From positions 18,674 to 82,673 of the forward strand of contig CAYZOT010000005.1 of the NCBI GenBank assembly GCA_964480515.1: a stretch of 64,000 nucleotides of DNA, given 5' to 3'. How positions within the stretch are numbered: the first letter of the stretch is position 1; every line of letters begins with the position of its first letter. The translations under genes were made by a program, and so were the position numbers. Positions 1 through 64,000 of this stretch are shown piece after piece. The notes beneath the pieces are model-generated. The model was given only the letters and a program-made list of their open reading frames with translations. It was not told the origin of the DNA and did no database searches. The stretch is from an uncultured Gemmatimonadota bacterium (lineage in GTDB: Bacteria; Gemmatimonadota; Gemmatimonadetes; Palauibacterales; Palauibacteraceae).

Positions 1-351
1 GGCTCCTTCCTCAACTAAAGCTGCCAGGGAAGCTGCACCAAAGGCTTTGGAACACGATCCAATACTGAAGAGAGTATTCTCGTCGACCTGCGAGCTTTTC
101 CCGAGTTCGCGCACTCCGTAGCCTTTGCTGAGATAGGTCTCGCCATTATCAATGATCGCCAGTGTGAGCCCTGGCACATCCCAACGCTCTAGTCCTGCCT
201 CAACCCAAGCGTCAATCTCATCGATGGTGGGGCGGATGGTTTGAGCGAACGAGGCTGTTGCTGTTATGAGACCCAGCAAGGCCGCAGCCAATGATTGGCC
301 TGCGCGCGCCGGGGGTGTTTTTCGAAACAGTCGCTTTATACAGGGATACAT
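1..351 (-). CDS. Partial (N-terminal ~117 aa; continues beyond window start) secreted serine hydrolase of the beta-lactamase/penicillin-binding-protein-like family
   Basis: My own translation of the minus strand from the ATG at 351: MYPCIKRLFRKTPPARAGQSLAAALLGLITATASFAQ... (signal peptide), then ...NTLFSIGSCSKAFGAASLAALVEEGA with an S-x-x-K active-site motif (SCSK) in the class C beta-lactamase/D-aminopeptidase context F-x-IGS-x-S/T-K. An AGGAGG RBS overlaps the stop of the upstream PQQ dehydrogenase. Absent from the ORF track because the ORF is open at the window edge. Confidence 0.6.
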   Translation of the reverse strand, partial: MYPCIKRLFRKTPPARAGQSLAAALLGLITATASFAQTIRPTIDEIDAWVEAGLERWDVPGLTLAIIDNGETYLSKGYGVRELGKSSQVDENTLFSIGSCSKAFGAASLAALVEEGA

Positions 352-358
352 GTTCCTC

Positions 359-1966
359 CTAAGGGAGCCCGAAGACAAAGACGACGCCGCCAGCGGACGT
401 TACAATCCGCTGCTCGCCATCGATCTCGAAAGACATCGGATTGGTTCTTACCGCGCCACCGGCTTGGAAGTCCCACAGCGATTCGCCGGTGTCCGCGTCG
501 AGCGCGAAGACGTTGCCCTCTTCACTGCCACCGAAGACGAATCCACCGGCTGTTGCCATAAGCCCAGCCCAGGGTGGGGAGTGGAGAGGGAACTCCCATT
601 GAAGTTCTCCAGTCAGAACGTCGAGCGCGCGGATCGCACCGCTCGCCTCGTCTCCCCGCAGGGCTTGTTCTCCGCCGCCATAGAATGGTTGGCCCGGTTC
701 GTACTCTACGTCGGCTTTGTAGTAGACCGAGCCCATAATGCGAACGGCTTGGTAGAAGAGTTTTGTGTGGGGGCTATAACTGGGGCTGTACCAGTTAGCG
801 GCTCCCTGAAGACTGGGCCACACCAGCGTTCCCTCCTCAGTAGGCTCCGTATTTGGCAGGACAATGGGTCGTCCTGTGGTGTCGAGCCCTTCTGCCCAAG
901 TCTGTTTAGAGTAGGGGACACCGGTTAGGAACTCGCCTGTCTCACGGTCGAGTACGTAGTAGAAGGCATTTCGATTCGCCAGTGCTACGAGCTTACGTGG
1001 CTCTCCTTCCCATTCCAGATCAAAGAGAACGGGAATCTGGTTAGCGTCCCAATCATGTGTGTCGTGTGGAGTAAACTGGAAGTACCACTCTATCTCACCT
1101 GTGTCTGGGTCGAGTGCCAGAATACAGTTTGTAAATAGGTTGTCACCCGGTCGAAGGTCCCCATTCCAGTCGGGCGCGGGGTTACCTGTCATCCAGTACA
1201 ACAGATTCAGGTCTGGATCATAGGATCCGGTGAGCCAAGTAGATCCTCCTCCGGTCTCCCAGCTGTTACCACCCCATGTCTCACTCCCTGGTTCGCCGGG
1301 TTCTGGAATTGTGTATCTGCGCCAGAGGAGGTCGCCCGTCTCTGGATCGTAGGCATCGATGAATGCTCGTACCCCGGCCTCAGCACCTGACATTCCCACG
1401 ATCACTTTTCTGTCGAGCGCGAGGGGAGCCATGGTGATTGAGAAACCGATAGAGTTGTCCGCGACCTCTACATCCCACCTCACTGCGCCGGATCGAACAT
1501 CCAGTGCGACGAGGTGGGCATCTAACGTACCAACGAACAATGTTTCACCAAGGATTGCCACACCGCGATTCACTCGAGGGAACCCAATGTTCAGGACATT
1601 GGGTCTGATCTCGGCGTCCCACCTCCATAACCGCCGCCCAGTGCGAACATCGAGCGCACTCACTGAGCTAGGGGGTTCTGTTAGGTACATGATTCCATCG
1701 ACCACCAGTGGTGTTGTTTCGATCAGACCGCTGGGAACTTGATAGGCCCAAATTGTCCTCAAGCTTGCCACATTGGAGCGATCTATCTGAGTGAGGGATG
1801 AGAAGCGATGTGAGGCGTAGTTTCCAGAATATGTCAACCAGTTATGCGGCTCATTCTCCGCATTTCGCAATCGTTCGAAGGAGACCTGCGCAAAGATCGG
1901 GCTCGTTGTAGTTAGCCAGGCAAGACAAAGTAATGCGAGTGTAACACGGTGTGATCGACTGCTCAT
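359..1966 (-). CDS. PQQ-dependent dehydrogenase (methanol/ethanol quinoprotein family, 8-bladed beta-propeller), secreted
   Basis: 535 aa with an N-terminal signal peptide. The hallmark N-terminal quinoprotein motif NWLTYSGNYASHRFSSLTQI is present, with repeated W-containing propeller blades and a PHD-THDWD catalytic-Asp region. A strong RBS (AGGAGGT, 5-nt spacer) precedes the ATG. There is no vicinal Cys-Cys. Confidence 0.85.
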   Translation of the reverse strand: MSSRSHRVTLALLCLAWLTTTSPIFAQVSFERLRNAENEPHNWLTYSGNYASHRFSSLTQIDRSNVASLRTIWAYQVPSGLIETTPLVVDGIMYLTEPPSSVSALDVRTGRRLWRWDAEIRPNVLNIGFPRVNRGVAILGETLFVGTLDAHLVALDVRSGAVRWDVEVADNSIGFSITMAPLALDRKVIVGMSGAEAGVRAFIDAYDPETGDLLWRRYTIPEPGEPGSETWGGNSWETGGGSTWLTGSYDPDLNLLYWMTGNPAPDWNGDLRPGDNLFTNCILALDPDTGEIEWYFQFTPHDTHDWDANQIPVLFDLEWEGEPRKLVALANRNAFYYVLDRETGEFLTGVPYSKQTWAEGLDTTGRPIVLPNTEPTEEGTLVWPSLQGAANWYSPSYSPHTKLFYQAVRIMGSVYYKADVEYEPGQPFYGGGEQALRGDEASGAIRALDVLTGELQWEFPLHSPPWAGLMATAGGFVFGGSEEGNVFALDADTGESLWDFQAGGAVRTNPMSFEIDGEQRIVTSAGGVVFVFGLP

Positions 1967-2760
1967 GATCCACCTCCTAGGGTCACCAGGTATGCCACGA
2001 GGTCATCGACTTCCTCGTCGGTCATGTCCTGTGCGGCAGGCATCAGTGAATGGTCAAAGCGTTTTTCGAGTGATGTTAGATCAGCCTTTCGAAGCGAAAT
2101 TAACGACCCTGATACAGTCATCAGTTGAAGAGAAAAGGGGTCTTCATTGACACGCATACCATTGAGGACACGCCCTTCACGCGTTACTGCACGTACAGGT
2201 AGATACTGCGTGAATCCGTTCGCGGTTCCCCGACGAGTTGTTGGAAGGTCTGCTGCGGGATTCCGGAGTGATTCATATAGGTAATCGGCCCCACGTCGGA
2301 GTCCTAGATTGGTGAGTTCTGGCCCGACTGCTTTCCCTTGGCCATCGACGATGTGACAGGAATAACAGTCGCCGGCGCTCTGGAATAGATTGCGTCCGCG
2401 CTCTGCGTCACCTGGGATTTCGATCACTGCCGCTTCACCAAGCGACAATACAAAAGCGGCGACGAGGTCGGTCTCAAGTGCAGGTAGAAGAGTCGCACCC
2501 ACCCCTCCCATACCAGTACCCGCAATCCCGCGTCGGATCACTCGTACCATAGATGCGTGGTCCGGGGCTCGAGGTAGTGTCGGTCTGGCGAGGTTGGGCC
2601 CTTCGCCTCCGAGCCCAAGCATACCATGGCAACGTCCGCAGTGTGACTGGTAGAGGAGTCGTCCCCGTTCAAACCCGACTTCAGTCACCTCCAGCGGGTT
2701 CTGAGCTGAGACTCCACGGCCCAAGGCTAGACATAAGAGAGCCATGAAAATTAATCGCAT
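1963..2760 (-). CDS. Di-haem c-type cytochrome (probable electron acceptor of the downstream PQQ dehydrogenase)
   Basis: Two CxxCH motifs (CGRCHG and CYSCHIVDGQG). The start is placed at the internal Met giving the signal peptide MRLIFMALLCLALGRGVSAQ; the ORF-track start at 2844 adds 28 non-signal residues. The stop overlaps the PQQ-DH start (ATGA), so the two are translationally coupled. Confidence 0.7.
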   Translation of the reverse strand: MRLIFMALLCLALGRGVSAQNPLEVTEVGFERGRLLYQSHCGRCHGMLGLGGEGPNLARPTLPRAPDHASMVRVIRRGIAGTGMGGVGATLLPALETDLVAAFVLSLGEAAVIEIPGDAERGRNLFQSAGDCYSCHIVDGQGKAVGPELTNLGLRRGADYLYESLRNPAADLPTTRRGTANGFTQYLPVRAVTREGRVLNGMRVNEDPFSLQLMTVSGSLISLRKADLTSLEKRFDHSLMPAAQDMTDEEVDDLVAYLVTLGGGS

Positions 2761-3047
2761 TGCCGCGTCCTTTTGGGAGTGCAAACCCACGTCAACTCGT
2801 AGCGAACGTAGAGATTCGAAAAGTAAGTGGGCAACCCACCACAACCCTAATGTGTTTTCAGAGGAAGAGTTTTTTACGCTTCACTAAGGTGCCAACTCTG
2901 GTTGTTTCGGTGTCCACCGTTCGAGCCAATAAAGTTCCATAACATCACACCTCGCGGTAAACGTGGCACTTGATCGGTATTGTCCGATCTGGTGTTGAGC
3001 AATAGTGATTGGAGTGAACCAAGCTGACTCTCTATCGGGGGGAAATC

Positions 3048-5024
3048 GTGGTTAGGACTTTATACATGTGGATCTTGAGCCCCGTCGTTATGTGTTCGAT
3101 TGTGCTTCTGGCTTGTGAAGGGTTTCCTTCGCCGTTACGAGGCCCAAGCCTTCCGCTCACACTTGAGAATATCTATCGGGTCGGAAGTGGCGCGGGTCGA
3201 TCGGTTCTTTCACCTGATGGTCAGAGGGTTGCCGTATCCGGGTCAGGCAAAAAAGGCCCGGGTGTTTATGTCTCCTTAATTGGTGAGGCTGATACCCAAT
3301 GGGAACTGTTGGCGCAGGGTGCCTCGCAGGTGTGGTCCCCGGACGGCACAAAGTTGGCCTTTACCCATAATGCTGGGCTGCACATCGCAAGTTTGGGGTC
3401 CAAAGAAAAAACTGTAGTGGACGGAATTTCGGGCATACGTACACCGTCGTGGTCACCGAATGGACATACCATTGCATTCTACTCGACTCAGTCCGGTTTC
3501 CAGGACATTTGGCTTGCATCAGATGATGGATCGATGCCACTGCGCCAACTTACCCGCGAAGCCGCGGAGGCGGACGACGGTCGGTTTACCCCCATGTGGT
3601 CTCCCAATGGCCAGTGGATAGCCTTCATCTCGAATCGTGCAGACTGGTGGCACGACGATGTTTGGTTGGTAGATGTCGTATCTGCCGAGGCTTATAGGGT
3701 GTCTGAGTTTTTAATGGCTTCGTCGAGCCCCGTGTGGTCCCCGGACGGTCAGAGTCTCGTGATCATGGGGACTGCTAAAGATGAATATTGGTACGAAGAT
3801 CTTTCTTATCTATATCGCATTGACCTGGATTTCACAGGTAAAACCCCACGCACGGTGCGGGAGGCTCCAATTGAGATGCAAGTTTACGCCTCTGATTACA
3901 TCATGCGCTTCGATCCATTCTGGTCAGGCGATGGAAATCGAGTCTACTTCCCATATCATGAGCGAGGGGCGTTTGATTTGTGGGCTGTCCCCGCAGACGG
4001 TGGTGTGGCAACACGCGTCACGAATATAGGAGGTTCATGGGCATCGTTAGATGCGACCCCTGATGGGTCTCGTGCCGTATTCACTCGAGACGCTCCGACT
4101 GAAGGGAGAGAGTCGTGGCTGATTGACCTTGAAGGTGGCTTGCCTCGCCAGTTGACAGACTTCTCACCTCACTTCGCGGAAGTTCAGCAGCCAACGGAAA
4201 TTTCGTTCCGCACGTTCGATGGACTCTATCTTCAAGGATTCCTCTACCTGCCTCCCGCGATTGTCGGTGGTTCGGGTGCGTTGCAAGATTTTCTGAAACG
4301 TCAACCGCCGGGAGATTACGCAGGCCCTGCTTGTCCCGCGTTAGTCCAAGTGCATGGTGGTGGGACAAACTCGTACTACCAGGGGACAAATCTGACCGAA
4401 CAGTACCTGGCTTCGCGTGGATTCGTGGTTCTCGCGATCAACTACCGCGGCGGGTCTGGATTTGGGCGTGACTTTCAGGACCTTTCGATTGAGGATTGGC
4501 TGAATGACCAATCGAAGGATCCAGGTGCCGCATCAGACTGGCTAAGAGCGCAGCCATGGGTCAGTGAGAACGTTGGCATTTACGGAGGCAGCTATGGTGG
4601 TATGCAATCCATGTCTGCCATTACGCGTACACCCGACAAGTTTGATGCGGCGGTTCCAATGCGTGGCATTTACTCCGAAACGCTGACACTCCCATACGCT
4701 GATCGGCTCGGGAAAATCTTTACGATCACGGGGCATGGGGGCACGCCCGAAGAACGGCCCGAGATTTACGCGAAGACTGAAACACTTGACCGGATGGACC
4801 GGATCACGGCTCCGGTACTCATTATGCACGGTGAACATGATGTGCGCGCACCTTTCGAAAATTTCAGTCTCGCCGTCGAGCGATTAGAGACGCTGGGCAT
4901 GGAATTTGAATCGATGACCTACCCTGAAGGGCATGGCTTCCGGGACCCCGCAAATTCGATCGATATGTACTCGCGTCTCGAGACGTTTTTCCGCAAACAT
5001 TTGGGCGAGTGTGTCGCAGGGTAG
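3048..5024 (+). CDS. S9 family serine peptidase (prolyl oligopeptidase/acylaminoacyl-peptidase-like) with N-terminal TolB-like WD40 propeller
   Basis: Repeated WSPDG/SPDG propeller motifs in the N-terminal half. The C-terminal alpha/beta-hydrolase part carries the nucleophile elbow GGSYGG (GxSxG), a catalytic Asp region HGEHDVRAP and a His region PEGHGF. Confidence 0.8.
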   Translation: MVRTLYMWILSPVVMCSIVLLACEGFPSPLRGPSLPLTLENIYRVGSGAGRSVLSPDGQRVAVSGSGKKGPGVYVSLIGEADTQWELLAQGASQVWSPDGTKLAFTHNAGLHIASLGSKEKTVVDGISGIRTPSWSPNGHTIAFYSTQSGFQDIWLASDDGSMPLRQLTREAAEADDGRFTPMWSPNGQWIAFISNRADWWHDDVWLVDVVSAEAYRVSEFLMASSSPVWSPDGQSLVIMGTAKDEYWYEDLSYLYRIDLDFTGKTPRTVREAPIEMQVYASDYIMRFDPFWSGDGNRVYFPYHERGAFDLWAVPADGGVATRVTNIGGSWASLDATPDGSRAVFTRDAPTEGRESWLIDLEGGLPRQLTDFSPHFAEVQQPTEISFRTFDGLYLQGFLYLPPAIVGGSGALQDFLKRQPPGDYAGPACPALVQVHGGGTNSYYQGTNLTEQYLASRGFVVLAINYRGGSGFGRDFQDLSIEDWLNDQSKDPGAASDWLRAQPWVSENVGIYGGSYGGMQSMSAITRTPDKFDAAVPMRGIYSETLTLPYADRLGKIFTITGHGGTPEERPEIYAKTETLDRMDRITAPVLIMHGEHDVRAPFENFSLAVERLETLGMEFESMTYPEGHGFRDPANSIDMYSRLETFFRKHLGECVAG

Positions 5025-5233
5025 TTTATGCGCCGGACGCGAATGTGGTTTGCGATTTAGAAGATGAGTGAAGTCGTGTGCTGATTACCATCGTGCGGGA
5101 GCCCTGTGACGATTCGGTCAGACGGTCGCGAACCGTGGGGCAGGAGTCGTAGGTGTGGCTCTTGACGCATAGGCCGACATGCTGCCCGATACGGGTGAAT
5201 CTCGTCAAGAAAATTCAAACATGGAACACTAGA

Positions 5234-7705
5234 ATGAAACGAAGATCACTTTTTCTTATCGTTGTGCTCGCAACCTTCTTTTGCATGACAGCCCGCCCGA
5301 TATCTGTCGACGGCCAATGGAAGGCCCGTTATCCGAAAGTCGATGGGTACAATCACCACGTATACCTGGAAGGGTATGAGCTTCCATTCCTTACGAACGG
5401 TCCCATCGATCCTGCACCATCGCCGGACGGCGATCGGGTGGCCTTCTCCGCGCGAGGTTGGATCTGGGTCATGGATTTAGAGACAAGCTCTGCGCGTCGG
5501 CTGACTATGGGGCCAGACATGGATTTTCGCCCCGCATGGTCACCCGACGGCCGTATGCTAGCGTTCGTGAGGGACAATGATCACGACACCTCGATTATGT
5601 TCATCGACAGTGACTCGGGTGCCGAGCTGGGCCAAGTAGATTCTCCCGCGCTCGAACTTGATCCGGCATTCTCCGCAGATGGCACCTTACTCTTCTATTC
5701 TTCAGCGGAAGAGGGTGACCTGGATCTTTGGGCGATTAACATCGTCAGCCACGAAAAACGCCGTGTCACGTCAGATGAAGGAATCGAGCTCCGCCCTCAA
5801 CCTGGAGCAAACTCGTTAGTCTACCTTAAAAAGGGATCCCGGATCTCGGATCAAGTGGTGCTCCGAGTCCCTGGAGTTGATACTCCCCGGATCTTGATCC
5901 AGGGTAAAATCGCGTCGATGGCGCGTCCGGCATTAAGCCCCGATGAGTCCACCATTGCACTGAACTGGCCTACACAAGATGGGTGGGAACTTCGTCTGCT
6001 GAATGTTGATGACCCAGGACCCTCGATTCTTCTTGCCTCTGGAGGGCTCCCGCTAACCCCTGCTTGGAGTGCCAATGGAGAGTGGATCTACTTTTCTGAA
6101 GCGGATGAACGTGAACGGATGAGGCTAAAGCGAGTTCGTGGAATAGGCGGCCCGATAGAGGTGGTGCCTGTTCTCAGCTGGGAATGGGGAGAACCAACGT
6201 CAACGGTCCGTGTCCGCACGGTGTTCGAATCCGGCGGTGCTCCCGTGCCTGCTCGCCTGAACGTACTAGACGCGCGCGGGCATCCGATTATCCCTGCGGA
6301 GACGGCCGCTCGATTCGATGGGGAGAGTGGGCGCGTCTTCTTCTACTCCCCCGGTGTAATCGAACTTTCCGTCCCAGGAAGAGTTGCTACAGTGTCGGCA
6401 GTTCAAGGGCTTGCCACGCCTGAAGTCACGGAGAGCACCGATCTCGGACTACAAGGGGTCACTGAACTTGAAATTGTCCTTTCACCTCTTTGGGATGCGC
6501 GTGCTGCAGGGTGGACTTCAGGTGAGCATCATTTCCACCTCAACTACGGTGGCCCGTACGACCTCTCACCGTCTGATCTTGTGCCGATAATGAAGGGTGA
6601 AGCACTTGATCTGGCGACCCCGTTGCTTGCAAACCTTCATAATCGATTTGAGGACCAGGATCTTTGGCGTTGGCAGAAGTCTGATCAAGCCCCGTTGATC
6701 CGCTTTGGCCAGGAGGTACGTGCTCATTTTTTAGGACACGTGGGGTTGATTGGTATCGACGAGCTATTTTGGCCTTGGGTTTGGGGCCCAGTTGGATCCG
6801 AGGTGTATGGCTCGGATGACCGAGAGAATGCTGAAGCGCTTTCTCATGCCCGATCGCAGGGCGGGTTGGGTTATTATGTACATCCGGTCAGTCCTAATAG
6901 ACCAAAAGAAGCGGCCCCTTGGGCTGAGCTGCCATTCGCCGAACTCATGCCGAATATTCCCCTTGAAATCGTCGCAGATGCGGTCTTGGGGGATCTTGAT
7001 GCGCTTGAGGTAGTATGCCTTTGGAGCGATGAGGTGAGTACGGCCCAACTCTGGCACCGGTTTCTCAACCTCGGCATCCCGGTGGCTCCCTCTGCCGGTA
7101 CGGATGTTATGACTAATTTCTATCGTACGATGGCTCCGGGTACGGCACGGGTGTACGCTCAGACGGGCGATGTACTGAACTGGCCCACATATCTGGATGC
7201 ACTGCGTCACGGTCGTTCTTTCGTGACGAATGGCCCGTTTCTCGACTTCCGTATCGGAGGAGGTACCCCTGGCGATGTCATATCAGCGGGCGCTGCGGAA
7301 TGGGAGTTGGATCTCCTCACTGCCTCGGGCGTTGATCAAGTCGATCTGATCGTGAATGGTGAAGTTGTTTGGTCTGAATCTGGTATTGAATCAGCCGGTT
7401 CTCGAAAGTATCAGGGCAAAATCGAACTTCCCGAAGGAGGCTGGGTTGCGATCCGAGCCCTTGGGGGAGAAGCAAATTGGCCGAGCATGGCTAACTATCC
7501 GTTCGCGCATACTGGGCCGGTGTGGATCAAGGCGGTTGGGAGCACAGATCAACAGGCCAGAACTGCCGCGGCACAGGAGCTGATGCAAGTCCTAGCACTA
7601 GGAGAGGGACGACTGATCCAGGGCTATCGCGATGCGGACATTCCAAACCTTCTCGCCCGCTTTGCTGAGGCGCGTTCACGCCTGGAGACTTTAGCTGTTC
7701 CTTGA
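5234..7705 (+). CDS. TolB-like beta-propeller fused to a putative metal-dependent hydrolase domain (PHP/CehA-McbA-like, HxH motif)
   Basis: Start moved to the internal ATG at 5234, which gives the signal peptide MKRRSLFLIVVLATFFCMTA (the ORF-track start 5153 adds 27 aa). The N-terminal half has PSPDGDRVAF/WSPDGRMLAF/FSADGTLLF TolB-type repeats. The C-terminal half has EHHFHLNYGG followed by spaced His/Asp/Glu residues typical of binuclear metallohydrolases. The family assignment of the C-terminal domain is uncertain. Confidence 0.5.
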   Translation: MKRRSLFLIVVLATFFCMTARPISVDGQWKARYPKVDGYNHHVYLEGYELPFLTNGPIDPAPSPDGDRVAFSARGWIWVMDLETSSARRLTMGPDMDFRPAWSPDGRMLAFVRDNDHDTSIMFIDSDSGAELGQVDSPALELDPAFSADGTLLFYSSAEEGDLDLWAINIVSHEKRRVTSDEGIELRPQPGANSLVYLKKGSRISDQVVLRVPGVDTPRILIQGKIASMARPALSPDESTIALNWPTQDGWELRLLNVDDPGPSILLASGGLPLTPAWSANGEWIYFSEADERERMRLKRVRGIGGPIEVVPVLSWEWGEPTSTVRVRTVFESGGAPVPARLNVLDARGHPIIPAETAARFDGESGRVFFYSPGVIELSVPGRVATVSAVQGLATPEVTESTDLGLQGVTELEIVLSPLWDARAAGWTSGEHHFHLNYGGPYDLSPSDLVPIMKGEALDLATPLLANLHNRFEDQDLWRWQKSDQAPLIRFGQEVRAHFLGHVGLIGIDELFWPWVWGPVGSEVYGSDDRENAEALSHARSQGGLGYYVHPVSPNRPKEAAPWAELPFAELMPNIPLEIVADAVLGDLDALEVVCLWSDEVSTAQLWHRFLNLGIPVAPSAGTDVMTNFYRTMAPGTARVYAQTGDVLNWPTYLDALRHGRSFVTNGPFLDFRIGGGTPGDVISAGAAEWELDLLTASGVDQVDLIVNGEVVWSESGIESAGSRKYQGKIELPEGGWVAIRALGGEANWPSMANYPFAHTGPVWIKAVGSTDQQARTAAAQELMQVLALGEGRLIQGYRDADIPNLLARFAEARSRLETLAVP

Positions 7706-7742
7706 GGTTTTCGGCCGTTCTGTTTCTGAGGGTGTTTCTGCT

Positions 7743-8180
7743 GTGGTGAAGCGATCGATCGCTCTTGTGATAGAAGATCTAACGGAAGAGGGCATTCGCT
7801 GGTTGCTGGTGCGCCGCCCTCCGGATGATCACGACCTCCCGAATATTTGGGGTTTGCCCGCTGGTTCACACCGGGAAGGCGAAACGGAGGAGGCGCTTGT
7901 CGCTCGGATTGGACACGACAAGCTTGGTGTCGAACTGTCATCATCTATTGAGCTGCTAGCGGAAGGTTCAGATAGCCGGACAGAGGGCGAACTCGTTATG
8001 CGGCTATACTCCGCGAGTATTGTCTCCGGACAGCCTGAGGTGCCACAGGCGATTACAGGAGTAACTCAATACACCGAGTGGGCATGGGGGCTCTCCGAAG
8101 ATCTTGTTGCCGGTGCCTCCTGTGGTTCCCTGTGCTGTGAGCTGGGATTAGATCTGGTTTCCGGGACTGACGGAACGTAG
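7743..8180 (+). CDS. Small Nudix-like hydrolase (degenerate Nudix box)
   Basis: 145 aa. WLLVRRPP...WGLPAGSHREGETEEALVARIGHDKLGV resembles the Nudix fold and box (Gx5Ex7REUxEExGU) but with substitutions, so the call is weak. Confidence 0.35.
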   Translation: MVKRSIALVIEDLTEEGIRWLLVRRPPDDHDLPNIWGLPAGSHREGETEEALVARIGHDKLGVELSSSIELLAEGSDSRTEGELVMRLYSASIVSGQPEVPQAITGVTQYTEWAWGLSEDLVAGASCGSLCCELGLDLVSGTDGT

Positions 8181-8183
8181 GAA

Positions 8184-9452
8184 ATGAATAGATATGAGAC
8201 TCTAGACCTTCCGAAGGCCCACAAGATATCTCACCCCCCCTTCTGTTCTTTTTTTGGCTATTATGACAAATGCCCCTGGGACGAAACCAATCGATATCTG
8301 TTGGGTCATCGCGTTGATCGGACGAGCACCCCGACCGATCATGGCTCGATCGTTACCGTCGGTCACTATGATCTTGAGGATGGCAATCATTTTACTCCTC
8401 TAGCGGAAACGACGAGTTGGAATTGGCAGCAAGGGGCAATGCTGCAATGGCTCGAGACGAGCCCTACAGACAAGGTTTTGTTCAATCGTGCTACCGACTG
8501 CGGATACCAAACTGTCGTCTGTGACCTCAAGAACGGACATGAGAGGACGGTTGATAAACCGCTTGTTGCTGCCTCTCCTCGCGGAGACTTCATCTTGTCC
8601 TATGATTTTTCGCGGCTGGCTGTTACCCACCCCACCATTGGCTATTTCACTCATCCAATAGCTCGGAACCTTGAGAAACAACCGTCCGACGATGGGCTCT
8701 TCTGCGTTGACTTGAGGAGTGGCGAGGAGAGCCTGATCCTCAGTTATGCTGCTGCGGCTTCTCTTCAACCCTTGCCGTCAATGAACAGCGCGATCCATTG
8801 GTTTACCCACGCGGCAGTAAACCCAACTGGGACCCGGATACTCTTCTTGCACCGTTGGACGAAACGGGTGGAGGATGAAAATCAGTGGTTCCACCGTCTG
8901 ATCACCGCGAATCCGGATGGCAGCTCAATCGCTATCCTTCAAACCAGTGAGCATCCTGCCCCGAGCGGCGATGAGGGAAGTGATTGGACCTATGCGTACG
9001 AAGAAAACGCTAATCAGATATCCCACCCAGTCTGGGTCGGCGCGGACCACATCTTGGCATGGTCTACCCGCGGGGAGCGCAGTCGATATCATCTCTACAC
9101 CGACCGGTCCTCTGACGTCGAAGAAATAGGTGGCGACACTCTTCGACAAAATGGGCATTTCACGATTAGCCCAAACAAAAAATGGCTACTGAGCGACACC
9201 TATCCAGATCCAAGCAACTCTTGTCGTAGCCTGTTCTTATTTCATTTGACCGAAAGACGGACCGTTCCACTCGGGGACTTCTTTTCTGATCCACACTTAG
9301 CAAAAGAAGCGCGGTGTGATTTGCATCCACGCTGGCGGCGGGACGGGCAAGCGGTTTGCATCGATTCGGTACACGAGGGAGATCGACAACTCTACACCAT
9401 TGACGTCTCACACCTAGTAGATACTCCTTTGCGAGAACCACGCCGACCTTAG
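8184..9452 (+). CDS. Oligogalacturonate-lyase-like (Ogl/PF14583-type) beta-propeller protein
   Basis: 422 aa. The N-terminal FGYYDKCPWDETNRYLLG resembles the Ogl N-terminus (Y-x-KCF-x-x-DG-x-LLFG). The C-terminal CDLHPRWRRDGQAVCIDSVHEGDRQLYTIDV resembles the Ogl C-terminal THPHPSF-x-DDKQILFTSD segment. Based on recalled Ogl sequences only; moderate confidence. Confidence 0.45.
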   Translation: MNRYETLDLPKAHKISHPPFCSFFGYYDKCPWDETNRYLLGHRVDRTSTPTDHGSIVTVGHYDLEDGNHFTPLAETTSWNWQQGAMLQWLETSPTDKVLFNRATDCGYQTVVCDLKNGHERTVDKPLVAASPRGDFILSYDFSRLAVTHPTIGYFTHPIARNLEKQPSDDGLFCVDLRSGEESLILSYAAAASLQPLPSMNSAIHWFTHAAVNPTGTRILFLHRWTKRVEDENQWFHRLITANPDGSSIAILQTSEHPAPSGDEGSDWTYAYEENANQISHPVWVGADHILAWSTRGERSRYHLYTDRSSDVEEIGGDTLRQNGHFTISPNKKWLLSDTYPDPSNSCRSLFLFHLTERRTVPLGDFFSDPHLAKEARCDLHPRWRRDGQAVCIDSVHEGDRQLYTIDVSHLVDTPLREPRRP

Positions 9453-9472
9453 GAATATCTCGGTTACTCGCC

Positions 9473-10924
9473 TCAATTTAGCTTGCAGTCTAGCTGAGAT
9501 GCGGCGGCTAGGGGGGGGCGAGACAAAGCGAGTCCGATATACGCGAGGGATGATAGGATCATCGCGGGAAATACTTCATGGACCAATGCCCCGTAAGGGG
9601 TGAGGTCCCACACCAAAAGAACAAATGCTCCGAGAAATAACGAGGCCACGGCTCCAGCACCGGTCCCACGTTTCCAGAATAGTCCGAAGACCACTGCCGG
9701 GAAAAAACACGCAGCGTACAAGCTGCCCGAAAACGATGTGAGTGTCACGATACTAGCTGGCGGGCGTACTGCGAGGAGCGCCGTAATGAGCGCAAAGACT
9801 GCAACCCAGCGACGAGTTTCCTTAACCACATGGTTTTCATCGACGCTACGAAGAACGGAGATGACGTCACGTTCCCAAGTTGATGCCATCACCAGTAGAA
9901 CACTGTCAAGTGAGGACATGGCGGCAGCCAACATAGCGACAAGTACAAAAGCCGCCGGTAATGCCGGGAGGATATCAGCATTGCCTAGGAGTGTGGGTAC
10001 AACGAGATCAGAGTCGGTGAGGCCACTGCCCAATACACCGTGGGCGTATAGGCCGATTGGCATGAGAATCGTATAGACCACCAGGAACGCTGCAGTTGAC
10101 ACAAACAACCCGACCCGCACGGCGCGTTTGTCTGCTAGCGCGTAGAATCTCGAAAGCTGGCGCGGATCTACGATGAACTTGAGTGTTCCTGCCACAATGA
10201 TGCCGATGAGGACTGGAAAAGGCATCGCAGCGTCCCATCGGAACAGCTCGGACGTCAGTTCCGCGTCGCGGATACTTTCGATTGCTCCGATCCCGCCCGC
10301 GCTATTTACCGTGCCCCAGAACAGCAGTATTGCGGCGAATACCATCACCACGCCTTGAACCGCGTCCGTCTTAACCACCGATATGAAGCCTCCGACGGCT
10401 GTGTAGAGCATGACGACGACGAAGACAAACCCGATTGCTGCTACGTACGGGATGTCCAGGAAAATCTCCAGGAGACTCCCAACTCCTTTAAAGACCGCGA
10501 TCATGTATAAAAAGCTTGCGGAGATCACGATCAGTGCCGCCAATGAGCGGGCTATGCGGCTCTCAAACCGGAAACCCACATAGTCTGCTAGGGTGACGGA
10601 ATCGACTGCTCCCGTGAATGCGCGGAGTCGTGGAGCGATCCATAACCAGGCGGATAGCGAGAACACAACAACGGTAGGGGCTAACAGCAGCCAAGGTGCA
10701 CCGTACGTATATGCTTGGCCCGAAAAACCCACGAAGCTATTAGTGCTTGAGTAGGTCGCGAAGAAAGACAGCCCAAGGACCATACCACCCATCGATCGTC
10801 CGCCGATGTAGTAGTCAGTGCGGCCCTTAGTGCCCCGGCGTCCCTCCAACGCATGCCAGAAAATAAGCGCCCCATAGCCCGCAATAAGGGTGAGCGCAAT
10901 CCAATGTGCTTGAAGCCAAGCCAT
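9473..10924 (-). CDS. Sodium:solute symporter (SSS family) transporter
   Basis: 483 aa and multi-TM. The N-terminal region YYIGGRSMGGMVLGLSFFATYSSTNSFVGFSGQAYTYG matches the SSS-family signature region of PutP/PanF-type carriers. Confidence 0.8.
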   Translation of the reverse strand: MAWLQAHWIALTLIAGYGALIFWHALEGRRGTKGRTDYYIGGRSMGGMVLGLSFFATYSSTNSFVGFSGQAYTYGAPWLLLAPTVVVFSLSAWLWIAPRLRAFTGAVDSVTLADYVGFRFESRIARSLAALIVISASFLYMIAVFKGVGSLLEIFLDIPYVAAIGFVFVVVMLYTAVGGFISVVKTDAVQGVVMVFAAILLFWGTVNSAGGIGAIESIRDAELTSELFRWDAAMPFPVLIGIIVAGTLKFIVDPRQLSRFYALADKRAVRVGLFVSTAAFLVVYTILMPIGLYAHGVLGSGLTDSDLVVPTLLGNADILPALPAAFVLVAMLAAAMSSLDSVLLVMASTWERDVISVLRSVDENHVVKETRRWVAVFALITALLAVRPPASIVTLTSFSGSLYAACFFPAVVFGLFWKRGTGAGAVASLFLGAFVLLVWDLTPYGALVHEVFPAMILSSLAYIGLALSRPPLAAASQLDCKLN

Positions 10925-10959
10925 TTTCGTTTAGGTGCAGATCTGAGTTGCAGGTCCGC

Positions 10960-11412
10960 CTAGTTCCTCGACGCGATTCCCTGGACCTCCCAACGTGCAC
11001 CGTATAGCAGAGCCCCGGAGCCCACGAACGCACGGGCCGGGAAATTGCCCGTAAAATAGGTTCGATACACGTTATTGAAGATGTCATAGAGGTCTACATC
11101 TGAGCAGAAAACCTGCACCGAAACGAGGTCGTCCATCGTGAGGCCCGCAGCTTCGAGGGTGCTCTTCATACTCTCTATCACGAGTCGTGCTTCCTCTTCG
11201 GCACTCTCTGGAACTTGTCCATCCTGCAGGCCAATCGTGCCGGATAGGAATAAGAGATCGCCTACCCATACGGCGCCGCTGAAGGGCGGTGGGGCACCCT
11301 CGTCGCTCACATTTCTTGGGTTGACGTGCGTGCGGGCTTGGGCAGATACGGGTGCTGTCATGGCTATCGCCATACCAATAAGAACCACCGTTGATAATGT
11401 TCTGCGAATCAT
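10960..11412 (-). CDS. ridA: RidA/YjgF/L-PSP family reactive-intermediate deaminase, with predicted signal peptide
   Basis: 150 aa. The signal-like N-terminus is MIRRTLSTVVLIGMAIAMTAPVSAQA. The C-terminal ...PARAFVGSGALLYGARWEVQGIA matches the RidA family. An RBS (AGGAGC) lies upstream. It sits directly upstream of, and co-directional with, the SSS transporter. Confidence 0.8.
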   Translation of the reverse strand: MIRRTLSTVVLIGMAIAMTAPVSAQARTHVNPRNVSDEGAPPPFSGAVWVGDLLFLSGTIGLQDGQVPESAEEEARLVIESMKSTLEAAGLTMDDLVSVQVFCSDVDLYDIFNNVYRTYFTGNFPARAFVGSGALLYGARWEVQGIASRN

Positions 11413-11507
11413 GGTTGTATAGCTCCTAAGAGATCGAGTACAGGGCAGTTACAGGCGTCGAGAGACGCTTTATTTACATACTGATAGTGATTTGGGTCGT
11501 CCGTTCA

Positions 11508-13637
11508 TCACCATGGCCACTCAGGTTCACCTTCCGGTGAAGCCACGGAGTTGCGTGCGTTTGCAACGATATAGGCATGGATGAGGCGAACTTGATCCGA
11601 GTTCAGCAAACCTTCGTATGAGGGCATCCCTTCTACTTCTCGTGTTCCTTCAAGGACGATGTTTTCAAAGTTCCGGTGAACGACTGCAGTGGCCCGCTGG
11701 AGATTGGGCATAGCGCCTTCCGATGCGCCCCGTGCTCCATGACAATGAGCACAATAGCCACTGAAGAGTTCCCCTCCCTGAACTAAGCTCGCTTCATCGG
11801 TCGGGAGGTCTAAGTCAGGTGCGAAAAATGGACGCTTGGTGCGGGGCAGAGGCATGGGAGCAGCACCGTTAAGTGCGAACGTGAATACGCGCCCCTTCTG
11901 TTCGTATTTGTTTGCCTCTCCGTATGGCGCTCCGCTTCGACCCCGGGCACCTCCCCAACCAGCGGCCACCGATACATACTGTTGGTCATCGACGGTGTAG
12001 GTTATTGGACCGCCGAGGATTCCAATGTTAGTTGCTGTCTCCCAAAGCTGTTCGCCTGTATCTGCGTCGTAGGCAACGAACCGACCGTCACCACCGCCTT
12101 GGAAAACGAGGCCTGTCGAGGTCGTCATGGTCCCACCGTTCCAATACCCAGCCAGCGGAACTGTCCATCTCGCCTCTTGAGCTTTCGGATCCCATGCTAC
12201 CAGGAAGCCCGGGGCGTCCGAGCCATCAGCGTACGAGCGGGCTCGGCTCTGGTGCCCGAGATTGTTGACCGCGGGTCCGTAATTGTGATCCTCGATATTA
12301 AGTTCAGTATACTCCCACCCCTCAATTTCACTACGCTCGACCCATCCTTCCTGGATGGGAATGTACATGAGCCCCGTCTTGTGATTGAATGATTGTGGTT
12401 GCCAGTTATGACCGCCAAGAGCAGCAGGTGTAATCATGGTCCAGTCGAAACCATGAACCGCTTCGGACTGCTCGACAGGACGACCTGTCTCTAAATCGAG
12501 GCCTTCTGCCCAGTTAAGTGTGATGTAGGGTTGTCCCGAAAGAAACTCGCCGGTCTCCGCGTCAAGCACGTAGAAGAAGCCGTTCTTGGGTGCCTGCATG
12601 ACTACACGACGCATCTGTCCATCGAACTCGATGCTGCCAACTGTTATTGGTTGAACGGCCGTGTAGTCCCAGTGGTCGCCAGGGGTCGTCTGGAAATGCC
12701 ACACGTACTCACCAGTTGCGGGTCGGACTGCAAGGATTGAAGCAAGAAAGAGGTTGTCACCTCCACCTGGACTCCGAAGATTTCGGGACCACGGTGACCC
12801 ATTTCCTGTCCCGATGTAGAGAAGGTCAAGTGTTGGATCATAAGCGAAGGCATCCCAGGCAGTGCCACCACCGCCCGCGATCCACCACTCGCCACTCCAA
12901 GTCTCGGCGGCCATTTCAAGAGCTTCTGACTCAAAGCCATCTGCCGGGTTCCCTGGGACGGTATATGTTCGCCAAACCAATTCGCCACTTCTGGCATCAT
13001 ACGCTGAGACATATCCTCTCACTCCGTACTCAGCTCCCCCGTTTCCAATCACAACCAACCCTTGTACAACTCGTGGTGCACCAGTGATTGAGTAGGGCTC
13101 ATCCTGGTTAACCGTGAGAGCCTCCCAAACAGGCTCTCCCGTATCGGCATCAAGTGCGACCAGCCGTCCGTCAATCGTACCTACGAAGATTTTCCCCTCG
13201 TACATAGCCACGCCGCGGTTCACTACATCGCAGCACGCGAGCCGGCCACGGATCCGAGGTACGCCCGGGTCATGACGCCAAATTCTTTCCCCCGTACGGA
13301 CATCGATCGCGTGCACAACGCTCCACGGTCCACTCGTGTACATTACGCCGCCCGCTACGAGTGGTGTCGCTTCAACACCACCTCGGAGTTCAAAGTCGTA
13401 ACTCCAGACTAGGCCCAGTTGATCGACGTTTCCCTTGGTGATTTGTTCGAGCGTGCTGTATCGGTCTTCGGCGTAGTTGCCTCCATAGGTCAACCAGTCA
13501 CCATCCGGCGTTGCACTCTCGAGTACGGCATCATCGACAGCGCTCGCACCTTCCAGGCGCACATCTTCTGGTGTGCTTTGCATTTCGCAAGATGAAATTG
13601 CAATGAGAAAGACTGCGACCAGATAGTGAAAACGCAT
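11508..13637 (-). CDS. Quinohaemoprotein PQQ-dependent alcohol dehydrogenase (type II-like: PQQ propeller + C-terminal cytochrome c domain)
   Basis: The N-terminal quinoprotein motif DWLTYGGNYAEDRYSTLEQI is present, with a vicinal Cys-Cys (GRLACCDVVNRG) and the catalytic region PGDHWDYT. The C-terminal domain has CAHCHG (CxxCH) plus a downstream Met (GMPSYEG). Start moved to the second ATG (MRFHYLVAVFLIAISSC, lipobox-like), which has a GGGAGA RBS; the ORF-track start is 13661. Confidence 0.85.
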   Translation of the reverse strand: MRFHYLVAVFLIAISSCEMQSTPEDVRLEGASAVDDAVLESATPDGDWLTYGGNYAEDRYSTLEQITKGNVDQLGLVWSYDFELRGGVEATPLVAGGVMYTSGPWSVVHAIDVRTGERIWRHDPGVPRIRGRLACCDVVNRGVAMYEGKIFVGTIDGRLVALDADTGEPVWEALTVNQDEPYSITGAPRVVQGLVVIGNGGAEYGVRGYVSAYDARSGELVWRTYTVPGNPADGFESEALEMAAETWSGEWWIAGGGGTAWDAFAYDPTLDLLYIGTGNGSPWSRNLRSPGGGDNLFLASILAVRPATGEYVWHFQTTPGDHWDYTAVQPITVGSIEFDGQMRRVVMQAPKNGFFYVLDAETGEFLSGQPYITLNWAEGLDLETGRPVEQSEAVHGFDWTMITPAALGGHNWQPQSFNHKTGLMYIPIQEGWVERSEIEGWEYTELNIEDHNYGPAVNNLGHQSRARSYADGSDAPGFLVAWDPKAQEARWTVPLAGYWNGGTMTTSTGLVFQGGGDGRFVAYDADTGEQLWETATNIGILGGPITYTVDDQQYVSVAAGWGGARGRSGAPYGEANKYEQKGRVFTFALNGAAPMPLPRTKRPFFAPDLDLPTDEASLVQGGELFSGYCAHCHGARGASEGAMPNLQRATAVVHRNFENIVLEGTREVEGMPSYEGLLNSDQVRLIHAYIVANARNSVASPEGEPEWPW

Positions 13638-13759
13638 TAAGATCTCCCAGGTGAACGGCATGGCGCGTTGCCGGCTGAAATATAACTATAGCTTTGACGA
13701 TAAAATTCCCATAACCCTGGTTGGTTTTGGTCGGAGCCCTGAAGTCATGAGGAGGTCAA

Positions 13760-15775
13760 ATGAAGACGGTGGCGGTTATTCTGATCAGCGTCCTTGTCAG
13801 CACGGTTCAAGCGCAGGAAAGCGATCACTTTACGGATATGGACGTCTTTGGTCTTGAGTGGGTGGCTAATCCCCAAATCTCGCCCGACGGAGGTTATGTA
13901 GCCTACGTCCGAACTTCACTCGATGTTATGCAAGACCGGAAACGATCTGAGATCTGGATTATCGAGTCGGGCGGCTCAGCCCATCGTCGAGTCGCTGCTG
14001 GTAGTTCGCCGATCTGGTCTCCTGCCGGTGACAAGATGGCTTACGTGAGTGACGGACAGATACACGTTCGATGGATGGACACGGGCGAGACGGCCACACT
14101 AACTCAATTGCTCAAATCGCCAAGGGCGATTTCCTGGTCACCGAACGGACAACACATCGCTTTTAATATGTTGGTGCCGTATCCGGCTCCAAGCCTTATC
14201 GATCCACCTAGTCCTCCCCCAAACGCGACATGGGCCGACCCGCCAATCATGGAAGATCGATTTAAGAACCGTCAGGATGGCGTAGGCTATCTTGATTTTG
14301 GTTATGATCACCTGTTCGTCGTGTCGGTGGAGGGTGGTACAGCTGTTCAGGTGACTAGTGGTGATTACCAACACAGTGATGGGGCGGTATGGACACCTGA
14401 CAGTAAGCACCTCGTGTTCTCGTCGAATCGCACCGAAGACGCCGTACACGATTACCGGAATTCTGAACTCTACATGGTTTCAATCGTCGACCAAAGCGTT
14501 ATCAGGTTAACGGAGAGGGCAGGGCCTGATCACAGTCCAGTTGTTTCGCCTGATGGCCAGCACATTGCGTTCTTGGGTTTTGACGATCGTATTCGCACCT
14601 ATCAGGTCACACAGTTGCACGTGATGGATCTTGATGGCGGCAACAAGCGAGTGCTCACAGCTGATCTCGACCGGAGCGTATCGAGTCCTGTTTGGTCAAC
14701 TGATGGGAATGGAATTTACTTCCAGTATGATAGCGAGGGGAACTCGAAGATCGCTTTCATGGATCTCGACGGCGACGTCGAGATCTTGGCTCATAATGTT
14801 GGTGGAACTTCCTATGGGCGACCGTACGGAGGAGGAGCGTTTAGTGTGGCCAACGATGGGCGTTTCGCGTTCAACCAAACACGTCCTGAGTATCCGGGTG
14901 AGTTGGCGGTTGGGTTCAGGGATGGTTCGGTGCCTCGGCGTATCACGAATTTAAATGACGATCTACTCGCCGGAAAACGACTTGGTCAGGTTGAGGAGAT
15001 TTGGTGGGAGTCATCTTTTGACCAACGTCTTATCCAGGGTTGGATAGTAAAACCTCCTGACTTCAATTCCGATCGGCGCTATCCACTAATTCTTGAGATT
15101 CACGGAGGCCCCATATCGAACTACGGCGATCGTTTCTCTGCCGAAATGCAATTGTTGGCGTCGTCAGGGTACGTTGTCCTCTACTCCAACCCCAGAGGTA
15201 GCACGAGCTATGGGGAAGAATTTGGAGATCTGTTGTACCATAACTATCCCGGGAATGACTATGATGACTTGATGTCTGGAGTAGACGCGGTCATAGACCT
15301 CGGCTACATCGATGAAGACAACCTGTTCGTAACGGGCGGAAGTGCTGGTGGAATCATGTCAGCTTGGATCATTGGGAAAACTGATCGATTTCGGGCTGCG
15401 GCAGCTCAAAAACCGGTGGTGAATTGGTACAGCAAAGTGCTGACTGCGGACAACTGGTTTGGGTATTTCAACTCTCGGTATGAAGGACTTCCTTGGGAGG
15501 ACCCTGAAAACTACCTCAAGTTCTCACCCATTTCGTTGGTAGGTAACGTCACGACACCCACGCTTATAATTACAGGAGAAGAAGATCTTCGTACCCCTCT
15601 GTCCGAGTCGTATCAACTCTTTCATGCACTGAAGCTCAGGAAGATCGATACAGCAGTGGTGCGTTTGCCGGGAGCTTCTCACGATATGAGTCGTCGACCG
15701 AGTCAGCTCATCGCGAAAGTTGCTAACATTGTGGCCTGGTTCGACCGGTACCGTGGGCAGCGGGTGACAAGTTGA
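13760..15775 (+). CDS. S9 family serine peptidase with TolB-like propeller (close paralogue of the 50334..52415 gene)
   Basis: Signal peptide MKTVAVILISVLVSTVQAQ and GAGGAGG RBS. Contains WSPAGD/WSPNGQ/SPDGQ repeats, EIHGGPISNYGDRFSAEMQLLASSGYVVLYSNPRGSTSYGEEFG and the GxSxG nucleophile elbow GGSAGG. Confidence 0.85.
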   Translation: MKTVAVILISVLVSTVQAQESDHFTDMDVFGLEWVANPQISPDGGYVAYVRTSLDVMQDRKRSEIWIIESGGSAHRRVAAGSSPIWSPAGDKMAYVSDGQIHVRWMDTGETATLTQLLKSPRAISWSPNGQHIAFNMLVPYPAPSLIDPPSPPPNATWADPPIMEDRFKNRQDGVGYLDFGYDHLFVVSVEGGTAVQVTSGDYQHSDGAVWTPDSKHLVFSSNRTEDAVHDYRNSELYMVSIVDQSVIRLTERAGPDHSPVVSPDGQHIAFLGFDDRIRTYQVTQLHVMDLDGGNKRVLTADLDRSVSSPVWSTDGNGIYFQYDSEGNSKIAFMDLDGDVEILAHNVGGTSYGRPYGGGAFSVANDGRFAFNQTRPEYPGELAVGFRDGSVPRRITNLNDDLLAGKRLGQVEEIWWESSFDQRLIQGWIVKPPDFNSDRRYPLILEIHGGPISNYGDRFSAEMQLLASSGYVVLYSNPRGSTSYGEEFGDLLYHNYPGNDYDDLMSGVDAVIDLGYIDEDNLFVTGGSAGGIMSAWIIGKTDRFRAAAAQKPVVNWYSKVLTADNWFGYFNSRYEGLPWEDPENYLKFSPISLVGNVTTPTLIITGEEDLRTPLSESYQLFHALKLRKIDTAVVRLPGASHDMSRRPSQLIAKVANIVAWFDRYRGQRVTS

Positions 15776-15812
15776 ATCCCCTCTGCCTTCAAGCTTCGAG
15801 CGAGGTGTTTGC

Positions 15813-17036
15813 GTGACCACTGGGTTACAGCGTCAACCGTTATCGGGTATCCGTGTAATTGCATTAGAGCAATACGTATCGGCACCATACTGCACTCTCC
15901 TTCTCGCTGATGCTGGGGCAGAAGTGATTAAAATCGAGCGCCCTCAACAGGGTGATCCACGTCGTGCGATTCCTCCATTTGCTGAAAAGAACGGGAAGAA
16001 GATGGGGGCTGGGTTCATGGCCTATAACCGAAATAAGAAAAGTGTTGTTCTCGATCTTAAAGATCCGGCTGGACGGGCCGTATACCGTGATCTCGTGGCC
16101 ACCGCCGATGTCGTTGTTGAGAATCTCCGTCCCGGATCTGTGGATCGGATCAAAATTGGGTACGATGATTTGTCTCCGTCTAATCCGGGTCTGATATATG
16201 CTGTAATCTCTGGATTTGGCCGAATGCCGGGTCGTGAGGGCCCATATAGTCACCTCCCATCGTTTGACATCGTTGCAGAAGCGATGGGGGGGGTTATGCA
16301 TGGGGTTGGGTTTGAGGACAAACCGCCATCTCCCACGGTATACGGTATGCCTGATATTTTTTCTGGACTCGCTGCTTCTTATGGCATAACGATGGCGCTT
16401 GTGAGTCGGGCAACGACTGGGCGCGGGCAATTTGTCGACTCATCTATGTACGACAACATGATCTCTCTCAATGAACGCATGATCTCTTTGCATTCGATAA
16501 CAGGGAAGGCACCTGAACGCGGCCGCCCCAGAGGCTTATATCCGCGAGGGGCGTTCGCGACCATCGATGGGTTTATCGCTTTCACGGTTCCTAATGAAGA
16601 GATGTGGCGAAGGGTTTGCGAAGTAATGGAGCGGCTTGACTTGGTCGATGATCCTCGTACATGCAGTGGTCCTGTTCGGATTGAAAATCGGGGTTTCCTT
16701 GATCCGATCGTCGAAACCTTTTTCAAAAAAATCACGCGAAAAGATGCGGTTTCCCGCCTGAACGAAGTTGGAGTTCCTGCGGGGCCAGTCCAAACTGCTG
16801 AGGACTTGTTTATGTGCCCTCAGCTCGAAGCGCGTGGGGCCCTCATGTCAGTTGAGTATCCCGGCTTGGGAGAATTCCAATTTGCTCGCACACCGCTCCA
16901 AATGTCTGAATCGCCGGAAATTCCGAATCGACCGGCTCCTGAACTGGGAGAGCATACTCGAGAAGTCTTAATGGAAGTCCTGGGCTATTCGGAAGGCGAC
17001 ATAACGCGGCTCTCCGAAAATCAGATCATTAAGTAG
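15813..17036 (+). CDS. Family III CoA-transferase (CaiB/BaiF family)
   Basis: The N-terminal LSGIRVIALEQYVSAPYCTLLLADAGAEVIKIERP is the canonical CaiB/BaiF signature. GTG start with a GAGGTG RBS. Confidence 0.85.
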   Translation: MTTGLQRQPLSGIRVIALEQYVSAPYCTLLLADAGAEVIKIERPQQGDPRRAIPPFAEKNGKKMGAGFMAYNRNKKSVVLDLKDPAGRAVYRDLVATADVVVENLRPGSVDRIKIGYDDLSPSNPGLIYAVISGFGRMPGREGPYSHLPSFDIVAEAMGGVMHGVGFEDKPPSPTVYGMPDIFSGLAASYGITMALVSRATTGRGQFVDSSMYDNMISLNERMISLHSITGKAPERGRPRGLYPRGAFATIDGFIAFTVPNEEMWRRVCEVMERLDLVDDPRTCSGPVRIENRGFLDPIVETFFKKITRKDAVSRLNEVGVPAGPVQTAEDLFMCPQLEARGALMSVEYPGLGEFQFARTPLQMSESPEIPNRPAPELGEHTREVLMEVLGYSEGDITRLSENQIIK

Positions 17037-17093
17037 TCGAGTCTTCCCCTTTGGCCTGTAGGGGAATTTGGAAAACTCTTTTCACTCACCATT

Positions 17094-20000
17094 TCATACA
17101 ACGGAGCAGATTTCATCAGGTGCGCATAACAGGTCTATCAGTTCAAGACCCAGTCGGCTTAACTCATGATTCACCGCTGCTAGATCTGCTGCCCAGACCT
17201 CTTGAAGCTGGTTTGTGTAGGTGCCTAACTCCGCAACGAGGATCTCAAGTATCTCGGACATCTGATTTCCTGGACGTCCATCCCCTTGTTCGGCCATGGA
17301 CATCAGGTTGGCGAGTCGGTTGTTGACCTTGATCGGAAAATTAAGTGGGTCCTGTCCGCTACGGTTTCGTACCTGGTAGATGTCTGCCTCCACTGTGGAG
17401 GCGTTATCCTCTAACCTCGCCGCGGCAGAAAGTAGTTGTTCATCATCCGATTCTTGCAAGCGGGCTTCAAGTTCCGCCTTCACCCTGCGGATAGTGATCA
17501 CTGCTTCATTGGCCTCATTCACCTTATCCCAAATTGTGCTTGAGAACTCGTATTGTGCCTGGAGATCATCGTCAGTCACGTCTGTGATCCAGGGGTTGCG
17601 TTCGATTCTAATGGGTGCTGTTTCAATTTGGTCATCGGCGGTTAGGCGGGCGGTGTAGTTCCCCGGAGGTAACGCCGGCGCAACGTTCCGGACTCCCCAT
17701 AGGATCATCCCTGGGAACACCTTGAATCCATCTCCTCGAAGATCCCATGTGAGCTGGTGTATGCCCGCTTTGAGTGACACCGCAGGACCTCTCTGGTAGC
17801 GCGCCTCTGGCCCTGGGGTGGCTGTCGAATCCGTCGTGGTCGTATCGGCTACAAAGGTACGCACCACTTGGTCATGATCATCGATGATTTCCACGCGTGC
17901 GAACGTCGGTTTCTTCTTGAAGAACCAACTCAAGGTGACCCCACGGCCGGATCGAATGCCCGGCGGTGGGGTGAACAATCTTACATCCATCTCGGAAAGG
18001 TCAGGGGTCAGCTGTCTAAGGGGTGTAATGTTATCGAGTATCCAGAAGGAGCGACCATGCGTAGCGATGACTAATTCATTGTCTTCGACAATAAGATCAG
18101 AAATAGGTACGTCCGGGAGTCCGTTATTCAGTCCCTGCCACTGAGCACCGTCATTAAAAGAAACATAGACGCCATGTTGCGTCCCAGCGTACAGTAGTCC
18201 TGGTCGGGTCGGATCTTCTCGAATAGTGTGGACGTAGGCGTCCTTGCGGATACCACTAACAATCTTTGTCCAGGTTCCCCCGAAGTCGTTGGTTTTGAAA
18301 ATGTACGGAGTAAGGTCGTTGAGAAGGGGACGTCGGACCGAGATGTATGCGGTACCTGAATCGAACGAAGAGGCGTCAATCTGGCTCACCCGCCCGAAAT
18401 CTGGCATGGCTGCTGGCGTGGTGTTTGTCCATGTGCCACCACCATCCTTCGTGACATGAACAAGTCCGTCATCAGAACCGACCCAGATGACGTCAATGTC
18501 GGTTTTGCTTGGTCCCACAGAAAAGATCGTTCCGTAGACCTCCGGCCCATTCATATCACCCGTAATTGGTCCGCCGGAGTGCCCTTGCGTGATCGGGTCA
18601 GCTCGAGTCAGATCATCACTGAGTGCGGTCCAGTTAGCCCCACCATCTGTTGTCCTCCATAGTCGCTGTGAAGAAACGTATAGATGTGTCGGATCAACGG
18701 GAGAAAAAATGATGGGGAACGTCCACTGCCACCGCTCTCGGATATCCTGAGATGGTTCTCCGGAATAGAACCATGGATACGGATTCACTTCGCGCGAAGT
18801 TCCGATTCGTCGGTTGTATTTGTCGATGTACCGGCCGTTATTAGTACCTGAATAAAAGATGTCTGGGTCCCGGGGGTCTGGAGCAATGTATCCAGGCTCC
18901 CCACCGCCAGCGCGATAGGATAGTGTGGTCGATCCAGCGGTGATATCTCGGTGCTGCTCGTCATCGTCATCATCGTCGGTTCCTGCATCCGCGAATTCTG
19001 CGTAATTCCAGTCAGAAGGTGTGCACAGCGTACTGTTGTCCTGTTGTGATCCACACACATGGAAGGGGATGTGGTTTGTCGTAACAACGTGGTAAAACTG
19101 TGCGGTGGAGAACTCCTGATCCGTCCAGCTAGCGCCTGTGTTTTTAGATACCGCACCTCCACCATCATTAGCTACAAGGAGGTGGGCGGGCTCATCAGGA
19201 TCAATCCAAAAGTCGTGAAAATCTCCGTGAGTTCCGTTGTCGATGACCTCAGTGGTTTTGCCCCCATCTTCCGAGCGGAAAAGCCGGGTGTTCTGTAAGT
19301 ACACGACATCCTGATTGTGTGGATCAGCAAAAACATGTGTGTAGTAGAACGCTCGCTGTCGAATCGCACGCTCTGAGTTAACCAAGGTCCACGTATCACC
19401 CGCGTCATCACTTGAGAACAATCCACCATTGTCATTTTCGATTAAAGCGTAGACGCGGCCCGAGTTGGCGCGGGAAACGGATACGCCTATTCGGCCAACA
19501 AGTCCGTCGGTGGGCAGCCCGGAATTTCGGGTGATCTCATCCCATGTCTCACCTCCATCGACACTTTTGAACAGACCGCTCCCGGGCCCTCCGCTCGACA
19601 TCTGGTATTCTTTACGATAGGCCTCCCAGAGCGAAGCGTAGATGACATCTGGGTTGTTGCGGTCGATGGAGATATCAATCGCGCCAGTCATGTCGTTCCG
19701 GTAGAGAACTCGACGCCAAGTGTCTCCGCCATCGCTGCTCTTGAAGACTCCGCGTTCTGAGCTTGGTCCTCCGTATTGACCGAAAGAGGCGACAAAAACC
19801 ACGTTGGGATCGGTCGGGTGGATACGAATTTTGGAAATTCCATGCGAATCGCTGAATCCCAAGTGCTGCCACGTTTCCCCTGCGTCACGGCTTCGGTAAA
19901 CGCCATCACCTGGCATGATGTTGCCCCTGATGCACGTTTCGCCCGTACCGATGAACACGAGGTCAGGATCCGTTTCACTTACCGCTACCGCACCGACAGA

Positions 20001-20315
20001 TGCAGCTGTGATTTTGAAATCAGTGATCGAGGACCAGTTCTGCCCTCCATCGGTTGTTTTCCAAAGCCCTCCTCCGGTAGCACCGAAGTAGCCTTCATCA
20101 GGTCGTCCACGGACCCCTGTTATCGCAATTGAACGTCCCCCGCGATCTGGCCCAATGTTCCGCCATTGGTAAGACTCCATAAAGGTGGGGTTAAGGACTA
20201 TGCTGTTATCCGACGTTTGTTGCGCGGCGAGTGTCGAGATTGTGCTAAGGCTGGTAGCCAAGGACACTATAGCAAATTTAGTAACGAGTCTCATGGTTAG
20301 TTTCCGGTAGTTCAT
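17094..20315 (-). CDS. Large secreted BNR/Asp-box repeat protein (sortilin-Vps10/GH74-like double propeller) with C-terminal helical extension
   Basis: 1073 aa with a signal peptide. At least 10 S-x-D-x-G-x-T-W Asp-box repeats are present (TTDGGQNW, SRDAGETW, SSDGGDTW, SVDGGETW, SDDAGDTW, SEDGGKTT, TTDGGANW, TKDGGGTW, NDFGGTW and others). There is an internal DDDDDDE run. The C-terminal ~300 aa have no repeats and look helical. Confidence 0.7.
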   Translation of the reverse strand: MNYRKLTMRLVTKFAIVSLATSLSTISTLAAQQTSDNSIVLNPTFMESYQWRNIGPDRGGRSIAITGVRGRPDEGYFGATGGGLWKTTDGGQNWSSITDFKITAASVGAVAVSETDPDLVFIGTGETCIRGNIMPGDGVYRSRDAGETWQHLGFSDSHGISKIRIHPTDPNVVFVASFGQYGGPSSERGVFKSSDGGDTWRRVLYRNDMTGAIDISIDRNNPDVIYASLWEAYRKEYQMSSGGPGSGLFKSVDGGETWDEITRNSGLPTDGLVGRIGVSVSRANSGRVYALIENDNGGLFSSDDAGDTWTLVNSERAIRQRAFYYTHVFADPHNQDVVYLQNTRLFRSEDGGKTTEVIDNGTHGDFHDFWIDPDEPAHLLVANDGGGAVSKNTGASWTDQEFSTAQFYHVVTTNHIPFHVCGSQQDNSTLCTPSDWNYAEFADAGTDDDDDDEQHRDITAGSTTLSYRAGGGEPGYIAPDPRDPDIFYSGTNNGRYIDKYNRRIGTSREVNPYPWFYSGEPSQDIRERWQWTFPIIFSPVDPTHLYVSSQRLWRTTDGGANWTALSDDLTRADPITQGHSGGPITGDMNGPEVYGTIFSVGPSKTDIDVIWVGSDDGLVHVTKDGGGTWTNTTPAAMPDFGRVSQIDASSFDSGTAYISVRRPLLNDLTPYIFKTNDFGGTWTKIVSGIRKDAYVHTIREDPTRPGLLYAGTQHGVYVSFNDGAQWQGLNNGLPDVPISDLIVEDNELVIATHGRSFWILDNITPLRQLTPDLSEMDVRLFTPPPGIRSGRGVTLSWFFKKKPTFARVEIIDDHDQVVRTFVADTTTTDSTATPGPEARYQRGPAVSLKAGIHQLTWDLRGDGFKVFPGMILWGVRNVAPALPPGNYTARLTADDQIETAPIRIERNPWITDVTDDDLQAQYEFSSTIWDKVNEANEAVITIRRVKAELEARLQESDDEQLLSAAARLEDNASTVEADIYQVRNRSGQDPLNFPIKVNNRLANLMSMAEQGDGRPGNQMSEILEILVAELGTYTNQLQEVWAADLAAVNHELSRLGLELIDLLCAPDEICSVV

Positions 20316-20325
20316 GTGGGGCGCC

Positions 20326-21237
20326 CTAACCCAATTGAGCTAGGTATTGACCAACAAAGTCGCAGTCGACCAGCTGCGAGAACGCTTCCGTCAATTTCTG
20401 TGTTATAGGTCCGGGAATCGCTTCATCCTGAAGCGGTTTCTTGCTGAATGATCCCACGGGGCAAACACACAAGCTTGTCGAAGTGATGAAAGCCTCATCA
20501 GCTCTGTACGCATCGAATGGTGTGATATCGTCTTCCACGACTGGAATCGTGAGCTTGTTTGCCAGTTCGATCACCGTTTGGCGACTAATCCCCTCTAATA
20601 CGTATTGACCCTTCGGCGTATAAATTTTTCCGTTTCGGACTAAGAATGGATTACTGCCTAAGCCCTCGCAGATAAAACCGCGAGTGTCGAGCAGGATGGC
20701 CCAGGCCCCCGGACTGTGTTCCTGAACTTCGTTGTGTGCAATCGTCAGATTTAGGTAGTTGCTACTCTTTACGTTTGGGCTCAGACATTCCGGTGGGATG
20801 CGTCGAACTGACGGGAACGCTACGTCCATCCCGTCTCGATAAAGAGGTGCACGTGCTTTCAAGGGTAGGGGAGTGCACTCGATAACTACCGTCGGTGACG
20901 TCATTGCAGCTAAAGGATCATTCGGACCTCCGGAAACGCGGTGGAAGACCCAATAGTCTTCGTTAGGGCCGAGGAGAGGGAGATTTTGTTCGGTTACTTC
21001 TAGTGTCAGCTGAATGACTTCATCGGGCGAAAGGCCGATGTCCAGGTCCACGTACTTGAGTGAGTGGAAGAGTCGGTTTACATGTTCGGTCAATTTGAAG
21101 ATCTGGCCGTTGAACGTCCGAGCTGCGTCAAATACCCCGTTTCCGTAGGTGAACCCTGTGTCCCGAATCGAAATGCAAGCCTGGCTTTCCGGGATGATCT
21201 GTCCATTAAAATAGGCGACGCGTTCGTTGGTTGTCAT
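20326..21237 (-). CDS. Class IV (fold type IV) PLP aminotransferase (branched-chain/D-amino-acid aminotransferase family)
   Basis: 303 aa. MTTNERVAYFNGQIIPESQACISIRDTGFTYGNGVFDAARTFNGQIFKLTEHVNRL is the typical class IV N-terminal region. It lies 6 nt downstream of the preceding gene and 10 nt upstream of the BNR gene. Confidence 0.8.
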   Translation of the reverse strand: MTTNERVAYFNGQIIPESQACISIRDTGFTYGNGVFDAARTFNGQIFKLTEHVNRLFHSLKYVDLDIGLSPDEVIQLTLEVTEQNLPLLGPNEDYWVFHRVSGGPNDPLAAMTSPTVVIECTPLPLKARAPLYRDGMDVAFPSVRRIPPECLSPNVKSSNYLNLTIAHNEVQEHSPGAWAILLDTRGFICEGLGSNPFLVRNGKIYTPKGQYVLEGISRQTVIELANKLTIPVVEDDITPFDAYRADEAFITSTSLCVCPVGSFSKKPLQDEAIPGPITQKLTEAFSQLVDCDFVGQYLAQLG

Positions 21238-21243
21238 CGACTC

Positions 21244-23388
21244 TTAGCTGTTCAGGGTGACTGAGACCCCAGGGCTTGGGGTCTCCAGGTTTCCGGTGTC
21301 ATCCACTGCACGGCTTAGTAGGGTGCTGGATTTACCGTCTGGAACAGGTGACCATTCAAAGCTCCAATTTTCTCGACCATGAGCGGGATGCCAAGTAGCA
21401 CCGCCATCGGTCGATATCTCGACGCCAGCAACGATGCCGCCGCCGCTATCCGATGCGCTTCCGCGAATCGTGATGTTGCCGTTTACAGGGGAACCTTCTG
21501 ACGGAAATTCAATTGAAGATCTTGGCGTAGTCGCGTCCGTCGACGCCGTAGCCGGAATTAGATCAGACTGCATAGTGGTGGGCTGAACCCCCATGTCGGC
21601 GAACAGGTTCAACGTTGCCTGTTGAATGTTTCGGTCTGGACCGTTGGGATCCTCACCGACTCGAGTGGAAAACCCGTTTTGTCGTTCTGGAGGAACTCCT
21701 GTTTCTGTGTCGTGATTAGCATCTAACCCCCACGCCCATTGCAGCGTGCCAGATCCAAATACTAGTGCTCCACTCTCATGGCGGTACATGACAGCGTTGT
21801 GGGTCGCCGATGCTGCTTGGCACGCGTCCATAGCCGGATAACCGCACCAGTAAGTGTTTGTCACAGTCGTAGATGAGACTTGAAACAGACCTGGCGGACG
21901 GAAGTTGTTGTCCATGTCTGAATCCCACTCATGGCCAAGCATTCCCTTAATGGAAACAAAGCGTTCCCCAGGGCCAAGATTGGCCACCTCGGTGTTTCGC
22001 CAAAAGCGGAGTTTTGAGAATTGTTCGTCGGCGATTAACGGGTCGTTCCGCCAGGCGTTGACGGTGAAGAGTGTTCCGATTAGCGCATTTTCTGGCCACG
22101 GGCCCTCTGGATTCATGGATCGGTGATCACGGAATGTCCCCGTCCAGATGCCAGGCTCCGGGTCCATCTTCGTTGCGCCGTCCGGTTCCTTATAGGTGAC
22201 TAGGGTCCGGTACGGTTGGCCTGACCCGTCAATGCTTTCTTCCCATCGCACTTTCCAGAAGACCGCATTTGAGCTAAAGAATGCTAGATGGATGCCGGCA
22301 TCTCGTGCTGCTTCAACATTCCGACGTTGTTTTCCCGTCCAATACTCATCGTGTCCGACAGCCATGAAGACTTTATGCTCGAGGAGTTCGTCACCAAGAC
22401 GTTCTACATCCACACCAGTTATGTAACTTACATCGTACCCATTTCGTTCGAGCCATCGTACCATGGGGTATTCTGAGTTGAATACTGCATTTACGGCCCG
22501 ATAGTGGCGTGTCTCAAACGGTCGGTTGTAGCTGACCTTGTAGGCGCGCGGCTCACCACCGTGTAACCGGTCTCGCACCGGATTGTACTGGCCGTACACG
22601 CTGTGTCCGCCAAACCGGTTGTATGCCTGCCATGTTATGTCCGAAGTCTGAAATAGCATTTCAGATGCCCCCTCATCGTCTCGGACGATGAAGTAGATAT
22701 GACTAGCGCGAGGTTCTACCAGGGCGTTTTCCGAGCTTCCTCTTAACCGATCCCAGAGTGGGTCACCTTCTGCGCCCAGGGGAAGGTCTTGTGGTGCAAA
22801 AGCATCATTGGGCCACCATTCACCCTCTAAGGGGTCCTCGCGAACCAGTCGTGCAAAATAGATGCCTGAGGTCGCGTCAGTCGGCGTATCCCAAGATGCT
22901 GAAACAGCCCAGTTACCACAGTCGAAGAGGGGGGCCTCCGCGGTTACCACAGCACCGGCCTCGTTCAACACGGGAATGGGGGCGTTCAAACAATCGGGCT
23001 GAACCTGTGGTAGTGTTGCAGAGGGCTCAATTGTGTCAATTCGCCGAGCTCCCATGCCTCCATAGTAACCCATACGGTAGATGTCGATTCGATAATCATC
23101 GGAATCAGTATCAATCTTAAAATGGATGGTCTCTCCTTGAGCGATGCCGATCTCATGACCAAAGCCTTGGATGCTTGGGTCACCATACCCATTGATGTCC
23201 CATTCCGTCGATGGTGCCCCAGGTAGGCAGTTTTCTGCGACAATTTCATTGGCTGGTGCCAAGCAGTGGTTTGCTTCTGATACTGTGGTGGCACAGGCAA
23301 AAAAGAGTGGCGTCAGCACAATGGCGGAGATAGTAGGCTTTGTAGTCATCTGAAAAACATCCTGTTGGACGAAGGAGCGTTGGTCCAC
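21244..23388 (-). CDS. Secreted protein resembling the N,N-dimethylformamidase large (beta) subunit-like family, with C-terminal Ig-like domain
   Basis: 714 aa with a signal peptide. Motifs recalled from DMFase-beta-like family proteins are present: TWQAYNRFGG and GHDEYWTGKQRRNVEAARDAGIHLAFFSSNAVFWKVRW. The C-terminus ITIRGSASDSGGGIVAGVEISTDGGATWHPA looks Ig-like (Big-type). Family assignment is from memory of motif patterns only. Confidence 0.4.
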   Translation of the reverse strand: MDQRSFVQQDVFQMTTKPTISAIVLTPLFFACATTVSEANHCLAPANEIVAENCLPGAPSTEWDINGYGDPSIQGFGHEIGIAQGETIHFKIDTDSDDYRIDIYRMGYYGGMGARRIDTIEPSATLPQVQPDCLNAPIPVLNEAGAVVTAEAPLFDCGNWAVSASWDTPTDATSGIYFARLVREDPLEGEWWPNDAFAPQDLPLGAEGDPLWDRLRGSSENALVEPRASHIYFIVRDDEGASEMLFQTSDITWQAYNRFGGHSVYGQYNPVRDRLHGGEPRAYKVSYNRPFETRHYRAVNAVFNSEYPMVRWLERNGYDVSYITGVDVERLGDELLEHKVFMAVGHDEYWTGKQRRNVEAARDAGIHLAFFSSNAVFWKVRWEESIDGSGQPYRTLVTYKEPDGATKMDPEPGIWTGTFRDHRSMNPEGPWPENALIGTLFTVNAWRNDPLIADEQFSKLRFWRNTEVANLGPGERFVSIKGMLGHEWDSDMDNNFRPPGLFQVSSTTVTNTYWCGYPAMDACQAASATHNAVMYRHESGALVFGSGTLQWAWGLDANHDTETGVPPERQNGFSTRVGEDPNGPDRNIQQATLNLFADMGVQPTTMQSDLIPATASTDATTPRSSIEFPSEGSPVNGNITIRGSASDSGGGIVAGVEISTDGGATWHPAHGRENWSFEWSPVPDGKSSTLLSRAVDDTGNLETPSPGVSVTLNS

Positions 23389-23524
23389 ATTGACTCAGTA
23401 TCCAGAACCCGAGGCGAGCCCCGCAAGACTCGAATCCTGATGGATAGGTGGTTCGCCCGAAGCCAGACCGCGGAAATATACTTCAACCGGAAGCTCGATT
23501 GTCCATGAACAAGGATAGGTTGGT

Positions 23525-24472
23525 GTGACAGAGTCCCGCACAGCGAATCAAGCAATGCTCGCGCCGCGTTATATGAACATCCCCACGTTCATGCGTGCGC
23601 CCATTATCGACGATCCAGAAGATTTCGACATTGCCATGGTTGGAGTCCCCTATGATGGAGCAGTAACTAACCGGCCAGGGGCGCGACATGGCCCACGCGA
23701 AGTCCGGAATGCGTCAAGCATGATGCGCACGATCCACCCAACGACTCGCGTGAATCCATTTGACACATGCCGGATTGGTGATGCCGGTGACGTTCCGTTC
23801 ACACGTGTTTACGAACCTGAGGCTGCGCACGGAGACATCGGTCAGTTTTTCGGTTGCCTCGCCGACGCCGGAGTGGTTCCGCTCGCGATTGGTGGTGACC
23901 ACTCTATCACGCTTCCAATCTTGCGTACCATTGAGGCAAAGGAACCGATTGCATTGATCCATATCGATGCACACACAGATACGTGGGACGAATGGATGGG
24001 TTCTCGCTACAACCATGGAACCCCCTTTCGTCGAGCTATAGAGGAGGGGCTGATTGATCCGTTGCGGACGATTCAGATTGGCATTCGGGGCGCACAGACT
24101 TCCAGTGAAGGTTGGGCGTACTCGGAATCGAATGGCTTACGTGTCGTCTATATGGATGAGGTCACCAGTTTGGGTATTGAATCGGTAGCAGAGGAGGCCA
24201 GAAGTCTAGTAGGGAGTCATCCAACCTACATCTCTTTCGATATCGATAGTCTGGATCCGGCTTTCGCGCCTGGTACAGGTACTCCCGAGGTGGGCGGGTT
24301 CACTTCGCGCGAGGCTCTCACACTCATTCGGAGCCTCAAAGGACTTCAGTTGGTCGGTGCAGACATGGTTGAGGTGGCCCCTCCGTTTGATCCGACAGGA
24401 AATACGGCACTTGTTGGGGCGACGATCACTTACGAACTGCTCTGTCTTCTGGCGGCCGCAGCGTCTTCGTGA
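23525..24472 (+). CDS. Ureohydrolase of the arginase/agmatinase family (agmatinase/guanidino-acid hydrolase-like)
   Basis: All arginase-fold Mn-binding motifs are present: GGDHSITLPILR, IHIDAHTDT and SFDIDSLDPAFAPGTGTPEVGGF. An agmatinase-like N-terminal region NRPGARHGPREVR is also present. Confidence 0.9.
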   Translation: MTESRTANQAMLAPRYMNIPTFMRAPIIDDPEDFDIAMVGVPYDGAVTNRPGARHGPREVRNASSMMRTIHPTTRVNPFDTCRIGDAGDVPFTRVYEPEAAHGDIGQFFGCLADAGVVPLAIGGDHSITLPILRTIEAKEPIALIHIDAHTDTWDEWMGSRYNHGTPFRRAIEEGLIDPLRTIQIGIRGAQTSSEGWAYSESNGLRVVYMDEVTSLGIESVAEEARSLVGSHPTYISFDIDSLDPAFAPGTGTPEVGGFTSREALTLIRSLKGLQLVGADMVEVAPPFDPTGNTALVGATITYELLCLLAAAASS

Positions 24473-25227
24473 TTAACCCGCAGTCCGAAGTCGATGTTCA
24501 GGTTGAAAGGGGTCAACTGAAAGGTTGGTCAGTGCAGGCTTATAGGGAGCTATTGAGTAAAGTGGGAGATGAATCATTTCCGTGTACATTCGGCACACTC
24601 GCGGCCAAGAAGAAACAGATCTTTTTGGCTTTCATCGAATCAACTAATCCACGTGTGGTAACGGATCGGTTAGTGGAGGTGCTTACCGAGTTCGCAGAGT
24701 TTATTCGACCGTTGCCTCTAGTCGAGGCCTCGATGCGTCCGCTCGCGATTCTCCTCCTGCCACCGCCGGAGTGGCTGACGATCGAAGACTATTATCATCA
24801 CAGTTGGCGTCTAGTCGCAGAGGTTATGCATCGGGATCCTGACCCTTGGCCGGACCGACTTCCCTCTGATCCTGAATTACCAGACTGGTCGTTTTGTTTT
24901 GGTGGGGTGCCGTTTTTTATCAATTTCAAGACGCCGTATCACGAACGTCGGCGAAGTCGTCGTTCGCTTCATGCGTATACTTGGTTGGTCCAGGCAAGAG
25001 AAGGTTTTGATCTTATTGCAGGAGATACAGTTCAGGGCCGTGCAGCACGGCGCGTGATTCGTAAGAAGCTTTCCTCGTACGATGAAATGCCAATCTTCCC
25101 GGCCTTGAATCATTATGGGCGTCCGGAAAACCTCGAATGGAAACAATATTTTGTGCCCGAGGGTCACGAGCCGATAACTGACAAGTGTCCGTTGAGCATG
25201 GATTCCCGGACTGCGTTGCGCGGATAA
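24469..25227 (+). CDS. Hypothetical protein, possibly YqcI/YcgG family (haem-dependent N-oxygenase-like, DcsA/GntA-related)
   Basis: 252 aa. The start overlaps the ureohydrolase stop (ATGA). Features reminiscent of the YqcI/YcgG family are FPCTFGTLAAKK near the N-terminus and WSFCFGGVPFFINFKTPYH mid-protein. Assignment is tentative and needs a profile search. Confidence 0.35.
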   Translation: MINPQSEVDVQVERGQLKGWSVQAYRELLSKVGDESFPCTFGTLAAKKKQIFLAFIESTNPRVVTDRLVEVLTEFAEFIRPLPLVEASMRPLAILLLPPPEWLTIEDYYHHSWRLVAEVMHRDPDPWPDRLPSDPELPDWSFCFGGVPFFINFKTPYHERRRSRRSLHAYTWLVQAREGFDLIAGDTVQGRAARRVIRKKLSSYDEMPIFPALNHYGRPENLEWKQYFVPEGHEPITDKCPLSMDSRTALRG

Positions 25228-26067
25228 TCAGTAGCTAAGACACTCTGGTCCTTCGCCTCGAACCCACGCGGCAAGCATCTGCCATTCCGGATCATCTTTG
25301 GAGGCCCAACGGCGAGGACCGCCGTGAAAACCGTCACCGCCGTCTTCAGAGGAAAGCGGGTGGGTAAGGAATCGGCTGAGCATTGGATGCCCGGGCTCGA
25401 TGTATCGCCGGACGATTGCAAAGTTCCCTCGAGATTCCTCTTGATTCCAGAAGTCTCGATCCTCTGGGATCCTGCGTGCAAAGTTTCGCGCCCCGCTATC
25501 GTGGCAGTGAACACACTCAACATCACCCGGTCGCTTATCTAAGAAAATCCGCTGTACACATTCCTGAAAGAACTGAAAATCTAACCGCGGTGGGGTGTCG
25601 TTGGGGCTTGGATTAACTGGGTCCGCTGCCTGAACCCATTTAGCCATCGCCTGCCATTCGGGGTCGGTTTGAGACTCGAAAAACTTGCCCCCCACATGAA
25701 AAGGAGATCCTCCGGAAGATACGACCAGTGCTTTACGGAGGAGCCTGCTCCGTGCTGGATTTCCAGGGGTCACGAGCCTTGAGACGATCTGAAAATTTTG
25801 GCGTGATTGTTCTTCAGACCAAAACACTGTTCCGTCAGGATTTTCGTTCAGTGCTTGGAGCCTAAGTGGAGTGCCTTGCTCTGCATGGCAGGTGACACAG
25901 GGGGCTCGTCCAGGACCATAGCCACCACGGGATGCGAGAAAGATTGGTTCGACCACCTCTCGGTACTGTTCGAAGCTTAGTGGTTCCTGGGCCGTACCAT
26001 TGTCGACAATGCTGAACACGAATAAGACCAGAGCCCCGCAGAAGAGCTTATTGGGATCTCTAATCAT
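25228..26067 (-). CDS. Di-haem c-type cytochrome, secreted
   Basis: 279 aa with a signal peptide and two CxxCH motifs (CVTCHAEQG and CVHCHDSG). The start overlaps the stop of the upstream YVTN-propeller gene (ATGA). Confidence 0.6.
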   Translation of the reverse strand: MIRDPNKLFCGALVLFVFSIVDNGTAQEPLSFEQYREVVEPIFLASRGGYGPGRAPCVTCHAEQGTPLRLQALNENPDGTVFWSEEQSRQNFQIVSRLVTPGNPARSRLLRKALVVSSGGSPFHVGGKFFESQTDPEWQAMAKWVQAADPVNPSPNDTPPRLDFQFFQECVQRIFLDKRPGDVECVHCHDSGARNFARRIPEDRDFWNQEESRGNFAIVRRYIEPGHPMLSRFLTHPLSSEDGGDGFHGGPRRWASKDDPEWQMLAAWVRGEGPECLSY

Positions 26068-27116
26068 GGGACTACCACCGTGTGGTTACGCTTCGGGGTC
26101 TGGCCAACTTTAATGCGGGTGATCTCCTTCATGAGTTGGGTATCAATGACCGAAACATCCTGAGACCCTGCATTGGCCGCGTAGAGGTATCGGCTGTCTG
26201 GAGTCATGGTGAGCCAATCCGGTGTATGCCCCACCTTGATTCCCCCAAGATACGTCAGGTCAGGAAGTGACCAGGCGTAGACGTGACCATTGGGTTTACT
26301 CGTTGACCACAACTGTGACCCATCGGGTGATACAGTCAGTCCGTGTCCTGGGGAGCCCTGTAAGGCGTCGTTGGTGATCTGTGAGATTGGCAGTTCTGGC
26401 ATGGGGAGCTTATCTACGACCACCCGTTTGTTGAAGTCTATGACATAGACGCCGTGATAGTTGGAGATCTGAACGAAGATGTGTTTCGTGGAGCCGTCTT
26501 GATTGACTTCAAAGGCCATTGGGCGCACCCCACCATCGGCATAGCCTCCAGTCGATCGACCGCTGAAGTGCAAGGACCATACTGGCTCGTCAATCGCTGT
26601 ATCGATGATAGTCAGTGTCCGTGCGCCGATCATACCAGCAGCAATGTGTTTACCATCAGGCGTGATGAAGACATTGTGCACGCCTCCCAATGTAGGAATC
26701 GACTTGATGACTTTGTTCGCTTTAATGTCGATCACATCGACGTAAGCGCCATCGGCTACGATTGCTACGTAAACCTTCGATCCATCGGGAGTGATTGCTA
26801 TGTTGTTCGGTCGGCCCGATAGTGGGATCTTCCCGGTGACCGACATGAGTTTCCACGGAACGATATCGAGCGTTCGGTCAATTTCATTGCTGAAGTATAG
26901 GGTGCTTCCGTCTGGCGCCGAGGTCACTCCATGTGCTTTCGGAATGCCATGGATGATCTCCACGACCTCGTTGGTCTCAGGATCGATGATGTGAACGTTG
27001 TCTCCCGCAGCATTTGTTTGAATGATTCGCACGGTGCCTTGCTGTGCGTAAGCTGGCATGGCGATCAGCAGGACTGCGATCACAAGCGATGAGAATCGCT
27101 TAGGTGAACTCATCAT
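26064..27116 (-). CDS. Secreted YVTN-type beta-propeller repeat protein (lactonase/cytochrome-d1-like propeller)
   Basis: Start moved to the MMSSPKRFSSLVIAVLLIAMPAYAQ signal peptide, which has a GGGGGGA RBS (ORF-track start 27194). Repeated x-Y-V/A-x-N-x-x-x-x-x-V-S/D-V-I-D blades are present (KVYVAIVADGAYVDVIDIKANKV and YLYAANAGSQDVSVIDTQ). Confidence 0.6.
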   Translation of the reverse strand: MMSSPKRFSSLVIAVLLIAMPAYAQQGTVRIIQTNAAGDNVHIIDPETNEVVEIIHGIPKAHGVTSAPDGSTLYFSNEIDRTLDIVPWKLMSVTGKIPLSGRPNNIAITPDGSKVYVAIVADGAYVDVIDIKANKVIKSIPTLGGVHNVFITPDGKHIAAGMIGARTLTIIDTAIDEPVWSLHFSGRSTGGYADGGVRPMAFEVNQDGSTKHIFVQISNYHGVYVIDFNKRVVVDKLPMPELPISQITNDALQGSPGHGLTVSPDGSQLWSTSKPNGHVYAWSLPDLTYLGGIKVGHTPDWLTMTPDSRYLYAANAGSQDVSVIDTQLMKEITRIKVGQTPKRNHTVVVP

Positions 27117-27260
27117 CTTGGTCCCCCCTAAGTTTATGATGGAGTGGCGCCCAGTTTTGCGTGCCATGAACTCCACTTGAATCCAACGTCTCAATATGGT
27201 TGTGCGATTAGAGTAGGGTAGTTGGCCGGAATGTCGGTAGGCCAGCCCTCGGTTCTTGGA

Positions 27261-28442
27261 TCAGAACACTTCGAATAGGCCTGCAGCACCCTGTCCGCCG
27301 CCAATACACATGGTACTAACGATATACTTGGCTCCTCGTCGTTTCCCTTCAAGGAGTCCTGTCCCCACCATTCGAGCCCCGCTCATTCCGTATGGGTGTC
27401 CGATGGAGATTGCCCCTCCATTTACGTTGAGTTTTTCGCTGGGAATCCCAAGTCGGTCACGGCAGTAAAGCACTTGGACGGCGAACGCCTCGTTTAGTTC
27501 CCAGAGGTCGATATCGTCCATAGAAAGTCCCGTTTTCTCCAAAAGTTTTGGTACGGCGAATACCGGTCCAATGCCCATCTCATCTGGTTCGCACCCAGCT
27601 ACTGCTATACCGCGATAGACTCCTAGTGGTTCGACTCCTCGCTTTTCAGCCAGGGTTGAGCTCATTACAACACAGGCGGAAGCTCCATCCGATAGTTGAC
27701 TTGCGTTCCCCGGTGCGATGCAGCCCCCATCGACGACCGAACTTAGTTGTTCCAGGGCTTCATAGGTTGTGCCCGGTCGGTTTCCTTCGTCCAGCTCCAG
27801 CGTCACCTCTTCGAAAGACACGTTGCCTGTGGTTTTATCCATAACCCCCTTGGTTACCGCCATTGGAACGATCTCATCGGACAATCTTCCCGCGTCTTGG
27901 GCAGCAGCCGTACGCGATTGGCTCTCTACCCCGTACCGGTCCTGTGCTTCGCGGTCGACTCCGTAACGTGCCGCCACTATTTCAGCGGTTTCGATCATTG
28001 TCATATATGCATGTTCGGCATGGTGAAGCACATTGGGATCTTGTACCCGATAATTATTTTGGTGCTCATTTTGGACCAAGCTGATGGACTCCAGTCCGCC
28101 GGCGACCACTATGTCCATGCCCTCATTTGTAACCTGGTGGGCAGCAGCACCGATGGCCATCATTCCAGATGAGCACTGACGATCGATCGTCATCCCGGGA
28201 ACCTGGACCGGCATGCCGGCAGCCAGCGAAGACATACGACCGACATTGTAGCCGGTCGATCCTTGGGGCAGGGCACAACCAAGAATTACATCTTCGACCT
28301 CCGCGGGTTCGACATTAGCTCGCTTCATCGCGTGTGTGATCGCGTGTGCCGCTAGAGTTGGGCCTTCGGTATTGTTGAAGGCGCCTCGATAAGCTTTTCC
28401 AATAGGGGTCCGTGCAGTTGAAACAATGACAGCATCTTTCAT
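27261..28442 (-). CDS. Acetyl-CoA C-acyltransferase (thiolase II)
   Basis: 393 aa. The N-terminal [35 protein letters not shown] region carries the thiolase active-site Cys context ([10 protein letters not shown]...CSSGM). The C-terminal [12 protein letters not shown] and [13 protein letters not shown] motifs are present. Confidence 0.9.
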
Positions 28443-28534
28443 TTAATTATCCTTTGGAGCTGTTTAGTTGAAGGTCGGACTTTTTTATTATGGCCAATCA
28501 TCCTACCATTTATGTATCGATAAAATGTTGTGGT

Positions 28535-30658
28535 TTATGTAGTTGTATCATTTGACTTCATGTTATTCATGAACCAAGTGAGGATGCGCTCGGAAACATC
28601 CATTAAAAATTTCGGTTCTCGCGGACCGTGAGGGGTTCGCGGATACACAATCATTTCCGTTGGGACATCTCGTCGGTCAAGTGCTCGATAAAACTCCTGA
28701 CCTTGAGTGAACGGGACCCTCAAATCCTCTGCGCCGTGAATTACTTGCGTCGGTGTCACGACCTTAGCGATGTGATACATGGCAGAGTGCCGCTCGTATC
28801 GTTCATAGTCTTCCCAAAATTCAACTCCCATGTGACCGACCAGATAGTCCTGAATGTCCGTGGTGGTGGTCATTGAAATGAGATTTGGAAGTCCGGCTCC
28901 CATACTTGCCGCTTTGAACCGATCCGTCTGAGTGACGGCCCATGAGGTCATATAGCCGCCATAACTCCACCCCATCAGGAGGAGTTGGTCGGCATCAACG
29001 ACTCCCATCGCTATGACGTGATCGACCCCGGCCATGAGGTCTCGAAAGTCACCAAAACCCCAGTCCTGGAAATTTGCGTATCGAAAATCTTTCCCATAAC
29101 CCGTTGACCCACGAGGATTTGGTCGAAGAATAGCGAAGCCTTTCTGAGCAAAATACTGCAGCATGTATATCGAAGGTGCTCCTGTGAATCCTTGGCTGAA
29201 CACCCCCCCGGGCCCTCCGTGCACATTTAGGATTAGGGGTACACTTTGCCCCTCTTGGTAATCGACGGGGTAGGTAAGAAGACCCTCAATTTCGAATCCC
29301 TCGGTCGAAGTCCACGAGGTGAGTTCAGTCCGACCCATCAAAGGTCGAGGAATATCTTTGTGGATATTTGTGACTTGAGTTGGGCTGTAGGTACGCGTGG
29401 GCGAAACAAACACGTCCCATGGTTCGTCGGACGTCTGGTAAGTAAATGCCATATGCTCACTATCAGTGCTTAATGAGACGGAACCAACAATCCCGTCGCC
29501 ATACGAAATGTAGTGTAGTTCGCTCCCATCGATGGGTACGGAAATCACGTGTCGACGAGTTCCCAGAGATTCAATCAGGAGAAGGCTTTGAGAATCACCG
29601 GACCAGCCGATAATAGATGCGCTCCTGTTGGGGGTGTCGATTGCCCGGCCCTCACCGCCAGTTGCAGGTATCACATAGAGGTCACTAAGTCCTATGGGTT
29701 CAGGCTGGTCCCCGGTCGACACATAGGCGATCCACTGTCCGTCATGCGACCATACAGGACGTCTTTCAATGCCAGGCCCGGTAACCAAGTCGGTCATCTC
29801 GCCGAAAACCAGTGGTTCAGGGATTTCAGCATCAGTCTCGGGTTGGCTTTCTTCATGATTAGCCAGCATCTCCGTGATTTCAGATGCTGTGGGTACCGTC
29901 ACGGTCGCGATATCACCGCTTAGTCGGGCAGTGTTAATTCGGGGATCTTTTTGGTGCGAAAACACGATTTGAGTTCCATCCGGAGCCCAACTAAACCCCG
30001 TCACGTGAAAGTCTCCTGCAGTCAGCCTGAGGGATCTCACGGATTCCGTTCGAGCTTCAGGTAACGCAACAACGTACAGGTGTGAAAACTTGTAGTTTCG
30101 GTCGACTAGAATTACGTCTCGTTTTTCTTCTTTGGCGGTTTTCTCTGCGGAGGTCTCTGGGTCGCGCATCAGGAACGCGATACGGGAACCATCAGGTGAC
30201 CAGCGATATGTGTCAACTGAGGCTTCAGTGGTGGTGACTTGACGTCCTTCACCGCCGGAAAGCGGGAGGACCCACACCTGGTTCATGGGGGTGGACCCCT
30301 CGCTGGAGCGTGACGTTGTGAAGGTGAGCCAATTCCCATCGGGTGAAAACTGCGGATCACTGGCAGAGTTTCCCCCCCGTGTCCATTGTGCCGCGCGTCT
30401 CCCCTCTGAGTCTACCATCCAAATATGACTTAGATACTCGGACTTTGGTCCTTCCATAAGAGGTTTTCGTACCGCATAAGCGATGCGAGAACCATCAGGG
30501 GAGATCGCTGTACTCCCAACTTGGTGAAACCGCATACTGAGTTCGGGTGTCCAGCTCCAAGTTTTCTCTTGGCCGGAGATCTCTGGGGCGATCAAGATTA
30601 GCGCGAGTACCAAGAAAGAGGTGATATGGGCGCGTCGTTCGAACGAGAAAGAGGCCAT
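28535..30658 (-). CDS. S9 family serine peptidase with TolB-like propeller, secreted
   Basis: 707 aa with signal peptide. Contains SPDGSRIAF/SPDGNWLTF/WSPDGSRIAF repeats, the GxSxG nucleophile elbow GWSYGGYMTSW, and the catalytic region HGAEDLRVP...PRTPHG. Confidence 0.85.
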   Translation of the reverse strand: MASFSFERRAHITSFLVLALILIAPEISGQEKTWSWTPELSMRFHQVGSTAISPDGSRIAYAVRKPLMEGPKSEYLSHIWMVDSEGRRAAQWTRGGNSASDPQFSPDGNWLTFTTSRSSEGSTPMNQVWVLPLSGGEGRQVTTTEASVDTYRWSPDGSRIAFLMRDPETSAEKTAKEEKRDVILVDRNYKFSHLYVVALPEARTESVRSLRLTAGDFHVTGFSWAPDGTQIVFSHQKDPRINTARLSGDIATVTVPTASEITEMLANHEESQPETDAEIPEPLVFGEMTDLVTGPGIERRPVWSHDGQWIAYVSTGDQPEPIGLSDLYVIPATGGEGRAIDTPNRSASIIGWSGDSQSLLLIESLGTRRHVISVPIDGSELHYISYGDGIVGSVSLSTDSEHMAFTYQTSDEPWDVFVSPTRTYSPTQVTNIHKDIPRPLMGRTELTSWTSTEGFEIEGLLTYPVDYQEGQSVPLILNVHGGPGGVFSQGFTGAPSIYMLQYFAQKGFAILRPNPRGSTGYGKDFRYANFQDWGFGDFRDLMAGVDHVIAMGVVDADQLLLMGWSYGGYMTSWAVTQTDRFKAASMGAGLPNLISMTTTTDIQDYLVGHMGVEFWEDYERYERHSAMYHIAKVVTPTQVIHGAEDLRVPFTQGQEFYRALDRRDVPTEMIVYPRTPHGPREPKFLMDVSERILTWFMNNMKSNDTTT

Positions 30659-30859
30659 GGTGTACCTTATTGTTAAGTTGGTGTACAGAAATCAAGGTTG
30701 GAATGATGCCTTGCGCTACACCTTCTGTTCAAGACCTTGGTGCATAGTAGAAGTACATCAGAGGTCATCCTTCGTGGTTGACCGGAGTACCAAAGTGAGG
30801 GCTTACTTGATGTCGAACCTGTAAATGACGACCAACAAGATGAATGTAAAAGGCAACTG

Positions 30860-32878
30860 ATGCGATCACATAGAGTTTGGTGGGTCAGCACTCTTCTGCT
30901 GTACCTGTCTCTGTTCACGATTGATCTGGCACTGCCGGGTAGGACAATGGGGCAGGAAACGGCCGAGCCCGACTCGGTTGAGTTGGTGAGGCTTGATTCG
31001 CTTCGCCGGATTTTTGATCCAGTGGAGGCTTTTGCACCACTGGATCTTCCTCTACCTGATGCGTTTCGTTCAGCGGAGGGGCGGCCAGGGGAAGCGTATT
31101 GGCAGCAACGAACAGACTACTCCATTAAAGCTACCCTTGAGGGAAATATGATCTCGGGTACTGAAACAATTACTTACACGAACAACAGCCCCGATTCACT
31201 GACTAGTCTATGGGTTCAGCTCGACCAAAATCTGTTTCGTAAAGACAGCTATGGTGCGCAACGCGCAGAAGAAGGAGCTCGGCACGGGGGCTTCTTTGAT
31301 AACGGAGGTTTCGATATCGGGGGTGTAACGCTGGACCGAGGTGAGAAACTCTCCATTCCTGAATACCGAATCGAAGATACGATGATGGAGGTGTTCCTCG
31401 ATGAACCCCTTGGCCCCTCCGGACAGAAGCTCGAATTGACGGTTGATTTCTCATTTGAGATTCCCGAGCGAGGGGGAGACCGAATGGGGCGTTTGGATGT
31501 CCGGCGTGGTACGGTATACCAATTAGCGCAGTGGTACCCGCGGATGTTTGCGTACGACGATGTGGCGGGGTGGAATCAATCACCATTTTTGGGTCAGGGC
31601 GAGTGGTACCTTGAGTATGGCGATTTTGATGTAGAACTTATCGTCCCGCGAGATTTTATCGTTCTGGCCACAGGTGAACTTCAAAATCCCGAAGAGGTTT
31701 TGACCTCCACCCAGTTGGACCGACTGTCTCAGGCGAGAGTCTCGGAGGAGACAATCTTTGTCATCGGACCAGATGAAGTGGGAGATGGGTCGACTCGTCC
31801 AGTTGGGGAGGCCCCGCTGACGTGGCATTTCCGAGCAGAGAATGTCCGCGATTTCGCTTGGGCGGCCTCGGATCGGTTTGTTTGGGATGCTGCGGGTTGG
31901 GAAGACGTACTCATTATGTCAGCCTATCCAGAGGAAAGCATCGGAACGCGGGGTGTCTCCGGTTGGGAACAATCGACTGAGTACCTCAGGCACTCAGTTA
32001 AGCATTACTCTGAAAAGTGGTATCGGTACCCTTATCCGGTCGCAATCAATATCGCTGGTCTCGCCCTCGGGATGGAATACCCCATGATCATATTCTGCTC
32101 CTATCAGTCACGAGGGTCCTTCCTTTTTTCTGTGACTGATCACGAGATAGGACACACGTGGTTCCCTATGATTGTTGGGTCAGACGAACGAAGCTACGCA
32201 TGGATGGACGAAGGATTCGACACTTTCATCAACTACTACTCAGGTATCGACTTTTCTGGTGGTGAACCGATCTTCGGTGGGTTCATGGCTCCTGCTCAGA
32301 TTGCTGATGATAGTCGAATCCCAGGCATGCCTGTGTTTACGCTGCCCGACAGTATTCCTGAGGAGGATATTGGAAGATTAGCCTACAATAAACCTGCTGC
32401 GGCCCTCGTTATGTTACGAGAGAAGATTCTCGGACCAGAAGTCTTTGATAGGGCGTTTAAGGATTACATCGAAAGTTGGGCGTACAAACATCCACAGCCA
32501 GCTGACTTCATAAGGACAATGGAGGCTGTTTCTGGGCAGGATCTCGATTGGTTTTTTCGCGGGTGGATTTATGATGATGCAGTTCTCGACCAAGCGATTG
32601 TATCCGTTCAACGGACCGCTGATACAACGGTTGTAACAGTTGAGAACCGAGGAGGCATCCCTATGCCACTCGAGGTGCGCCTCCTTTATCGCGATGGGGG
32701 TGAGGAACGCCATAGTGCTCCTGTAGATGCCTGGAAGGTAGATGGCACATATGTATTGCAGGTGGTGGGAGGTGCAGTGAGGCAAGTACAACTCGATCCC
32801 GACGGGGCCCTGCCTGATATAAATCGGTCAAACAACGTGTGGGGCCGTGGACTCATCGGGCGAAGTCCGCCTAAATAA
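30860..32878 (+). CDS. M1-family-like zinc metallo-aminopeptidase (gluzincin), secreted
   Basis: 672 aa with signal peptide. A GAMEN-like exopeptidase motif (GMEYP) lies upstream of HEIGH, followed by exactly 18 residues and then Glu (HEIGHTWFPMIVGSDERSYAWMDE), i.e. HExxH-x18-E. Confidence 0.65.
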   Translation: MRSHRVWWVSTLLLYLSLFTIDLALPGRTMGQETAEPDSVELVRLDSLRRIFDPVEAFAPLDLPLPDAFRSAEGRPGEAYWQQRTDYSIKATLEGNMISGTETITYTNNSPDSLTSLWVQLDQNLFRKDSYGAQRAEEGARHGGFFDNGGFDIGGVTLDRGEKLSIPEYRIEDTMMEVFLDEPLGPSGQKLELTVDFSFEIPERGGDRMGRLDVRRGTVYQLAQWYPRMFAYDDVAGWNQSPFLGQGEWYLEYGDFDVELIVPRDFIVLATGELQNPEEVLTSTQLDRLSQARVSEETIFVIGPDEVGDGSTRPVGEAPLTWHFRAENVRDFAWAASDRFVWDAAGWEDVLIMSAYPEESIGTRGVSGWEQSTEYLRHSVKHYSEKWYRYPYPVAINIAGLALGMEYPMIIFCSYQSRGSFLFSVTDHEIGHTWFPMIVGSDERSYAWMDEGFDTFINYYSGIDFSGGEPIFGGFMAPAQIADDSRIPGMPVFTLPDSIPEEDIGRLAYNKPAAALVMLREKILGPEVFDRAFKDYIESWAYKHPQPADFIRTMEAVSGQDLDWFFRGWIYDDAVLDQAIVSVQRTADTTVVTVENRGGIPMPLEVRLLYRDGGEERHSAPVDAWKVDGTYVLQVVGGAVRQVQLDPDGALPDINRSNNVWGRGLIGRSPPK

Positions 32879-32971
32879 CGAAAACATTATTGTGATGAGA
32901 CGGAGGCTCCGAACTTGCCGGGCCTTGGTCACCGTCCCAAACTCACCGAAACTTTCAGACGGGGGTAACCC

Positions 32972-34696
32972 ATGGATTTCGCCGACGGTTTCGCCAATAT
33001 CGTCGCTTGGCTCAACCACAACGTCGCTGAGTTCGGATTTACGATCGGCGAAGAGAAGCTCACGCTTCAGGTGGTTCTTCTACTTGGGATTGGGCTTTAC
33101 CTCACACTGAACCTGGGGTTCATTCAGATCAGACGCTTCGTCCACGGCTTTGCAGTGGCGACAGGCAGATATGATGACCCTAATGATCCTGGGGATGTGT
33201 CTCATTTTCAGGCGCTCACCACTGCTCTGAGTGCTACGGTCGGCATTGGAAACATCGCAGGTGCTGCTACTGCTATCCACTGGGGTGGGCCCGGAGCCCT
33301 CTTCTGGATGTGGATGACTGCATTTCTTGGGATGGCGACAAAATTTAGCGAAGTGACACTCGCCCAAAAGTTCAGAGACGTTGAAGAGACTTCCGCTAAG
33401 TACAGCGGTACGGTTTCGGGCGGACCCATGTATTATATTGAGCGTGGATTGGGGCCACGGTGGAAGCCGGTCGCCGCCTTCTTCGCGATCATGTTGGGCC
33501 TTACGGCATTCATGACGGGGAATGCGATTCAGGCAAATACGGTGGCGGATTCCATGTTCGCCCAGTTCAACATCAGTAAGGTTCTCACCGGACTCGTTAC
33601 CTCGGCTATTGTCGGCCTCGTGATTCTGGGAGGGATCACTCGAATTGGCCGTGTCACGAGTATCCTCGCCCCCTTTATGGCTGCGATCTACGTAACAGGG
33701 GCTCTCATCATAATCATCCTAAACTTCGGGCAAGTCCCAGGGACCTTCGCATTAATTTTCCGGGAAGCCTTTAACCCGACGGCTGGTATCGCGGGGACAG
33801 GAGCAGGTGCATTTCTGATTACGATGATGTGGGGCGTACGCCGCGGTTTATTCTCGAATGAAGCAGGGCAGGGCTCGGCGCCGATTGCACACGCCGCGGC
33901 AAAGACAGATGAGCCTGTTTCAGAGGGTGTCGTCGCTCTACTCGAGCCGTTTATTGATACAATCGTCATTGTCACCATGACGGCACTAGTTGTGATCATG
34001 ACTGGAGCTTGGGACTCGCGTGTCCCAACGCAGATCACGCTTGACGGGGGCGATGTTTCCTATGTTGCACTTGATGACTCTGGGGGCTCTGCTCCATTGG
34101 GACCCACTGGGACAGTCCGTTACACAGCTGGCCGACCGGCGAATACCACGGAACCGCACCTTGCGTGGCATGAGGTTTCAGTCAAGGAACTTTTTGAAGA
34201 CGAGGAACAAACTCAGCCGTTCACTGGTTCAGTTGATCCTGTTCGACAGGTTGCGCTAGCGGACGACGGGCGCGAGTTGTCGACCTTGTACGGGAATGCG
34301 GTGGAGAGTGGGGCACCGCTCACTCAACTCGGATTTCGGCGAGGGCTTGCCCCCTTAGGTGATTGGGGTCATTACATCGTAATCTTTTCAGTGCTTCTTT
34401 TCGCCCTGTCCACGGCCATCTCCTGGAGCTACTACGGAGACCGGTGTGCTAATTACCTATTTGGAGCGAAGGCGGTCATTCCCTATAAACTCATGTTTGT
34501 TGGGATGCATTTCATTGGCGCGGTACTACCTCTAGCTGTTGTGTGGTCTCTTGGAGACGTGTTTCTCGCAATAGTGATCGTTCCCAATTTGATCGCCCTA
34601 GTGTTCTTGTCCCGCCACCTCAAGGGGATGACGGACAGTTATTTCGAACGCACCCCGTGGGTGCGGGTGGGTGATGCACGTCGCGCTGGTCAATGA
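32972..34696 (+). CDS. Alanine/glycine:cation symporter (AGCS family) amino-acid transporter
   Basis: 574 aa and multi-TM. GIGNIAGAATAIHWGGPGALFWMWMTAFLGMATKFSE is the AGCS signature region. Confidence 0.85.
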   Translation: MDFADGFANIVAWLNHNVAEFGFTIGEEKLTLQVVLLLGIGLYLTLNLGFIQIRRFVHGFAVATGRYDDPNDPGDVSHFQALTTALSATVGIGNIAGAATAIHWGGPGALFWMWMTAFLGMATKFSEVTLAQKFRDVEETSAKYSGTVSGGPMYYIERGLGPRWKPVAAFFAIMLGLTAFMTGNAIQANTVADSMFAQFNISKVLTGLVTSAIVGLVILGGITRIGRVTSILAPFMAAIYVTGALIIIILNFGQVPGTFALIFREAFNPTAGIAGTGAGAFLITMMWGVRRGLFSNEAGQGSAPIAHAAAKTDEPVSEGVVALLEPFIDTIVIVTMTALVVIMTGAWDSRVPTQITLDGGDVSYVALDDSGGSAPLGPTGTVRYTAGRPANTTEPHLAWHEVSVKELFEDEEQTQPFTGSVDPVRQVALADDGRELSTLYGNAVESGAPLTQLGFRRGLAPLGDWGHYIVIFSVLLFALSTAISWSYYGDRCANYLFGAKAVIPYKLMFVGMHFIGAVLPLAVVWSLGDVFLAIVIVPNLIALVFLSRHLKGMTDSYFERTPWVRVGDARRAGQ

Positions 34697-34772
34697 TGTC
34701 GTAGACTAGAGGAAGGGATGGAGGGTAGCAGCCATGCCGGGTCGCTACGCTCCAGCGCCTATTATGAGAGGG

Positions 34773-35549
34773 TTAAGAACTGCTTCGGTGAACGTGGTGG
34801 ATGCTCCGTTGGTCTGTAGCAAAAACCAGCACGTCCGCTACGTTCATACGAGGTGGAGCGTTAACCACGAACGAAACTACTTCCGCAACATCTTGCCCCT
34901 TCAATGCATCGAACCCCTCATAAACAGCCTCGGCCCGAGCTTCATCTCCGTCAAAACGCACGAGGGAAAACTCTGTCTCCACTAACCCGGGGTTCACGCT
35001 TGAGACGCGAACTTTCGTTCCGAGGACATCGAGGTTGGTTCCTTCAGTAAGAGCTTGCACTGCATACTTAGTAGCGTTGTATACATTGCCTCGGGGGTAG
35101 ACCTGGCGGCCTGCGATACTCCCAATGTTGACTAGGTGTCCGTGGTTTCGCTCTACCATATCCGGCAAGAACGCCCGTGTGACAAAGAGAAGTCCCTTGA
35201 CGTTAGTGTCGATCATGCGGTTCCAGTCTTCAACTTCACCCTCTTGCATGAGAGACATTCCAGCCCCCATGCCGGCATTATTGATCACAATGTCGGGGCT
35301 CTGTCCGTTCGCCCGCAATTGATCGGATTCTTTAAAGACTAGCTCATGATTGCGGATATCGATGCTTGCAATGTCAACAGTCACGCCACTCTCGTCAGTG
35401 ATCTCGGATGCGAGGTGGGTGAGACGTTTTTTTCGGCGGGCCCACAAGATCAAATCCGCGCCATCACGCGCCAATTGTTTTGCACAGGCCTCTCCGATGC
35501 CGGCGCTTGCACCGGTAATGAGCGCGAGCTTTCCTTTGATTCTACTCAC
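34773..35549 (-). CDS. Short-chain dehydrogenase/reductase (SDR) family oxidoreductase
   Basis: 258 aa. An N-terminal Rossmann motif GKLALITGASAGIGEACAKQ (TGxxxGIG) is present, and NNAG and YxxxK (YNATKYAV) motifs are present. Confidence 0.85.
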   Translation of the reverse strand: MSRIKGKLALITGASAGIGEACAKQLARDGADLILWARRKKRLTHLASEITDESGVTVDIASIDIRNHELVFKESDQLRANGQSPDIVINNAGMGAGMSLMQEGEVEDWNRMIDTNVKGLLFVTRAFLPDMVERNHGHLVNIGSIAGRQVYPRGNVYNATKYAVQALTEGTNLDVLGTKVRVSSVNPGLVETEFSLVRFDGDEARAEAVYEGFDALKGQDVAEVVSFVVNAPPRMNVADVLVFATDQRSIHHVHRSSS

Positions 35550-35564
35550 TGAACTATTTCCTTG

Positions 35565-37712
35565 TTAGTTATTGTCTGAGGTGCTTATAGGGCTCAGTCG
35601 ATCCTTCATAAAATTGGCAGTGGCCTCGAAGGCGGCCAACCAGTTCCGGTGAAGCAGAAATCCATGTACTTCGTCAGGGAAGACTAATTGCTCAACCTCT
35701 ACGCCACGTTGCCTAAGCATTTCTAGCAGGTCCACAGATTCTGAAAACGGTACGTTTCGATCATCGTCACCATGAATGAGGAGAACTGGTGAGCGCCACC
35801 CATCGATCCACCCCATTGGGGAAGACTCGTAAGCAAGACGTGCGAATTCTTCGTGTTGCTCAGGTTGGTAGGAGGGAACAAAGTTTTGGACGCACACGTT
35901 CCAATCGTGGCACCCATGGATGTCGACGCCCGCTGCGAACAGGTCCGAGTTACGCGCGAGACCAAGGGCTGTCAGGTATCCACCGTACGACCCTCCCCAT
36001 AAAGCGATCCGGTTGGGATCCACATCACTTCGAGAACCAAGGAATAACCCTGCAGCCACAACGTCTCGGTATTCGCTAGCGCCGCGAGCTCCATAATCTA
36101 GCGCCTCACGGAACTCCATTCCGTATCCAGTCCCACTACGGTAGTTGACTGATAAGACAACGTAGCCGCGGCTCGCAAAGTATTGATTCAAGGCATATGC
36201 GTTATGGTAGTATCGGAGATAATGCCACCCCAGCAGCATCTGACGCCGTGAGCCACCATGGAAAAAAATGATGGCCGGTTTACGCTCTTCTGGATTAATC
36301 TCGGGGGGGAGGAATAATTGACCGTGGATTGGTAGTAGATCTTCAGACCCGAAGACAACCTGTTTGGGCGTAACCAGCTCTTGATGGGGAAATCGGCTGG
36401 GCATGAAGTCATGTATAAGTGGTCGCCTAGTCCCTCCTGCAGGTAGCACCTCGGCGTGTGCGGGCGTTGTAGCGTCCGAAGCAAGGAATGCTAATGTTTG
36501 CCCATCAGCAGTTACAGCTGCCCCCCATTCTATGCCGTCGCCGGAAGTCAAAGCTTCGGGCGCTTCGTCCATTGTCACTCGCCATAAATGTCGGCGATCA
36601 ATGTCATCTTCGTTCGATGAAAAGTATACCTGGCGTCCGTCTGTAGAAGGGAGAACGTGTTCGACCTCGAAATCTCCCGGCGTGAGTAGAGTGGCTCCAC
36701 TTCCCGTAATTGGAATCGAGTATAATTGAGTCCAGCCCTGTCTCTCCCATGGGAAGACGAGGTGGTCTGATGAAAGCCAGACCAACTGTGGCCCCGTTAT
36801 CGCATGAAAGGCACTCCCTTCTCCCGGGGTTGCCTTCCAAATTTCTCGTCCGGTCCCTGAACTCACGTTAGCAATGCGGATGGACCAAGGGAGTGCGGAA
36901 CGAACGGGTGAGAAGGGTAGTTGTCCACCCCGATTAGGGATCCGAAGAAACGCGATTTCGCTTCCGTCAGGTGACCATGTTGGCGAACCGTCACGATCCA
37001 AACTGGGGTCTAGATAGCGAACTGTTCGGTGTGGTAGATCAAATACGCCAACGAAAGAGTGGTCCCCACGGTTGCTTACAAATGCGAGTTTGTCGCCTGT
37101 CGGAGACCAGGTTAAAGATCCAGCGCTCCCTCTTATAGTGAACAGAGGTGTTGGATCGGCTCTCCCCGCGAGTGGGGTTGCGAAAACCTGTCCTCGACGG
37201 ATGAACGCCAGTGTTCTTCCATCAGGTTTTATTGCTGGCGAGGCGCCATCGGCAATGGCTTGGGTTCCTCCATCGAGAGAGGTGACCCACAATGTCTGTG
37301 TGGCCGGCTCTGGTTCGGATCTCGGGTTTGGGATCTCGCCGGAACGGTTAGGCCCTCCACCGCGCACAAAAACGATACGGCGTGCGTCTGGGGTGAAGTG
37401 GAGTGATAGCAGGTCTTGACCATCATCATCGGACCAATCAGTGAGCTTACGGCCGACAAAGTCTGGTCCTTCTGCAACCCAGATGTTGCGGGCACCTTGT
37501 TCATATCGAACCCAGGCGAACGCAGCGCCGTTGGGGGCGGCGACGAGATCGGTAGCAAAGGGAGCAGAAAGTATATCTTGGATCGAATAAGGTGTTTGTG
37601 CTTCTGCGCCGACCCCGAAGCCGCCTACGGCAATAGCAACTAACAATCCATTGCGAACGTCCAGTTCCACTTTCTGAAGTCGTTGGCTGTAGAGCTTGGC
37701 GTGACTCAGCAT
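35565..37712 (-). CDS. S9 family serine peptidase with TolB-like propeller, secreted
   Basis: Start moved to the internal Met (MLSHAKLYSQ...NGLLVAIAVGGFGVGAEAQ, signal-like), which removes a 62-nt overlap with the upstream GNAT gene (ORF-track start 37808). Contains the GxSxG elbow LWGGSYGGYLTALG, the catalytic region HGDDDRNVPF...DEVHGF, and WSPTGDKLAF/WSPDGSEIAF repeats. Confidence 0.8.
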   Translation of the reverse strand: MLSHAKLYSQRLQKVELDVRNGLLVAIAVGGFGVGAEAQTPYSIQDILSAPFATDLVAAPNGAAFAWVRYEQGARNIWVAEGPDFVGRKLTDWSDDDGQDLLSLHFTPDARRIVFVRGGGPNRSGEIPNPRSEPEPATQTLWVTSLDGGTQAIADGASPAIKPDGRTLAFIRRGQVFATPLAGRADPTPLFTIRGSAGSLTWSPTGDKLAFVSNRGDHSFVGVFDLPHRTVRYLDPSLDRDGSPTWSPDGSEIAFLRIPNRGGQLPFSPVRSALPWSIRIANVSSGTGREIWKATPGEGSAFHAITGPQLVWLSSDHLVFPWERQGWTQLYSIPITGSGATLLTPGDFEVEHVLPSTDGRQVYFSSNEDDIDRRHLWRVTMDEAPEALTSGDGIEWGAAVTADGQTLAFLASDATTPAHAEVLPAGGTRRPLIHDFMPSRFPHQELVTPKQVVFGSEDLLPIHGQLFLPPEINPEERKPAIIFFHGGSRRQMLLGWHYLRYYHNAYALNQYFASRGYVVLSVNYRSGTGYGMEFREALDYGARGASEYRDVVAAGLFLGSRSDVDPNRIALWGGSYGGYLTALGLARNSDLFAAGVDIHGCHDWNVCVQNFVPSYQPEQHEEFARLAYESSPMGWIDGWRSPVLLIHGDDDRNVPFSESVDLLEMLRQRGVEVEQLVFPDEVHGFLLHRNWLAAFEATANFMKDRLSPISTSDNN

Positions 37713-37746
37713 AGTGTTTAGGTACCCTTTTTGGGGTACAGATCGG

Positions 37747-38541
37747 TTATGATCGGGTAAGGAAGTAGTAGCAGGTGCTGGTCCCACGGTAGAGATTTTG
37801 TACAGCATACCCCCTCCTAAGATACTTCATGAACGCGTTTCGTACTGTCGCTCGCCATTGTACCAGATCGACATCTTCTTCTGTAGAGTCAGTGAGTTCG
37901 CCGGGGATTTCAATGAAGACCTCATCTCCCGAAGGCATTTCCTTTGATGTTGACCCCAGACCTGGTCGGGCGACAAGACAGTCTTTTTTGGGTGCTTGTT
38001 TGCTATCGAACCGTAAGGCCCCCTCAACCGCCCTGCGAGTCCGCCGACTTTCGAGGTCCCAGCGCACAATGAATCTGTCCGTTTCGCCCCCGACGTGAAG
38101 CAGGCTTCCCGTATCGGCACCGTACATGTTCGGAACGTAAGTCAGAATAGTGGCTCCGAGTCGGTTCAGGTTGAGGTGCGCATTTTGGGCAACCATTGGG
38201 TCGAACGTCCAGAACACTGTGCTAATCCCACGTGTCAGGAGTTCTTCGCGTTGGAATAATTTGAGGCGGCGACCTAATCCCTCACCGCGTGCGGATGAAT
38301 GCACTGCCAACATATGGGACCAGTGGCAGATCGTGTCTTCGAAATTTGCGAATAGTGAATAGATGAAACCTACTAGCGTGTCACCGACGAATGCTCCACC
38401 CAAGAAGCCCCCCGTTTTTTGCGATACTTGGAGAACTGAAGTGGGGGCAACTTCTGAGTAGCCTTCCCCCCAGGTTGCATTCTGGAGGTCTACGCAGGAA
38501 CGTAACTCGGCTAAATCCTTGAGTGTCCGAAGTTCGATCAT
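37747..38541 (-). CDS. GNAT-family acyltransferase (with C-terminal extension)
   Basis: 264 aa. GNAT motif A is present in HMLAVHSSARGEGLGRRLKLFQ (Q/R-x-x-G-x-G/A). The start abuts the stop of the upstream enolase-superfamily gene (1-nt gap). Confidence 0.5.
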   Translation of the reverse strand: MIELRTLKDLAELRSCVDLQNATWGEGYSEVAPTSVLQVSQKTGGFLGGAFVGDTLVGFIYSLFANFEDTICHWSHMLAVHSSARGEGLGRRLKLFQREELLTRGISTVFWTFDPMVAQNAHLNLNRLGATILTYVPNMYGADTGSLLHVGGETDRFIVRWDLESRRTRRAVEGALRFDSKQAPKKDCLVARPGLGSTSKEMPSGDEVFIEIPGELTDSTEEDVDLVQWRATVRNAFMKYLRRGYAVQNLYRGTSTCYYFLTRS

Positions 38542-38542
38542 A

Positions 38543-39712
38543 TCACGCGTTTATGGCAGCGGTCATCGAGTCGGAACGGGTGGTAAGATCTTCGATCCGG
38601 TCGCGATCCGGATCGACTCCAATGCCAACTCTCTCCAGGGGGACATTCACGAACCCATCGGTATTCATCGTCCATTCTGGTGTGACGACGTCTTGTTCCC
38701 AGTAACGTTTGCTGGGGGATAGGTCCCCGGGGATATCGAAATTGGGAAGGGAAGCAAGGGCTACGTTATACGCTCGACCGATCCCACTTTCTAACATGCC
38801 ACCGCACCATACAGGGTGCCCGGCCTGTTTGGCGATATCATGGATTCTGCGAGCGTTGTGGAAGCCGCCTACTCTCCCCGGCTTAATATTTATTATCGTG
38901 CCCGCCCCCATAGCCAGCATATCCTCGGCACTAGCTGGATCGACCACGGACTCGTCAATACATATGGGGGTTGTCAGTTGTTTTTGTAGTTCGGCATGGC
39001 GCCAAAGGTCACCAGCAGAAAGTGGTTGCTCGATCATGATTAGATCGAAGGCATCAAGTTCAGCCAGGTGATCTCTGTCGTCGAGTGTATAGGCGGCATT
39101 GGCATCGACAGATAGAGGCTGATTTGGGCCTAGTGCCTCGCGGACGGCAGCCACATAATCAATATCGGATCCAGGGCTGATCTTGAGCTTGATTTTGCGA
39201 TATCCTGCAGCGACTGCGGCTTCAGCTTTTTCGACTAGAATGTTCGGTGAGTCCTGGAGTCCTATCGAGATCCCAGTCGCAACGTGTTTACGCGTGCCTC
39301 CGAGGAATTGGCTTAATGACATTTTTGCGATTTCGGCCGCTAGGCCCCAGCACCCCATCTCGATTGCTGCCTTGGCCATGTGGTGACCCGTTACTCCCCT
39401 ATCGAGCAAATCGGTAACCAGCTGCGGCGCCTCAATTTCGGTCCCGAGAATCCGAGGTAGCAACCATTCTCGAAGAGCGAGCCATGCGGTATCAATCGTT
39501 TCTGGAGAATAGTTGGGCAGGTCTCCAGCCACGCATTCAGACCAGACATGGGCACCGGTTTCATCTTCCAACTCTAGGAGAAGGATAGCTCTGCTCTCTA
39601 TCCAACCGGATGAGATGGCGAAGCGCTCGACAAGTGGGAGTTCAATCTGGCGGAGGGTAACCCGTACTATGCGAAACTTCTGCTCATGATCATTTGTGTT
39701 CATCATTATCAA
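38543..39712 (-). CDS. Enolase-superfamily enzyme of the MR/MLE subgroup (o-succinylbenzoate synthase / N-acylamino-acid racemase-like)
   Basis: 389 aa. The N-terminal capping domain RIVRVTLRQIELPLVERFAISSGWIESRAILLLELEDETGAHVWSECVAG is present. The barrel domain has KIKLKISPG (KxK), IDANAAYT, and metal-ligand Asp/Glu contexts LIMIEQP and ICIDESV, typical of OSBS/NSAR. Confidence 0.75.
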   Translation of the reverse strand: MIMMNTNDHEQKFRIVRVTLRQIELPLVERFAISSGWIESRAILLLELEDETGAHVWSECVAGDLPNYSPETIDTAWLALREWLLPRILGTEIEAPQLVTDLLDRGVTGHHMAKAAIEMGCWGLAAEIAKMSLSQFLGGTRKHVATGISIGLQDSPNILVEKAEAAVAAGYRKIKLKISPGSDIDYVAAVREALGPNQPLSVDANAAYTLDDRDHLAELDAFDLIMIEQPLSAGDLWRHAELQKQLTTPICIDESVVDPASAEDMLAMGAGTIINIKPGRVGGFHNARRIHDIAKQAGHPVWCGGMLESGIGRAYNVALASLPNFDIPGDLSPSKRYWEQDVVTPEWTMNTDGFVNVPLERVGIGVDPDRDRIEDLTTRSDSMTAAINA

Positions 39713-39830
39713 CGAAAAAGGTTCCTGGGTTTTTCTCGATGTGAACTTCCGTTAATCGATCAAACACAACCTGCACGTCATGTCCTTGAGGCGCGACTGT
39801 CTCAAGGGATGGTCCATTATGTGAAGTCGT

Positions 39831-42617
39831 CTACAGGCCGATATACTGGCTGAATTTGACGATAAATACGTTCTCAGCAGGTGCGGAGAATAACCCATTC
39901 ACGTCGCGTCCAAAGTCAAAATTTCCGACGTCCAGAGATTCTCGGCGGTTGTGTTGCCAGACCAGGAAGAGCTGAGAACCCGGTCGGTACTCCCATCGGA
40001 AAACAGCATTTCCACGTAGGGAGTGGACATTGAAATCTCGATCACTTGTAGTGTGATCGAAGGTGCCGTCGTTATTGAAATCGAAATATCGCAGGTCATC
40101 AAGAGTGCAGGTTTGACCGTTTGCGCAACCGGTTACAACCCCGTCAAGCTCGATGGGTGTACCCTCTTCGAAGTCGATGAAATCGAATGTTTCAGAAGCT
40201 GCAAGCTGTCGATACTTGAGATAATCTCCAGATGAGAGCAAAGGCTGCACATACAGCTGAAAGCTCACGTCGGGGGTAAAGGCCACGTTGAGCCGCGTCT
40301 CCATGGAGAGAGATCTCCGTTTGATATCCCCGAACACATAGCGCGATCCATATGTCGGAGTGTACTCGAGCGCATTTGAGCGAGTCACATACTGTGCCCC
40401 GTCACGCGTTACCGAGTAGTTGGGTCCCAACTCGATTTCCCAGTTTGATAGAGGTCGAAATGAGAATCGCATTCCAGTTCGTACCTCGTGTCCGCTGTTC
40501 AGTCCTCCCTGTCTATATGAAACAGTCGGCGAGATGCTCAGCGGGTCGTTTCGATCTGTATTAAAGCTGAGACTAACATTCCAATTGTCAGGGTCGGTCA
40601 TGAGGGGCCCGCCCCGTGTTTCCGAATCAGACTGGCTCTCCGGTGAATAGGAGCCTCGCACATTCATGCCCCAGTTGTTGAGAAACGTGAATCGGGTACT
40701 AAGCCAGATCGATCCTGTCTCGTAGGCTCGGGTCCAATTTGCGCTCGAGGTCACATCATCGAGTAGTGAGTGGCGCAGATTATGGTAGGTATAGAGGTTA
40801 AGATTATAGTTTCGGAAGATCTTTCCTGGGCGAATCTGCCGATATCCAATGCTCGCACCGATGTCGAGGCGTTCTCCCGTTGTGATAAAACCAGCATCGT
40901 TAATCTCAAATCCCGGTGATTGCTGCCCGAGCCATGTCGACCAGGTCCAGTGTTGACCTTGTTTCTCAAGCTGGAGACGCCAATCACTCCCGAACATGGA
41001 TGTGGCTGTAGAGTCCACACTTAAATAGGCTGCGTCAGGGCGTTGAAAATAATGGTTGGAATTTTTCTGAAGTCGCATTAGCGCTGCGTTGGATCCTTGA
41101 ACAAGGCTGCCCGAGTAGAACCCCCATAGCCGGAAATCGCGTGCTCGAGCGCCGCCCCACTGGTGCTCAAAATCGATCCCGAAGCTGTAGGCATTAGAGG
41201 GTAGAAAGTCGAATGATCCGTCTTCCGGAAGTTCTCGTTTAAGCCCCGTTGCAATAAATCCCATTTTACTTCCGCCATCTCGGAAATCCTGTTGTAGGCG
41301 AACCACGGCAAACTCACCCTGTGGCTCTGCAACAAAGGTTCCGATTGAATCGCCTTCGGTATAGTAGGCCTGTCCTCTCTCACTGCCCGTAACGGCCGCT
41401 AAAGCTCCGACGGACAGTCCCCCGTTTGTCCGTCCGGTGAATTTGGCTGCGCCTAGAATCGAAGTCTGACCTGGTCGATCTCGAAAGTCTGCCGCCCCGG
41501 GTCCGAAACTGCTTGGCTCTCTTCCAATGCGGCGAGTGAAAAATAGAGCCTTCCCTCCACGTCCTCCATGTCCGCCCCGACCGCCAGCAAAGTCAAAGAT
41601 CCGCGCATCTTGTACGAAAAATGGACGCTTTTCCGGAAAGAAAGTTTCGAAAGCTGTGAGGTTAATAACTTCAGGATCGACTTCGACTTGGCCAAAATCG
41701 GGGCTAAAGGTCGCGTCGAGGCTGAACGCCGATCCGATCCCTACACTGAGATCGACTCCTCCTCTTGGGTTCAGCTCGCTTCCATCGAAAAGGGGATTTC
41801 CGGCTTCGGGTTGAGCTGTGTGGTACTGCGATACGAAGAATGGACGGGCTTCAATTCGTCGGGTTGCACTTGTAAGGTGAAGGCCGTCGATCGTACCGAA
41901 TTGGCTAACTTTACCACGAACAGTGCGTGATTCTAGAGAAAAATAATCTGTCTCATTTGACTCGATCCTACGCCGTTCAAAATTGATTCCCCAAGTTTGT
42001 TCGCCAGGTTTTGCTTCATAACGAATCTGAGATAGAGGAATACGGATCTCAGCGGTCCAGCCTCGGTCATTAATTTGAACCGCTGAATCCCAGATTGCGT
42101 CCCAGTTTTCATCTTCTTCCGAGTCGCTGAAAAGGTATCGGTCTCCTTCCGCTCCGGCGGCACTAACACGGAACTGGTAACCAGTGAGCCCATCTCGGTT
42201 TGGGTCCAACGAAAGAGTGAAATGGTCGAACGGAGCTCGCTCGTCACGCCGGGCGAGGCGTGCGCGGATTACGGTTGGGTTTGTTTCGTACATGAGAGCG
42301 CCGACATAAATGGCTTGATCATCAAACAAAACCCGAACTTCTGTCGGCTCGGTTGGCTCAGCCCCTTCAAAAGGCTCACCTTGAATAAAGCTGGAAATGA
42401 TGGGTGCATCCTGCCAGGCAAGGTCATCAAGTCGACCATCGATCGAAATAGAGCCTTCGAGACGGATGGCCCTAGCAACGGCGGTTCTTCCACCAGTTGC
42501 AATCGTTGATTGGGGTGTCTCCGAGATTTCGTTGGCTTGTCCCGCGAGTTCCCCTTGTAAATTAACGACTAAGGAAAAACAGGCGAGCCCCCAAATCATG
42601 GCTCTAATAAGCTTCAT
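39831..42617 (-). CDS. Large secreted/outer-membrane protein, DUF5916/CBM9-like family (putative hydrolase-like beta-barrel protein)
   Basis: 928 aa with signal peptide. The N-terminal SISIDGRLDDLAWQDAPIISSFIQGEPFEGAEP resembles the CBM9-like N-terminus of DUF5916 proteins. The rest is rich in alternating beta-strand-like segments ending in an aromatic residue (..SQYIGL). Confidence 0.45.
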   Translation of the reverse strand: MKLIRAMIWGLACFSLVVNLQGELAGQANEISETPQSTIATGGRTAVARAIRLEGSISIDGRLDDLAWQDAPIISSFIQGEPFEGAEPTEPTEVRVLFDDQAIYVGALMYETNPTVIRARLARRDERAPFDHFTLSLDPNRDGLTGYQFRVSAAGAEGDRYLFSDSEEDENWDAIWDSAVQINDRGWTAEIRIPLSQIRYEAKPGEQTWGINFERRRIESNETDYFSLESRTVRGKVSQFGTIDGLHLTSATRRIEARPFFVSQYHTAQPEAGNPLFDGSELNPRGGVDLSVGIGSAFSLDATFSPDFGQVEVDPEVINLTAFETFFPEKRPFFVQDARIFDFAGGRGGHGGRGGKALFFTRRIGREPSSFGPGAADFRDRPGQTSILGAAKFTGRTNGGLSVGALAAVTGSERGQAYYTEGDSIGTFVAEPQGEFAVVRLQQDFRDGGSKMGFIATGLKRELPEDGSFDFLPSNAYSFGIDFEHQWGGARARDFRLWGFYSGSLVQGSNAALMRLQKNSNHYFQRPDAAYLSVDSTATSMFGSDWRLQLEKQGQHWTWSTWLGQQSPGFEINDAGFITTGERLDIGASIGYRQIRPGKIFRNYNLNLYTYHNLRHSLLDDVTSSANWTRAYETGSIWLSTRFTFLNNWGMNVRGSYSPESQSDSETRGGPLMTDPDNWNVSLSFNTDRNDPLSISPTVSYRQGGLNSGHEVRTGMRFSFRPLSNWEIELGPNYSVTRDGAQYVTRSNALEYTPTYGSRYVFGDIKRRSLSMETRLNVAFTPDVSFQLYVQPLLSSGDYLKYRQLAASETFDFIDFEEGTPIELDGVVTGCANGQTCTLDDLRYFDFNNDGTFDHTTSDRDFNVHSLRGNAVFRWEYRPGSQLFLVWQHNRRESLDVGNFDFGRDVNGLFSAPAENVFIVKFSQYIGL

Positions 42618-42926
42618 CTATATAGCAATAGGGATAATCATAGAATTGTTTTGACGCCCGATCCTACGCGCTCGACATATTGAAAGGAAGGTCAGTGTCT
42701 TCATCCCCCCAGCCCCCTCCCCGAGTATGTGATCTCCCTAGGACGAAAATTCTTTTAGCCTTGGATTGTGAACCATAAGATACAGGATGAAACAGGACTT
42801 GAACAATTTTCACCTACCGTTTCCAACACGTTCCACGCCTCATAAGTTAAATCTCGGGCAATATAAGCCCACTCGTGGTGATTTGAGGCAGATTGCAGCC
42901 ACGCTAAACAACTCGCTAAAGAGCTA

Positions 42927-42963
42927 CCCCCGGGGGCGCATCTCTTAGCGACCGGGGTTTTTT
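42927..42963 (+). terminator. Intrinsic-terminator-like hairpin plus U-tract inside the metH 5' leader (candidate attenuator/riboswitch expression platform)
   Basis: The sequence CCCCCGGGGGCGCATCTCTTAGCGACCGGGG can fold as a GC-rich interrupted stem (CCCCGG/CCGGGG outer pairs, CGC/GCG inner pairs) and is followed by TTTTTT. It lies on the metH coding strand about 8 nt upstream of the metH start, within a 350-nt divergent intergenic region. Confidence 0.4.
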
Positions 42964-42970
42964 AATTGAG

Positions 42971-45900
42971 GTGTTTGTGTCAAACGCACGCACAACAAGA
43001 ATCCACCGTATTCGATCGTCCTTAGCTGAGCGTATTCTAGTGTTGGATGGGGCGACCGGAACGATGGTTCAGGATCTTCTTCTAGGTGAAGATGCATATC
43101 GTGGAGATCGATTCACTAATCATCCCACACCCCTCCTAGGAAATCATGACCTCCTGTCAATCACGCGTTCGGAGGATATGGCTGCCATTCATCGAGCCTA
43201 TCTAGAGGCGGGTGCTGATTTCATCACCACAAATACGTTCAATGCGCAGGAAATCTCTCAGTCGGACTATGGGACGGACGCCTTTGTGCGTGAGATTAAT
43301 GTTGCGGCTGCGGAAATTGCCCGAGGTCTAGCGGATGAGTTCACTCAGGCGGATGTGGCGAAGCCGCGTTTTGTGTTGGGGAGTTTGGGGCCCACAAACC
43401 AGACTGCCTCTCTCTCCCCCGACGTCGAAAATCCTGCCTTTCGTGCGGTCACCTTCGATGAATTGGTTGCAGCGTACCGTGAACAGGCCATTGGATTGCT
43501 CACGGGTGGAGCTGACGTGCTGCTCATTGAGACCGTTTTTGACACCCTAAACTGTAAAGCAGCGATCTTTGCGATCCTCCAACTTGCCGAGGAACTTGAA
43601 GAAGAGATCCCAATCGCGATATCGGGGACAATCACCGATCTTTCTGGGCGCACACTATCAGGTCAAACGGTTGAGGCATTCTGGATCTCGGTCCGGCATG
43701 CTGATCCGATTTTTGTGGGCCTGAACTGCGCACTCGGGGCCGTCGAACTTTCGCCCTACATCGCGGATCTTGCGAGAGTTGCGGAGACGAGCGTCAGCTG
43801 TCACCCCAACGCAGGCCTCCCGAATGAGTTTGGAGGCTATGACGATACACCTGAGCATATGGCTGACGTCCTTGGAGGCTTTGCGGACCGCGGCCTTTTG
43901 AACGTTGTCGGGGGGTGTTGTGGTACTGGCCCGGACCACATTAGAGCCATAGCTGATCGTGTAGCTGGTGTTTTGCCCCGTGTCCCTATCGAGGCAGAGC
44001 CTTTCCCACGATTCGCAGGACTTGAGCCTTTTGTGATCCGCCCAGAGACGTTGTTTGTGAATGTTGGTGAGCGGACGAATGTGACGGGGTCCGCACGTTT
44101 CGCACGGCTTATAGGTGAGGAACGTCGAGAGGAGGCGCTAGATGTGGCGCGGGATCAGGTGGATAGCGGCGCACAGATGCTCGATGTGAACATGGATGAA
44201 GGCCTGCTCGACTCCGCCGCAGAGATGACTGAGTTCCTAAACCTTATCGGGGTTGAACCTGACATCGCTCGTGTTCCGGTTGTCGTTGATTCATCAAAAT
44301 GGTCTGTAATCGAAGCTGGTCTTAAGTGTATCCAAGGTAGACCGATCGTGAACTCCATCTCCCTGAAGGAAGGGGAATATGAGTTTTTACAACAGGCGCG
44401 CCTGCTCCGACGTTACGGTGCGAGTGTGATCGTGATGGCCTTTGATGAAGAAGGACAGGCTGCCACAATCGAACGGAAAGTTGATATTTGTGCGCGTGCT
44501 TATCGGCTACTTACGCAGGAAGTCGGGTTCCGATCATCGGACATCGTGTTTGACCCGAACGTATTTGCAGTCGGAACCGGAATCCCTGAGCACAACGAGT
44601 ACGGAACTGCGTTCGTGGAAGCGGTACGTCGAATTAAGGAAGAGTTGCCCGGTGCGCTAACAAGCGGGGGCATCAGTAATGTTTCTTTCTCGTATCGTGG
44701 AAACGACGCTGTACGCGAAGCTATGCATTCAGCCTTCTTGTACCATGCGATCAGAGCTGGTCTCGACATGGGGATCGTTAATGCTGGTCGCTTGCCCGTT
44801 TACGATGATATCGATCCGGACCTCTTGGTCGCCGCCGAAGACGTGCTCTTTAATCGAACAAAGGATGCGACTGAGCGTTTGACCGACTTGGCGGGGACCA
44901 TCCGCGAGCGAGGTATGGAAGTTGTTGTTGATCACAGGTGGCGGGAACTCTCGGTCGAAGAACGGCTAAAGCATTCACTGGTCGAGGGGTTAGTCGAGTT
45001 CATCGAAGAGGATACTGAGGAAGCACGGCAGAAATTTGATTTTTCGCTCGAGGTTATCGAGGGGCCACTTATGGCTGGAATGAATCGCGTAGGCGATCTC
45101 TTCGGTAGCGGACGCATGTTCCTTCCCCAAGTCGTAAAGTCTGCGCGAGTAATGAAAAAGGCAGTGTCGTACCTCGTACCGTACCTGGAAGCTGAGAAAG
45201 CGATCGGTACGACGGGGGCGGCTGCATCGAAAGGAAAGGGTACCATTCTCCTTGCGACGGTAAAGGGAGATGTTCACGACATTGGCAAGAATATTGTAGG
45301 CGTTGTACTACAGTGTAATGGTTACGAGATTATTGACTTAGGTGTGATGGTGCCACCAGATAAAATTCTTGCAGAAGCCAAGGCGCACAGCGTCGATATA
45401 ATCGGGCTGAGTGGTCTCATTACCCCGTCGCTTGACCACATGGTGACAGTCGCGTCTGAGATGGATCGTGAGGGCTTCGAACTTCCACTACTAATCGGAG
45501 GCGCTACCACTTCCAGGAAGCATACCGCCGTGCGAATTGAGCAGAAGTACTCTGGGGCGACGGTTCATGTTCTCGATGCATCTCGAGCTGTGGGTGTGGT
45601 AGGAGATCTGCTCAGTGAAGAAAGATCTTCGGATTTTATCGCGAACGTCCGAGGTGAGTACGAAAAGATTCGTTCCGATTTTTCTGAACGTGTTCGTAGT
45701 CTGGTTCCATTTAAAAGTGCTTGCAAGAACCGGTTAGAGATCGACTGCTCGGCGTTTCCTCCTCAAGCCCCGCGAAAACCGGGTGTCCACGTTTTCGATC
45801 CGTATCCGTTAGACATACTTGTCGATTACATTGATTGGACACCGTTTTTTCGGGCATGGGAGATCAAGGGTCGCTACCCTGAGGTGCTCGAGGATAAGAC

Positions 45901-46687
45901 GTTGGGTAAGGCTGCGCGCACGCTTTTCGAAGACGCAACAAGCCTTCTTGATCGTATTGTCAGCGATGATGTCCTTACGGCGCGCGCCGTCGCGGGGCTA
46001 TTTCCTGCGGCCTCCCGGGGGGATGACATCGTGTTCTTCAACGATCTAGAAAGATCTGCGTCACTTGCGGTTGTCTCACATCTCCGTCAACAAATGAAGC
46101 GAAAGGGCTCCCGTCCCAATCTTTCGCTTACCGATTTCATTGTAGATGAAGGCTTGGGGATTCCAGATTGGGGTGGTGCTTTTGCCGTCACGGCGGGTAT
46201 TGGTCTCGATGAGTTTTGCGCGTCGTTTGAAGCAGAGCAGGATGATTACCAGAGTTTGCTCGCTAAGTCGCTTGCTGATCGGCTGGCTGAAGCACTTGCT
46301 GAGCATCTGCACGAGGTCGTTAGGAAGGACCTCTGGGGGTACGCACATGAAGAGGAATGCTCAAACGAAGAGCGCCTACGCGAAGCCTACGTCGGGATTC
46401 GGCCTGCGCCTGGTTATCCTGCGTGTCCTGATCATTCTCAGAAAGAGATTCTTTTTGAACTTCTCGATGTGCGTTCGAATACGGCGATTGAACTTACCGA
46501 ATCTTTCGCGATGATGCCGGCAGCTTCTGTTAGTGGTTGGTATTTTGCGCACCCGGAGGCGCACTATTTCGGAGTAGGCAAAATCGGTCGAGACCAGGTC
46601 GAAGATTACACCCGCAGGCGTGGGATCGAATCGTCGGAGGCCGAGCGTTTACTATCACCCAACCTCAGCTACGATCCGAAAGAGTGA
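42971..46687 (+). CDS. metH: Cobalamin-dependent methionine synthase
   Basis: 1238 aa with all four modules. The Hcy-binding module has [13 protein letters not shown] and the Zn-site [11 protein letters not shown] pterin-binding module follows. The B12-binding module has [14 protein letters not shown] and [10 protein letters not shown]. The AdoMet reactivation domain is present ([14 protein letters not shown]). The precise start (GTG 42971 versus nearby GTG/ATG) is uncertain. Confidence 0.95.
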
Positions 46688-48544
46688 TTGCCCGTGAGTG
46701 AGGGAAGAAGCCGGCTGCGGGAGTTGGTTGAGGACGGTGGTGTGCATGTTCTAGATGGCGCGATGGGGACTGTGCTTTATCAACACGGTGTCTTCGTCAA
46801 TAAGTGCTTTGATGAGCTTAGTCTTAGTAACCCCGAAGTGGTGCTTTCCGTGCATGCGGAATACGTACGGGCCGGAGCCGAACTGATCGAGACCAACACG
46901 TTTGGTGCCAATCCCGTCAAACTCAGTGCCTTTGCACTGGAGGATCGCACCGAAGAAATCAATGAGGTTGCAGCGAAGTTAGCCATCCAAAGCTCCCGAG
47001 GCCGAGCAAGTGTACTCGGGGCAATAGGTCCACTGGGTATCCGAATCGAGCCATGGGGGCCGACATCGGTCAACGAGGCAACGAAGATGTTTGAGCGACA
47101 GGCTACTGGATTAGCAGAGGGTGGTGTAGATGGCTTCATGCTCGAAACTTTTGCTGACCTCGATGAACTACTGCAAGCAGTCCGTGCAGTTCGGAACGTA
47201 GCGGGCAGTGCCCCTGTATTTGCCCAAATGTCTTTCGGTGAAGAAGGGGCTACGGCTTACGGTACAACCATTGAAGTTGCCACTCACAGCCTTGACCAAG
47301 CAGGTGTCGATGTGATCGGCCTGAACTGCTCTGTCGGTCCTTCCGCGATGCTCATCGGAGTAGAACGCATGGTGGCGACCACCGATCGACCAGTGTCCGC
47401 GCTCCCGAATGCGGGTGTTCCTCGTGATGTTCGAGATCGAAAGATCTATCTTGCGAACCCGGAGTATATGGGCCGCTATGCAAGGCGCATGGCGGAGTCC
47501 GGTGCTCGGTTTGTTGGTGGCTGCTGTGGGACGACACCAGAGCACACACGATTCATGGTTGACCTGCTTGGAAAGAAAAGGTTCCGTCCAGTTAGTGTGA
47601 CGCGTCATGTAGTACATGATGTTGAACACGAGAGCGTTGTCGAACCATTGCCGCTTGCGGACCGATCAGGACTTGGATGCCGTTTAGCATCTGGCGAATT
47701 TGTCCGAAGTGTTGAACTCACGCCGCCCAGTGGTTGGGAGCCTGATTCTCTGCTTACGAGTGCAAGGCGCTTACAGGACGCTGGTATTGAAACGGTTCAC
47801 ATTGTAGACGGTCCCGTTCACCGGAGTCGGATAGCCTCGCTACCCGCTGCCATTGTCATTGAGCGCGAACTCGGATTCGAAACGGTCGCCCACTATAGCT
47901 GCCGAGACCGGAATATGCTTGGTATGGTAAGCGATGTTTTAGGGGCTGCTGCAGCAGGTCTTAGAAATTTGTTTCTAGTCACAGGAGATCCTCCACGAGG
48001 AGGTCCCTACGATACTGGCGGCATTTACGATATCGACAGCATTGGTCTAACCAATGTTGTGCGTCAGTTGAATGTTGGTCGCGATCCCGGAGGTGGTTCG
48101 ATCGGTGCACCAACCTCTTTTGTGGTTGGTGTGGCGGTCAACCCTAGTGCGATGGATATAGAAGAAGAGATTCGTCGCTTCGCTTGGAAAGTTGAAGCCG
48201 GGGCAGATTACGCTGTGACCCAGCCGATTTTTGACCCGGTTCAATTTCTTAAATTTACGAAACTGGTCGAAGGGTTTGGTATTCCACTCATTGCCGGTTT
48301 ATGGCCTCCTGCGTCATTAGAAAACGCCGAATTTTTGGCTAACGAGGTCCCCGGTGTCGAGGTTCCTCCATCTGTACTGGACAGGATGCGCCGAGCCTCC
48401 GAACGCGATGAAACGTCAGTGTTCGAAGAGGGAGCCTCTATAGCTCGAGAGGTTTTGGAAGAGGTGCGGCCAGCAGTCGCTGGAGTTCTTATCTCCGCAC
48501 CGGGCGGTGATGTAGAACGGGCGATTGCCGTGCTGCAGGCGTAG
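46688..48544 (+). CDS. Bifunctional homocysteine S-methyltransferase / 5,10-methylenetetrahydrofolate reductase (YitJ-like fusion)
   Basis: 618 aa. The N-terminal Hcy-binding domain has VLDGAMGT and FVGGCCGTTPEH (Zn Cys triad). The C-terminal MTHFR domain is present (LFLVTGDPP, AVNP). It starts immediately after the metH stop. Confidence 0.85.
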   Translation: MPVSEGRSRLRELVEDGGVHVLDGAMGTVLYQHGVFVNKCFDELSLSNPEVVLSVHAEYVRAGAELIETNTFGANPVKLSAFALEDRTEEINEVAAKLAIQSSRGRASVLGAIGPLGIRIEPWGPTSVNEATKMFERQATGLAEGGVDGFMLETFADLDELLQAVRAVRNVAGSAPVFAQMSFGEEGATAYGTTIEVATHSLDQAGVDVIGLNCSVGPSAMLIGVERMVATTDRPVSALPNAGVPRDVRDRKIYLANPEYMGRYARRMAESGARFVGGCCGTTPEHTRFMVDLLGKKRFRPVSVTRHVVHDVEHESVVEPLPLADRSGLGCRLASGEFVRSVELTPPSGWEPDSLLTSARRLQDAGIETVHIVDGPVHRSRIASLPAAIVIERELGFETVAHYSCRDRNMLGMVSDVLGAAAAGLRNLFLVTGDPPRGGPYDTGGIYDIDSIGLTNVVRQLNVGRDPGGGSIGAPTSFVVGVAVNPSAMDIEEEIRRFAWKVEAGADYAVTQPIFDPVQFLKFTKLVEGFGIPLIAGLWPPASLENAEFLANEVPGVEVPPSVLDRMRRASERDETSVFEEGASIAREVLEEVRPAVAGVLISAPGGDVERAIAVLQA

Positions 48545-48667
48545 TCCATAGTAGGAGCGGTTCCTATGGTTCCACTCCTGTGAACTGGACCCTGGTGTTG
48601 AACTGCCTAAGCCGACGAGCAGCTCGATATTGGGCTCATATCGCTGCCCTCGTCCCCTCTCTTAAGC

Positions 48668-49621
48668 TTACAATGGTCCAGTCGACTGTGTTTGTATTTC
48701 GGCAAGGATTTGTTCGAACAAGGCTCCTGCGCGATGTGCTCCAAGATTGCATAGATAAATGTGTTTAATCCCGAGCTTGCGTAGCGCGATGATGGCATTG
48801 GCGCAGTGTTTCACAGGGCTTATGCCTGATTCAAACTCCGCTGCTATTTCGTCAACAGGAACTGGTAAGAAGCTAGACAGGCGTTTGAGCGAATCGCGTC
48901 GGCCATTCCGATAGAAAAAGACTCCGAAGGCTCCCGGGATATTGAGGCCCGCGTCGTCGGTCGCGCGCAGCCACCTCTCTACCATGGGAAGTTCGTGCTG
49001 TGAGACAACTTGAGTCAGGTAATAGTCTGCTTCGAAGTTGGGGTCCATGACAAACTGGATTTGTTCATCGGTCGGGTGGTGTGGGTTTACCCAACCACCC
49101 AAGGCCATCCCAGGTGCCCGTTCACGGAGTTGTTGCCTGAGTTCATATGAGTGCGGCACACAGCGTGCGGCGCCTATCACATCGCCCCCAACAACAGTTA
49201 AGGCGTCGAGCCCTCCTAGCTGTGCACGATCTCCATAGTGAAGGCAGTACTCCAGTGAATGCTTGGTGGTTAGAAAAGGGACCAGCCGCCAAGGCTCTAC
49301 CTCACTGGTGAGATTTATCGTGAGATGTTGCAGGTTTTCTTCCTCCTCTTGCCCAACTGTATTATCGGTGAGCATGAGAAAGGCGTCACGAGACACGACG
49401 CGACGGACAGAATGGGAAAGATCAATCCAGCTGTCTATTGCCCCGCTTCGTGTGAGATCACTTCGAGGCGGACGAAGTTCAACGCCGATGAGCGGTTTGT
49501 TAGACTGCAGGCGCTCAAGAAACCGAGTCGGTTCTGGCGTACTACTGTTCAAATTGGAATCACTGTGCATTGAGTAAACATAGCTCGACGTTGCAAAGAA
49601 TGCCGACGAGTTACAGAGCAT
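48668..49621 (-). CDS. Methylenetetrahydrofolate reductase (MetF)-like protein
   Basis: 317 aa. PLIGVELRPP resembles the MetF FSFEFFPP region. YYLTQVVSQ resembles ITQFFFD. NIPGAFGVFF resembles IIPGILPV. The C-terminal GIKHIYLCNLG resembles GVKDFHFYTLNR. The true start may be the internal Met at 49570. It is convergent with the yitJ-like gene. Confidence 0.5.
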   Translation of the reverse strand: MLCNSSAFFATSSYVYSMHSDSNLNSSTPEPTRFLERLQSNKPLIGVELRPPRSDLTRSGAIDSWIDLSHSVRRVVSRDAFLMLTDNTVGQEEEENLQHLTINLTSEVEPWRLVPFLTTKHSLEYCLHYGDRAQLGGLDALTVVGGDVIGAARCVPHSYELRQQLRERAPGMALGGWVNPHHPTDEQIQFVMDPNFEADYYLTQVVSQHELPMVERWLRATDDAGLNIPGAFGVFFYRNGRRDSLKRLSSFLPVPVDEIAAEFESGISPVKHCANAIIALRKLGIKHIYLCNLGAHRAGALFEQILAEIQTQSTGPL

Positions 49622-49725
49622 ACAACTCTAGTAAATATTACCTATCAGGTGTAGAACCCTTTGTGTCGGTAGATTCATAGCCAGTAGTGAATGGATTTTC
49701 TGTGATTTTATGAGGAGGTCAATAG

Positions 49726-50223
49726 ATGTCTGTCCCTAGTAATGACCTTCTGACCTTGTTAGCTCGAACACCGGCCACTGTTCGAACAATCTTAGAAGAC
49801 CTTCCTGAACATCTTCTTCATGCAAGTGTGGGAGAGGGTGGATCAAGCCCCGTTATTGCGCTTACGCGCTTAATCCAAGGTGAGATGGACAATTGGATTC
49901 TGCTAGAAGAGAGTGTTGGACTGTCTGAAATTATCGAATCTGCAAAGCACACCCGTCTCACACAGGATCATTCGCTTGACGAAATGCTTGCTCAGTTTTC
50001 GAATTTGCGAAAAACGACTCTAATCGCCTTTAGTAGACTGCTCGAAGGTGGAAAAGATTTGGATGGTGACTGTACACAACAAGGCTTGAGGGATGGTACC
50101 CTTCAAGAACTGCTTGCGACTTATGCTGTTAACGATCTAACCCACATCGCTCGCATCGTTCGCACAGTCGCTGCCCAATTTGACGATGGTGCAGTTCATG
50201 GAAGCAATACGAACCGATCCTGA
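49726..50223 (+). CDS. Small hypothetical protein, possibly DinB/YfiT-like four-helix-bundle superfamily
   Basis: 165 aa with a good GAGGAGG RBS. Predicted helical. There is weak resemblance to the DinB_2/mycothiol-dependent isomerase N-terminal fold (LEDLPEHLL and NDLTHIARI). Low confidence. Confidence 0.3.
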   Translation: MSVPSNDLLTLLARTPATVRTILEDLPEHLLHASVGEGGSSPVIALTRLIQGEMDNWILLEESVGLSEIIESAKHTRLTQDHSLDEMLAQFSNLRKTTLIAFSRLLEGGKDLDGDCTQQGLRDGTLQELLATYAVNDLTHIARIVRTVAAQFDDGAVHGSNTNRS

Positions 50224-50333
50224 GCCCGGATATCTGAGTGGCAGCAACTTACTAGGGAAGCGGAATGGCGCTATTGTGGATGGACTGCACAGATGAGGTG
50301 TCCGCACAAAATGAATATCATTCTGGAGGTATC

Positions 50334-52415
50334 ATGAAGAGATTATGGGTCCGTCGCGCGTATAGTTGTTCTACTCTCCTCTGTGCTCTACTCATTTCGA
50401 CGAGTGGAGTTGCTCGTGCACAGGGAAAAGAGGCCACGAACATCTTCGGACCGGCCGATGTGTTCGAACTCGAGTATGTGGCCGATCCGCAGATCTCAAG
50501 AGATGGATTGCAGGTTGTCTACGTGCGGACATTTCTTGACATCATGACCGACAGGGAACGCAGCAATCTGTGGATCGTGAATTACGATGGATCAGAACAC
50601 CGTCCCCTTCTCACAGGGCAGCAGAACTTTTCTTCGCCGCGTTGGTCGCCCGATGGCTCCAGGTTGCTCTATGTCACGAGTGACGAGAACGGAAAACAAC
50701 AACTATTTCTTCGCTGGATGGATACCGGACAGACTGCCATGCTTACGCACCTTGAGCGTGGTCCAACTGGTGTTTCATGGTCACCGGATGGGGAGAAAAT
50801 CGCGTTCAGTATGTTTGTCCCTGACGCAATCAATCCATTTGCGGAGCTTCCCACCAAACCGGATGGGGCAGATTGGGCGCCGCCTGCCAAAACCTATGAA
50901 CGACTAATCTACCGGGCGGACGGGGCAGGTTTCCTCCCGCTGGGTCACTCTCAGATTTTCGTGCTGCCAGTCGAAGGAGGGACACCTCGCCAACTCACAG
51001 ATGGGCCATATGATCACGGAGGCGGCCTCGAATGGACGCCTGATTCGCAGTATCTGATCGTTTCGGCTAACCGACGTGAGGACTGGGAATACCATGCAAG
51101 TGACTCAGAGATATACGAGATCGAAATTGACGAAGGTGAAGTGCGCCAGCTCACGGATCGTCGGGGGCCAGACGGTGGACCAGCATTGTCGCCCGATGGC
51201 CGAAAGATCGCTTACCTAGGGTATGACGATCGCTTCCTGGGTCACCAGGTCTCGAAGCTCTACATCATGAATCGAGATGGAAGTGATCCTCGTATGATTG
51301 CCGATGACCTGGATCGTTCGATAGGGAACCTGCAGTGGGCTGGTGATGGTCAAGGAATTTTCGTTCAATACGATACTGAAGGAAATACTCGTCTTGCTCA
51401 CGTCAATTTGAACGGATCCGTCACCGATCTTGCCTCGGACGTGCAGGGCCTTTCGCTTGGGCGACCCTATGGTGGCGGAACCTTCACTGTGTCCGTGAAT
51501 GGGCGTTTTGCGTTTACGTATGGGACACCCGGTCACCCAGCTGACCTTGCAGTGGGTTCACCTGATACCGAACCGACCAGATTGACGTGGGTGAACGAAG
51601 ACCTCTTTGAACAGAAGCAGATCGGTGACGTTGAGGAGGTTTGGTATGAATCCTCCCACGATGGACTCCCAATCCAGGGTTGGATTGCGAAACCGCCAGG
51701 ATTCGATTCGAACAAGAAGTATCCACTCATACTCGAAATTCATGGAGGACCGTTCTCGAACTATGGGGACCGGTTTAGTGCAGAAGTTCAACTCTATGCG
51801 TCAGCGGGCTACGTCGTCTTGTATACCAATCCACGTGGAAGCACGAGTTATGGAGAGGACTTCGGAAACGAAATTCACCACGCGTATCCAGGAAACGATT
51901 TTTATGATCTGATGTCAGGAGTTGATGAGGTGATTCGCCGTGGGTATGTGGATGAGGAGCAACTGTTTGTGACCGGTGGTTCGGGGGGCGGAGTGTTGAC
52001 AGCGTGGATTGTAAGTCACACGGATCGGTTTGCAGCAGCCGCTTCTCAGAAGCCGGTAATTAACTGGTATAGTTGGGTCCTTACCGCAGATATGGGTGGA
52101 ACGAGCGGGCTAAATTACTGGTTCCCCGATAAACCATGGAACGCACTTGAACACTACATGGACCGTTCGCCGATTCACCACGTTGCAAACGTCAAGACAC
52201 CGACCATGCTGATTACGGGTGAAGTGGACTGGCGGACTCCGATGTCTGAGTCTGAGCAGTTCTATCAGGCTCTCAAGATCCAACAAATTCCGTCAGCGCT
52301 CGTTCGCATTCCGGAGGCATCTCATGGAATTGGGGCACGTCCAAGCCATATGATCTCGAAAGTCCAACACATACTGGCTTGGTTTGAACGCTATCGGACT
52401 TCTGGGAAGATGTAA
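50334..52415 (+). CDS. S9 family serine peptidase with TolB-like propeller, secreted (close paralogue of the 13760..15775 gene)
   Basis: Start moved to the ATG at 50334 (signal peptide MKRLWVRRAYSCSTLLCALLISTSGVARAQ, GGAGG RBS; ORF-track start 50265). EIHGGPFSNYGDRFSAEVQLYASAGYVVLYTNPRGSTSYGEDFG is nearly identical to the 13760 paralogue. The GxSxG elbow is GGSGGG, and the catalytic region is TGEVDWRTP...PEASHG. Confidence 0.85.
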   Translation: MKRLWVRRAYSCSTLLCALLISTSGVARAQGKEATNIFGPADVFELEYVADPQISRDGLQVVYVRTFLDIMTDRERSNLWIVNYDGSEHRPLLTGQQNFSSPRWSPDGSRLLYVTSDENGKQQLFLRWMDTGQTAMLTHLERGPTGVSWSPDGEKIAFSMFVPDAINPFAELPTKPDGADWAPPAKTYERLIYRADGAGFLPLGHSQIFVLPVEGGTPRQLTDGPYDHGGGLEWTPDSQYLIVSANRREDWEYHASDSEIYEIEIDEGEVRQLTDRRGPDGGPALSPDGRKIAYLGYDDRFLGHQVSKLYIMNRDGSDPRMIADDLDRSIGNLQWAGDGQGIFVQYDTEGNTRLAHVNLNGSVTDLASDVQGLSLGRPYGGGTFTVSVNGRFAFTYGTPGHPADLAVGSPDTEPTRLTWVNEDLFEQKQIGDVEEVWYESSHDGLPIQGWIAKPPGFDSNKKYPLILEIHGGPFSNYGDRFSAEVQLYASAGYVVLYTNPRGSTSYGEDFGNEIHHAYPGNDFYDLMSGVDEVIRRGYVDEEQLFVTGGSGGGVLTAWIVSHTDRFAAAASQKPVINWYSWVLTADMGGTSGLNYWFPDKPWNALEHYMDRSPIHHVANVKTPTMLITGEVDWRTPMSESEQFYQALKIQQIPSALVRIPEASHGIGARPSHMISKVQHILAWFERYRTSGKM

Positions 52416-54328
52416 TGGGTCGATTCCGTGGAGATGACCTAGGGCTTGATCAGGCGATTACTCGTCGTGACTTCGTTAATGTCGCGGGAGCAGGCCTCGC
52501 TGCCTCAACGCTTTTGGCCTGTGGCCTCGATGGGCCTGTGGGGGACAGGTCGGTTGCAGTAGACCCATGGTCAGATGTCTTGGGGTCTGACTGGTATGGG
52601 CCAGGTGGGGTTGGGGATTATGCGTCTTCGCATGGGAATACGCCCGAAGTCGTGAAGGCAGCCCATCGTCTACGAGATGCTCGTCACCCAGCACCTAACG
52701 GTGCCATCGATACAGGGGAACATTTTGATGTGGTGATTGTTGGCGGAGGGTTAGCAGGTTTGTCAGCCGCACACCATTTCAAACGATTACACCCATCAGG
52801 CCACTGCCTCGTGATTGACAACCACCCCATTTTTGGGGGCGAAGCGAAGCGCAATGAACTCGAGGTCGATGGCGTTCGGTTAATAGGCCCTCAAGGTTCA
52901 AACGACTTCGGAGTCAGGCCCGCGACCGGCGAGCCCGATGACTACTTCACTGCACTTGGAATTCCCCGGGAGTTTGAATACGCGCCCTGGGATGGTGATG
53001 TTCGGGTTCCCTTAGAGAACTATGGTTTTATGCATTGGGTGGAGGATCAGTTCTCGGTGGGCCATTTCTTCGGGGAATCAGGGGGCGATGGCTGGATTCG
53101 GAGACTATGGGAGGATCCATCACAGGCTCCATGGTCGGCCGAGTTGCGTAATGGGTTTGCCAAATGGAGAAGTGCTAAAGTCAATGATCACCGCCCGACG
53201 GGCGCGACCCCGGAGGATCTGGAGTGGCTCGATCGCATAACCCTCAAAGAGTACTACGAGAATTTATTGGGCCTTCCGCCGGAGGTGACAGCATATGTAG
53301 ATCCCATCCTGGCCAGCATCATTGGGCTTGGCTGTGACGTAGTCTCTGCATGGTGGGGGCATCATTTCGCGCTCCCCGGCTTCGGCCTTCCGTCACGGTA
53401 CGACGATCAAGCTTTTCACTCATTCCCCGGCGGGAACACGGGCATCGCTCGCTATTTCGTGAAAGATGTTATTCCGGATGCGATCGACGGTAAGGTGGAA
53501 TTTGGTGATGTCATCGGTGGACAGATCGACTTCGGGGCGCTCGATAAAGCGGGAGAAACTGTCCGCATTCGATTGGCTTCGTCCGTCATTGATGTTCGTC
53601 ATATAGGAGGACGAGACGCGGGCGAACGTGTTCGTGTGTCCTACTTGCACGAGGGCCGGACCTACACAGTCGAAGCCTCTGGAGTGGTCATGGCATCGGG
53701 CGGCTGGATGAACCGCTATGTCGTAGGGGATTTGCCTGACGAACATCGGGCGGCCTACGAAACATTCCGTCATGGTCCAATTCTCGTGGCCAATGTGGGG
53801 CTCCGAAACTGGCGTTTTCTCGAGCGTCTTGGAATCGCCGCTTGTATTTACGAGGGGGACTTAGGTTTCTCCTGCAATATTCGGCGTCCGATGTATGCTG
53901 GTGAATACCGGCCCCCGTTTGGTCCGGATCACCCAACCATGCTCACGTTTTATATAACATTCGAGAGACCAGGATTGTCGGCAGTAGAGCAAGGGATTGT
54001 CGGTCGTACCGAGCTCCTAAGTACTCCGTTTGCAGAATATGAGCGCCGATTACGGGAACAGATGGTAACCCTGTTCGGGGAGGCAGGTTTCGACCCCGCG
54101 GAGGACATCGGAGGTTTGGTGCTAAACCGTTGGGGCCATGCTTATGTGGCTCCAGGCCCAGGGTTTTTCTTTGGGCAAGGTGGTGCCCCCGCGCCACCGG
54201 ATGTGATTCGAGAACCTTTTGGGCGTATCTCGATCGGTCATTCAGAACTCCGCGGACACCAGAACTGGACGGGTGCGGCAGCGGAAGGGCGACGGGCGCT
54301 TGAGGAAGTTCTGGAAAGGGTATCTTAG
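52415..54328 (+). CDS. Tat-secreted FAD-dependent oxidoreductase (amine-oxidase/spermidine-dehydrogenase-like)
   Basis: 637 aa. The twin-arginine signal is ITRRDFVNVAGAGLAASTLLA. The Rossmann dinucleotide motif is DVVIVGGGLAGLSAAHH. The start overlaps the S9 peptidase stop (ATGTAATG). The specific substrate class is not determinable from sequence alone. Confidence 0.65.
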   Translation: MGRFRGDDLGLDQAITRRDFVNVAGAGLAASTLLACGLDGPVGDRSVAVDPWSDVLGSDWYGPGGVGDYASSHGNTPEVVKAAHRLRDARHPAPNGAIDTGEHFDVVIVGGGLAGLSAAHHFKRLHPSGHCLVIDNHPIFGGEAKRNELEVDGVRLIGPQGSNDFGVRPATGEPDDYFTALGIPREFEYAPWDGDVRVPLENYGFMHWVEDQFSVGHFFGESGGDGWIRRLWEDPSQAPWSAELRNGFAKWRSAKVNDHRPTGATPEDLEWLDRITLKEYYENLLGLPPEVTAYVDPILASIIGLGCDVVSAWWGHHFALPGFGLPSRYDDQAFHSFPGGNTGIARYFVKDVIPDAIDGKVEFGDVIGGQIDFGALDKAGETVRIRLASSVIDVRHIGGRDAGERVRVSYLHEGRTYTVEASGVVMASGGWMNRYVVGDLPDEHRAAYETFRHGPILVANVGLRNWRFLERLGIAACIYEGDLGFSCNIRRPMYAGEYRPPFGPDHPTMLTFYITFERPGLSAVEQGIVGRTELLSTPFAEYERRLREQMVTLFGEAGFDPAEDIGGLVLNRWGHAYVAPGPGFFFGQGGAPAPPDVIREPFGRISIGHSELRGHQNWTGAAAEGRRALEEVLERVS

Positions 54329-54473
54329 GCACACACTGCCGGAGGAGGATGATTCCCTCAACGTGTGGTGTTAGTAAAACTTCCTGATAGTCTGTGAAGC
54401 ATGACTTAGCTTTACGCTAGGCGGTTCTATTGTGAAGGGTCTCGGTCGCCAAACATTTTTTGAGGGAGGTCTG

Positions 54474-56972
54474 ATGCGGGTTCGATCACTCGCGCTTCTT
54501 GCGCTGGTTATTGCATTTCCGGTTTGGTTGGGGTCCTCGTTCCGCGTAGAACCCAATGCGTTTAGTGAAGGCTTTGCAGCCCCCACGACTGATACTCTGA
54601 GAGCTCCTGGGCTTCAAGCCGGAGTTGAGATCCTTAAGGATTTATGGGGCATTTCACACATCTACGCTCAAACTGAACATGATCTCTTTTTTGCGCAGGG
54701 TTACAGTGCGGCTCGGGACCGTATCTTCCAGTTTGAAGTTTGGCGACGTCAGGCGACTGGAACAGTTTCAGAAATTTTGGGGCCGCGTGAACTTGAGCGA
54801 GACCGAGGGGCGCGTTTGTTCCGCTTCCGAAAGGACATCGAGACGGAGCTTGATTTCTATCACCCACGAGGTGGAGAGATTATTCGGGCTTTCGTTGATG
54901 GGGTAAACGCTTACATCGAAGAAACAGAACGGAATCCCGATTTGCTTCCGGTCGAATTCGACATTCTAGGGATCCAGCCTCAGCCTTGGACTCCTGAGGT
55001 GGTGATCTCACGGCATCAAGGACTTCTTGGCAATATTGGGCAAGAGTTGTCGTTGGGCATTTCGGTCGCGGCGGTCGGGTCAGAGAAAGTTAAAGAGATT
55101 GAGTACTTTCATCCGGGTGAACCAGATCTCACTATAGATCCGGCCATTGATGCTTCGCTGCTGAAATCTGAAATCCTCGATGTTTATCGTGCGTTCAGAG
55201 GTCCCATGCGGTTCCGACCTGAAGATGTGCAGCCTGTGTATCGACCTTCCCAAGAGGAAATGGGTGCACTCCCTGGGGGGGGCAAAGCCCTCGACAACAT
55301 CCCCGTGTTCCCAGGTGTCAATGCTCCCTTCGCTCCGGCTGAGAGAGCGCTCTTGGGGAGTAACAACTGGGTCGTATCCGGACAGAGGACGCTTAGTGGG
55401 AACCCGATCATGGCGAACGATCCACATCGTGTGCAGGCAGCTCCATCACTGCGCTACCTGGTTCACCTTGTCGGTCCAGGCTGGGATGTAATAGGGGGTG
55501 GAGAGCCCGTGCTTCCGGGAATATCAATTGGCCATAATCAGCATGGAGCGTGGGGTCTGACGGTATTCTCGACCGATGCCGAAGATTTGTATGTGTATGA
55601 CACACATCCAGATGATCCGAATCGTTATCGGTATGAGGGCGACTGGGAGGCGATGCGTGTTATCGAAGATGCAATCCCTGTTAAGGGCCAAGATGATGCA
55701 AAGGTGCAGCACAAGTTTACTCGTCACGGGCCTGTCGTATATGAAGATCGACAGAACCGTGTGGCGTATGCGGTACGAGCTGGCTGGATGGAGTTCGGTG
55801 GCGCTCCATACCTGGCAAGTCTTCGGATGGACCAAGCTACAACGTGGGAAGAGTTTCGTGAGGCTTGCAATTATAGCCACATTCCAGGTGAAAATATGGT
55901 CTGGGCCGACAGTGAGGGTAACATCGGTTGGCAGGCTGTCGGCATTGCCCCAATCCGTCGAAACTGGAGTGGTTTAGTGCCCGTACCAGGTGATGGCCGG
56001 TATGAGTGGGATGGATATCTTGAGATTAAGCACAAGCCAAACGTGTACAACCCAACTAAGGGGTATTGGGCTACGGCCAACGAAAACCTCGTTCCGCCTA
56101 AATACGAGCACCGCGACGCTGTTGGATGGAGCTGGAGTGATCCATTCAGAAGTGCCCGAATAGGCGAAGTGTTGAGCTCGGGCCGGCGGTTTACGATGGC
56201 AGAGATGATGCAGCTCGCTACGGACTACGTTTCACTTCCGGCCAGGTCACTCGTGCCAATGTTGCGCGGCATCGAATTGAACGGGCAGGTGGAAGAGGCT
56301 CGAGATCAACTTTTGGATTGGAATTTTGAGCTCGGACCTGGATCGCGAAAAGCCGCTATATATGTAGCATGGGAGCGAGAACTTCAGGGAAGTGTCATGA
56401 ACCTCGCGATTCCGACAGAGATCCGAGGCCTGCTCGGATTTGTGTCGATGAAGAAGATGATTGATTGGTTAGGGTCTCCTCCAATCTGGTTTTCTGAGTT
56501 GGGTGAAGGTGATCCAGTTATGGGTCGCGACCGATTCCTGGCGCAGACGTTTACAGAGGCTCTCGAGGAGCTTTCCGATCGATTTGGGGAATCTCCTTGG
56601 GAATATGGATCAGAGAAATTCAAACACATTCGGCTTCGTCACCCTCTGTCAGGAGCTGTCAACGAGGAGACTCGTGCACGACTAGAAGTCGGCCCCATGG
56701 TTCGCGGTGGCAATGGATTCACGGTGAATCAAACTGGTTTCGGGGACAATCAAACATCAGGCGCCTCATTTCGGCTCATAGCGGAGGCAGGAGATTGGGA
56801 TACCGCAGTCTTCACCAACACTCCAGGACAGTCGGGGGATCCGGACGACCCAATGTACCGTAATCTTTTTGAAGGTTGGGCCAAGGACCGATTTTTCCCA
56901 CTTTACTACACGCGCGACAAAATCGAATCAGTGGTTGCGGATCGAATATGGCTTACGACACCTGGTAAGTGA
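54474..56972 (+). CDS. Ntn-hydrolase of the penicillin-acylase (S45) family (penicillin/acyl-homoserine-lactone/N-acyl-amide acylase-like), secreted
   Basis: Start moved to the ATG at 54474 (signal peptide MRVRSLALLALVIAFPVWLG, GGAGG RBS; ORF-track start 54432). The beta-subunit N-terminal nucleophile context is GSNNWVVSG (S-N-x-W), with typical length and alpha-spacer-beta organisation. Confidence 0.85.
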   Translation: MRVRSLALLALVIAFPVWLGSSFRVEPNAFSEGFAAPTTDTLRAPGLQAGVEILKDLWGISHIYAQTEHDLFFAQGYSAARDRIFQFEVWRRQATGTVSEILGPRELERDRGARLFRFRKDIETELDFYHPRGGEIIRAFVDGVNAYIEETERNPDLLPVEFDILGIQPQPWTPEVVISRHQGLLGNIGQELSLGISVAAVGSEKVKEIEYFHPGEPDLTIDPAIDASLLKSEILDVYRAFRGPMRFRPEDVQPVYRPSQEEMGALPGGGKALDNIPVFPGVNAPFAPAERALLGSNNWVVSGQRTLSGNPIMANDPHRVQAAPSLRYLVHLVGPGWDVIGGGEPVLPGISIGHNQHGAWGLTVFSTDAEDLYVYDTHPDDPNRYRYEGDWEAMRVIEDAIPVKGQDDAKVQHKFTRHGPVVYEDRQNRVAYAVRAGWMEFGGAPYLASLRMDQATTWEEFREACNYSHIPGENMVWADSEGNIGWQAVGIAPIRRNWSGLVPVPGDGRYEWDGYLEIKHKPNVYNPTKGYWATANENLVPPKYEHRDAVGWSWSDPFRSARIGEVLSSGRRFTMAEMMQLATDYVSLPARSLVPMLRGIELNGQVEEARDQLLDWNFELGPGSRKAAIYVAWERELQGSVMNLAIPTEIRGLLGFVSMKKMIDWLGSPPIWFSELGEGDPVMGRDRFLAQTFTEALEELSDRFGESPWEYGSEKFKHIRLRHPLSGAVNEETRARLEVGPMVRGGNGFTVNQTGFGDNQTSGASFRLIAEAGDWDTAVFTNTPGQSGDPDDPMYRNLFEGWAKDRFFPLYYTRDKIESVVADRIWLTTPGK

Positions 56973-57144
56973 TTACGGTTATGTTGTGAGTCAGCGGAAG
57001 TTCTATTAGGCCAACAATTTGCAGATGTAAAGCACTATAAAAATATAGTCTCCGACATATCCTCATCCACATGGATATGATATAGTTGTCATGTGAGTTT
57101 TTCGCGTGAGGGGCTCCTTTGATCACCAGGGTACGGAATAGAAA

Positions 57145-57564
57145 ATGAAAGCCGGTATACATCCAGAATACGCAGCGGCCAAGATTACCTGCGCTTGTGG
57201 GCGGGTAACTGAGACCTTTTCGACGGTTGGTGAGATTCATGTCGAGATTTGTTCCCACTGCCACCCGTTCTTCACGGGGCGTCAAAAGCTAGTTGATACG
57301 GCGGGTCGAGTTGAGCGCTTCAAGGCGAAGTATGGCGAATCGCAGACACCAAAAAAGAAGAAGAAGTCGAAGGCAAAGGGTGAGGCGCCCGAAGTAGAGG
57401 CTGAGTCCCAAGACTCTACGGCGGAAGTAGACAGAGAAATCTCTGCCCCTGATCATGCCGACAATGATGCGGACACCGGTGTCGTAACGGCTGACGAAGG
57501 CTCTGATGCGGTGAGTCCAGAGGCCTCGGATGAGGCTGAAGAGGAGTCCCCGGCGGCTTCCTGA
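57145..57564 (+). CDS. rpmE: 50S ribosomal protein L31 (Zn-ribbon type) with long acidic C-terminal extension
   Basis: MKAGIHPEY... and the Cys motifs CACG...[10 protein letters not shown] are diagnostic of L31 type A. The canonical L31 sequence ends near residue 75. It is followed by a lysine run (KKKKKSKAK) and a ~55-aa Asp/Glu/Ser/Ala-rich tail. Confidence 0.9.
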
Positions 57565-57646
57565 GAAGCGCCCCGAGTTCGCGTGGCGTTCCTTCCCTCT
57601 GTCGATCGAGGCTGTTTCGTAAAACTCGATCCGAGACTTGAGCCCA

Positions 57647-58738
57647 ATGCCTGAGATTGATCCTCTGATCGAGCGATTGCGCGAAGCAGTAACTCGATAC
57701 GAAGAGCTTGGCCTTAAGATGGCTGATCCAGATGTGATCAGCGATATTGATCGATTACGGGAACTTGCTAAGGAGCATTCACAGCTTGAGCCCGTAGCTG
57801 CCGCCGCCACTCACCACTTCAAGATGCTTGATGAGTTAAATCAAGCTCGGGAGCTTGTTGCGAGCGGCGAAGATGCGGAGTTGACCGAACTTGCCCAAGC
57901 AGAGGTGGTGGCCCTCGAATCGGAGCGTCAGGAAGCGGAAGAACATCTACAGCGTTTGCTGGTACCCAAGGACCCCCTAGATGATCGTCCTGCGGTGGTC
58001 GAGATTCGGGCTGGCACTGGTGGAGATGAGGCTGCTTTATTTGCGGCCGATCTCTACCGCATGTATTCACGATTCGCGAGCGAATCTGGTTGGACCGTTG
58101 AGCTCGTGAGTTCTAGTGAGGGTACCCTTGGAGGACTCAAAGAAATCGTCTTTATTGCCAGGGGGAAGGAGGCATATGGACGCCTTCGTTATGAATCAGG
58201 TGTGCATCGAGTCCAACGCGTGCCTGAGACCGAAAGTCAGGGTCGAATCCACACTTCGGCGGCTACGGTGGCGGTCCTTCCAGAAGCGGAGGACGTGGAT
58301 GTCGAAATGGCTCAATCTGACCTCAAGATCGATGTGTTTCGGTCCTCGGGCCCTGGTGGACAATCTGTTAACACCACGGACTCTGCCGTACGAGTGACAC
58401 ATGTTCCCACGGGCTTGGTTGTTTCGTGTCAAGATGAAAAATCGCAGCACAAAAATAAAGCAAAGGCCCTGAAAGTCCTTCGCAGTCGGTTGTTAGATAG
58501 AATGATTGCAGAGCAGGAGACAGAGAGGGCGCGAGAGCGGCGGATGCAAGTTGGCACCGGCGATCGTTCCGCGAAGATCCGAACCTACAACTTCCCCCAA
58601 AACCGAATAACAGATCATCGTATTGGACTTACGACTCACCGTCTTGAAGCCATTCTTGGTGGCGATTTGGGCGAGTTGTGTGAGGCGCTGAGAATGGCAG
58701 GCGTTGAGGAACGGATGACTATGAGCCCCAAAGATTGA
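57647..58738 (+). CDS. prfA: Peptide chain release factor 1
   Basis: Has the GGQ motif ([17 protein letters not shown]) and the RF1-specific PxT-like region ([17 protein letters not shown], i.e. P-E-T). Placed at the ATG at 57647 (MPEIDP...); the ORF-track start is TTG 57638. Confidence 0.95.
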
Positions 58739-59637
58739 AGAGTGAGGTGCGTCGTCCAATCGGACCGACCCGGCGCGAGGTTGTGCAGGGGGTTGCCCGT
58801 GAACTCAGCTCTCAGGGCATAGAATCTTCTCGCCTTGAGGCGGAGCGATTGGTGGCAACAGTATTGGATGTGAAGCCTTCAGATCTTTTGGATCAAGGTG
58901 GAGTCCAGCTTGACCCCGCAACCGCGGGTCGAGTTGCGATGGCAGTAGCTCGCCGTCTAAACGGAGAACCCTTACAGCATATAGAAGGTACGGCCGAATT
59001 CCGCAGTATTGAATTGATTTCAGACACGCGTGCCCTGATTCCTCGTCCTGAGACTGAAGAGTTAGTCGATTACATCGAAGATTGGATTGGGAATCGTGCG
59101 CCGATAAATCGTGCCCTAGATATTGGAACGGGTTCGGGGGCTATCGCCCTAGCACTTCTCGATGAAGGACTGGTTAGTCACGTAGTGGGTCTAGACGTGT
59201 CTCAAGAAGCATTGGCTCAAGCGAAGGAAAACATTGAGAATAGTGGTATCGAAGGACTTGAACTCAGATTGTGTCAGTCGGACATTTGGTCCGCGATCTT
59301 ACCACAAGAGACTTTCGACCTCGTCGTTTCAAATCCGCCGTATGTCACCTCCATGGATTGGCGGACGTTAGATCCTAAGGTACGAGATTATGAGCCGCGG
59401 CTTGCCATTGACGGAGGACCAGATGGACTCAAGATCATACGACAGATAATCTCGGGGGCAGCTATTGCACTCGGACTGGGTGGCTGTGTGTTTCTCGAAA
59501 TTGACAGCTCAAAAGGCCCTGCAGTCCTCGACCTTCTTAGGTCAACTTCCGGGCTCTCTGAAGCACGCATCTCCTCGGACTTGTCAGGCAAACCGCGCTT
59601 TGCGAGCGCCATTAAGAGGACTGATCTGCGAGTGTAG
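58735..59637 (+). CDS. prmC: Release-factor glutamine N5-methyltransferase (PrmC/HemK)
   Basis: Has the NPPY motif (VVSNPPYV) and the SAM-binding motif [14 protein letters not shown]. It overlaps the prfA stop by 4 nt. The start codon as drawn is TTG. Confidence 0.85.
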
Positions 59638-59781
59638 GTGTGAGTCGCGTCGGTGCCGAGTAGCGGTTATACTCGGTCGATGGATGCCGATCTGAGGGCA
59701 GATCCGTCAGCGTCCAACACTCCTGCCGATGATCACCGCACCATCGGTGTCAACGGCACTTCCTGATTTACGTGTGAGCGG

Positions 59782-60153
59782 GTGGTTATGGACGATCGAA
59801 AACGCATCTTCGAAAGAGCGGAAGAACTCGGGCGCGTTATCTCCCAAACGCCTGAATATGCTTATCTTGCTGCGGCACATCGAGAAATAAGTGATGATTC
59901 TAAAGCTACTGAGATGTTAAATAAGCTTCGAGGACTTCAGGAAGCGCTTCTCGAGGTGGTTGGAAAAGGGGAGACCCCAACCGAAGAACAAGAGAAGGAA
60001 TTCTCAGATCTGCAAGAAGAGATTCAGACTAGTACCCGCTACCAAGCCCTCGTCTCTTCCCAGGCCAATTTCGATAAGCTGATGGAGAAGGTCCACCGAG
60101 CGATCGGAGAAGGAATCCGTACGGGTGAGGAGAGTCGGATCATCATCCCATGA
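59782..60153 (+). CDS. YlbF/YmcA (UPF0342) family protein
   Basis: 123 aa and helical. The pattern MDDRKRIFERAEELGRVISQTPEYAYLAAAHREISDDSKATEMLNKLRGLQEAL matches the YlbF family N-terminal region. Confidence 0.45.
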   Translation: MVMDDRKRIFERAEELGRVISQTPEYAYLAAAHREISDDSKATEMLNKLRGLQEALLEVVGKGETPTEEQEKEFSDLQEEIQTSTRYQALVSSQANFDKLMEKVHRAIGEGIRTGEESRIIIP

Positions 60154-60815
60154 TGAAACCAGTACGAGATATGGGGGAACGTATTCTGCGGAAGACGTTC
60201 GAACCCATAATGGCCTGGCTGACCAAGCACCGAGTGCACCCTAATGTGATTAGCACGATCGGTTTCGTAGTCACTTGTGCATCGGGCTATTTTTTTCACC
60301 AACACATGGTAAGTAGGGCTGGGCTCCTGATTCTTCTGGGCGGTGTATTCGATCTGTTCGATGGCACGGTCGCTCGGCGGACTGGCCTCGCATCTTCTTT
60401 TGGGGCCTTTTACGATTCGACGTTAGACCGCCTGTCCGAGATCGTGGTGTATCTTGGCCTTTTATCGCTTTACAATGACTATCGGCTCGCGCTTGGTGAT
60501 GTCGCCATGATCTATTGGATTGTTGGGGCGATGGCTGGCTCTCTGATGATTAGTTACACGAGGGCGAGGGCTGAAGCCCTAAGGATCAAATGTTCTGTGG
60601 GCCTCATGCAGCGCCCGGAACGGGTGATCTTGCTCGGGTTTGCCGCGCTCATCTTTGGCGAGCGAGTGTACCTTGGCCAACAAGGGATGGTGCTTAAGGC
60701 TGTAATCATCTTGTTGGCTATTTTGACTAACTTGACTGCGGTGCAGCGAATTTGGTGGGTCTATCGTGCAACGCGTCCCGATGGCGAACCAAAACCTAGT
60801 CACGGGCTAGAATAG
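60150..60815 (+). CDS. CDP-alcohol phosphatidyltransferase (phosphatidylinositol-phosphate synthase-like size class)
   Basis: 221 aa and multi-TM. The CDP-OH_P_transf signature is D-x2-DG-x2-AR-x8-G-x3-D-x3-D, seen as FDLFDGTVARRTGLASSFGAFYDSTLDRLSE. The start overlaps the ylbF-like stop (ATGATG). Confidence 0.8.
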   Translation: MMKPVRDMGERILRKTFEPIMAWLTKHRVHPNVISTIGFVVTCASGYFFHQHMVSRAGLLILLGGVFDLFDGTVARRTGLASSFGAFYDSTLDRLSEIVVYLGLLSLYNDYRLALGDVAMIYWIVGAMAGSLMISYTRARAEALRIKCSVGLMQRPERVILLGFAALIFGERVYLGQQGMVLKAVIILLAILTNLTAVQRIWWVYRATRPDGEPKPSHGLE

Positions 60816-60842
60816 CCCGCCAAACCGGAGTAACTCACTACA

Positions 60843-62165
60843 GTGGAACTAAATAGATCGCCGGACCAGATCGATGCGCCCGAAGGCAAGCTCGGAGTAC
60901 TCCTTGTGGGGTTGGGTGCAGTGTCGACCACCTTCATCGCGGGGGTTGAGTCTGCTCGACGAGGTCTTGCAAAGCCGATTGGTTCACTGTCGCAAGTGAA
61001 CACGATTCGCCTCGGAAAACGAACGGACAGTCGAACGCCGCTCATTCGTGATTTTGTACCTCTCGCGAGTCTAGATGATCTTGTTTTTGGGGCGTGGGAT
61101 CCGATACCGGATAATGCCTTCAAGTCAGCGAGGGTGTGTGGCGTTCTTCGACCGGAGGACATTGATCCGTTGGAAGACTTCATGAGTGGAATTGAACCGA
61201 TGAGCGCAGCGTTCGATACCAACTATGTGAAAAAATTAGAGGGTTCGAACGTCAAAGAAGGTGCCAGTAAACGCGAACTGGCCGAACAGCTTCGCGCGGA
61301 TATTAGGAGGTTCAAGGAAGAACAGGGTTGTGATCGTCTAGTGATGATATGGGCGGCTTCCACTGAAATCTTCATGAAGCCGACAGATGTGCACAGCACA
61401 CTGGAGTCTTTTGAGAAAGCTATGGGTGAAGACGATCCGGCCATTGCCCCGTCGATGCTTTATGCATGGGCGGCTCTGAAAGAGAAGGTTCCGTTTGCCA
61501 ATGGGGCCCCTAATTTGACCTTAGACATCCCGGCACTTATCGACCTTTCCTTGGTGAACTCTGTGCCCATTGGAGGAAAGGATTTTAAGACCGGTCAAAC
61601 ATTGATGAAGACCATTATTGCACCGGGACTCAAGGCTCGTATGCTTGGCCTGAGTGGCTGGTTCTCAACAAATATTCTTGGTAATCGGGACGGTGAAGTC
61701 CTTGATGATCCGGAGAGTTTTAAGACTAAGGAAGAGTCGAAACTTGGAGCGCTAGAGCACATACTCCAACCGGAGATGTATCCGGACTTGTATGGCGAAA
61801 TGTATCACAAGGTCCGGATCAACTACTACCCACCGCGTGGCGACAACAAGGAGGGGTGGGACAATATCGATATCTTCGGCTGGATGGGGTACCCAATGCA
61901 GATAAAGATAGATTTCCTGTGTCGCGATTCGATCTTGGCAGCTCCCATTGTGTTAGATCTTGCGCTGTTTTTAGATCTTGCAGATCGAGCTGGGTTGTCG
62001 GGGATTCAGGAATGGCTCTCCTTCTATTTTAAAGCACCGCAAACGGCACCGGATCTTTACCCCGAGCATGACATCTTTATCCAACATTGGAAGCTGAAGA
62101 ACACGCTACGCTGGCTTATGGGAGAAGAGCAGATTACGCATCTGGGGGTTGAATACTACGACTGA
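60843..62165 (+). CDS. ino1: myo-Inositol-1-phosphate synthase (inositol-3-phosphate synthase)
   Basis: 440 aa. There is segment-by-segment similarity to archaeal/bacterial MIPS: NAD-binding KLGVLLVGLGAVSTTFIAG; SMLYAWAALKEKVPFANGAPNLTLDIPALIDLS; and GGKDFKTGQTLMKTIIAPGLKARMLGLSGWFSTNILGNRDGEVLDDPESFKTKEESK. Confidence 0.85.
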   Translation: MELNRSPDQIDAPEGKLGVLLVGLGAVSTTFIAGVESARRGLAKPIGSLSQVNTIRLGKRTDSRTPLIRDFVPLASLDDLVFGAWDPIPDNAFKSARVCGVLRPEDIDPLEDFMSGIEPMSAAFDTNYVKKLEGSNVKEGASKRELAEQLRADIRRFKEEQGCDRLVMIWAASTEIFMKPTDVHSTLESFEKAMGEDDPAIAPSMLYAWAALKEKVPFANGAPNLTLDIPALIDLSLVNSVPIGGKDFKTGQTLMKTIIAPGLKARMLGLSGWFSTNILGNRDGEVLDDPESFKTKEESKLGALEHILQPEMYPDLYGEMYHKVRINYYPPRGDNKEGWDNIDIFGWMGYPMQIKIDFLCRDSILAAPIVLDLALFLDLADRAGLSGIQEWLSFYFKAPQTAPDLYPEHDIFIQHWKLKNTLRWLMGEEQITHLGVEYYD

Positions 62166-62330
62166 CGGTCGCGACAAATTTTGCGGTTCGGCGCTCTTAT
62201 ATGGTGCTCCTTGTTGGATATGACGGTAGCGAACGGTTCGGGAGCAGTCTCTGGCACACTTTTTGTTACGACGGATCCTACATTTTGATCTGGACCATCC
62301 CGCTGTCACGTTATTCTTGGTGCATCCGAA

Positions 62331-62996
62331 TTGGACTACATGATCGAAATGGGTAAGCAAGGGCTGTTTATTGTTTTGGAAGGCCCGGAAGGCGCGGGAA
62401 AGTCTTACCAGATTGACCGGATATCGCGTTTTCTTGCTGGACGAGACATCCCACACGTCACGACGAGAGAACCGGGCGGCACACCTGCCGCAGAAGCCGT
62501 CCGCGAGGTGATCCTGCATCATCCAGAACTGAAGCTCGACGGAATGGCTGAGCTTTTCCTTTTCTCTGCTTCCCGCTACGAGCACCTAGAAACGCTCGTA
62601 CGCCCAGCCCTCAGCCGTGGCGAAGTGGTCCTTTGTGATCGCTTTGAACTTTCTACACGCGTCTACCAAGGGTTTGGGCGTGGGGTTTCACAAGAAACGA
62701 TCCGAACCATCACGACGGAGGCAACGGGTGGACTCCTTCCAGATCTGTATCTTGTTCTGGATGTTTCGATTTTAGTGGGTAAGGTTCGACAGGAAGTGGG
62801 CGGCAATGAACCAGATCGGATCGAGTTGGAAAAGAGCGAATTTATGGAACGTATCAGAGGAGGCTATCGGACACTCGCGATCGAAGATGACTGCATTGAA
62901 CTCATCGACGCGAGTGGTTCCCCGTCCAGTGTTGAAAAGACAATCTTATGTGTTCTGGCAAGCCATTTTCCAAACGTTTTTGGTGATGCCTACTGA
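62331..62996 (+). CDS. tmk: Thymidylate kinase (dTMP kinase)
   Basis: 221 aa. Has the P-loop LFIVLEGPEGAGKS in the Tmk context, the DRF/DRY motif (CDRFELSTRVYQGFG), and a lid region. The exact start among several N-terminal Met codons is uncertain. Confidence 0.8.
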   Translation: MDYMIEMGKQGLFIVLEGPEGAGKSYQIDRISRFLAGRDIPHVTTREPGGTPAAEAVREVILHHPELKLDGMAELFLFSASRYEHLETLVRPALSRGEVVLCDRFELSTRVYQGFGRGVSQETIRTITTEATGGLLPDLYLVLDVSILVGKVRQEVGGNEPDRIELEKSEFMERIRGGYRTLAIEDDCIELIDASGSPSSVEKTILCVLASHFPNVFGDAY

Positions 62997-63307
62997 TGCC
63001 AGTAATTTGATGCGCTGGGGCACTACAGGACGAAATGTAAGTATATGGGAGGATCCATCTGGGGGTCCTTTAAACGCTATACCTCGTCGTCGTCATCGCG
63101 CTTCTGACATCTTAGGATGGTGTACTGAACTTTCGCACTGCCTCAAGGATTACGAGATTGCCACGGACGAGATGAACTGAGGAGAACCTGGTTTCGACAG
63201 GGCTAGGTTGAAAAGCGCGAAAGCGGTTACGAATTTTCCTGGAATAGAACTCAGGCGACTTGGCGAATGATTGGTGGCAGGGTCTTGATGCGAAGAATGG
63301 AGGAGGG

Positions 63308-64000
63308 ATGAGAACGGACCGGTCATGGACAACCCCACTAGTGATTGGCGTAATTATGCTTACGAGTGGGGGATGGCTAATCAATAAAGGTGGTGAGGTA
63401 GGTGTGGCGGAGAGCCGTCGCCTTCTTGCTGAGGTCCATCGACTCCTTTCGGATCGGTTCGTCGATGAGGTTGAACCTGATGAACTTTATCAGATGGCAA
63501 TCGATGGAATGATTGAGAAGTTGGGTGATCCATACACGGACTTCCTCGACAGTCGAGATTGGGAAAATTTACGCTATAGTACCACGGGTAATTATGGAGG
63601 CCTCGGTGTCCGTATTGACCCGAAAGATGGCTGGATTACCGTCGTCCAAGTGCTCCCAAACACTCCGGCGTTGCGTCAAGGTCTCGAAGTTGGAGACCGG
63701 ATTATGGAGGTCGAGGGTGAGTCAGCAGAAGACTGGAGCTCGGAAAAGGCGGTCAGCGTTTTGCGGGGCCCGAAAGGGACGCCTGTAAACATTACAATCG
63801 GCCGTGTTGGTGTAGATCGGCCTCTCGCATTTCGAATTGTTCGAGGTGAGATCCAAGTGCAGCAGGCTCAGGGTTTCATGTTGACTGACGGGATTGGTTT
63901 TGTCGCATTACGTGGCTTTAGCCGTCAGGCGCAGGAGGAATTGGTCGCGAGTATCGACACTTTGATAGAAGCGGGCGCCCGCAGTCTGATCTTGGATTTG
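63308..64000 (+). CDS. ctpA: Partial (N-terminal ~230 aa; continues beyond window end) S41 C-terminal processing peptidase (CtpA/tail-specific protease family)
   Basis: My own translation: MRTDRSWTTPLVIGVIMLTSGGWLI (TM anchor)...NYGGLGVRIDPKDGWITVVQVLPNTPALRQGLEVGDRIMEVEGES (PDZ domain)...FVALRGFSRQAQEELVASIDTLIEAGARSLILDL (the S41 catalytic motif normally follows as LRNNGGG). Absent from the ORF track because the ORF is open at the window edge. Confidence 0.8.
   Translation, partial: MRTDRSWTTPLVIGVIMLTSGGWLINKGGEVGVAESRRLLAEVHRLLSDRFVDEVEPDELYQMAIDGMIEKLGDPYTDFLDSRDWENLRYSTTGNYGGLGVRIDPKDGWITVVQVLPNTPALRQGLEVGDRIMEVEGESAEDWSSEKAVSVLRGPKGTPVNITIGRVGVDRPLAFRIVRGEIQVQQAQGFMLTDGIGFVALRGFSRQAQEELVASIDTLIEAGARSLILDL

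Follow-up and report, generated by a model that had tools for sequence, protein, structure and literature searches.

A putative two-gene periplasmic oxidation module in an uncultured Gemmatimonadota bacterium: a PQQ dehydrogenase with a lanthanide-type signature and no vicinal Cys-Cys, and its di-haem cytochrome c

The window, that is, the whole stretch of 64,000 nucleotides analysed here from an uncultured Gemmatimonadota bacterium, carries near its start two overlapping genes which, on balance, we read as a self-contained periplasmic oxidation module. It would consist of a lanthanide-type PQQ dehydrogenase (PQQ-DH) and a di-haem cytochrome c acting as its electron acceptor. The minus strand encodes both, the cytochrome gene coming first in the order of transcription and the PQQ-DH gene second.

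1963..2760, minus strand: ORF of the di-haem class I cytochrome c, 265 aa counted from ATG
1963..1966, minus strand: ATGA junction, where the cytochrome TGA overlaps the PQQ-DH ATG by 4 bp; GGAGG lies 8 nt upstream
359..1966, minus strand: ORF of PQQ-DH, 535 aa, methanol/ethanol family; residues 1-26 form a Sec-type signal peptide
1..351, minus strand: start of a beta-lactamase-family serine hydrolase (PF00144), with SCSK as its SxxK motif

The cytochrome frame reaches a TTG at 2844 in the ORF listing, and the ATG at 2760 gives the length of 265 aa. Since its stop overlaps the start of PQQ-DH, with GGAGG at this distance upstream, translational coupling of the two genes is suggested. The serine hydrolase gene starts 8 nt past the PQQ-DH stop, continues beyond the window edge and is probably co-transcribed with PQQ-DH. 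The idea that this gene is a third conserved component was rejected: since no loci other than those of Palauibacter type (L001, L010, L011 and L015) have it downstream, it is regarded as a lineage-specific neighbour outside the conserved module. A promoter and terminator scan of positions 1..3200 was uninformative, with counts no higher than in shuffled sequence.

The assignment of PQQ-DH to the methanol/ethanol family of type I quinoprotein ADHs is given by the TIGR03075 profile (531.7 bits, above the cut-off of 480.05) and by PF01011 (285.9 bits, cut-off 26.7). The AF2 model is an eight-bladed beta-propeller with pLDDT of 84.5 and pTM of 0.88, and a Foldseek search with this model gave TMq values of 0.85-0.90 to the top 27 PDB matches, all of which are PQQ alcohol, methanol or sorbose dehydrogenases. 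The active-site loops were modelled at low confidence, with pLDDT of 54-71 (residues 121-130, 261-280 and 301-310). Apart from the signal peptide, no transmembrane domain was found in PQQ-DH. The residues expected around cofactor and metal are in place: E196, N262, D305, R134 (the Arg of VNRG), W244 (the stacking Trp) and R332 align with their known PQQ-ligand or metal-ligand counterparts. Together with E83 and D307, these six residues are invariant in 78 of 78 species-level loci.

1379..1381, minus strand: E196, metal-ligand Glu in the motif SGAEAGVR, invariant in alignments
1181..1183, minus strand: N262, metal-ligand Asn in the motif TGNPAP, invariant in alignments
1046..1054, minus strand: D305-W306-D307, the catalytic Asp and, two residues on, the counterpart of the lanthanide-binding Asp in XoxF, ExaF and PedH

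Exported to the periplasm by means of its Sec signal peptide, PQQ-DH would bind PQQ and an active-site metal through E196, N262 and D305, with R134, W244 and R332 surrounding the cofactor, and would then oxidise a substrate; PQQ occupancy and the alcohol-type class of this substrate are both predicted.

The initial annotation had placed an Asp two residues past the catalytic Asp, and this was borne out by every alignment made. In ungapped phmmer alignments, PHDTHDWDAN of PQQ-DH is matched by PHDGWDFDGV in PedH, PHDEWDYDGI in XoxF5, PGDSWDFTAT in ADH-IIB and PMDEWDYTSV in the membrane ADH, and the register of these four pairs is reproduced in a MAFFT alignment of 94 sequences. D305 aligns with the catalytic Asp, and D307, where Ala or Asn would have spoken against the claim, aligns with the Asp by which PedH and XoxF coordinate the lanthanide. 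Thr occupies the D307 position in the aligned Ca-type enzymes, namely ADH-IIB (D-F-T), the membrane ADH and the second PQQ-ADH paralogue of the window (both D-Y-T). Of the 120 database proteins closest to PQQ-DH, 116 retain the motifs PHD[TVL]HDWD and IGFP.VNRG.

The functional weight of this Asp comes from other enzymes. In XoxF1, the D320A substitution led to the loss of La binding and activity, and in ExaF, D319S led to the loss of function in vivo. PedH was assayed with rare-earth metals because it carries Asp where the Ca-dependent PedE has Ser295. Experimental validation of the D-x-D signature is confined to the clades of XoxF and ExaF/PedH. Judged by signature alone, PQQ-DH is probably lanthanide-dependent, and its metal would most likely be a light lanthanide, and not Ca2+, in view of D307 two residues beyond the catalytic Asp.

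The vicinal Cys-Cys, which forms a disulfide in the characterised type I and type II PQQ alcohol dehydrogenases, was also said to be absent from PQQ-DH, and the alignment with a Cys-Cys-bearing sister clade agrees.

1580..1585, minus strand: G128-F129, at the site where the vicinal disulfide of the characterised type I and II enzymes sits

At this site PQQ-DH reads NIGFPRVNRG and the second paralogue RLACCDVVNRG; in the alignment with the sister clade (ICCGRNNRG), it is precisely CC that G128-F129 replace. Throughout the clade with at least 60% identity to PQQ-DH, Cys-Cys is absent and Gly-Phe stands in its place. The D-x-D motif is common in environmental relatives, and so is the loss of Cys-Cys. 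The vicinal disulfide is present in all PQQ alcohol dehydrogenases linked to cytochrome c that have been characterised, unlike in PQQ-DH, and in ExaA it was reported to be indispensable if electrons are to pass efficiently to cytochrome c550, so a cytochrome-linked enzyme without it is unexpected. Since G128-F129 replace the disulfide over PQQ, transfer from PQQ to the cytochrome would run without a disulfide ring, and the ring of F129 may take over the stacking role.

The second paralogue lies outside the module and follows the familiar pattern.

11508..13637, minus strand: second PQQ-ADH paralogue, a type II quinohaemoprotein that has Cys-Cys and D-Y-T and, at its C-terminus, a fused cytochrome c with CAHCH

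It had been called a Ca-type enzyme with a fused cytochrome c, and these motifs, with a full-length match of 664 bits to the type II quinohaemoprotein ADH 1kv9, support that description.

The cytochrome encoded upstream of PQQ-DH begins with the signal peptide MRLIFMALLCLALGRGVSAQ and comprises an N-terminal PF13442-type domain and a C-terminal domain of TIGR02603, "putative haem-binding domain" (Pfam, NCBIfam).

2626..2640, minus strand: haem-binding motif 1, CGRCH (C41..H45), read from the sequence
2353..2367, minus strand: haem-binding motif 2, CYSCH (C132..H136), read from the sequence

Both CxxCH motifs and the axial Met residues are conserved in its homologues; among those found upstream of a PQQ-DH, the conservation of C41, C44, H45, M84, C132, C135, H136 and M240-P241 is at least 97%. 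The protein fell outside the known partner families, scoring 22.1 bits with the MoxG (cL) HMM (cut-off 147.8) and 20.5 bits with the PedF (c550) HMM (cut-off 122).

The initial annotation had described this protein as the dehydrogenase's own di-haem cytochrome, a claim that holds well beyond the window. A homologous di-haem cytochrome lies directly upstream of PQQ-DH in 74 of 80 GTDB species loci, all from MAGs. In 44 related loci stop and start overlap by 4 nt, and in most others the genes lie within 1-2 nt of each other. All seven further contexts that were consulted (L001-L008) retain the pair, and what lies on either side of it varies by lineage (eight contexts inspected). The Cys-Cys-bearing sister clade has the same cytochrome upstream. 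Among more distant relatives, eight representative clusters have the entire di-haem unit joined to the N-terminus of the PQQ domain (P0124, for instance, with 32% identity over 256 aligned positions and E of 2e-26), and about 20 further representatives carry a mono-haem N-terminal domain on the PQQ propeller. An apparent fusion in L067 was discarded as an artefact: its translation showed a frameshift in the cytochrome and, the DNA being rich in GC, a long ORF that is out of frame and spurious. Given the upstream position in 74 loci and the N-terminal fusion in eight distant relatives, the coupling of PQQ-DH with the cytochrome is real.

Very probably, PQQ-DH donates its electrons to this predicted, co-encoded di-haem protein. 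We infer both the direction and the route of the flow: the two electrons of PQQH2 would pass singly to the co-translated cytochrome, whose haems would both be His/Met-ligated, and which would hand them to the aerobic respiratory chain.

With respect to known systems, a neighbour-joining tree (in which no XoxF was included) places PQQ-DH in an "HDWD" branch apart from PedH/ExaF and from the type II quinohaemoproteins. The HDWD group, the clade of PQQ-DH included, has no characterised member, and PQQ-DH does not fall among characterised Ca-dependent enzymes; had it done so, this would have counted against a lanthanide type. The Palauibacterales genome paper makes no mention of PQQ, lanthanides or alcohol dehydrogenases.

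Among solved structures, the lanthanide-dependent PedH/ExaF (ADH type 2b; PDB 6ZCW/6ZCV) is closest to PQQ-DH in both sequence and fold, being the best match at 376 bits and TM of 0.90. It shares the propeller fold and the Glu/Asn/Asp/Asp metal-site residues in register (D-F-D against D-W-D here), and both enzymes are periplasmic with a c-type cytochrome as acceptor, which is a prediction in the case of PQQ-DH. However, PedH is only 37-38% identical and stands on a different neighbour-joining branch; it has the Cys-Cys ring, W-D-F-D and GGE where PQQ-DH has G128-F129, H-D-W-D and GAE, and its partner is the mono-haem c550 PedF, to whose family the cytochrome of the window does not belong. XoxF (6DAM, 4MAE) likewise has D-x-D in common with PQQ-DH, without gaps, and a dedicated cytochrome gene adjoining that of the dehydrogenase, but it is less similar (274-292 bits, 27-34% identity), retains Cys-Cys and is served by XoxG, a cL-like mono-haem protein; the locus in the window has no xoxJ-like gene. 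XoxF3 has been reported in Gemmatimonadetes. PQQ-DH is unlikely to be XoxF3, since the solved XoxF structures score below PedH and ADH-IIB. The type II quinohaemoprotein ADHs (ADH type 4; 1KV9, 1YIQ, 1KB0) form the second-best PDB match, at 358 bits, and also wire a PQQ propeller to a class I cytochrome c. They do so by a single haem domain fused C-terminally, with a Ca-type D-[FY]-T and Cys-Cys, three features that PQQ-DH lacks, whereas the module has its di-haem cytochrome as a protein of its own, with its gene upstream, or N-terminally fused in relatives.

Among curated models, the highest score of PQQ-DH, 551 bits, is with TIGR04528, "acido-empty-quinoprotein group A", a family without experimentally defined function. 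Membership was rejected, as PQQ-DH and ten close representatives all score below the cut-off of 650 bits. The more distant P0210 is a true member (762 bits), and since it shares PHDTHDWD, TIGR04528 is placed within the HDWD group. The name of the family refers to hosts said to lack PQQ synthesis, a statement found in the family name only. By description only, PQQ-DH and its partner can be likened to polyvinyl-alcohol dehydrogenase (PVADH) and other cytochrome-bearing PQQ enzymes, in which cytochrome c domains have repeatedly been attached to PQQ propellers. The haem domain of PVADH is N-terminal, as in the mono-haem fusions of the HDWD group. A likeness of the same descriptive kind exists with quinoproteins of marine heterotrophic Thaumarchaeota, which are reported to lack Cys-Cys and in some cases to keep DYD/DxD, a pair of features noted there from sequence only. 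These are proteins of archaea, most of them with a predicted membrane anchor, and as their hosts have no cytochrome c, a different acceptor was proposed (Aylward & Santoro, 2020).

Three other readings of the locus were weighed. PQQ-DH could use Ca2+, or be promiscuous for its metal, with the same architecture and electron path, D307 being in that case a feature of the lineage and not a determinant of lanthanide use. We consider this rather unlikely, on evidence that points both ways. The E. coli membrane glucose dehydrogenase (mGDH) is reported to carry a D-x-D motif and yet works with Ca/Mg; Ala195 precedes the Glu ligand in PQQ-DH, as in the aligned Ca-type ADH-IIB and the second paralogue; and with His304 and Trp306 on either side of D305, PQQ-DH departs from the W-D-[YF]-D that the validated lanthanide enzymes all share. 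Seawater holds lanthanides at about 1e-11 M against Ca at about 1e-2 M, and no genes for lanthanide uptake or handling (lut/ped transporter, lanmodulin) were recognised by Pfam among the main ORFs of the window (past the first 16 kb, those of 150 aa or more). On the side of the lanthanide, the methanol/ethanol-family enzymes with Asp at this position in a published compilation and in the cited studies of XoxF1, ExaF and PedH are all lanthanide-dependent, and removal of the Asp abolishes La binding. D307, like D305, is kept in all 78 species-level loci, from at least five phyla, the closest solved relative is a lanthanide-dependent enzyme, and 61% of ocean PQQ-DHs carry the D-x-D motif in spite of how scarce lanthanides are.

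The remaining two readings, which concern the cofactor and the partner, are far less probable. That the cytochrome is a mere neighbour, PQQ-DH passing its electrons to a quinone, to azurin or to another cytochrome, appears highly improbable, although it fits the missing disulfide, since membrane glucose dehydrogenases are also without one and reduce ubiquinone; the Cys-Cys that PQQ-DH has lost is reported to serve transfer to cytochrome c550, and the cytochrome is in neither the cL/MoxG nor the c550/PedF family. Against it speak the pairing kept despite variable flanks, the overlap of cytochrome stop and PQQ-DH start, the same upstream cytochrome in the sister clade that retains Cys-Cys, the complete di-haem unit covalently joined to the PQQ domain in eight relatives, and the lack of a transmembrane domain in PQQ-DH beyond its signal peptide. 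An "empty" quinoprotein, that is, a propeller without PQQ in a PQQ-less host, for instance as a binding or regulatory protein, is the least credible of the three. It would agree with TIGR04528 as the nearest curated family and with the PHDTHDWD of P0210; the catalytic Asp is lost in some HDWD-group relatives (HGWD, HGFD), and Pfam recognised no PQQ-biosynthesis genes among the same main ORFs of the window. However, 64 kb is a small share of a genome, and PQQ can be scavenged from the environment. The PQQ-contacting and metal-binding residues are all invariant in the clade of PQQ-DH. The score of PQQ-DH itself passes the threshold of the PQQ-DH family and falls short of the one set for TIGR04528. 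The obligate pairing with a c-type cytochrome, and the fusion in relatives, make sense only for a redox enzyme and so disfavour such an empty role. The preferred reading is that of a PQQ-loaded dehydrogenase, probably lanthanide-dependent, delivering electrons to its di-haem partner.

Members of the clade are found in marine Gemmatimonadota, Woeseiaceae, Pseudomonadales and Acidobacteriota, among others. The value of the finding is tempered by the fact that motif-based lanthanide calls have already been published for thousands of ocean PQQ dehydrogenases, and by the frequency of both unusual features among environmental relatives, as read from their sequences. More tentatively, the clade may represent widespread cytochrome-c-linked, lanthanide-dependent PQQ dehydrogenases without the disulfide ring that transfer to cytochrome c is held to need, using an undescribed class of dedicated di-haem acceptor. 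If this is true, electrons would travel from PQQ to haem by a route different from those known, and, provided that the signature holds, a lanthanide enzyme would exist outside the validated XoxF and ExaF/PedH lineages, in abundant uncultured marine bacteria. Transfer from PQQ to cytochrome c would then work without the vicinal disulfide, which is relevant to the old debate on what the disulfide ring does. For this question, the sister clade with Cys-Cys and the clade of PQQ-DH without it, both having the same di-haem partner, would constitute a natural experiment and a clean comparative system.

The region 359..2760 holds two genes, both on the minus strand, with a third following closely.

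The gene pair and its downstream neighbour
2760..1963, minus: secreted di-haem c-type cytochrome, 265 aa from ATG, CxxCH motifs CGRCH and CYSCH
1966..359, minus: PQQ dehydrogenase with signal peptide, 535 aa, PF01011 at 286 bits
351..1, minus: beta-lactamase-family serine hydrolase (PF00144; SCSK motif), starting 8 nt past the PQQ dehydrogenase stop and running off the window

The dehydrogenase scores 532 bits against TIGR03075 (PQQ-dependent dehydrogenase, methanol/ethanol family; cut-off 480). The two genes meet in an ATGA at 1966..1963, where the cytochrome TGA overlaps the dehydrogenase ATG, and a GGAGG lies 8 nt ahead of that ATG. The mechanical ORF list places the cytochrome start at a TTG at 2844, adding the stretch 2761..2844 (minus); the ATG at 2760, which precedes a typical signal peptide, appears the more likely start and agrees with the end coordinate 2760 of the initial annotation. 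In a simple scan of the gene-pair region for promoters and terminators, counts did not exceed those of shuffled sequence. Palauibacter-type loci (L001, L010, L011, L015) are the only others in which the serine hydrolase gene follows the dehydrogenase; in that lineage the two may share a transcript, and the hydrolase could be a hint of an ester-derived alcohol as substrate.

Over the catalytic segment, the dehydrogenase aligns without gaps to solved structures in phmmer, and a MAFFT alignment of 94 sequences gives the same register.

Catalytic segments and metal type
Query: PHDTHDWDAN, candidate lanthanide type
PedH: PHDGWDFDGV, lanthanide
XoxF5 (6DAM): PHDEWDYDGI, lanthanide
ADH-IIB (1KV9): PGDSWDFTAT, Ca
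Membrane ADH (8GY2): PMDEWDYTSV, Ca

Because both registers agree, D305 is the catalytic Asp and D307 falls at the position of the lanthanide-coordinating Asp, so that the Asp two residues further on (D-x-D) proposed in the initial annotation is borne out. The absence of the vicinal Cys-Cys, noticed in the same annotation, was likewise confirmed: the disulfide site reads G128-F129, a substitution of exactly CC to GF when aligned with a sister clade reading ICCGRNNRG. The other cofactor and metal residues are present (E83, R134, E196, W244, N262 and R332), and the Glu ligand is preceded by Ala, not Gly, as in the Ca-type enzymes of the MAFFT alignment. An AlphaFold2 model (pLDDT 84.5) forms an eight-bladed propeller whose best PDB match is the lanthanide-dependent PedH (TM 0.90, 37–38% identity). 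Its active-site loops are only moderately confident, and alignment, not geometry, is the basis for assigning the metal site.

D-x-D is routinely used to call lanthanide dependence: of 6,328 ocean PQQ dehydrogenases surveyed in this way, 61%, in 14 of 33 phyla, carry the motif. XoxF1 D320A lost La and activity, ExaF D319S lost function, and PedH has Asp where the Ca-dependent PedE has Ser. The experimental support for the marker is confined to the XoxF and ExaF/PedH clades, and D-x-D has also been reported in E. coli mGDH, an enzyme working with Ca or Mg. When the nearest representatives were placed in a neighbour-joining tree alongside PedH, ADH-IIB and the second PQQ paralogue of the window, the query fell within a large group sharing P-H-D-x-H-D-W-D (HDWD), apart from the branch of PedH and the type II quinohaemoproteins. 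Its best curated model, TIGR04528 ('acido-empty-quinoprotein group A'), gave 551 bits, and both the query and ten close representatives fall under its 650-bit cut-off; since a true member (P0210, 762 bits) has the HDWD motif, TIGR04528 is a sub-branch of this group. D307 suggests lanthanide use by the query. Among the main ORFs of the 64-kb window (at least 150 aa beyond the first 16 kb), Pfam recognised neither lanthanide-uptake nor PQQ-synthesis genes.

The second paralogue has the features of a different enzyme class.

Second PQQ paralogue
13637..11508, minus: type II quinohaemoprotein ADH with Cys-Cys, D-Y-T and a C-terminal CAHCH domain

It matches 1KV9 over its full length (664 bits) and is a classic member of that class. 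The two PQQ enzymes of the window therefore differ in signature, one lanthanide and one Ca, and are wired to different cytochromes; the signatures behind the earlier proposal of one Ln-type and one Ca-type enzyme with separate acceptors are both in place.

The sequence evidence argues that the di-haem cytochrome is the true partner of the dehydrogenase. A one-genome-per-species scan gave 80 related loci, all from MAGs; in 74 of them the gene directly upstream, on the same strand, encodes a homologous two-haem cytochrome, with a 4-nt stop/start overlap in 44 loci. Among the six lacking such a call, four are cut by contig ends, L052 looks disrupted and L077 lacks the cytochrome. The pair persisted in all eight contexts inspected while flanking genes varied by lineage, and the CxxCH motifs and two likely axial Met (M84, M240-P241) are conserved. 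In eight more distant representative clusters (50% identity) a complete di-haem unit is fused N-terminally to the PQQ domain, one such fusion (P0124, 774 aa) being 32% identical to the window's cytochrome over 256 positions (E 2e-26); roughly twenty further representatives have a mono-haem domain at the N-terminus. An apparent fusion at 3073..5727 of L067, a Vicinamibacteria MAG, was rejected: its cytochrome gene is frameshifted and the long ORF, in high-GC DNA, is spurious, with an assembly indel or a pseudogene as the probable cause. Since the Cys-Cys-bearing sister clade has the same cytochrome upstream, the partnership is older than the disulfide loss. With 22 bits against cL/MoxG (cut-off 148) and 20.5 against c550/PedF (cut-off 122), the cytochrome is a homologue of neither. 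TIGR02603 ('putative haem-binding domain') is the model that its second domain matches. Among solved structures the cytochrome is closest to the uncharacterised di-haem protein 7ZS0 (44 bits), and databases name its homologues only 'c-type cytochrome'.

D-x-D and the loss of Cys-Cys both extend well beyond this genome. PHD[TVL]HDWD and IGFP.VNRG are kept in nearly all of the 120 closest database proteins (66–80% identical), and both Asp and all other ligands are invariant in 78/78 usable loci. Longimicrobiales/'Candidatus Palauibacter' loci are 77–81% identical to the query, which makes that lineage the probable origin of the window; other hosts are Woeseiaceae, Pseudomonadales (including Pseudohongiella and OM182), Acidobacteriota, Planctomycetota and Opitutaceae. 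Loss of Cys-Cys marks the clade at >=60% identity, the sister clade at 52–56% retaining it. Cluster representatives at 50% identity were searched exhaustively, and D-x-D occurred in 72 of the 84 full-length nearest relatives, 38 of the 72 also lacking Cys-Cys; neither trait is unusual among environmental sequences. Several HDWD-group members (P0128, P0153, P0155, P0158, P0191) have Gly for the catalytic Asp (HGWD, HGFD, HGWG) with the propeller kept and, in most, the N-terminal mono-haem domain; such quinohaemoproteins may have altered catalysis or none.

Other genes in the window
3048..5024, 5153..7705, 13760..15775, 28535..30658, 35565..37808 and 50265..52415: five paralogous PD40-repeat plus S9 prolyl-oligopeptidase genes and one PD40-only protein
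21244..23388, minus: 714-aa protein, N,N-dimethylformamidase beta-subunit-like C-terminal domain (PF20254, 319 bits) plus bacterial Ig domain
26064..27194, minus: YncE-like seven-bladed beta-propeller protein (PF21783, E 2e-10)
42971..46687, plus: full-length B12-dependent methionine synthase (MetH)
46688..48544, plus: fused homocysteine S-methyltransferase-MTHFR protein, directly after MetH

The PD40/S9 enrichment recurs at related loci L001 and L005 and points to a peptide-scavenging lifestyle. The YncE-like gene is some 12 kb away from the type II ADH and adjoins neither PQQ gene; the PF20254 gene adjoins those of a class IV aminotransferase and a BNR/sortilin-repeat protein. Five ORFs of 145–422 aa drew no Pfam hit at the thresholds applied: 7743..8180 (plus), 8184..9452 (plus), 25228..26067 (minus), 48668..49621 (minus) and 49726..50223 (plus).

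Marine Thaumarchaeota quinoproteins lacking Cys-Cys and keeping DYD or DxD have already been noted in the literature. The literature that could be searched describes no characterised member of the query clade and gives no account of a bacterial Cys-Cys-less, D-x-D clade with an upstream di-haem cytochrome that is fused in relatives. The disulfide ring is considered a conserved feature of alcohol-oxidising quinoproteins, and ExaA is reported to require it for passing electrons efficiently to cytochrome c550; the absence of the ring is more surprising than the lanthanide signature, as the clade nonetheless retains an obligate cytochrome partner. In the best-supported reading, a periplasmic PQQ dehydrogenase would oxidise its substrate and pass the electrons on, first to the co-translated di-haem cytochrome and from there to the respiratory chain.

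Follow-up and report, generated by a model that had tools for sequence, protein, structure and literature searches.

Within the 64 kb stretch of DNA that was analysed as a whole (the window), an uncultured marine Gemmatimonadota bacterium carries an overlapping two-gene operon in which a gene of the arginase family (ORF1) is followed by one of the YqcI/YcgG family (ORF2). The question raised by this locus is whether the two products act in sequence, one hydroxylating a guanidino compound and the other hydrolysing what is formed, or whether they are simply expressed together. The precedent for a sequence is D-cycloserine biosynthesis, which employs a YqcI-family protein, DcsA, together with an arginase homologue, DcsB. 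The dcs cluster also contains genes that make use of hydroxyurea, namely those for an O-ureidoserine synthase, a racemase and an ATP-grasp cyclase. DcsB was reportedly described by Kumagai et al. in 2010 and 2012 as an arginase-family N-omega-hydroxy-L-arginine hydrolase. The original prediction, which was made from the sequence of the locus, was of a functional pair of the DcsA/DcsB type standing outside any natural-product cluster. The likeness is that a YqcI/YcgG gene adjoins an arginase-superfamily gene. The features referred to below are as follows.

23389..23524, no strand: divergent intergenic region of 136 bp, presumed promoter region (sequence reading)
23525..24472, + strand: ORF1, arginase-family ureohydrolase of the GpuA type, 315 aa (PF00491, solved relatives, motifs, dN/dS)
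23993..23995, + strand: codon of ORF1 Trp157 (alignment to GpuA Tyr157 and GbuA Met161)
24469..24472, + strand: GTGA overlap of 4 nt, ORF1 stop and ORF2 start (sequence reading)
24469..25227, + strand: ORF2, predicted YqcI/YcgG haem-thiolate guanidine N-hydroxylase, 252 aa (PF08892, AglA matches, AlphaFold2, dN/dS)
24583..24585, + strand: codon of ORF2 Cys39 in the FPC motif, predicted axial haem thiolate (alignment to AglA Cys44)

ORF1 begins with GTG, and an AAGGA motif resembling a Shine-Dalgarno sequence lies 9 nt upstream at 23511-23515. The start of ORF2 is also GTG, lying within the overlap, and agrees with the N-termini of its homologues (MIxxQxEV...); there is no Shine-Dalgarno motif in front of it. 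The original prediction gave the overlap as ATGA, and whilst the length of 4 nt is right the sequence reads GTGA, with ATGA being found in one relative (L121). The proposal of translational coupling between the two genes is correct, given the 4-nt overlap. Overlaps of this length occur in 4 of the 24 adjacent same-strand ORF pairs of the window, ORF1/ORF2 included, and two of the other three pairs are clearly related (a PQQ dehydrogenase with a cytochrome c, and prfA with prmC), so that the overlap is a genuine operon signal, though not a rare one. The intergenic region at 23389..23524 separates ORF1 from a DMFA2_C-like gene on the - strand, and we infer that it contains a promoter upstream of ORF1. 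A scan of 23200-25500 produced neither a match to the sigma-70 consensus nor a site resembling a promoter, and sites resembling terminators were about as frequent as expected by chance. A regulator gene was not found at the locus and neither, in an Rfam scan, was a riboswitch, the sole match being a SAM-II element 18 kb off. The GC content of ORF1 (0.55), ORF2 (0.51) and the window (0.53) carries no clear signal of recent horizontal transfer of either gene.

The ureohydrolase ORF1

The assignment of ORF1 to the arginase family was confirmed by a profile search, in which it matched PF00491 with 310.6 bits (E 1.3e-92), and the binuclear-metal ligand motifs GGDH (123), DAHTD (148) and SFDID (237) are intact. 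Its nearest known counterparts are GpuA (3-guanidinopropionase) and GbuA (4-guanidinobutyrase) of Pseudomonas aeruginosa and human GDAH (formerly AGMAT). The nearest characterised ureohydrolase is the guanidinopropionase GpuA (3nip; E 1.6e-111, 55% identity), followed among solved structures by GbuA (5e-83, 46%), PAH (5e-74, 43%) and agmatinases (3e-60 or weaker). With GpuA and GbuA, ORF1 shares metal-ligand motifs, length and architecture over the full length of the protein. The gpuA and gbuA genes of P. aeruginosa presumably do not adjoin a YqcI gene. Database proteins that match ORF1 at E <= 1e-60 number more than 7,900; those nearest to it show 70-78% identity, belong to several phyla and bear the name guanidinopropionase or agmatinase at source. 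From the 90% consensus of its unpaired GpuA-like relatives ORF1 departs at just 6 positions. Such comparisons place ORF1 firmly within a widespread clade of predicted GpuA-like guanidino-acid hydrolases.

One residue of ORF1 to be noted is Trp157, which aligns with Tyr157 of GpuA and Met161 of GbuA, both of them substrate-recognition residues (PMC10833137). In the 119 closest cluster representatives this position is occupied by Phe (110), Tyr (6) or Trp (3). ORF1 would be expected to work like GpuA, but as it has tryptophan in place of the tyrosine of GpuA its exact substrate cannot be assigned from residue 157. The suggestion that Trp157 marks pairing with a YqcI gene was considered and rejected, since two relatives that also have it, P0044 (L116) and P0073 (L117), are without a YqcI gene.

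The YqcI/YcgG protein ORF2

It was on account of an FPC segment and a WSF-x-F-x-G-x-P-F segment that ORF2 had been allotted to the YqcI/YcgG family, and both are present, the former at residues 37-39 and the latter, as WSFCFGGVPF, at residues 140-149. The profile search proposed at that time bears out the assignment, with 177.8 bits against PF08892 (YqcI_YcgG; cut-off 27), an E-value of 3.4e-52 and a match covering profile positions 4-210 of 211. DcsA and GntA were then held to be the only characterised members of the family, a view that is out of date, as six are now known and crystal structures are available for AglA (PMC12866846). AglA, an enzyme of argolaphos biosynthesis in Streptomyces monomycini (PDB 9ub3 and others), is the structurally characterised prototype of the family. 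Its chains match ORF2 at E about 1e-26 with ~28% identity. Cys44 of AglA is the axial haem ligand (PMC12866846), and its counterpart Cys39 in ORF2 is shared by 40 of 40 close homologues; of 123 representatives of the family 117 have it, the other six being gapped at that column. The predicted propionate binders R164, R194 and R198 (AglA R166, K196 and R200) and the guanidine gate of F150, Q175, R177 and F180 (AglA F152, Q177, R179 and F182) are invariant in the clade, and Q226 corresponds to AglA Q228. An AlphaFold2 model of ORF2 (pLDDT 92.1, pTM 0.91) has the alpha/beta sandwich fold of AglA, and a Foldseek search of the PDB with this model gave significant matches to AglA entries only (E about 1e-15, TM 0.76-0.84). 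Judged by these alignments, ORF2 is a genuine member of the YqcI/YcgG family and has the predicted haem-ligand cysteine and guanidine-binding gate. Unlike AglA, it lies outside any biosynthetic cluster and lacks a PDR/VanB reductase next to it.

The pocket of ORF2 is that of the family consensus, R194 being found in 105 and E223 in 103 of the 123 representatives. At the positions of K196 and K225 in AglA, ORF2 thus has Arg and Glu by nature, and AglA itself can turn over free L-arginine once K196R and K225E have been introduced (PMC12866846). The presence of these two residues suggests that the substrate of ORF2 is probably a free amino acid rather than a phosphonopeptide. Free L-arginine is the substrate of another member of the family, ChmN of the chalkophomycin/graminine pathway, which hydroxylates it when supplied with a surrogate ferredoxin and reductase (chalkophomycin preprint), and the haem-ligand Cys47 of ChmN is the counterpart of AglA Cys44. 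In contrast to ORF2, ChmN is accompanied by SznF-like N-nitrosating enzymes and by NRPS genes, none of which is present in the window. A haem-binding role for DcsA is cited in the same preprint. Against the GntA equivalog model NF041366 ORF2 scores 26.3 bits, the cut-off being 145; it shares a superfamily with GntA but is not an orthologue of it.

One residue of loop L2 sets the paired lineage apart, in that position 222 is Leu in ORF2 and Arg in all 37 homologues of the close clade from outside that lineage. As a sign of an exotic change R222L is weak evidence, because Leu occurs at this position in 27 of the 123 representatives of the wider family. R222L, and the F157W change at the specificity position of ORF1, are lineage-specific changes at or near predicted substrate contacts that could reflect co-adaptation of the two enzymes.

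Distribution and genomic setting of the gene pair

Pairing of a YqcI gene with a ureohydrolase gene is confined to the window's own lineage (L015, L008/L009 and L121), within which the YqcI proteins are 82-96% identical. The overlap is kept as GTGA in L015 and L008 and as ATGA in L121, the relative at 82% identity, and pairing and overlap have been retained over a dS of about 1.2-1.5. Comparison within the lineage gave dN/dS values of 0.07-0.10 for ORF1 and 0.08-0.13 for ORF2. The idea that either gene is a decaying pseudogene was rejected on this range (0.07-0.13), and both genes are judged from these ratios to be functional and under strong purifying selection.

Outside the lineage ~30 distinct YqcI loci were covered, and no arginase-family gene adjoins any of them. 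The close homologues of ORF2 (44-64% identical and mostly from Gemmatimonadota) are stand-alone genes whose settings vary and include no arginase-family gene within 8 kb, and eight distant plasmid or chromid YqcI loci likewise lack one. From the side of the hydrolase 85 other loci were available, 80 of them found by tblastn and five looked up separately (L116, L117, L127/L128, L129 and L130). No YqcI gene was found near ORF1 relatives at any of the 80, 65 of which had at least 800 bp of downstream sequence, nor at any of the five, and the 80 loci have no conserved neighbour of any kind. The nearest Gemmatimonadota orthologues of ORF1 (74-75% identity) have other surroundings, again without a YqcI gene. 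The pairing is a lineage-specific juxtaposition of two ordinary genes for guanidine-handling enzymes that are usually separate and, since it is limited to so narrow a lineage, it does not demonstrate a new hydroxyguanidine pathway. These comparative data do not support the functional pair that was proposed at the outset: the gene families, the coupling and the stable keeping of the pair within the lineage all stand, but the pairing does not recur at the other loci covered. It had been said in advance that a hydrolase of a canonical clade, with genomic neighbours devoid of an N-hydroxylase, would count against that proposal, and this is close to what was found, the clade being GpuA-like and unpaired, except that in the lineage itself the pair is kept and coupled.

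A Pfam scan of ORFs of at least 200 aa over the 64 kb window revealed peptidases, an aminotransferase IV, amino-acid/solute symporters, dehydrogenases, transporters and metH, a setting of peptidase and amino-acid catabolism. No biosynthetic cluster was seen among these ORFs. They likewise include no ferredoxin or reductase gene and no dcs-type O-ureidoserine synthase, racemase or ATP-grasp cyclase, and the scan of the 64 kb disclosed no nearby genes for using or exporting hydroxyurea.

What the pair may do

The reading of the pair that we prefer, to which a probability of about 0.5 can be given, is that of a lineage-specific operon of two active enzymes which have kept their ancestral specificities and are co-expressed, but are not obligately sequential. 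ORF1 would be an amidinohydrolase of the GpuA type with a binuclear metal centre, cleaving a linear guanidino acid to urea and the amino acid that corresponds to it, and 3-guanidinopropionate and 4-guanidinobutyrate are candidate substrates. ORF2 would be a haem-thiolate mono-oxygenase with Cys39 as the haem ligand, Arg164, Arg194 and Arg198 holding the propionates and Phe150, Gln175, Arg177 and Phe180 positioning the guanidine; it would N-hydroxylate a guanidino amino acid in its free form, L-arginine being the likeliest, with electrons drawn from a ferredoxin system presumably encoded elsewhere. Transcription of both genes would start from the divergent intergenic region, ORF2 being translated by coupling through GTGA, and co-expression would help the cell to scavenge or process guanidino compounds and arginine, and would not make up an obligate pathway of hydroxylation followed by hydrolysis. 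It is the retention by each enzyme of the active site of its unpaired relatives that argues for co-expression rather than for such a pathway. What tells against the preferred reading is that two guanidino-acting enzymes whose genes overlap by 4 nt are unlikely to be neighbours by pure chance, that the arrangement has been conserved over so large a dS, and that other 4-nt overlaps join related genes.

These same points, together with purifying selection on the coupled genes, the D-cycloserine precedent and the lineage-specific pocket substitutions W157 and L222, favour a sequential route outside any natural-product cluster, in which ORF2 would N-hydroxylate L-arginine or a guanidino acid (e.g. 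3-guanidinopropionate) and ORF1 would hydrolyse the product to hydroxyurea and ornithine, beta-alanine or GABA. Such a route is possible but doubtful. Unlike the situation with DcsA and DcsB, the window has no other dcs-type genes and no cluster, the pairing is missing from all the other YqcI and ureohydrolase loci, and ORF1 is a GpuA-type hydrolase common to hundreds of unpaired genomes and differs little from their consensus. Neither substitution is peculiar to the pair, W157 being shared with the unpaired P0044 (78% identity) and P0073, and L222 being common in the wider family. There is also a mismatch of substrates, as the pocket of ORF2 suggests an alpha-amino acid and GpuA-type enzymes prefer guanidino acids without an alpha-amino group, and genes for a redox partner and for hydroxyurea use or export are absent nearby. 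It is rather unlikely that the pair constitutes a primary-metabolic module in which the haem N-hydroxylase forms an N-hydroxyguanidine and a GpuA-type hydrolase re-tuned through Trp157 releases hydroxyurea and an amino acid. Hydroxyurea is an inhibitor of ribonucleotide reductase. A true hydroxylate-then-hydrolyse module would be without precedent outside antibiotic clusters; it would mean that a marine heterotroph makes hydroxyurea or degrades N-hydroxyguanidines, and hydroxyurea in the ocean could then have a biological source.

The enzymes might also be linked in function without acting in sequence, for example by breaking down arginine and guanidino acids in parallel branches that answer to one regulator, or with the hydrolase clearing competitors or inhibitors of the hydroxylase. 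Both handle the guanidino group and are encoded in one operon, and the nearby peptidases, aminotransferase IV and symporters fit amino-acid scavenging. Elsewhere stand-alone YqcI genes adjoin those for LysE-type basic-amino-acid exporters and, in one case, for a urea-carboxylase-associated protein, partners that hint at arginine or guanidine housekeeping and not at antibiotic synthesis. The failure to find a regulator gene or riboswitch at the locus and the lack of conservation of the pairing beyond the lineage make a link of this kind improbable. It is very unlikely that ORF1 is a canonical agmatinase (SpeB) producing putrescine, with no relation to the chemistry of ORF2. ORF1 does pass two NCBIfam agmatinase models, TIGR01230 with 207.6 bits (cut-off 174.3) and NF002564 with 306.2 bits, the latter barely above its cut-off of 302. 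GpuA and GbuA are, however, far closer to it than the solved agmatinases, and the human enzyme of the same branch that was annotated as an agmatinase turned out to hydrolyse guanidino acids and to have no activity as an agmatinase (PMC9772407).

We know of no physiological role for the stand-alone YqcI proteins, including those of the clade, drawn mostly from Gemmatimonadota, whose consensus pocket is of the free-arginine type. The operon is not itself a discovery, but with its two small soluble proteins it offers a cheap experimental entry point. Ten multidomain YqcI proteins that were scanned contained no arginase-YqcI fusion, the partners being NRPS C, PCP and A domains, Aminotran_4, Rieske, methyltransferase and HDO domains. 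The aminotransferase IV gene of the window lies 2.3 kb upstream of the pair, and its product has a generic 27% identity to an Aminotran_4-YqcI fusion protein (P0179).

The gene pair and its protein families

The pair lies on one strand:

23525-24472, + strand, ORF1, arginase-family ureohydrolase, 315 aa (PF00491, Arginase family, E 1.3e-92)
24469-25227, + strand, ORF2, YqcI/YcgG protein, 252 aa (PF08892, E 3.4e-52, far over the curated cut-off)

The original prediction had named both families, proposing a profile search of ORF2 against PF08892, and these matches bear it out; the FPC and WSFxFxGxPF motifs that it had pointed to are both found in ORF2. The two genes do overlap by 4 nt, but as GTGA and not the predicted ATGA, because the start codon of ORF2 is GTG; ATGA is found in a relative at 82% identity. 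Two further gene pairs that overlap by 4 nt in the window consist of related genes (a PQQ dehydrogenase and its cytochrome c; prfA and prmC), lending some weight to a functional link between ORF1 and ORF2. A scan of the locus for a promoter consensus and a riboswitch found neither.

The metal-ligand motifs of ORF1 are all intact. Its closest characterised enzyme is the P. aeruginosa 3-guanidinopropionase GpuA (55% identity, E 1.6e-111), followed by guanidinobutyrase GbuA (46%) and proclavaminate amidinohydrolase (43%), with agmatinases far more distant. That ORF1 is a plain agmatinase, a separate question concerning its substrate, is thus very improbable: it clears the cut-offs of the NCBI agmatinase models, but by a narrow margin, and is much closer to GpuA/GbuA. 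The human "agmatinase" from the same branch is in fact a guanidino-acid hydrolase (PMC9772407). The clade to which ORF1 belongs is strongly conserved and very large, with over 7,900 proteins matching at E <= 1e-60, its members nearest to ORF1 (70-78% identical) coming from Gemmatimonadota, Acidobacteriota, Rhodothermia, Anaerolineae and others. Only six ORF1 residues deviate from the 90% clade consensus, among them Trp157, which aligns with the substrate-recognition residues Tyr157 of GpuA and Met161 of GbuA and is Phe in most clade members.

The only solved relatives of ORF2 are structures of the guanidine N-hydroxylase AglA (E ~1e-26), released in late 2025, and an AlphaFold2 model built from 41 sequences (pLDDT 92, pTM 0.91) matches these at TM 0.76-0.84, with no other significant structural match. 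In AglA the haem thiolate is Cys44, the haem propionates are bound by Arg166, Lys196 and Arg200, and the guanidine gate comprises Phe152, Gln177, Arg179 and Phe182 (PMC12866846); the corresponding ORF2 residues, Cys39, Arg164, Arg194, Arg198, Phe150, Gln175, Arg177 and Phe180, are invariant in 40/40 close homologues. [quoted passage not shown] AglA gained the ability to hydroxylate free L-arginine through K196R and K225E, as well as through T220R (PMC12866846), and ORF2 natively carries Arg194, Glu223 and Arg218 at these positions. Arg occupies the 194 position in 105 of 123 family representatives and Glu the 223 position in 103, so that the ORF2 pocket is the family consensus and AglA the outlier. 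Such a pocket suggests that the substrate of ORF2 would be L-arginine or another free guanidino amino acid, the type used by ChmN (chalkophomycin preprint). At position 222 ORF2 has Leu, where Arg is found in all 37 close homologues from beyond the paired lineage; Leu is common here in the wider YqcI/YcgG family. At 26 bits ORF2 falls short of the 145-bit cut-off for GntA and is no orthologue of it.

Distribution and meaning of the pairing

The YqcI-side survey comprised 35 loci (14 exact-protein look-ups and 21 from a one-genome-per-species scan), extended by eight plasmid or chromid loci. An arginase-family gene lay within 8 kb of YqcI in only three (L015, L008 and L009), and these, with the separately fetched and also paired L121, all belong to the window's own lineage; YqcI homologues at up to 62% identity were unpaired, in varied contexts. 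On the ureohydrolase side, neither a YqcI gene nor a conserved neighbour of any kind was found at 80 metagenomic loci (59-74% identity; 65 with sufficient downstream sequence), the nearest named Gemmatimonadota orthologues of ORF1 (74-75% identical) have a different neighbourhood, and no YqcI neighbour was found for the two other Trp157 variants. Ten multidomain YqcI-family proteins included no arginase fusion. The pairing thus goes back to one rearrangement in a single lineage. There it is stable: the 4-nt overlap is kept in four lineage variants at synonymous divergence of up to ~1.2-1.5, and within the lineage both genes are under strong purifying selection (dN/dS 0.07-0.13). The source organism is an uncultured marine Gemmatimonadota bacterium, with 96-98% identity to a MAG from Tara Oceans.

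The preferred reading, held at a probability of roughly 0.5, is that ORF1 and ORF2 are co-expressed without obligate sequential action. The original prediction of a functional pair stands as regards a translational coupling kept in the lineage, and a functional link is favoured by the guanidino groups that both enzymes target, by selection maintaining the coupling, and by a lineage-specific change near each substrate site (W157 in ORF1, R222L in ORF2). The further proposal, a hydroxylate-then-hydrolyse route of the type of DcsA/DcsB in D-cycloserine biosynthesis, is a testable minority hypothesis that we consider rather doubtful. Against such a module, the pairing is confined to a single lineage, each enzyme otherwise shares the pocket of its unpaired relatives, ureohydrolases with W157 are known without YqcI, and Leu222 is common across the wider family; the ORF2 pocket would suggest an alpha-amino acid, whereas GpuA-type substrates have no alpha-amino group. 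Accessory genes are also absent, NRPS, PKS, dcs-type, ferredoxin and reductase genes all being missing among window ORFs of at least 200 aa. A functional link of another kind is less probable again. ORF1 and ORF2 are both new members of known families, and the main value of the pair is as a small tractable system for learning the role of stand-alone YqcI/YcgG enzymes.

Surrounding genes and YqcI genes elsewhere

A scan of ORFs of at least 200 aa across the 64 kb revealed five S9 peptidases, an M1 peptidase, an aminotransferase IV, PQQ dehydrogenases, symporters, a thiolase, metH and housekeeping genes. A penicillin-amidase-like gene and Na+-coupled solute and alanine symporters also occur, and together with the peptidases they make the content strongly proteolytic and amino-acid-scavenging.

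Other features of the window
3048-5024, 13760-15775, 28535-30658, 35565-37808 and 50265-52415, five prolyl-oligopeptidase (S9) paralogues with PD40 propellers
20326-21237, aminotransferase IV gene, 2.3 kb upstream
21244-23388, - strand, divergent from the operon, 714 aa, secreted-looking, N,N-dimethylformamidase-beta-like C-terminal domain (PF20254, E 6e-95) and Big_7
25228-26067, - strand, 279 aa, no Pfam match, two CxxCH haem-c motifs, internally duplicated
26064-27194, - strand, YNCE-type beta-propeller gene, 4-nt overlap with the 279-aa ORF
42874-42923, + strand, SAM-II (SAM_alpha, RF00521) riboswitch, 49.6 bits
42971-46687, full-length B12-dependent methionine synthase gene, ~50 nt downstream of the riboswitch
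46688-48544, homocysteine S-methyltransferase and MTHFR domain-fusion ORF, following without a gap

The PF20254 gene adjoins the pair in every lineage member. The stop codons of the 279-aa ORF and ORF2 abut directly, leaving no space for a terminator; L008 keeps this arrangement of ORF2, 279-aa ORF and beta-propeller gene.

Elsewhere, a LysE-family amino-acid exporter gene directly follows YqcI/YcgG in Thioclava, Priestia megaterium and Bacillus cereus plasmids (L119, 4908-6334; L120, 5010-6369; L124, 5929-7327), overlapping it in both Bacillaceae records; this recurrence in two phyla hints that the substrate of stand-alone YqcI enzymes is a free basic amino acid. On haloarchaeal megaplasmids (L126, 5289-6732; L118, 2623-5720) YqcI adjoins a 'urea carboxylase-associated family protein' gene in Halorussus, and sulfotransferase and adenylyl-sulfate kinase genes in Halomicrobium. 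In soil Gemmatimonadales (L005-L007, L017, L018, L020, L023, L024) a GNAT (Acetyltransf_3) gene on the same strand precedes the YqcI match by ~650-900 bp and a GGDEF/EAL gene follows YqcI at a distance of a few kb, an order that may reflect an operon or just shared synteny. In five 50%-identity representatives (P0179, P0203, P0270, P0166 and P0304) YqcI is fused to aminotransferase class IV, Rieske/ring-hydroxylase, haem-oxygenase-like di-iron (HDO), NRPS condensation/PCP or adenylation domains; the window aminotransferase IV is only 27% identical to the YqcI-fused one.

Follow-up and report, generated by a model that had tools for sequence, protein, structure and literature searches.

The window analysed here, a 64-kb (64,000-nucleotide) stretch of DNA from an uncultured Gemmatimonadota bacterium, contains a racemase and acyltransferase gene pair that, judged by sequence, is the known two-enzyme core for converting D- to L-amino acids, followed by genes for an exported S9 peptidase and an SDR. 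The best overall explanation, which we consider probable though well short of certain, is that the pair functions in the cytoplasm with a deacylase encoded elsewhere, the S9 peptidase acts upstream as an exported supplier, and the SDR is a clade-specific addition.

All four open reading frames are found on the minus strand, co-directional and tightly packed. The enolase-superfamily, NSAR/OSBS-subfamily gene (ENO; 38543-39712) encodes 389 aa counted from a TTG, but may start at one of the ATGs two to three codons inside this frame. It is separated by 1 nt from the gene for a GNAT-fold N-acyltransferase with an extra C-terminal subdomain (GNAT; 37747-38541, 264 aa). The open reading frame of the PD40-propeller S9 serine peptidase (S9) extends from 35565 to 37808, and its first ATG overlaps GNAT by 62 nt; the start is likely to be M33 at 37712, giving a product of 715 aa (35565-37712) and a gap of 34 nt. 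Beginning 15 nt further on, a gene for a YdfG/YMR226C-type classical NADP-dependent SDR (34773-35549, 258 aa) closes the unit within the window. These gaps agree with an earlier note on this DNA, which described four co-directional genes with junctions of 1-35 nt; the span it gave to the four-gene operon, 35565-39712, holds ENO, GNAT and S9, with the SDR lying just outside. Its family assignments also hold, the Pfam matches being MR_MLE_N and MR_MLE_C for ENO, Acetyltransf_1 for GNAT, PD40 and Peptidase_S9 for S9, and adh_short for the SDR. Conservation of the gene order, proposed there as a check, was found in 13 other genomes of a Palauibacterales-like clade, in which GNAT identity is 47-65%; 4 nt stop/start overlaps joining GNAT, S9, SDR and a VOC-fold gene are frequent in these relatives. 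Hence the four-gene arrangement is more than chance, and S9 is probably co-transcribed with the ENO-GNAT pair.

By sequence, ENO is a clear member of the NSAR/OSBS subfamily, as had been proposed. It scores 315.7 bits against TIGR01928, the model of this subfamily (cutoff 200.65), whereas it falls far below the cutoffs of the sister families, with 116.9 against 334.95 for mucon_cyclo, and 69.7 against 500 and 63 against 343 for the L-Ala-D/L-Glu epimerase models; it was therefore excluded from the dipeptide epimerases and the muconate cycloisomerases. The top PDB matches are the Amycolatopsis sp. Ts-1-60 NSAR (1sja, E = 2e-87) and the N-acylamino-acid racemases of Deinococcus (1r0m) and Thermus (2zc8), the E-values of the three ranging from 2e-87 to 3e-81, and the lysine pair, metal ligands and K-P-G-R motif of these enzymes are identical in ENO. 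Residues K173/K175, D203, E228, D253 and K277 align with K161/K163, D189, E214, D239 and K263 of the Amycolatopsis enzyme (AmyNSAR), whilst R280, within the sequence NIKPGRVGG, is equivalent to the second-shell arginine R266. The latter has a described role in NSAR activity, and is kept in the NSAR/OSBS subfamily but missing from the non-promiscuous OSBS subfamilies (PMC12006748); a motif of the NIKPGRVGG type is present in 69 of the 76 ENO homologues from the examined loci. As F23 in the 20s loop of AmyNSAR is replaced by Ser35, the side-chain preference of ENO may differ.

The Pfam Acetyltransf_1 match to GNAT is weak, at 29 bits; an AF2 model (pLDDT 87.6) and a Foldseek search confirm the fold, the top PDB matches being RimI, YncA/PA4866 and phosphinothricin acetyltransferase, with TM scores of 0.7-0.85 over about 165 residues. 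The acyl-CoA motif is R85-x-x-G88-x-G90; the family alignment shows no variation at G86 and G90. Along its full length (residues 2-264), GNAT is 31% identical (E = 6e-40) to the GNAT of the menC-GNAT-M20 operon, in which M20 is an aminoacylase gene, on a plasmid of Bacillus sp. F19, and a Priestia homologue likewise has 31% identity. These matches place it in the same family as the NSAR-linked transferase of Bacillaceae, the comparison with the Geobacillus kaustophilus enzyme being made only via the Bacillaceae plasmid homologues. GNAT, recognised by its fold and R-x-x-G-x-G motif, is presumed to be the racemase's partner, a D-amino-acid N-succinyl(acyl)transferase with succinyl-CoA as the putative donor.

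The direct joining of an enolase-superfamily gene to a GNAT, to which the earlier note had drawn attention, is widespread. ENO lies within 3 kb of GNAT, on the same strand, in 75 of the 86 loci carrying this GNAT family; these span Gemmatimonadota, Acidobacteriota, Bacteroidota, Calditrichota and Ignavibacteriota, and the pair is also found on Bacillus sp. F19, Priestia and Deinococcus replicons. Recurrent neighbours include an M55 D-aminopeptidase, an S13 DD-carboxypeptidase, PF00144 and class-A beta-lactamase-fold hydrolases, Amidohydro_3, an APC permease, SusC and GntR; they share a D-amino-acid theme, which counts for the D-to-L reading. In the published pathway, a GNAT succinyltransferase and an NSAR act with an M20 L-desuccinylase (2006 work, summarised in bioRxiv 10.1101/2022.03.03.481873 and PMC12006748). 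There, as here, the NSAR/OSBS racemase directly adjoins the GNAT, and the GNAT-ENO-M20 arrangement is common among relatives. The window differs in having ENO before GNAT, in the continuation of the operon with S9 and the SDR, and in lacking an M20 gene: neither tblastn with three M20 seeds nor Pfam searches of all large ORFs detected one in the cluster or the 64 kb, upholding the claim that the cluster has no M20 desuccinylase. An M20 gene is near the pair in 26 of the 75 paired loci and not in the other 49, and 32 have no hydrolase nearby at all; hence there is no obligatory hydrolase slot. With no deacylase detected in the 64 kb, the pathway visible here is incomplete, and the desuccinylase is most likely encoded elsewhere.

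S9 is predicted to be exported, since 17 orthologues retain a signal peptide consisting of a basic-hydrophobic-AxA|Q leader, followed by the conserved mature N-terminus PYSxEDILSAPFATDL. Pfam matches are to Peptidase_S9 (9.7e-41), PD40 and DPPIV_N, and the triad S575/D651/H683 (numbered from M33; GGS575YGG) aligns with that of the Bacillus S9. S9 thus has the PD40/DPPIV-type propeller and alpha/beta-hydrolase domain with a Ser-Asp-His triad of bacterial DPP4 and acylaminoacyl-peptidase enzymes. The best PDB matches are to bacterial DPP4 (5yp1 and 2ecf), with the acylaminoacyl peptidases 5l8s and 4hxe also scoring; these mixed matches span only the C-terminal half, at E = 3e-36 at best, so the specificity of S9 is not assignable from them. 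No NCBIfam equivalog cutoff is reached (Dpp5, 85 against 900). S9 forms its own orthogroup, with around 60% identity across Gemmatimonadota and Acidobacteriota.

The SDR matches adh_short at 1.4e-49, and its closest solved structures are E. coli YdfG (PDB 3asu, E = 3.8e-56) and yeast YMR226C (5.9e-52), NADP-dependent dehydrogenases of 3-hydroxy acids (serine, L-allo-threonine) with which it has the classical SDR motifs in common. Its score against the NCBIfam YdfG model is 216.5 bits, below the equivalog cutoff of 411; relatives are named 'serine 3-dehydrogenase' or '3-hydroxy acid dehydrogenase' in their source records. In most clade relatives, the VOC-fold gene is added to the operon. Upstream of ENO by 118 nt lies a gene for a secreted CBM9-like/DUF5916 protein (39831-42617, minus strand; Pfam DUF5916, 1e-61), which is present upstream of ENO in loci L001-L018, its synteny with the operon being confined to the clade. 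Convergent to the SDR, and 77 nt from its stop codon, is a gene on the plus strand for an AgcS-type Na+:alanine/glycine symporter (32972-34696; TIGR00835, 480.7 bits against a cutoff of 272.65), found downstream in most clade loci with 76-83% identity; it is possible that this transporter imports substrates of the pathway.

The linkage of S9 and the SDR to the pair is limited to the clade, and that of S9 may represent genomic inertia. A less likely reading, albeit the most credible of the alternatives, is that both are functionally unrelated passengers, with ENO-GNAT the sole functional unit and the remainder an inherited neighbourhood in a peptidase-rich genome. The window contains five PD40-S9 genes, about one gene in nine, and synteny in the clade extends over the whole MetH-DUF5916-...-AgcS region, with the unrelated MetH/MTHFR flank as well conserved in position as S9 and the SDR. 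S9 is missing from two loci (L004 and L023) in which the remainder of the operon is intact, and the SDR from another (L025); L004 is nested inside the clade in a neighbour-joining tree of ENO and GNAT, and its loss of S9 is clean, with GNAT and SDR overlapping by 4 nt. Orthologues of S9 and the SDR with 58-62% identity are found in unrelated contexts in other lineages, all four of the close S9 orthologues sampled outside the clade being unlinked to ENO-GNAT. However, the 4 nt overlaps running from GNAT to the VOC-fold gene point to a single transcript, and PD40-S9 genes have been recruited beside GNAT or ENO-GNAT in three or more other settings, independently of one another. Five loci (L055, L060, L067, L068 and L074) have a non-orthologous exported S9 directly after GNAT; in the Gemmatimonadales loci L073 and L097 (the latter from Gemmatirosa kalamazoonensis), S9 relatives of 42-46% identity belong to a divergent SusC-S9-beta-lactamase-fold unit adjoining GNAT-ENO, with an M20 gene after ENO in L073 and none found in the 20-kb locus of L097; and the Bacillus sp. 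F19 plasmid has the order menC-GNAT-M20-S9.

It is improbable that ENO is an o-succinylbenzoate synthase of menaquinone synthesis, whether exclusively or bifunctionally. The NCBI model gives the family this name, many NSAR/OSBS enzymes catalyse both reactions (PMC12006748), and the classical Men pathway operates in some orders of Gemmatimonadota (PMC9426454); against this, men genes were found neither in the window's annotated ORFs nor as recurrent neighbours in the 86 loci, and ENO is invariably partnered by GNAT, which also holds for loci assigned to the D-to-L pathway. A preference for the futalosine route has been reported for Gemmatimonadales; for Palauibacterales, no Men/Mqn assignment was found in the literature.

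Least plausible of all is the replacement of M20 by S9, with the SDR, as the deacylase of a pathway racemising N-acyl amino acids or N-acyl peptides, possibly in the periplasm. N-acylated peptides are indeed substrates of S9C enzymes, and the PDB matches of S9 include acylaminoacyl peptidases; in addition to the lack of M20 in the cluster and window, the sister locus (L087) in the neighbour-joining tree retains M20 where the clade has S9 and/or SDR instead. Yet the bond cut by S9 enzymes is the peptide bond on the C-terminal side of the acyl-amino acid rather than the N-acyl amide. Nor does the proposed periplasmic location fit, as signal peptides are lacking in ENO, GNAT and SDR, and GNAT, requiring acyl-CoA, must be cytoplasmic, while S9 is exported. 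The clean loss of S9 within the clade, the loci from which S9 or the SDR is missing, the many pairs with no adjacent hydrolase, the coexistence of M20 and S9 in Bacillus sp. F19 and L073, and the S9 orthologues working in other contexts all run counter to the idea that S9 and the SDR fill a hydrolase slot; they look like add-ons to a racemase/acyltransferase core, rather than a new type of deacylase.

In the favoured reading of a cytoplasmic pair for irreversible D-to-L conversion, GNAT would N-acylate a free D-amino acid, most likely from succinyl-CoA, and ENO would racemise the N-acyl amino acid by two-base (Lys/Lys) proton transfer through a metal-stabilised enolate. An L-specific deacylase, in this lineage presumably encoded outside both operon and window, would then free the L-amino acid. 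The PD40-propeller exopeptidase S9 would have joined the pair's transcript in the Palauibacterales-like clade, with the YdfG-type SDR and, in most relatives, the VOC-fold protein as clade-specific cytoplasmic additions. Most plausibly, S9 would work at an earlier step, liberating amino acids or short peptides in the periplasm for subsequent import, and the peptides could include D-residue-containing ones of cell-wall or necromass origin.

The locus lies on the minus strand of the window and consists of four genes: an enolase-superfamily gene (ENO, 38543-39712, 389 aa), a GNAT gene (37747-38541, 264 aa), an S9 peptidase gene (S9, ORF 35565-37808) and an SDR gene (34773-35549, 258 aa). The first ATG of the S9 ORF falls within the GNAT gene, giving a 62 nt overlap; starting at M33 (position 37712) instead yields a protein of 715 aa, and junctions of 1, 34 and 15 nt for ENO/GNAT, GNAT/S9 and S9/SDR respectively. 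Hence the four same-strand ORFs with gaps of 1-35 nt described in the earlier note are real, although the span it assigned to all of them, 35565-39712, leaves out the SDR. The apparent conservation of the upstream S9 extension (37713-37808) in orthologues is an artefact of reading the conserved GNAT C terminus out of frame. In the called gene sets of relatives, 4 nt overlaps are frequent at the junctions between GNAT, S9, SDR and the VOC-fold gene that can follow it. A scan of 34400-43100 for promoter and terminator consensus sequences returned counts at or below those expected from shuffled sequence. A secreted CBM9/DUF5916 protein is encoded 118 nt upstream of ENO (39831-42617, minus strand), and divergent from it are metH, encoding the B12-dependent methionine synthase, and a fused S-methyltransferase/MTHFR gene (together 42971-48544, plus strand), the synteny of which across the clade of Palauibacterales-like relatives sharing the four-gene order equals that of the operon. 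On the other side, an AgcS Na+:alanine symporter gene (32972-34696, plus strand) converges on the SDR, 77 nt away.

ENO is an N-succinylamino-acid racemase (NSAR)/o-succinylbenzoate synthase (OSBS)-type protein. It scores 315.7 bits against the NCBI equivalog TIGR01928, passing the cutoff of 200.65, and falls far below the cutoffs of the muconate cycloisomerase and L-Ala-D/L-Glu epimerase models. Its 11 best solved relatives are all N-acylamino-acid or N-succinylamino-acid racemases, including those of Amycolatopsis (PDB 1sja, E = 2e-87), Deinococcus (1r0m) and Thermus (2zc8), with dipeptide epimerases matching only from E = 6e-34 onward. Residues K173/K175, D203, E228, D253 and K277 align with the catalytic set of the Amycolatopsis enzyme, and a K-P-G-R motif provides R280 as the equivalent of R266. 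The NSAR/OSBS grouping thus withstood the check for an epimerase or cycloisomerase affinity, and the naming of such genes as 'o-succinylbenzoate synthase' by annotation pipelines is corrected accordingly. ENO may also be bifunctional, acting as an OSBS besides an NSAR, though this seems unlikely. Neither the window nor the recurrent neighbours at the mapped loci yielded any men genes; PMC9426454 reports a preference for the futalosine route in Gemmatimonadales and for the classical route in the order SG8-23, and the Palauibacterales paper contains nothing on menaquinone, peptidases or racemases.

The GNAT has a weak Pfam match (29 bits), and sequence and profile searches of the PDB returned only marginal matches (E = 0.005-0.01); it is therefore without a close solved relative. 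A confident AF2 model (pLDDT 87.6, pTM 0.86), for which 22 homologues were used, was compared with the PDB using Foldseek: the first ~165 residues superpose on amino-acid and N-terminal acetyltransferases, among them RimI, YncA/PA4866 and phosphinothricin acetyltransferase, with target TM scores of 0.7-0.85, and the ~100 residues beyond are modelled as an extra subdomain. The acyl-CoA motif is R85-x-x-G88-x-G90, and HWSHMLAV and DPxxAxNAHLNxxxLG are invariant in the family, which has more than 7,500 homologues, the nearest named ones being from Gemmatimonadota and Candidatus Palauibacter.

The surroundings of this gene were mapped at 86 non-redundant GNAT-encoding loci, from 80 species-level genomes and six contigs, by placing 25 seed proteins with tblastn; naive ORF calling with single-linkage clustering, applied to 88 loci, was dropped because GNAT, ENO and M20 became merged through fused ORFs and antisense ORF clusters arose. 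A same-strand ENO lies within 3 kb of the GNAT at 75 of the 86, and at 67 the two are no more than 170 nt apart. GNAT precedes ENO in Gemmatimonadales, Thermoanaerobaculia and other Acidobacteriota, Bacteroidota, Caldithrix and Ignavibacteriaceae, with a gene of the M20 family, to which the L-desuccinylase of the known pathway belongs, within 2.5 kb at 24 loci and no nearby hydrolase at 32. The order found in the window, ENO then GNAT, occurs at 19 loci, all from Gemmatimonadota: 13 continue with the orthologous S9 and then the SDR, two have the SDR only (L004 and L023), two the S9 only (L025, and L013, where the contig ends) and two an M20 gene (L048 and L087). Three loci (L056, L062 and L066) hold a further GNAT copy, followed by ENO in L056 and L066. 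Recurrent neighbours in other lineages are M55 D-aminopeptidases, S13 DD-carboxypeptidases, PF00144 and class-A beta-lactamase-fold hydrolases, Amidohydro_3 enzymes, APC permeases, SusC and GntR, so that D-amino acids and peptides with D-residues form a consistent theme.

The same pair is present in the replicons of cultured bacteria, in agreement with the Geobacillus kaustophilus pathway of GNAT succinyltransferase, NSAR and M20 L-desuccinylase. A plasmid of Bacillus sp. F19 (CP085711.1, 347640-360431) carries an operon-like run of five opp/dpp ABC genes, menC, GNAT, an M20 aminoacylase gene, S9 and two beta-lactamase-like genes, both encoding hydrolases of that fold; the run has the appearance of a complete cassette for peptide-to-L-amino-acid salvage. 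Its menC product is 43% identical to ENO and its GNAT 31% identical over the full length to that of the window; its S9 was rejected as an orthologue of the S9 described here, being 24% identical to it and leaderless. Priestia megaterium has an amidohydrolase followed by GNAT and menC, and in D. radiodurans MP1 a substrate-binding-protein remnant separates menC from GNAT; the D. radiodurans SDR beside menC gave short, weak matches to that of the window (best E = 5e-05) and was likewise rejected. Hence the earlier note's association of ENO with GNAT is well supported. What is new about the locus is its lineage-specific arrangement of a two-enzyme module that is already known; the pathway chemistry is not new.

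The link between S9 and the pair is probably not entirely meaningless, as a PD40-S9 gene adjoins this GNAT or ENO-GNAT in four separate settings. Besides the operons of the window's clade and the Bacillus plasmid, these are a divergent SusC unit in Gemmatimonadales and a second Gemmatimonadota clade. In the former, GNAT-ENO-M20 lies beside a SusC/beta-lactamase-fold/S9 unit in L073, and GNAT-ENO beside the same divergent unit (SusC, S9 and a PF00144 hydrolase) on plasmid 2 of Gemmatirosa kalamazoonensis KBS708 (NZ_CP007130.1, 651491-672246), with S9 proteins 46% and 42% identical to that of the window respectively. In the latter (L055, L060, L067, L068 and L074), a non-orthologous, leader-bearing S9, 27-28% identical to the window's other S9, starts ~15-70 nt from the GNAT stop, as measured from the ORF start to the tblastn-defined GNAT end (locus positions ~10000-13000, or 4447-7330 for L067). 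These loci have no ENO, and hold GntR, a PF00144 hydrolase, two unannotated families and three amidohydrolases. The most economical reading, and the one we consider probable as a whole, is that the peptidase has a supply role: amino acids or short peptides set free by periplasmic peptidases would be imported by a transporter, for which the convergent AgcS is a candidate by position only, and GNAT, NSAR and a deacylase encoded elsewhere would turn D- into L-forms.

That S9 and SDR are instead pure passengers seems rather unlikely given these repeated juxtapositions, yet both orthogroups occur independently of ENO-GNAT. S9 proteins 58-62% identical to that of the window are found without the pair in bacterium HR33, Vicinamibacteria and others; in three of four sampled unlinked loci (L092, L093 and L094, 6001-12600; 58-59% identity) a penicillin amidase directly follows S9, and in two of these three (L092 and L093) S9A prolyl oligopeptidase and M16 peptidases also lie downstream. 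SDR orthologues of 59-60% identity stand alone in Gemmatimonadales beside NMO/DUF4442, Rce1-like, Omp85 and M1 genes. The window itself is unusually dense in proteolytic genes, with five PD40-S9 genes (3048-5024, 13760-15775 and 50265-52415 on the plus strand; 28535-30658 and 35565-37808 on the minus strand), alongside a PD40-only protein, an M1 peptidase and a penicillin-amidase Ntn gene (5153-7705, 30860-32878 and 54432-56972, all plus strand); hence an S9 neighbour comes cheaply here. The S9 at 50265-52415 is two genes upstream of the penicillin amidase (54432-56972). Elsewhere in the window, genes for a class IV aminotransferase (a fold shared by D-amino-acid and branched-chain aminotransferases), a DMFA2_C-like protein with a Big_7 domain, an arginase-family enzyme and a YqcI/YcgG protein cluster at 20326-25227; two PQQ-dependent dehydrogenase-like propeller proteins are encoded on the minus strand (359-2844 and 11508-13661), of which one is fused to a cytochrome c domain and the second adjoins a dihaem cytochrome c gene.

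A more elaborate proposal, which we regard as improbable, is that this clade may have rebuilt the D-to-L module as a single two-compartment operon, in which an exported PD40-S9, adapted to peptides that contain D-residues or are N-blocked, would supply the cytoplasmic GNAT and NSAR, and the SDR, with the VOC-fold protein, would remove epimerisation products that are not proteinogenic, such as L-allo-threonine from D-threonine. Epimerisation of D-threonine derivatives at the alpha carbon gives the L-allo form, and this is oxidised by enzymes of the YdfG type. The SDR is YdfG/YMR226C-like (PDB 3asu, E = 4e-56; source names include 'serine 3-dehydrogenase') and scores under the YdfG equivalog cutoff; its handling of L-allo-threonine-type products is speculative, and the stand-alone orthologues argue against a dedicated role. 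The VOC-fold gene follows the SDR in eight of the 13 S9 and SDR loci and is absent from the window (34697-34772, between SDR and AgcS); it encodes a two-domain VOC/glyoxalase-fold protein and is translationally coupled to the SDR (L001, 13723-14514; L003, 13717-14505). Were this proposal true, the four recruitments of PD40-S9 beside GNAT would mark an unrecognised S9 class tied to D-amino-acid salvage.

The earlier note's own idea, that S9 and SDR replace the M20 deacylase, was not borne out and is very unlikely: while the 64 kb window contains no M20 or other obvious desuccinylase, all 17 S9 orthologues have a basic, hydrophobic, A-x-A|Q leader before a conserved mature N terminus, (P/A)YS(I/V)EDILSAPFATDL, that predicts export, no leader is present on ENO, GNAT or SDR, and a GNAT that depends on a CoA thioester acts in the cytoplasm, hence S9 could not deacylate a cytoplasmic N-succinyl-L-amino acid; S9 is dispensable, as L004, nested within the S9-bearing clade in a neighbour-joining tree of ENO and GNAT (not bootstrapped), lacks it on a 3.07 Mb contig and has a 4 nt GNAT/SDR overlap, L023 also keeps the SDR alone and L025 has S9 without SDR; the 32 pairs with no adjoining hydrolase imply no obligatory slot; M20 and S9 coexist in the Bacillus operon and in L073; and the independent occurrence of both orthogroups and the peptidase-rich background also weigh against it.

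The finding does not reveal a new enzymatic mechanism; it extends the NSAR-GNAT pair for D-amino-acid salvage to marine and sponge-associated Gemmatimonadota, with the Gemmatirosa kalamazoonensis plasmid locus offering a possible experimental system in a cultured relative. The pair occurs widely across Gemmatimonadota, Acidobacteriota and Bacteroidota, inside loci rich in D-stereospecific peptidases, and is relevant to the recycling of cell-wall-derived D-amino acids by these peptide-degrading bacteria.

Follow-up and report, generated by a model that had tools for sequence, protein, structure and literature searches.

Adjacent genes for an S9 peptidase, an SpdH-like flavoprotein and a D-succinylase-like acylase in a compacted core-genome segment of a marine Gemmatimonadota bacterium

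Genes and conserved residues at the locus

The locus lies in a 64-kb stretch of Gemmatimonadota DNA (the window, at its full length) and encodes on one strand, in order, an S9 peptidase, a flavoprotein with a Tat signal and an S45 Ntn acylase, all three with intact catalytic or cofactor residues (Table 1). The original prediction had described this arrangement, and both the gene order and the identities are borne out by Pfam families and by full-length sequence matches to solved structures, which settle the predicted folds. At the boundary between the S9 and flavoprotein genes we found ATGTAATG, in which the true overlap of stop and start is 1 nt (TAATG). This overlap supports translational coupling and a putative operon of the two genes.

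The 145-nt spacer in front of the acylase gene has a fold z-score of -0.26, and a scan for promoters and terminators gave counts at chance level and only a weak 6-bp hairpin (54405-54421). With the same strand, tight packing and no terminator detected, the three genes may be co-transcribed in this genome, and co-expression was perhaps selected secondarily. By itself, however, a run of three neighbouring same-strand genes for exported proteins is not beyond chance in a Gram-negative genome. The 165-aa protein encoded upstream is 44-48% identical to its positional equivalents in Palauibacter loci (tblastn); the relatives' counterpart is called PF12867 DinB_2, and a Pfam search of the window copy returned no match.

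Table 1. Positions of genes, motifs and residues at the locus, in window numbering
Feature	Position (nt)	Strand	Remarks
Gene for 165-aa protein	49726-50223	+	Upstream of S9; counterpart of relatives' DinB_2-family gene
S9 peptidase gene	50334-52415	+	ATG 50334, GGAGG 8 nt upstream, TAA 52415; 693 aa
S9 Ser550	51975-51992	+	GGSGGG; triad
S9 Asp632	52218-52238	+	GEVDWRT; triad
S9 His664	52314-52331	+	EASHGI; triad
Flavoprotein gene	52415-54328	+	ATG 52415; 637 aa
Tat motif	52454-52477	+	AITRRDFV; TRRDFV = residues 16-21
Lipobox with Cys36	52508-52525	+	TLLAC/G; Cys in 21/23 sequences
Predicted haem ligand His84	52664-52666	+	Aligns with PaSpdH His54
FAD GxGxxG motif	52730-52765	+	VVIVGGGLAGLS; residues 106-117
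Predicted haem ligand His575	54137-54139	+	Aligns with PaSpdH His562
Spacer, flavoprotein to acylase	54329-54473	+	145 nt
Acylase gene	54474-56972	+	ATG 54474, GAGGGAGG upstream; alternative start GTG at 54432; 832 aa
Acylase nucleophile Ser296	55359-55361	+	LLG/SNNW; aligns with beta-chain residue 1 of solved acylases
rpmE	57145-57564	+	Ribosomal protein L31, long C-terminal tail; PF01197, 104 bits; conserved neighbour downstream of acylase
prfA	57638-58738	+	Translation; conserved in relatives (tblastn); Pfam calls in L080, L085; housekeeping backbone
prmC	58735-59637	+	As for prfA

The S9 protein has an S9C-type architecture, with a Sec-type signal, a PD40 beta-propeller and an alpha/beta-hydrolase domain; Pfam reports PF00326 Peptidase_S9 at 178 bits together with PD40 propeller repeats. 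It matches PDB 8wt1 (6.5e-102) and the Deinococcus acyl-peptide hydrolase 5yzm (5e-67) over its full length, and Ser550, Asp632 and His664 are invariant across alignment A2. Its N-terminus (MKRLWVRR-hydrophobic-ARA/QG) resembles a Sec signal, as does that of the acylase (MRVRSLALLALVIAFPVWLGSS), in agreement with the earlier calls; both assignments are based on features of the sequence and on the proteins' periplasmic homologues. Since the S9 protein carries a signal peptide, it is predicted to be exported.

The flavoprotein is, by alignment, a full-length homologue of the Pseudomonas aeruginosa spermidine dehydrogenase SpdH and thus a putative SpdH-like FAD/haem-b amine dehydrogenase. The comparison with SpdH suggested by the original prediction was well chosen: phmmer matches residues 72-615 to chain residues 42-602 of PDB 7d9f-7d9j with E 2e-54. 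The FAD motif marks a Rossmann N-terminus, and Pfam models DAO, FAD_binding_2 and NAD_binding_8 match at residues 105-155. Both His84 and His575 are invariant in an alignment of 23 homologues (A1), and their counterparts in PaSpdH, His54 and His562, are the axial ligands of haem b (PMC12564564).

The twin-arginine motif reported earlier is present, and Ile15, Arg17, Arg18, Asp19 and Phe20 are invariant in the 23 homologues. PA3713 (PaSpdH), which has the same ISRRDF motif in its signal MTISRRDFLNG..., is a Tat substrate by experiment (PMC6085387). Export of the flavoprotein by Tat is thereby supported, and, because a lipobox cysteine follows the Tat signal in the window's clade, a Tat-exported lipoprotein is predicted.

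The acylase matches PF01804 Penicil_amidase over essentially the full model (659.5 bits, positions 2-674 of 675) and the D-succinylase of PDB 7eby over residues 33-828 (1e-161; ~45% identity, estimated by eye). By these matches it is a D-succinylase-like precursor of the S45 (penicillin-acylase) family of Ntn amidohydrolases. Ser296 aligns with beta-chain residue 1 of penicillin G acylase (PGA), glutaryl-7-ACA acylase and cephalosporin acylase, from which we infer autoprocessing at this residue. Other S45 enzymes score less well: penicillin G acylases 2e-56, glutaryl-7-ACA acylase 1e-38 and PvdQ 1e-11 to 1e-13. Of the earlier PvdQ/QuiP/penicillin-acylase typing, likeness to the acyl-homoserine lactone (AHL) acylase PvdQ is not supported; the sole NCBIfam match is the PvdQ equivalog NF051460, which scores 64.5 bits where the cut-off is 950 and covers only residues 295-484. 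Homologues with at least 60% identity occur in several phyla (metagenome-assembled genomes labelled Planctomycetes, Rhodothermales and Acidobacteriota), and the best 120 carry generic names only. The acylase is a member of a large S45 subgroup of D-succinylase-like enzymes that is conserved across phyla.

Gene order inside and outside the clade

The same strand, the 1-nt overlap, the gap without a terminator and the predicted export of all three enzymes invite the reading made in the original prediction, in which the three enzymes act on N-acylated amines (acyl-homoserine lactones, N-acyl polyamines or lipopeptides) as a single pathway in the periplasm: the acylase would take off the acyl chain, the flavoprotein would oxidise the amine set free and the peptidase would break down the peptide parts. 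The substrate promiscuity of S45 acylases also counts in its favour. The remoteness of the acylase from PvdQ already speaks against it, and the gene order in relatives makes such a pathway very improbable.

Among the ~18 loci compared from the window's marine Gemmatimonadota clade, the S9, flavoprotein and acylase genes directly follow one another only in the window and in a near-identical relative (L001). Where the remaining clade loci extend as far as the acylase gene, it lies ~5.7-8 kb downstream, beyond genes on the opposite strand (aminotransferase, LigD) and beyond Ku, and a shared transcript is therefore excluded there. The order is S9-FAD-QC-aminotransferase(-)-LigD(-)-Ku-acylase-L31-prfA-prmC in L080 and S9-methyltransferase-FAD-DinB(-)-LigD(-)-Ku-...-M23-acylase in L083, where the acylase is 8 kb off; in L081, no acylase was found within 10 kb. 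The constant partner of the acylase is instead rpmE-prfA-prmC: the order acylase-L31-prfA-prmC is identical in L080 and L085, and in the latter these genes stay downstream of the acylase although S9 and FAD lie at a distance of over 8 kb.

A glutaminyl cyclase gene follows FAD at 11 clade loci, a methyltransferase gene stands between S9 and FAD at five, and LigD/Ku are present at nearly all, the exceptions being the window and L001. Our search of the 64-kb window for glutaminyl cyclase, aminotransferase, LigD, Ku, IF-2B and methyltransferase found none of them, and its GC content is 53%, versus 63-71% in relatives. The acylase gene thus abuts the S9-flavoprotein pair only because this compact, low-GC lineage is without the methyltransferase, glutaminyl cyclase, aminotransferase, LigD, Ku and other genes; as neighbours merely through absent intervening genes, the three do not make up a dedicated pathway. 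Moreover, DNA comparison with L001 shows flanks that are 91-98% identical and an acylase body that is only 58-76% identical. The acylase has its own evolutionary history, and its allele was swapped independently of its neighbours.

Loci outside the clade point the same way. Flavoprotein homologues without an acylase neighbour, which the original prediction had itself named as counter-evidence, are what we found: no S45 acylase lies near any of the 49 distant SpdH-like genes with room (at least 3 kb downstream), and none is present at the 80 loci of S9 orthologues (50-76% identity). The neighbours of distant acylase homologues (60% identity) are unrelated. Neither within the clade nor at these outside loci did we find linkage of the three genes beyond shared backbone synteny.

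A narrower alternative limits the functional partnership to the S9 peptidase and the SpdH-like flavoprotein, which would share a peptide- or polyamine-containing substrate; on this view the relatives' operon adds a glutaminyl cyclase and/or a methyltransferase, and the acylase is unrelated. Across the whole clade, the S9-FAD or S9-methyltransferase-FAD genes are joined by stop/start overlaps, and the glutaminyl cyclase that recurs after FAD is another exported peptide-modifying enzyme. Outside the clade, a contig labelled Woeseiaceae (L017) has the arrangement S9 (45% identity)-small ORF-FAD (54% identity). The retention of the operon across a family-level clade and its recurrence in L017 leave room for a real functional link of this pair. 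However, 79 of the 80 S9-orthologue loci have no SpdH-like neighbour, an S9 gene is near a distant SpdH-like gene at just one of 51 loci with room, and close SpdH-like homologues in L082 (76% identity) and L084 (71%) occur with no S9 gene. The intervening methyltransferase is without an export signal, as judged from its Pfam assignment only, and a conserved small partner protein of the flavoprotein was not found, the adjoining ORFs in L081, L082 and L017 being mutually unrelated. On balance, we regard a dedicated S9-flavoprotein partnership as unlikely; the pairing is confined to one Gemmatimonadota clade and probably carries no meaning as a pathway.

Clustering of neighbours over 79 loci revealed nothing common beyond the clade level and only weak polyamine-related themes. 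Distant SpdH-like genes have recurrent neighbours (spermidine-synthase-like, class-III aminotransferase, aldehyde dehydrogenase and PLP decarboxylase genes) that fit free-polyamine metabolism.

Interpretation of the locus

The juxtaposition of the three genes is specific to this lineage and lies in a compacted part of the core genome; the clade-restricted operon comprises the S9-flavoprotein pair only. We consider it likely that the locus encodes three independently acting cell-envelope enzymes for nutrient scavenging, in a conserved segment (metH-MTHFR fusion-hypothetical-DinB_2-S9-flavoprotein-acylase-rpmE-prfA-prmC) of the core genome of a pelagic marine Gemmatimonadota bacterium. The S9 and flavoprotein genes would be co-transcribed and, via the 1-nt overlap, translationally coupled. 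After Sec export, the S9C-type peptidase, whose nearest relatives of known structure are S9C enzymes of the acylaminoacyl-peptidase or carboxypeptidase type, would trim peptides. The SpdH-type flavoprotein would fold in the cytoplasm with FAD and haem b before Tat export and is probably lipid-anchored via Cys36; its substrate would be a secondary amine of the polyamine type, and the electrons would go from FAD through a surface haem b to a respiratory acceptor, not to O2. The acylase, once auto-processed, would deacylate an N-acyl compound.

Loss of the intervening genes could also have made a new co-expressed operon of three exported enzymes, since recruited to break down N-acylated or peptide-conjugated polyamines on the envelope side, with the Tat-exported, lipid-anchored SpdH-type dehydrogenase feeding respiration. 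We give this scenario very little credence.

A genuine module would have represented a new way of processing N-acyl amines outside the cell, one that might play a part in quorum quenching or in the use of lipopeptides. Since the evidence is against it, the value of the locus lies mainly in annotation: the flavoprotein can be annotated as a putative SpdH-type FAD/haem-b amine dehydrogenase that is Tat-exported and probably a lipoprotein, of a family with abundant members in marine and soil metagenomes and a plausible part in polyamine use. The locus is an ordinary finding, and it serves as an example of how genome compaction can yield operon-like adjacency without shared function.

Comparison with known systems

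The known route for N-acylated polyamines employs an acetylpolyamine amidohydrolase, a zinc enzyme of the HDAC fold, followed by polyamine oxidation. Its logic of deacylation and then amine oxidation is that of the original prediction; its deacylase, however, has a fold unrelated to S45.

The S9 protein resembles the S9C acylaminoacyl-peptidase/S9 carboxypeptidase group (8WT1; Deinococcus radiodurans 5YZM) in its propeller and hydrolase domains and in its Ser-Asp-His triad (GxSxGG), and differs from these enzymes in having a signal peptide.

With PvdQ the acylase shares the S45 Ntn fold, the serine nucleophile and weak similarity in the N-terminal region of the beta-chain, but it is far nearer to D-succinylase, penicillin G acylases and glutaryl-7-ACA acylase. 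The closest likeness is to the D-succinylase DSA of Cupriavidus sp. P4-10-C (7EBY/7EA4; MEROPS S45), which has the same SNNW nucleophile motif and length class (~825 aa) and has been characterised as a biocatalyst (PMC11241749, PMC12149444).

The flavoprotein shares with P. aeruginosa SpdH (PA3713; 7D9F-7D9J; EC 1.5.99.6) the FAD Rossmann motif, both haem-b axial histidines and the twin-arginine sequence I[ST]RRDF. Whereas the signal of PA3713 ends in an AxA-type site, the window's clade has a lipobox cysteine, and its flavoprotein gene, unlike that of PaSpdH, shares an operon with an S9 peptidase gene. At an identity to PaSpdH of only ~30%, estimated from the alignment, a polyamine-type amine is a tentative substrate of the flavoprotein.

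Gene layout and properties of the three enzymes

We re-read the open reading frames from the sequence and found the coordinates and features of the original prediction to be correct; it had proposed an exported S9 peptidase (S9), a Tat-exported FAD enzyme (flavoprotein) and a penicillin-acylase-family Ntn amidase (acylase) as one periplasmic module for N-acylated amines. The S9 and flavoprotein genes overlap by 1 nt (…AAG ATG TAA TGG…), which implies co-transcription and probably translational coupling. In the spacer that precedes the acylase, no terminator-like structure was found by folding (z = -0.26) and a promoter scan gave no above-chance match; both read-through from the upstream genes and a separate acylase transcript are compatible with this in this genome.

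Features of the three-gene segment and its flanks (window coordinates)
Feature	Position	Strand	Remarks
317-aa protein gene	48668-49621	-	
S9 ORF	50334 (ATG) - 52415 (TAA)	+	GGAGG upstream of start
Flavoprotein ORF	52415-54328	+	ATG begins on last base of S9 stop
Lipobox TLLAC/G	52508-52525		flavoprotein residues 32-37, after Tat signal
Flavoprotein/acylase spacer			145 nt
Acylase ORF	54474 (ATG) - 56972	+	GAGGGAGG 5' of start; alternative start, in-frame GTG at 54432
rpmE (L31)	57145-57564		139 aa

The S9 protein has a Peptidase_S9 domain and PD40 propeller repeats (Pfam) and matches S9C-group structures end to end (8wt1, 6.5e-102; 5yzm, a Deinococcus acyl-peptide hydrolase alignable over the full length, 5e-67). 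The catalytic triad of Ser550 (GGSGGG), Asp632 and His664 shows no variation among orthologues, and the N-terminus (…GVARA/QG), as read from the sequence, is arranged in n, h and c regions like a Sec signal.

Pfam assigns only an N-terminal FAD/NAD Rossmann region to the flavoprotein. The spermidine dehydrogenase SpdH of Pseudomonas aeruginosa (PaSpdH; 7d9f-7d9j) is a full-length homologue (2e-54, query 72-615 against chain 42-602). PaSpdH binds FAD and a surface haem b with ligands His54 and His562 (PMC12564564), which align with flavoprotein His84 and His575, and both residues are invariant across 23 homologues with identities down to 53%. Given this conservation of the haem ligands, the flavoprotein is best read as a putative FAD/haem-b dehydrogenase whose electrons would go to a non-O2 acceptor; SpdH homology and the conserved haem-b histidines disfavour an amine oxidase that produces H2O2. 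Among the homologues, the twin-arginine motif ITRRDF is invariant and matches the signal of PA3713 (MTISRRDFLNG…), a Tat substrate by experiment (PMC6085387), in agreement with the Tat export signal predicted originally. In 21 of the 23 subgroup members, a lipobox ([LFM][AGS][GA]C) ends the hydrophobic region, and the presence of this cysteine after the Tat signal predicts a Tat-exported lipoprotein.

The acylase comprises a full-length Penicil_amidase domain (Pfam, 659 bits). Its closest solved match is Cupriavidus D-succinylase (7eby, 1e-161), with about 45% identity over residues 33-828 as read by eye off the alignment. Penicillin G acylases (2e-56) come next, ahead of a glutaryl-7-ACA acylase (1e-38), and cephalosporin acylases (about 1e-20) rank before PvdQ (1e-11 to 1e-13). 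Assignment to the PvdQ type was rejected, with 64.5 bits for the equivalog model against a cut-off of 950. Ser296 (LLG/SNNW) aligns with beta-chain residue 1 of solved acylases, and the Ntn nucleophile is thus in place. Homologues of at least 60% identity are found in several phyla under generic names only. One of the acylase homologues, P0122 (87% identical, from a metagenome contig), carries Asn in place of the nucleophile (LLGNNNW versus LLGSNNW), so that this protein would be inactive unless the difference is a sequencing error.

Gene order within the Gemmatimonadota clade

Neighbours were searched with tblastn and phmmer in 79 loci with SpdH-like relatives (41-98% identity) and 5 further loci with called genes; loci with a flavoprotein at least 67% identical constitute the Gemmatimonadota clade. 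The clade shares a chromosomal backbone, metH - MTHFR fusion - hypothetical(-) - DinB_2 - S9 - flavoprotein - acylase - rpmE - prfA - prmC, into which relatives have extra genes set: IF-2B(-) between DinB_2 and S9, a methyltransferase between S9 and flavoprotein (an order found in 5 clade loci) and, between flavoprotein and acylase, glutaminyl cyclase, aminotransferase(-), DinB(-), LigD(-), Ku, TPR and M23 genes, among others. LigD/Ku separate flavoprotein from acylase in nearly all clade loci, and in the roughly 10 that extend as far as the acylase, this gene is about 5.7-8 kb downstream of the flavoprotein; L002, L007 and L081 have no acylase within 10 kb. Because opposite-strand genes intervene, flavoprotein and acylase in these relatives would belong to separate transcripts and, judging from gene order, cannot share one.

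Glutaminyl cyclase follows the flavoprotein in 11 clade loci. In Palauibacter genomes this gene (PF05096) overlaps the flavoprotein stop codon; it is found in the Palauibacter-like locus L080 (10001-12735) and in L002, L003, L005-L008, L010, L013 and L027. The overlap points to S9 peptidase - SpdH-like - glutaminyl cyclase as the probable common clade operon, which has no obvious shared pathway.

Among clade loci, S9, flavoprotein and acylase are directly contiguous only in the window and its near-identical relative L001. The genes that intervene in relatives are absent from the window; compared with L002-L016 and L080-L085, its segment is without IF-2B, methyltransferase, glutaminyl cyclase, aminotransferase and LigD-Ku. 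The low GC (53%, versus 63-71% in Candidatus Palauibacter and other clade members) and the missing genes are consistent with a streamlined pelagic lineage. Downstream of acylase homologues, rpmE-prfA-prmC is retained even where S9 and flavoprotein are missing within 8 kb (L085), and in L082 and L084 close homologues of the flavoprotein (76% and 71% identity) have unrelated surroundings that include neither S9 nor acylase.

Two flanking genes have features of their own. The L31 protein is extended at its C-terminus by about 75 aa, many of them Lys or acidic; the whole protein measures 134 aa in L085 and 84 aa in L080. The 317-aa protein has no Pfam or NCBIfam match and is found with 57-63% identity at the same position in Palauibacter genomes, where its gene adjoins metH and the S-methyltransferase/MTHFR fusion.

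L001, a MAG from Tara Oceans that represents an uncultured Gemmatimonadetes bacterium, is about 91-98% identical to the window in DNA over metH to flavoprotein and over rpmE to tmk. Identity drops to 58-76% from ~54714 to ~57000 (L001 12300-14700), a stretch that takes in most of the acylase gene, and recovers just 3' of its stop codon; at the protein level, acylase identity is 93% over residues 1-85 and 68% beyond them. A drop confined to the acylase between high-identity flanks suggests allelic replacement, in which one of the two lineages would have gained a divergent acylase allele by recombination, apparently leaving the S9-flavoprotein pair untouched.

Neighbours outside the clade

The set includes 65 distant flavoprotein-homologue loci. 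None of the 49 with at least 3 kb downstream has an S45 acylase; together with the distances within the clade, this contradicts the acylase as a constant flavoprotein neighbour. An orthologous S9 gene is present in one of the 51 with at least 2.2 kb upstream (L017, labelled Woeseiaceae). A spermidine-synthase-like gene recurs as a neighbour in 6 Nitrospirota loci, and class-III aminotransferase, aldehyde dehydrogenase, PLP decarboxylase and TonB-dependent receptor genes do so in 4 loci each; together they form a coherent though weak polyamine theme, in keeping with free-polyamine substrates. The spermidine-synthase-like gene (PF01564) adjoins the SpdH-like gene in L028, L029, L030, L040, L059 and L069 (Nitrospirota and related MAGs). 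L067 (5783-9759, in tandem), L026 and L020 each contain two SpdH-like paralogues, which suggests substrate diversification within the family.

From the S9 side, we surveyed 80 metagenome loci with orthologues of 50-76% identity, 51 of them with at least 1.5 kb downstream. An SpdH-like neighbour occurs in one of the 80, a GC-rich locus that keeps the clade upstream genes, and an acylase in none. Neighbours of acylase homologues at 60% identity are unrelated.

Interpretation of the trio

The adjacent genes for exported enzymes are real, but the dedicated pathway proposed for them is contradicted by the comparative evidence. Most likely, the three enzymes work independently of one another in the cell envelope and are encoded in a segment of the core genome; they may act as a peptide exopeptidase (S9), a polyamine-type FAD/haem-b dehydrogenase (flavoprotein) and a D-succinylase-like deacylase (acylase). 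Their genes would have become contiguous because a compact pelagic lineage of low GC lost, or lacks, the genes in between. A functional link between S9 and flavoprotein, whose operon is confined to one clade, is the less likely reading.

Each of the three proteins belongs to an already known family. Only two points are mildly unusual: the mosaic acylase allele and the prediction that the SpdH-like enzyme is a Tat lipoprotein. The validated Tat signal of PA3713, the P. aeruginosa SpdH, ends in an AxA-type site, unlike the lipobox of most members of the flavoprotein subgroup.
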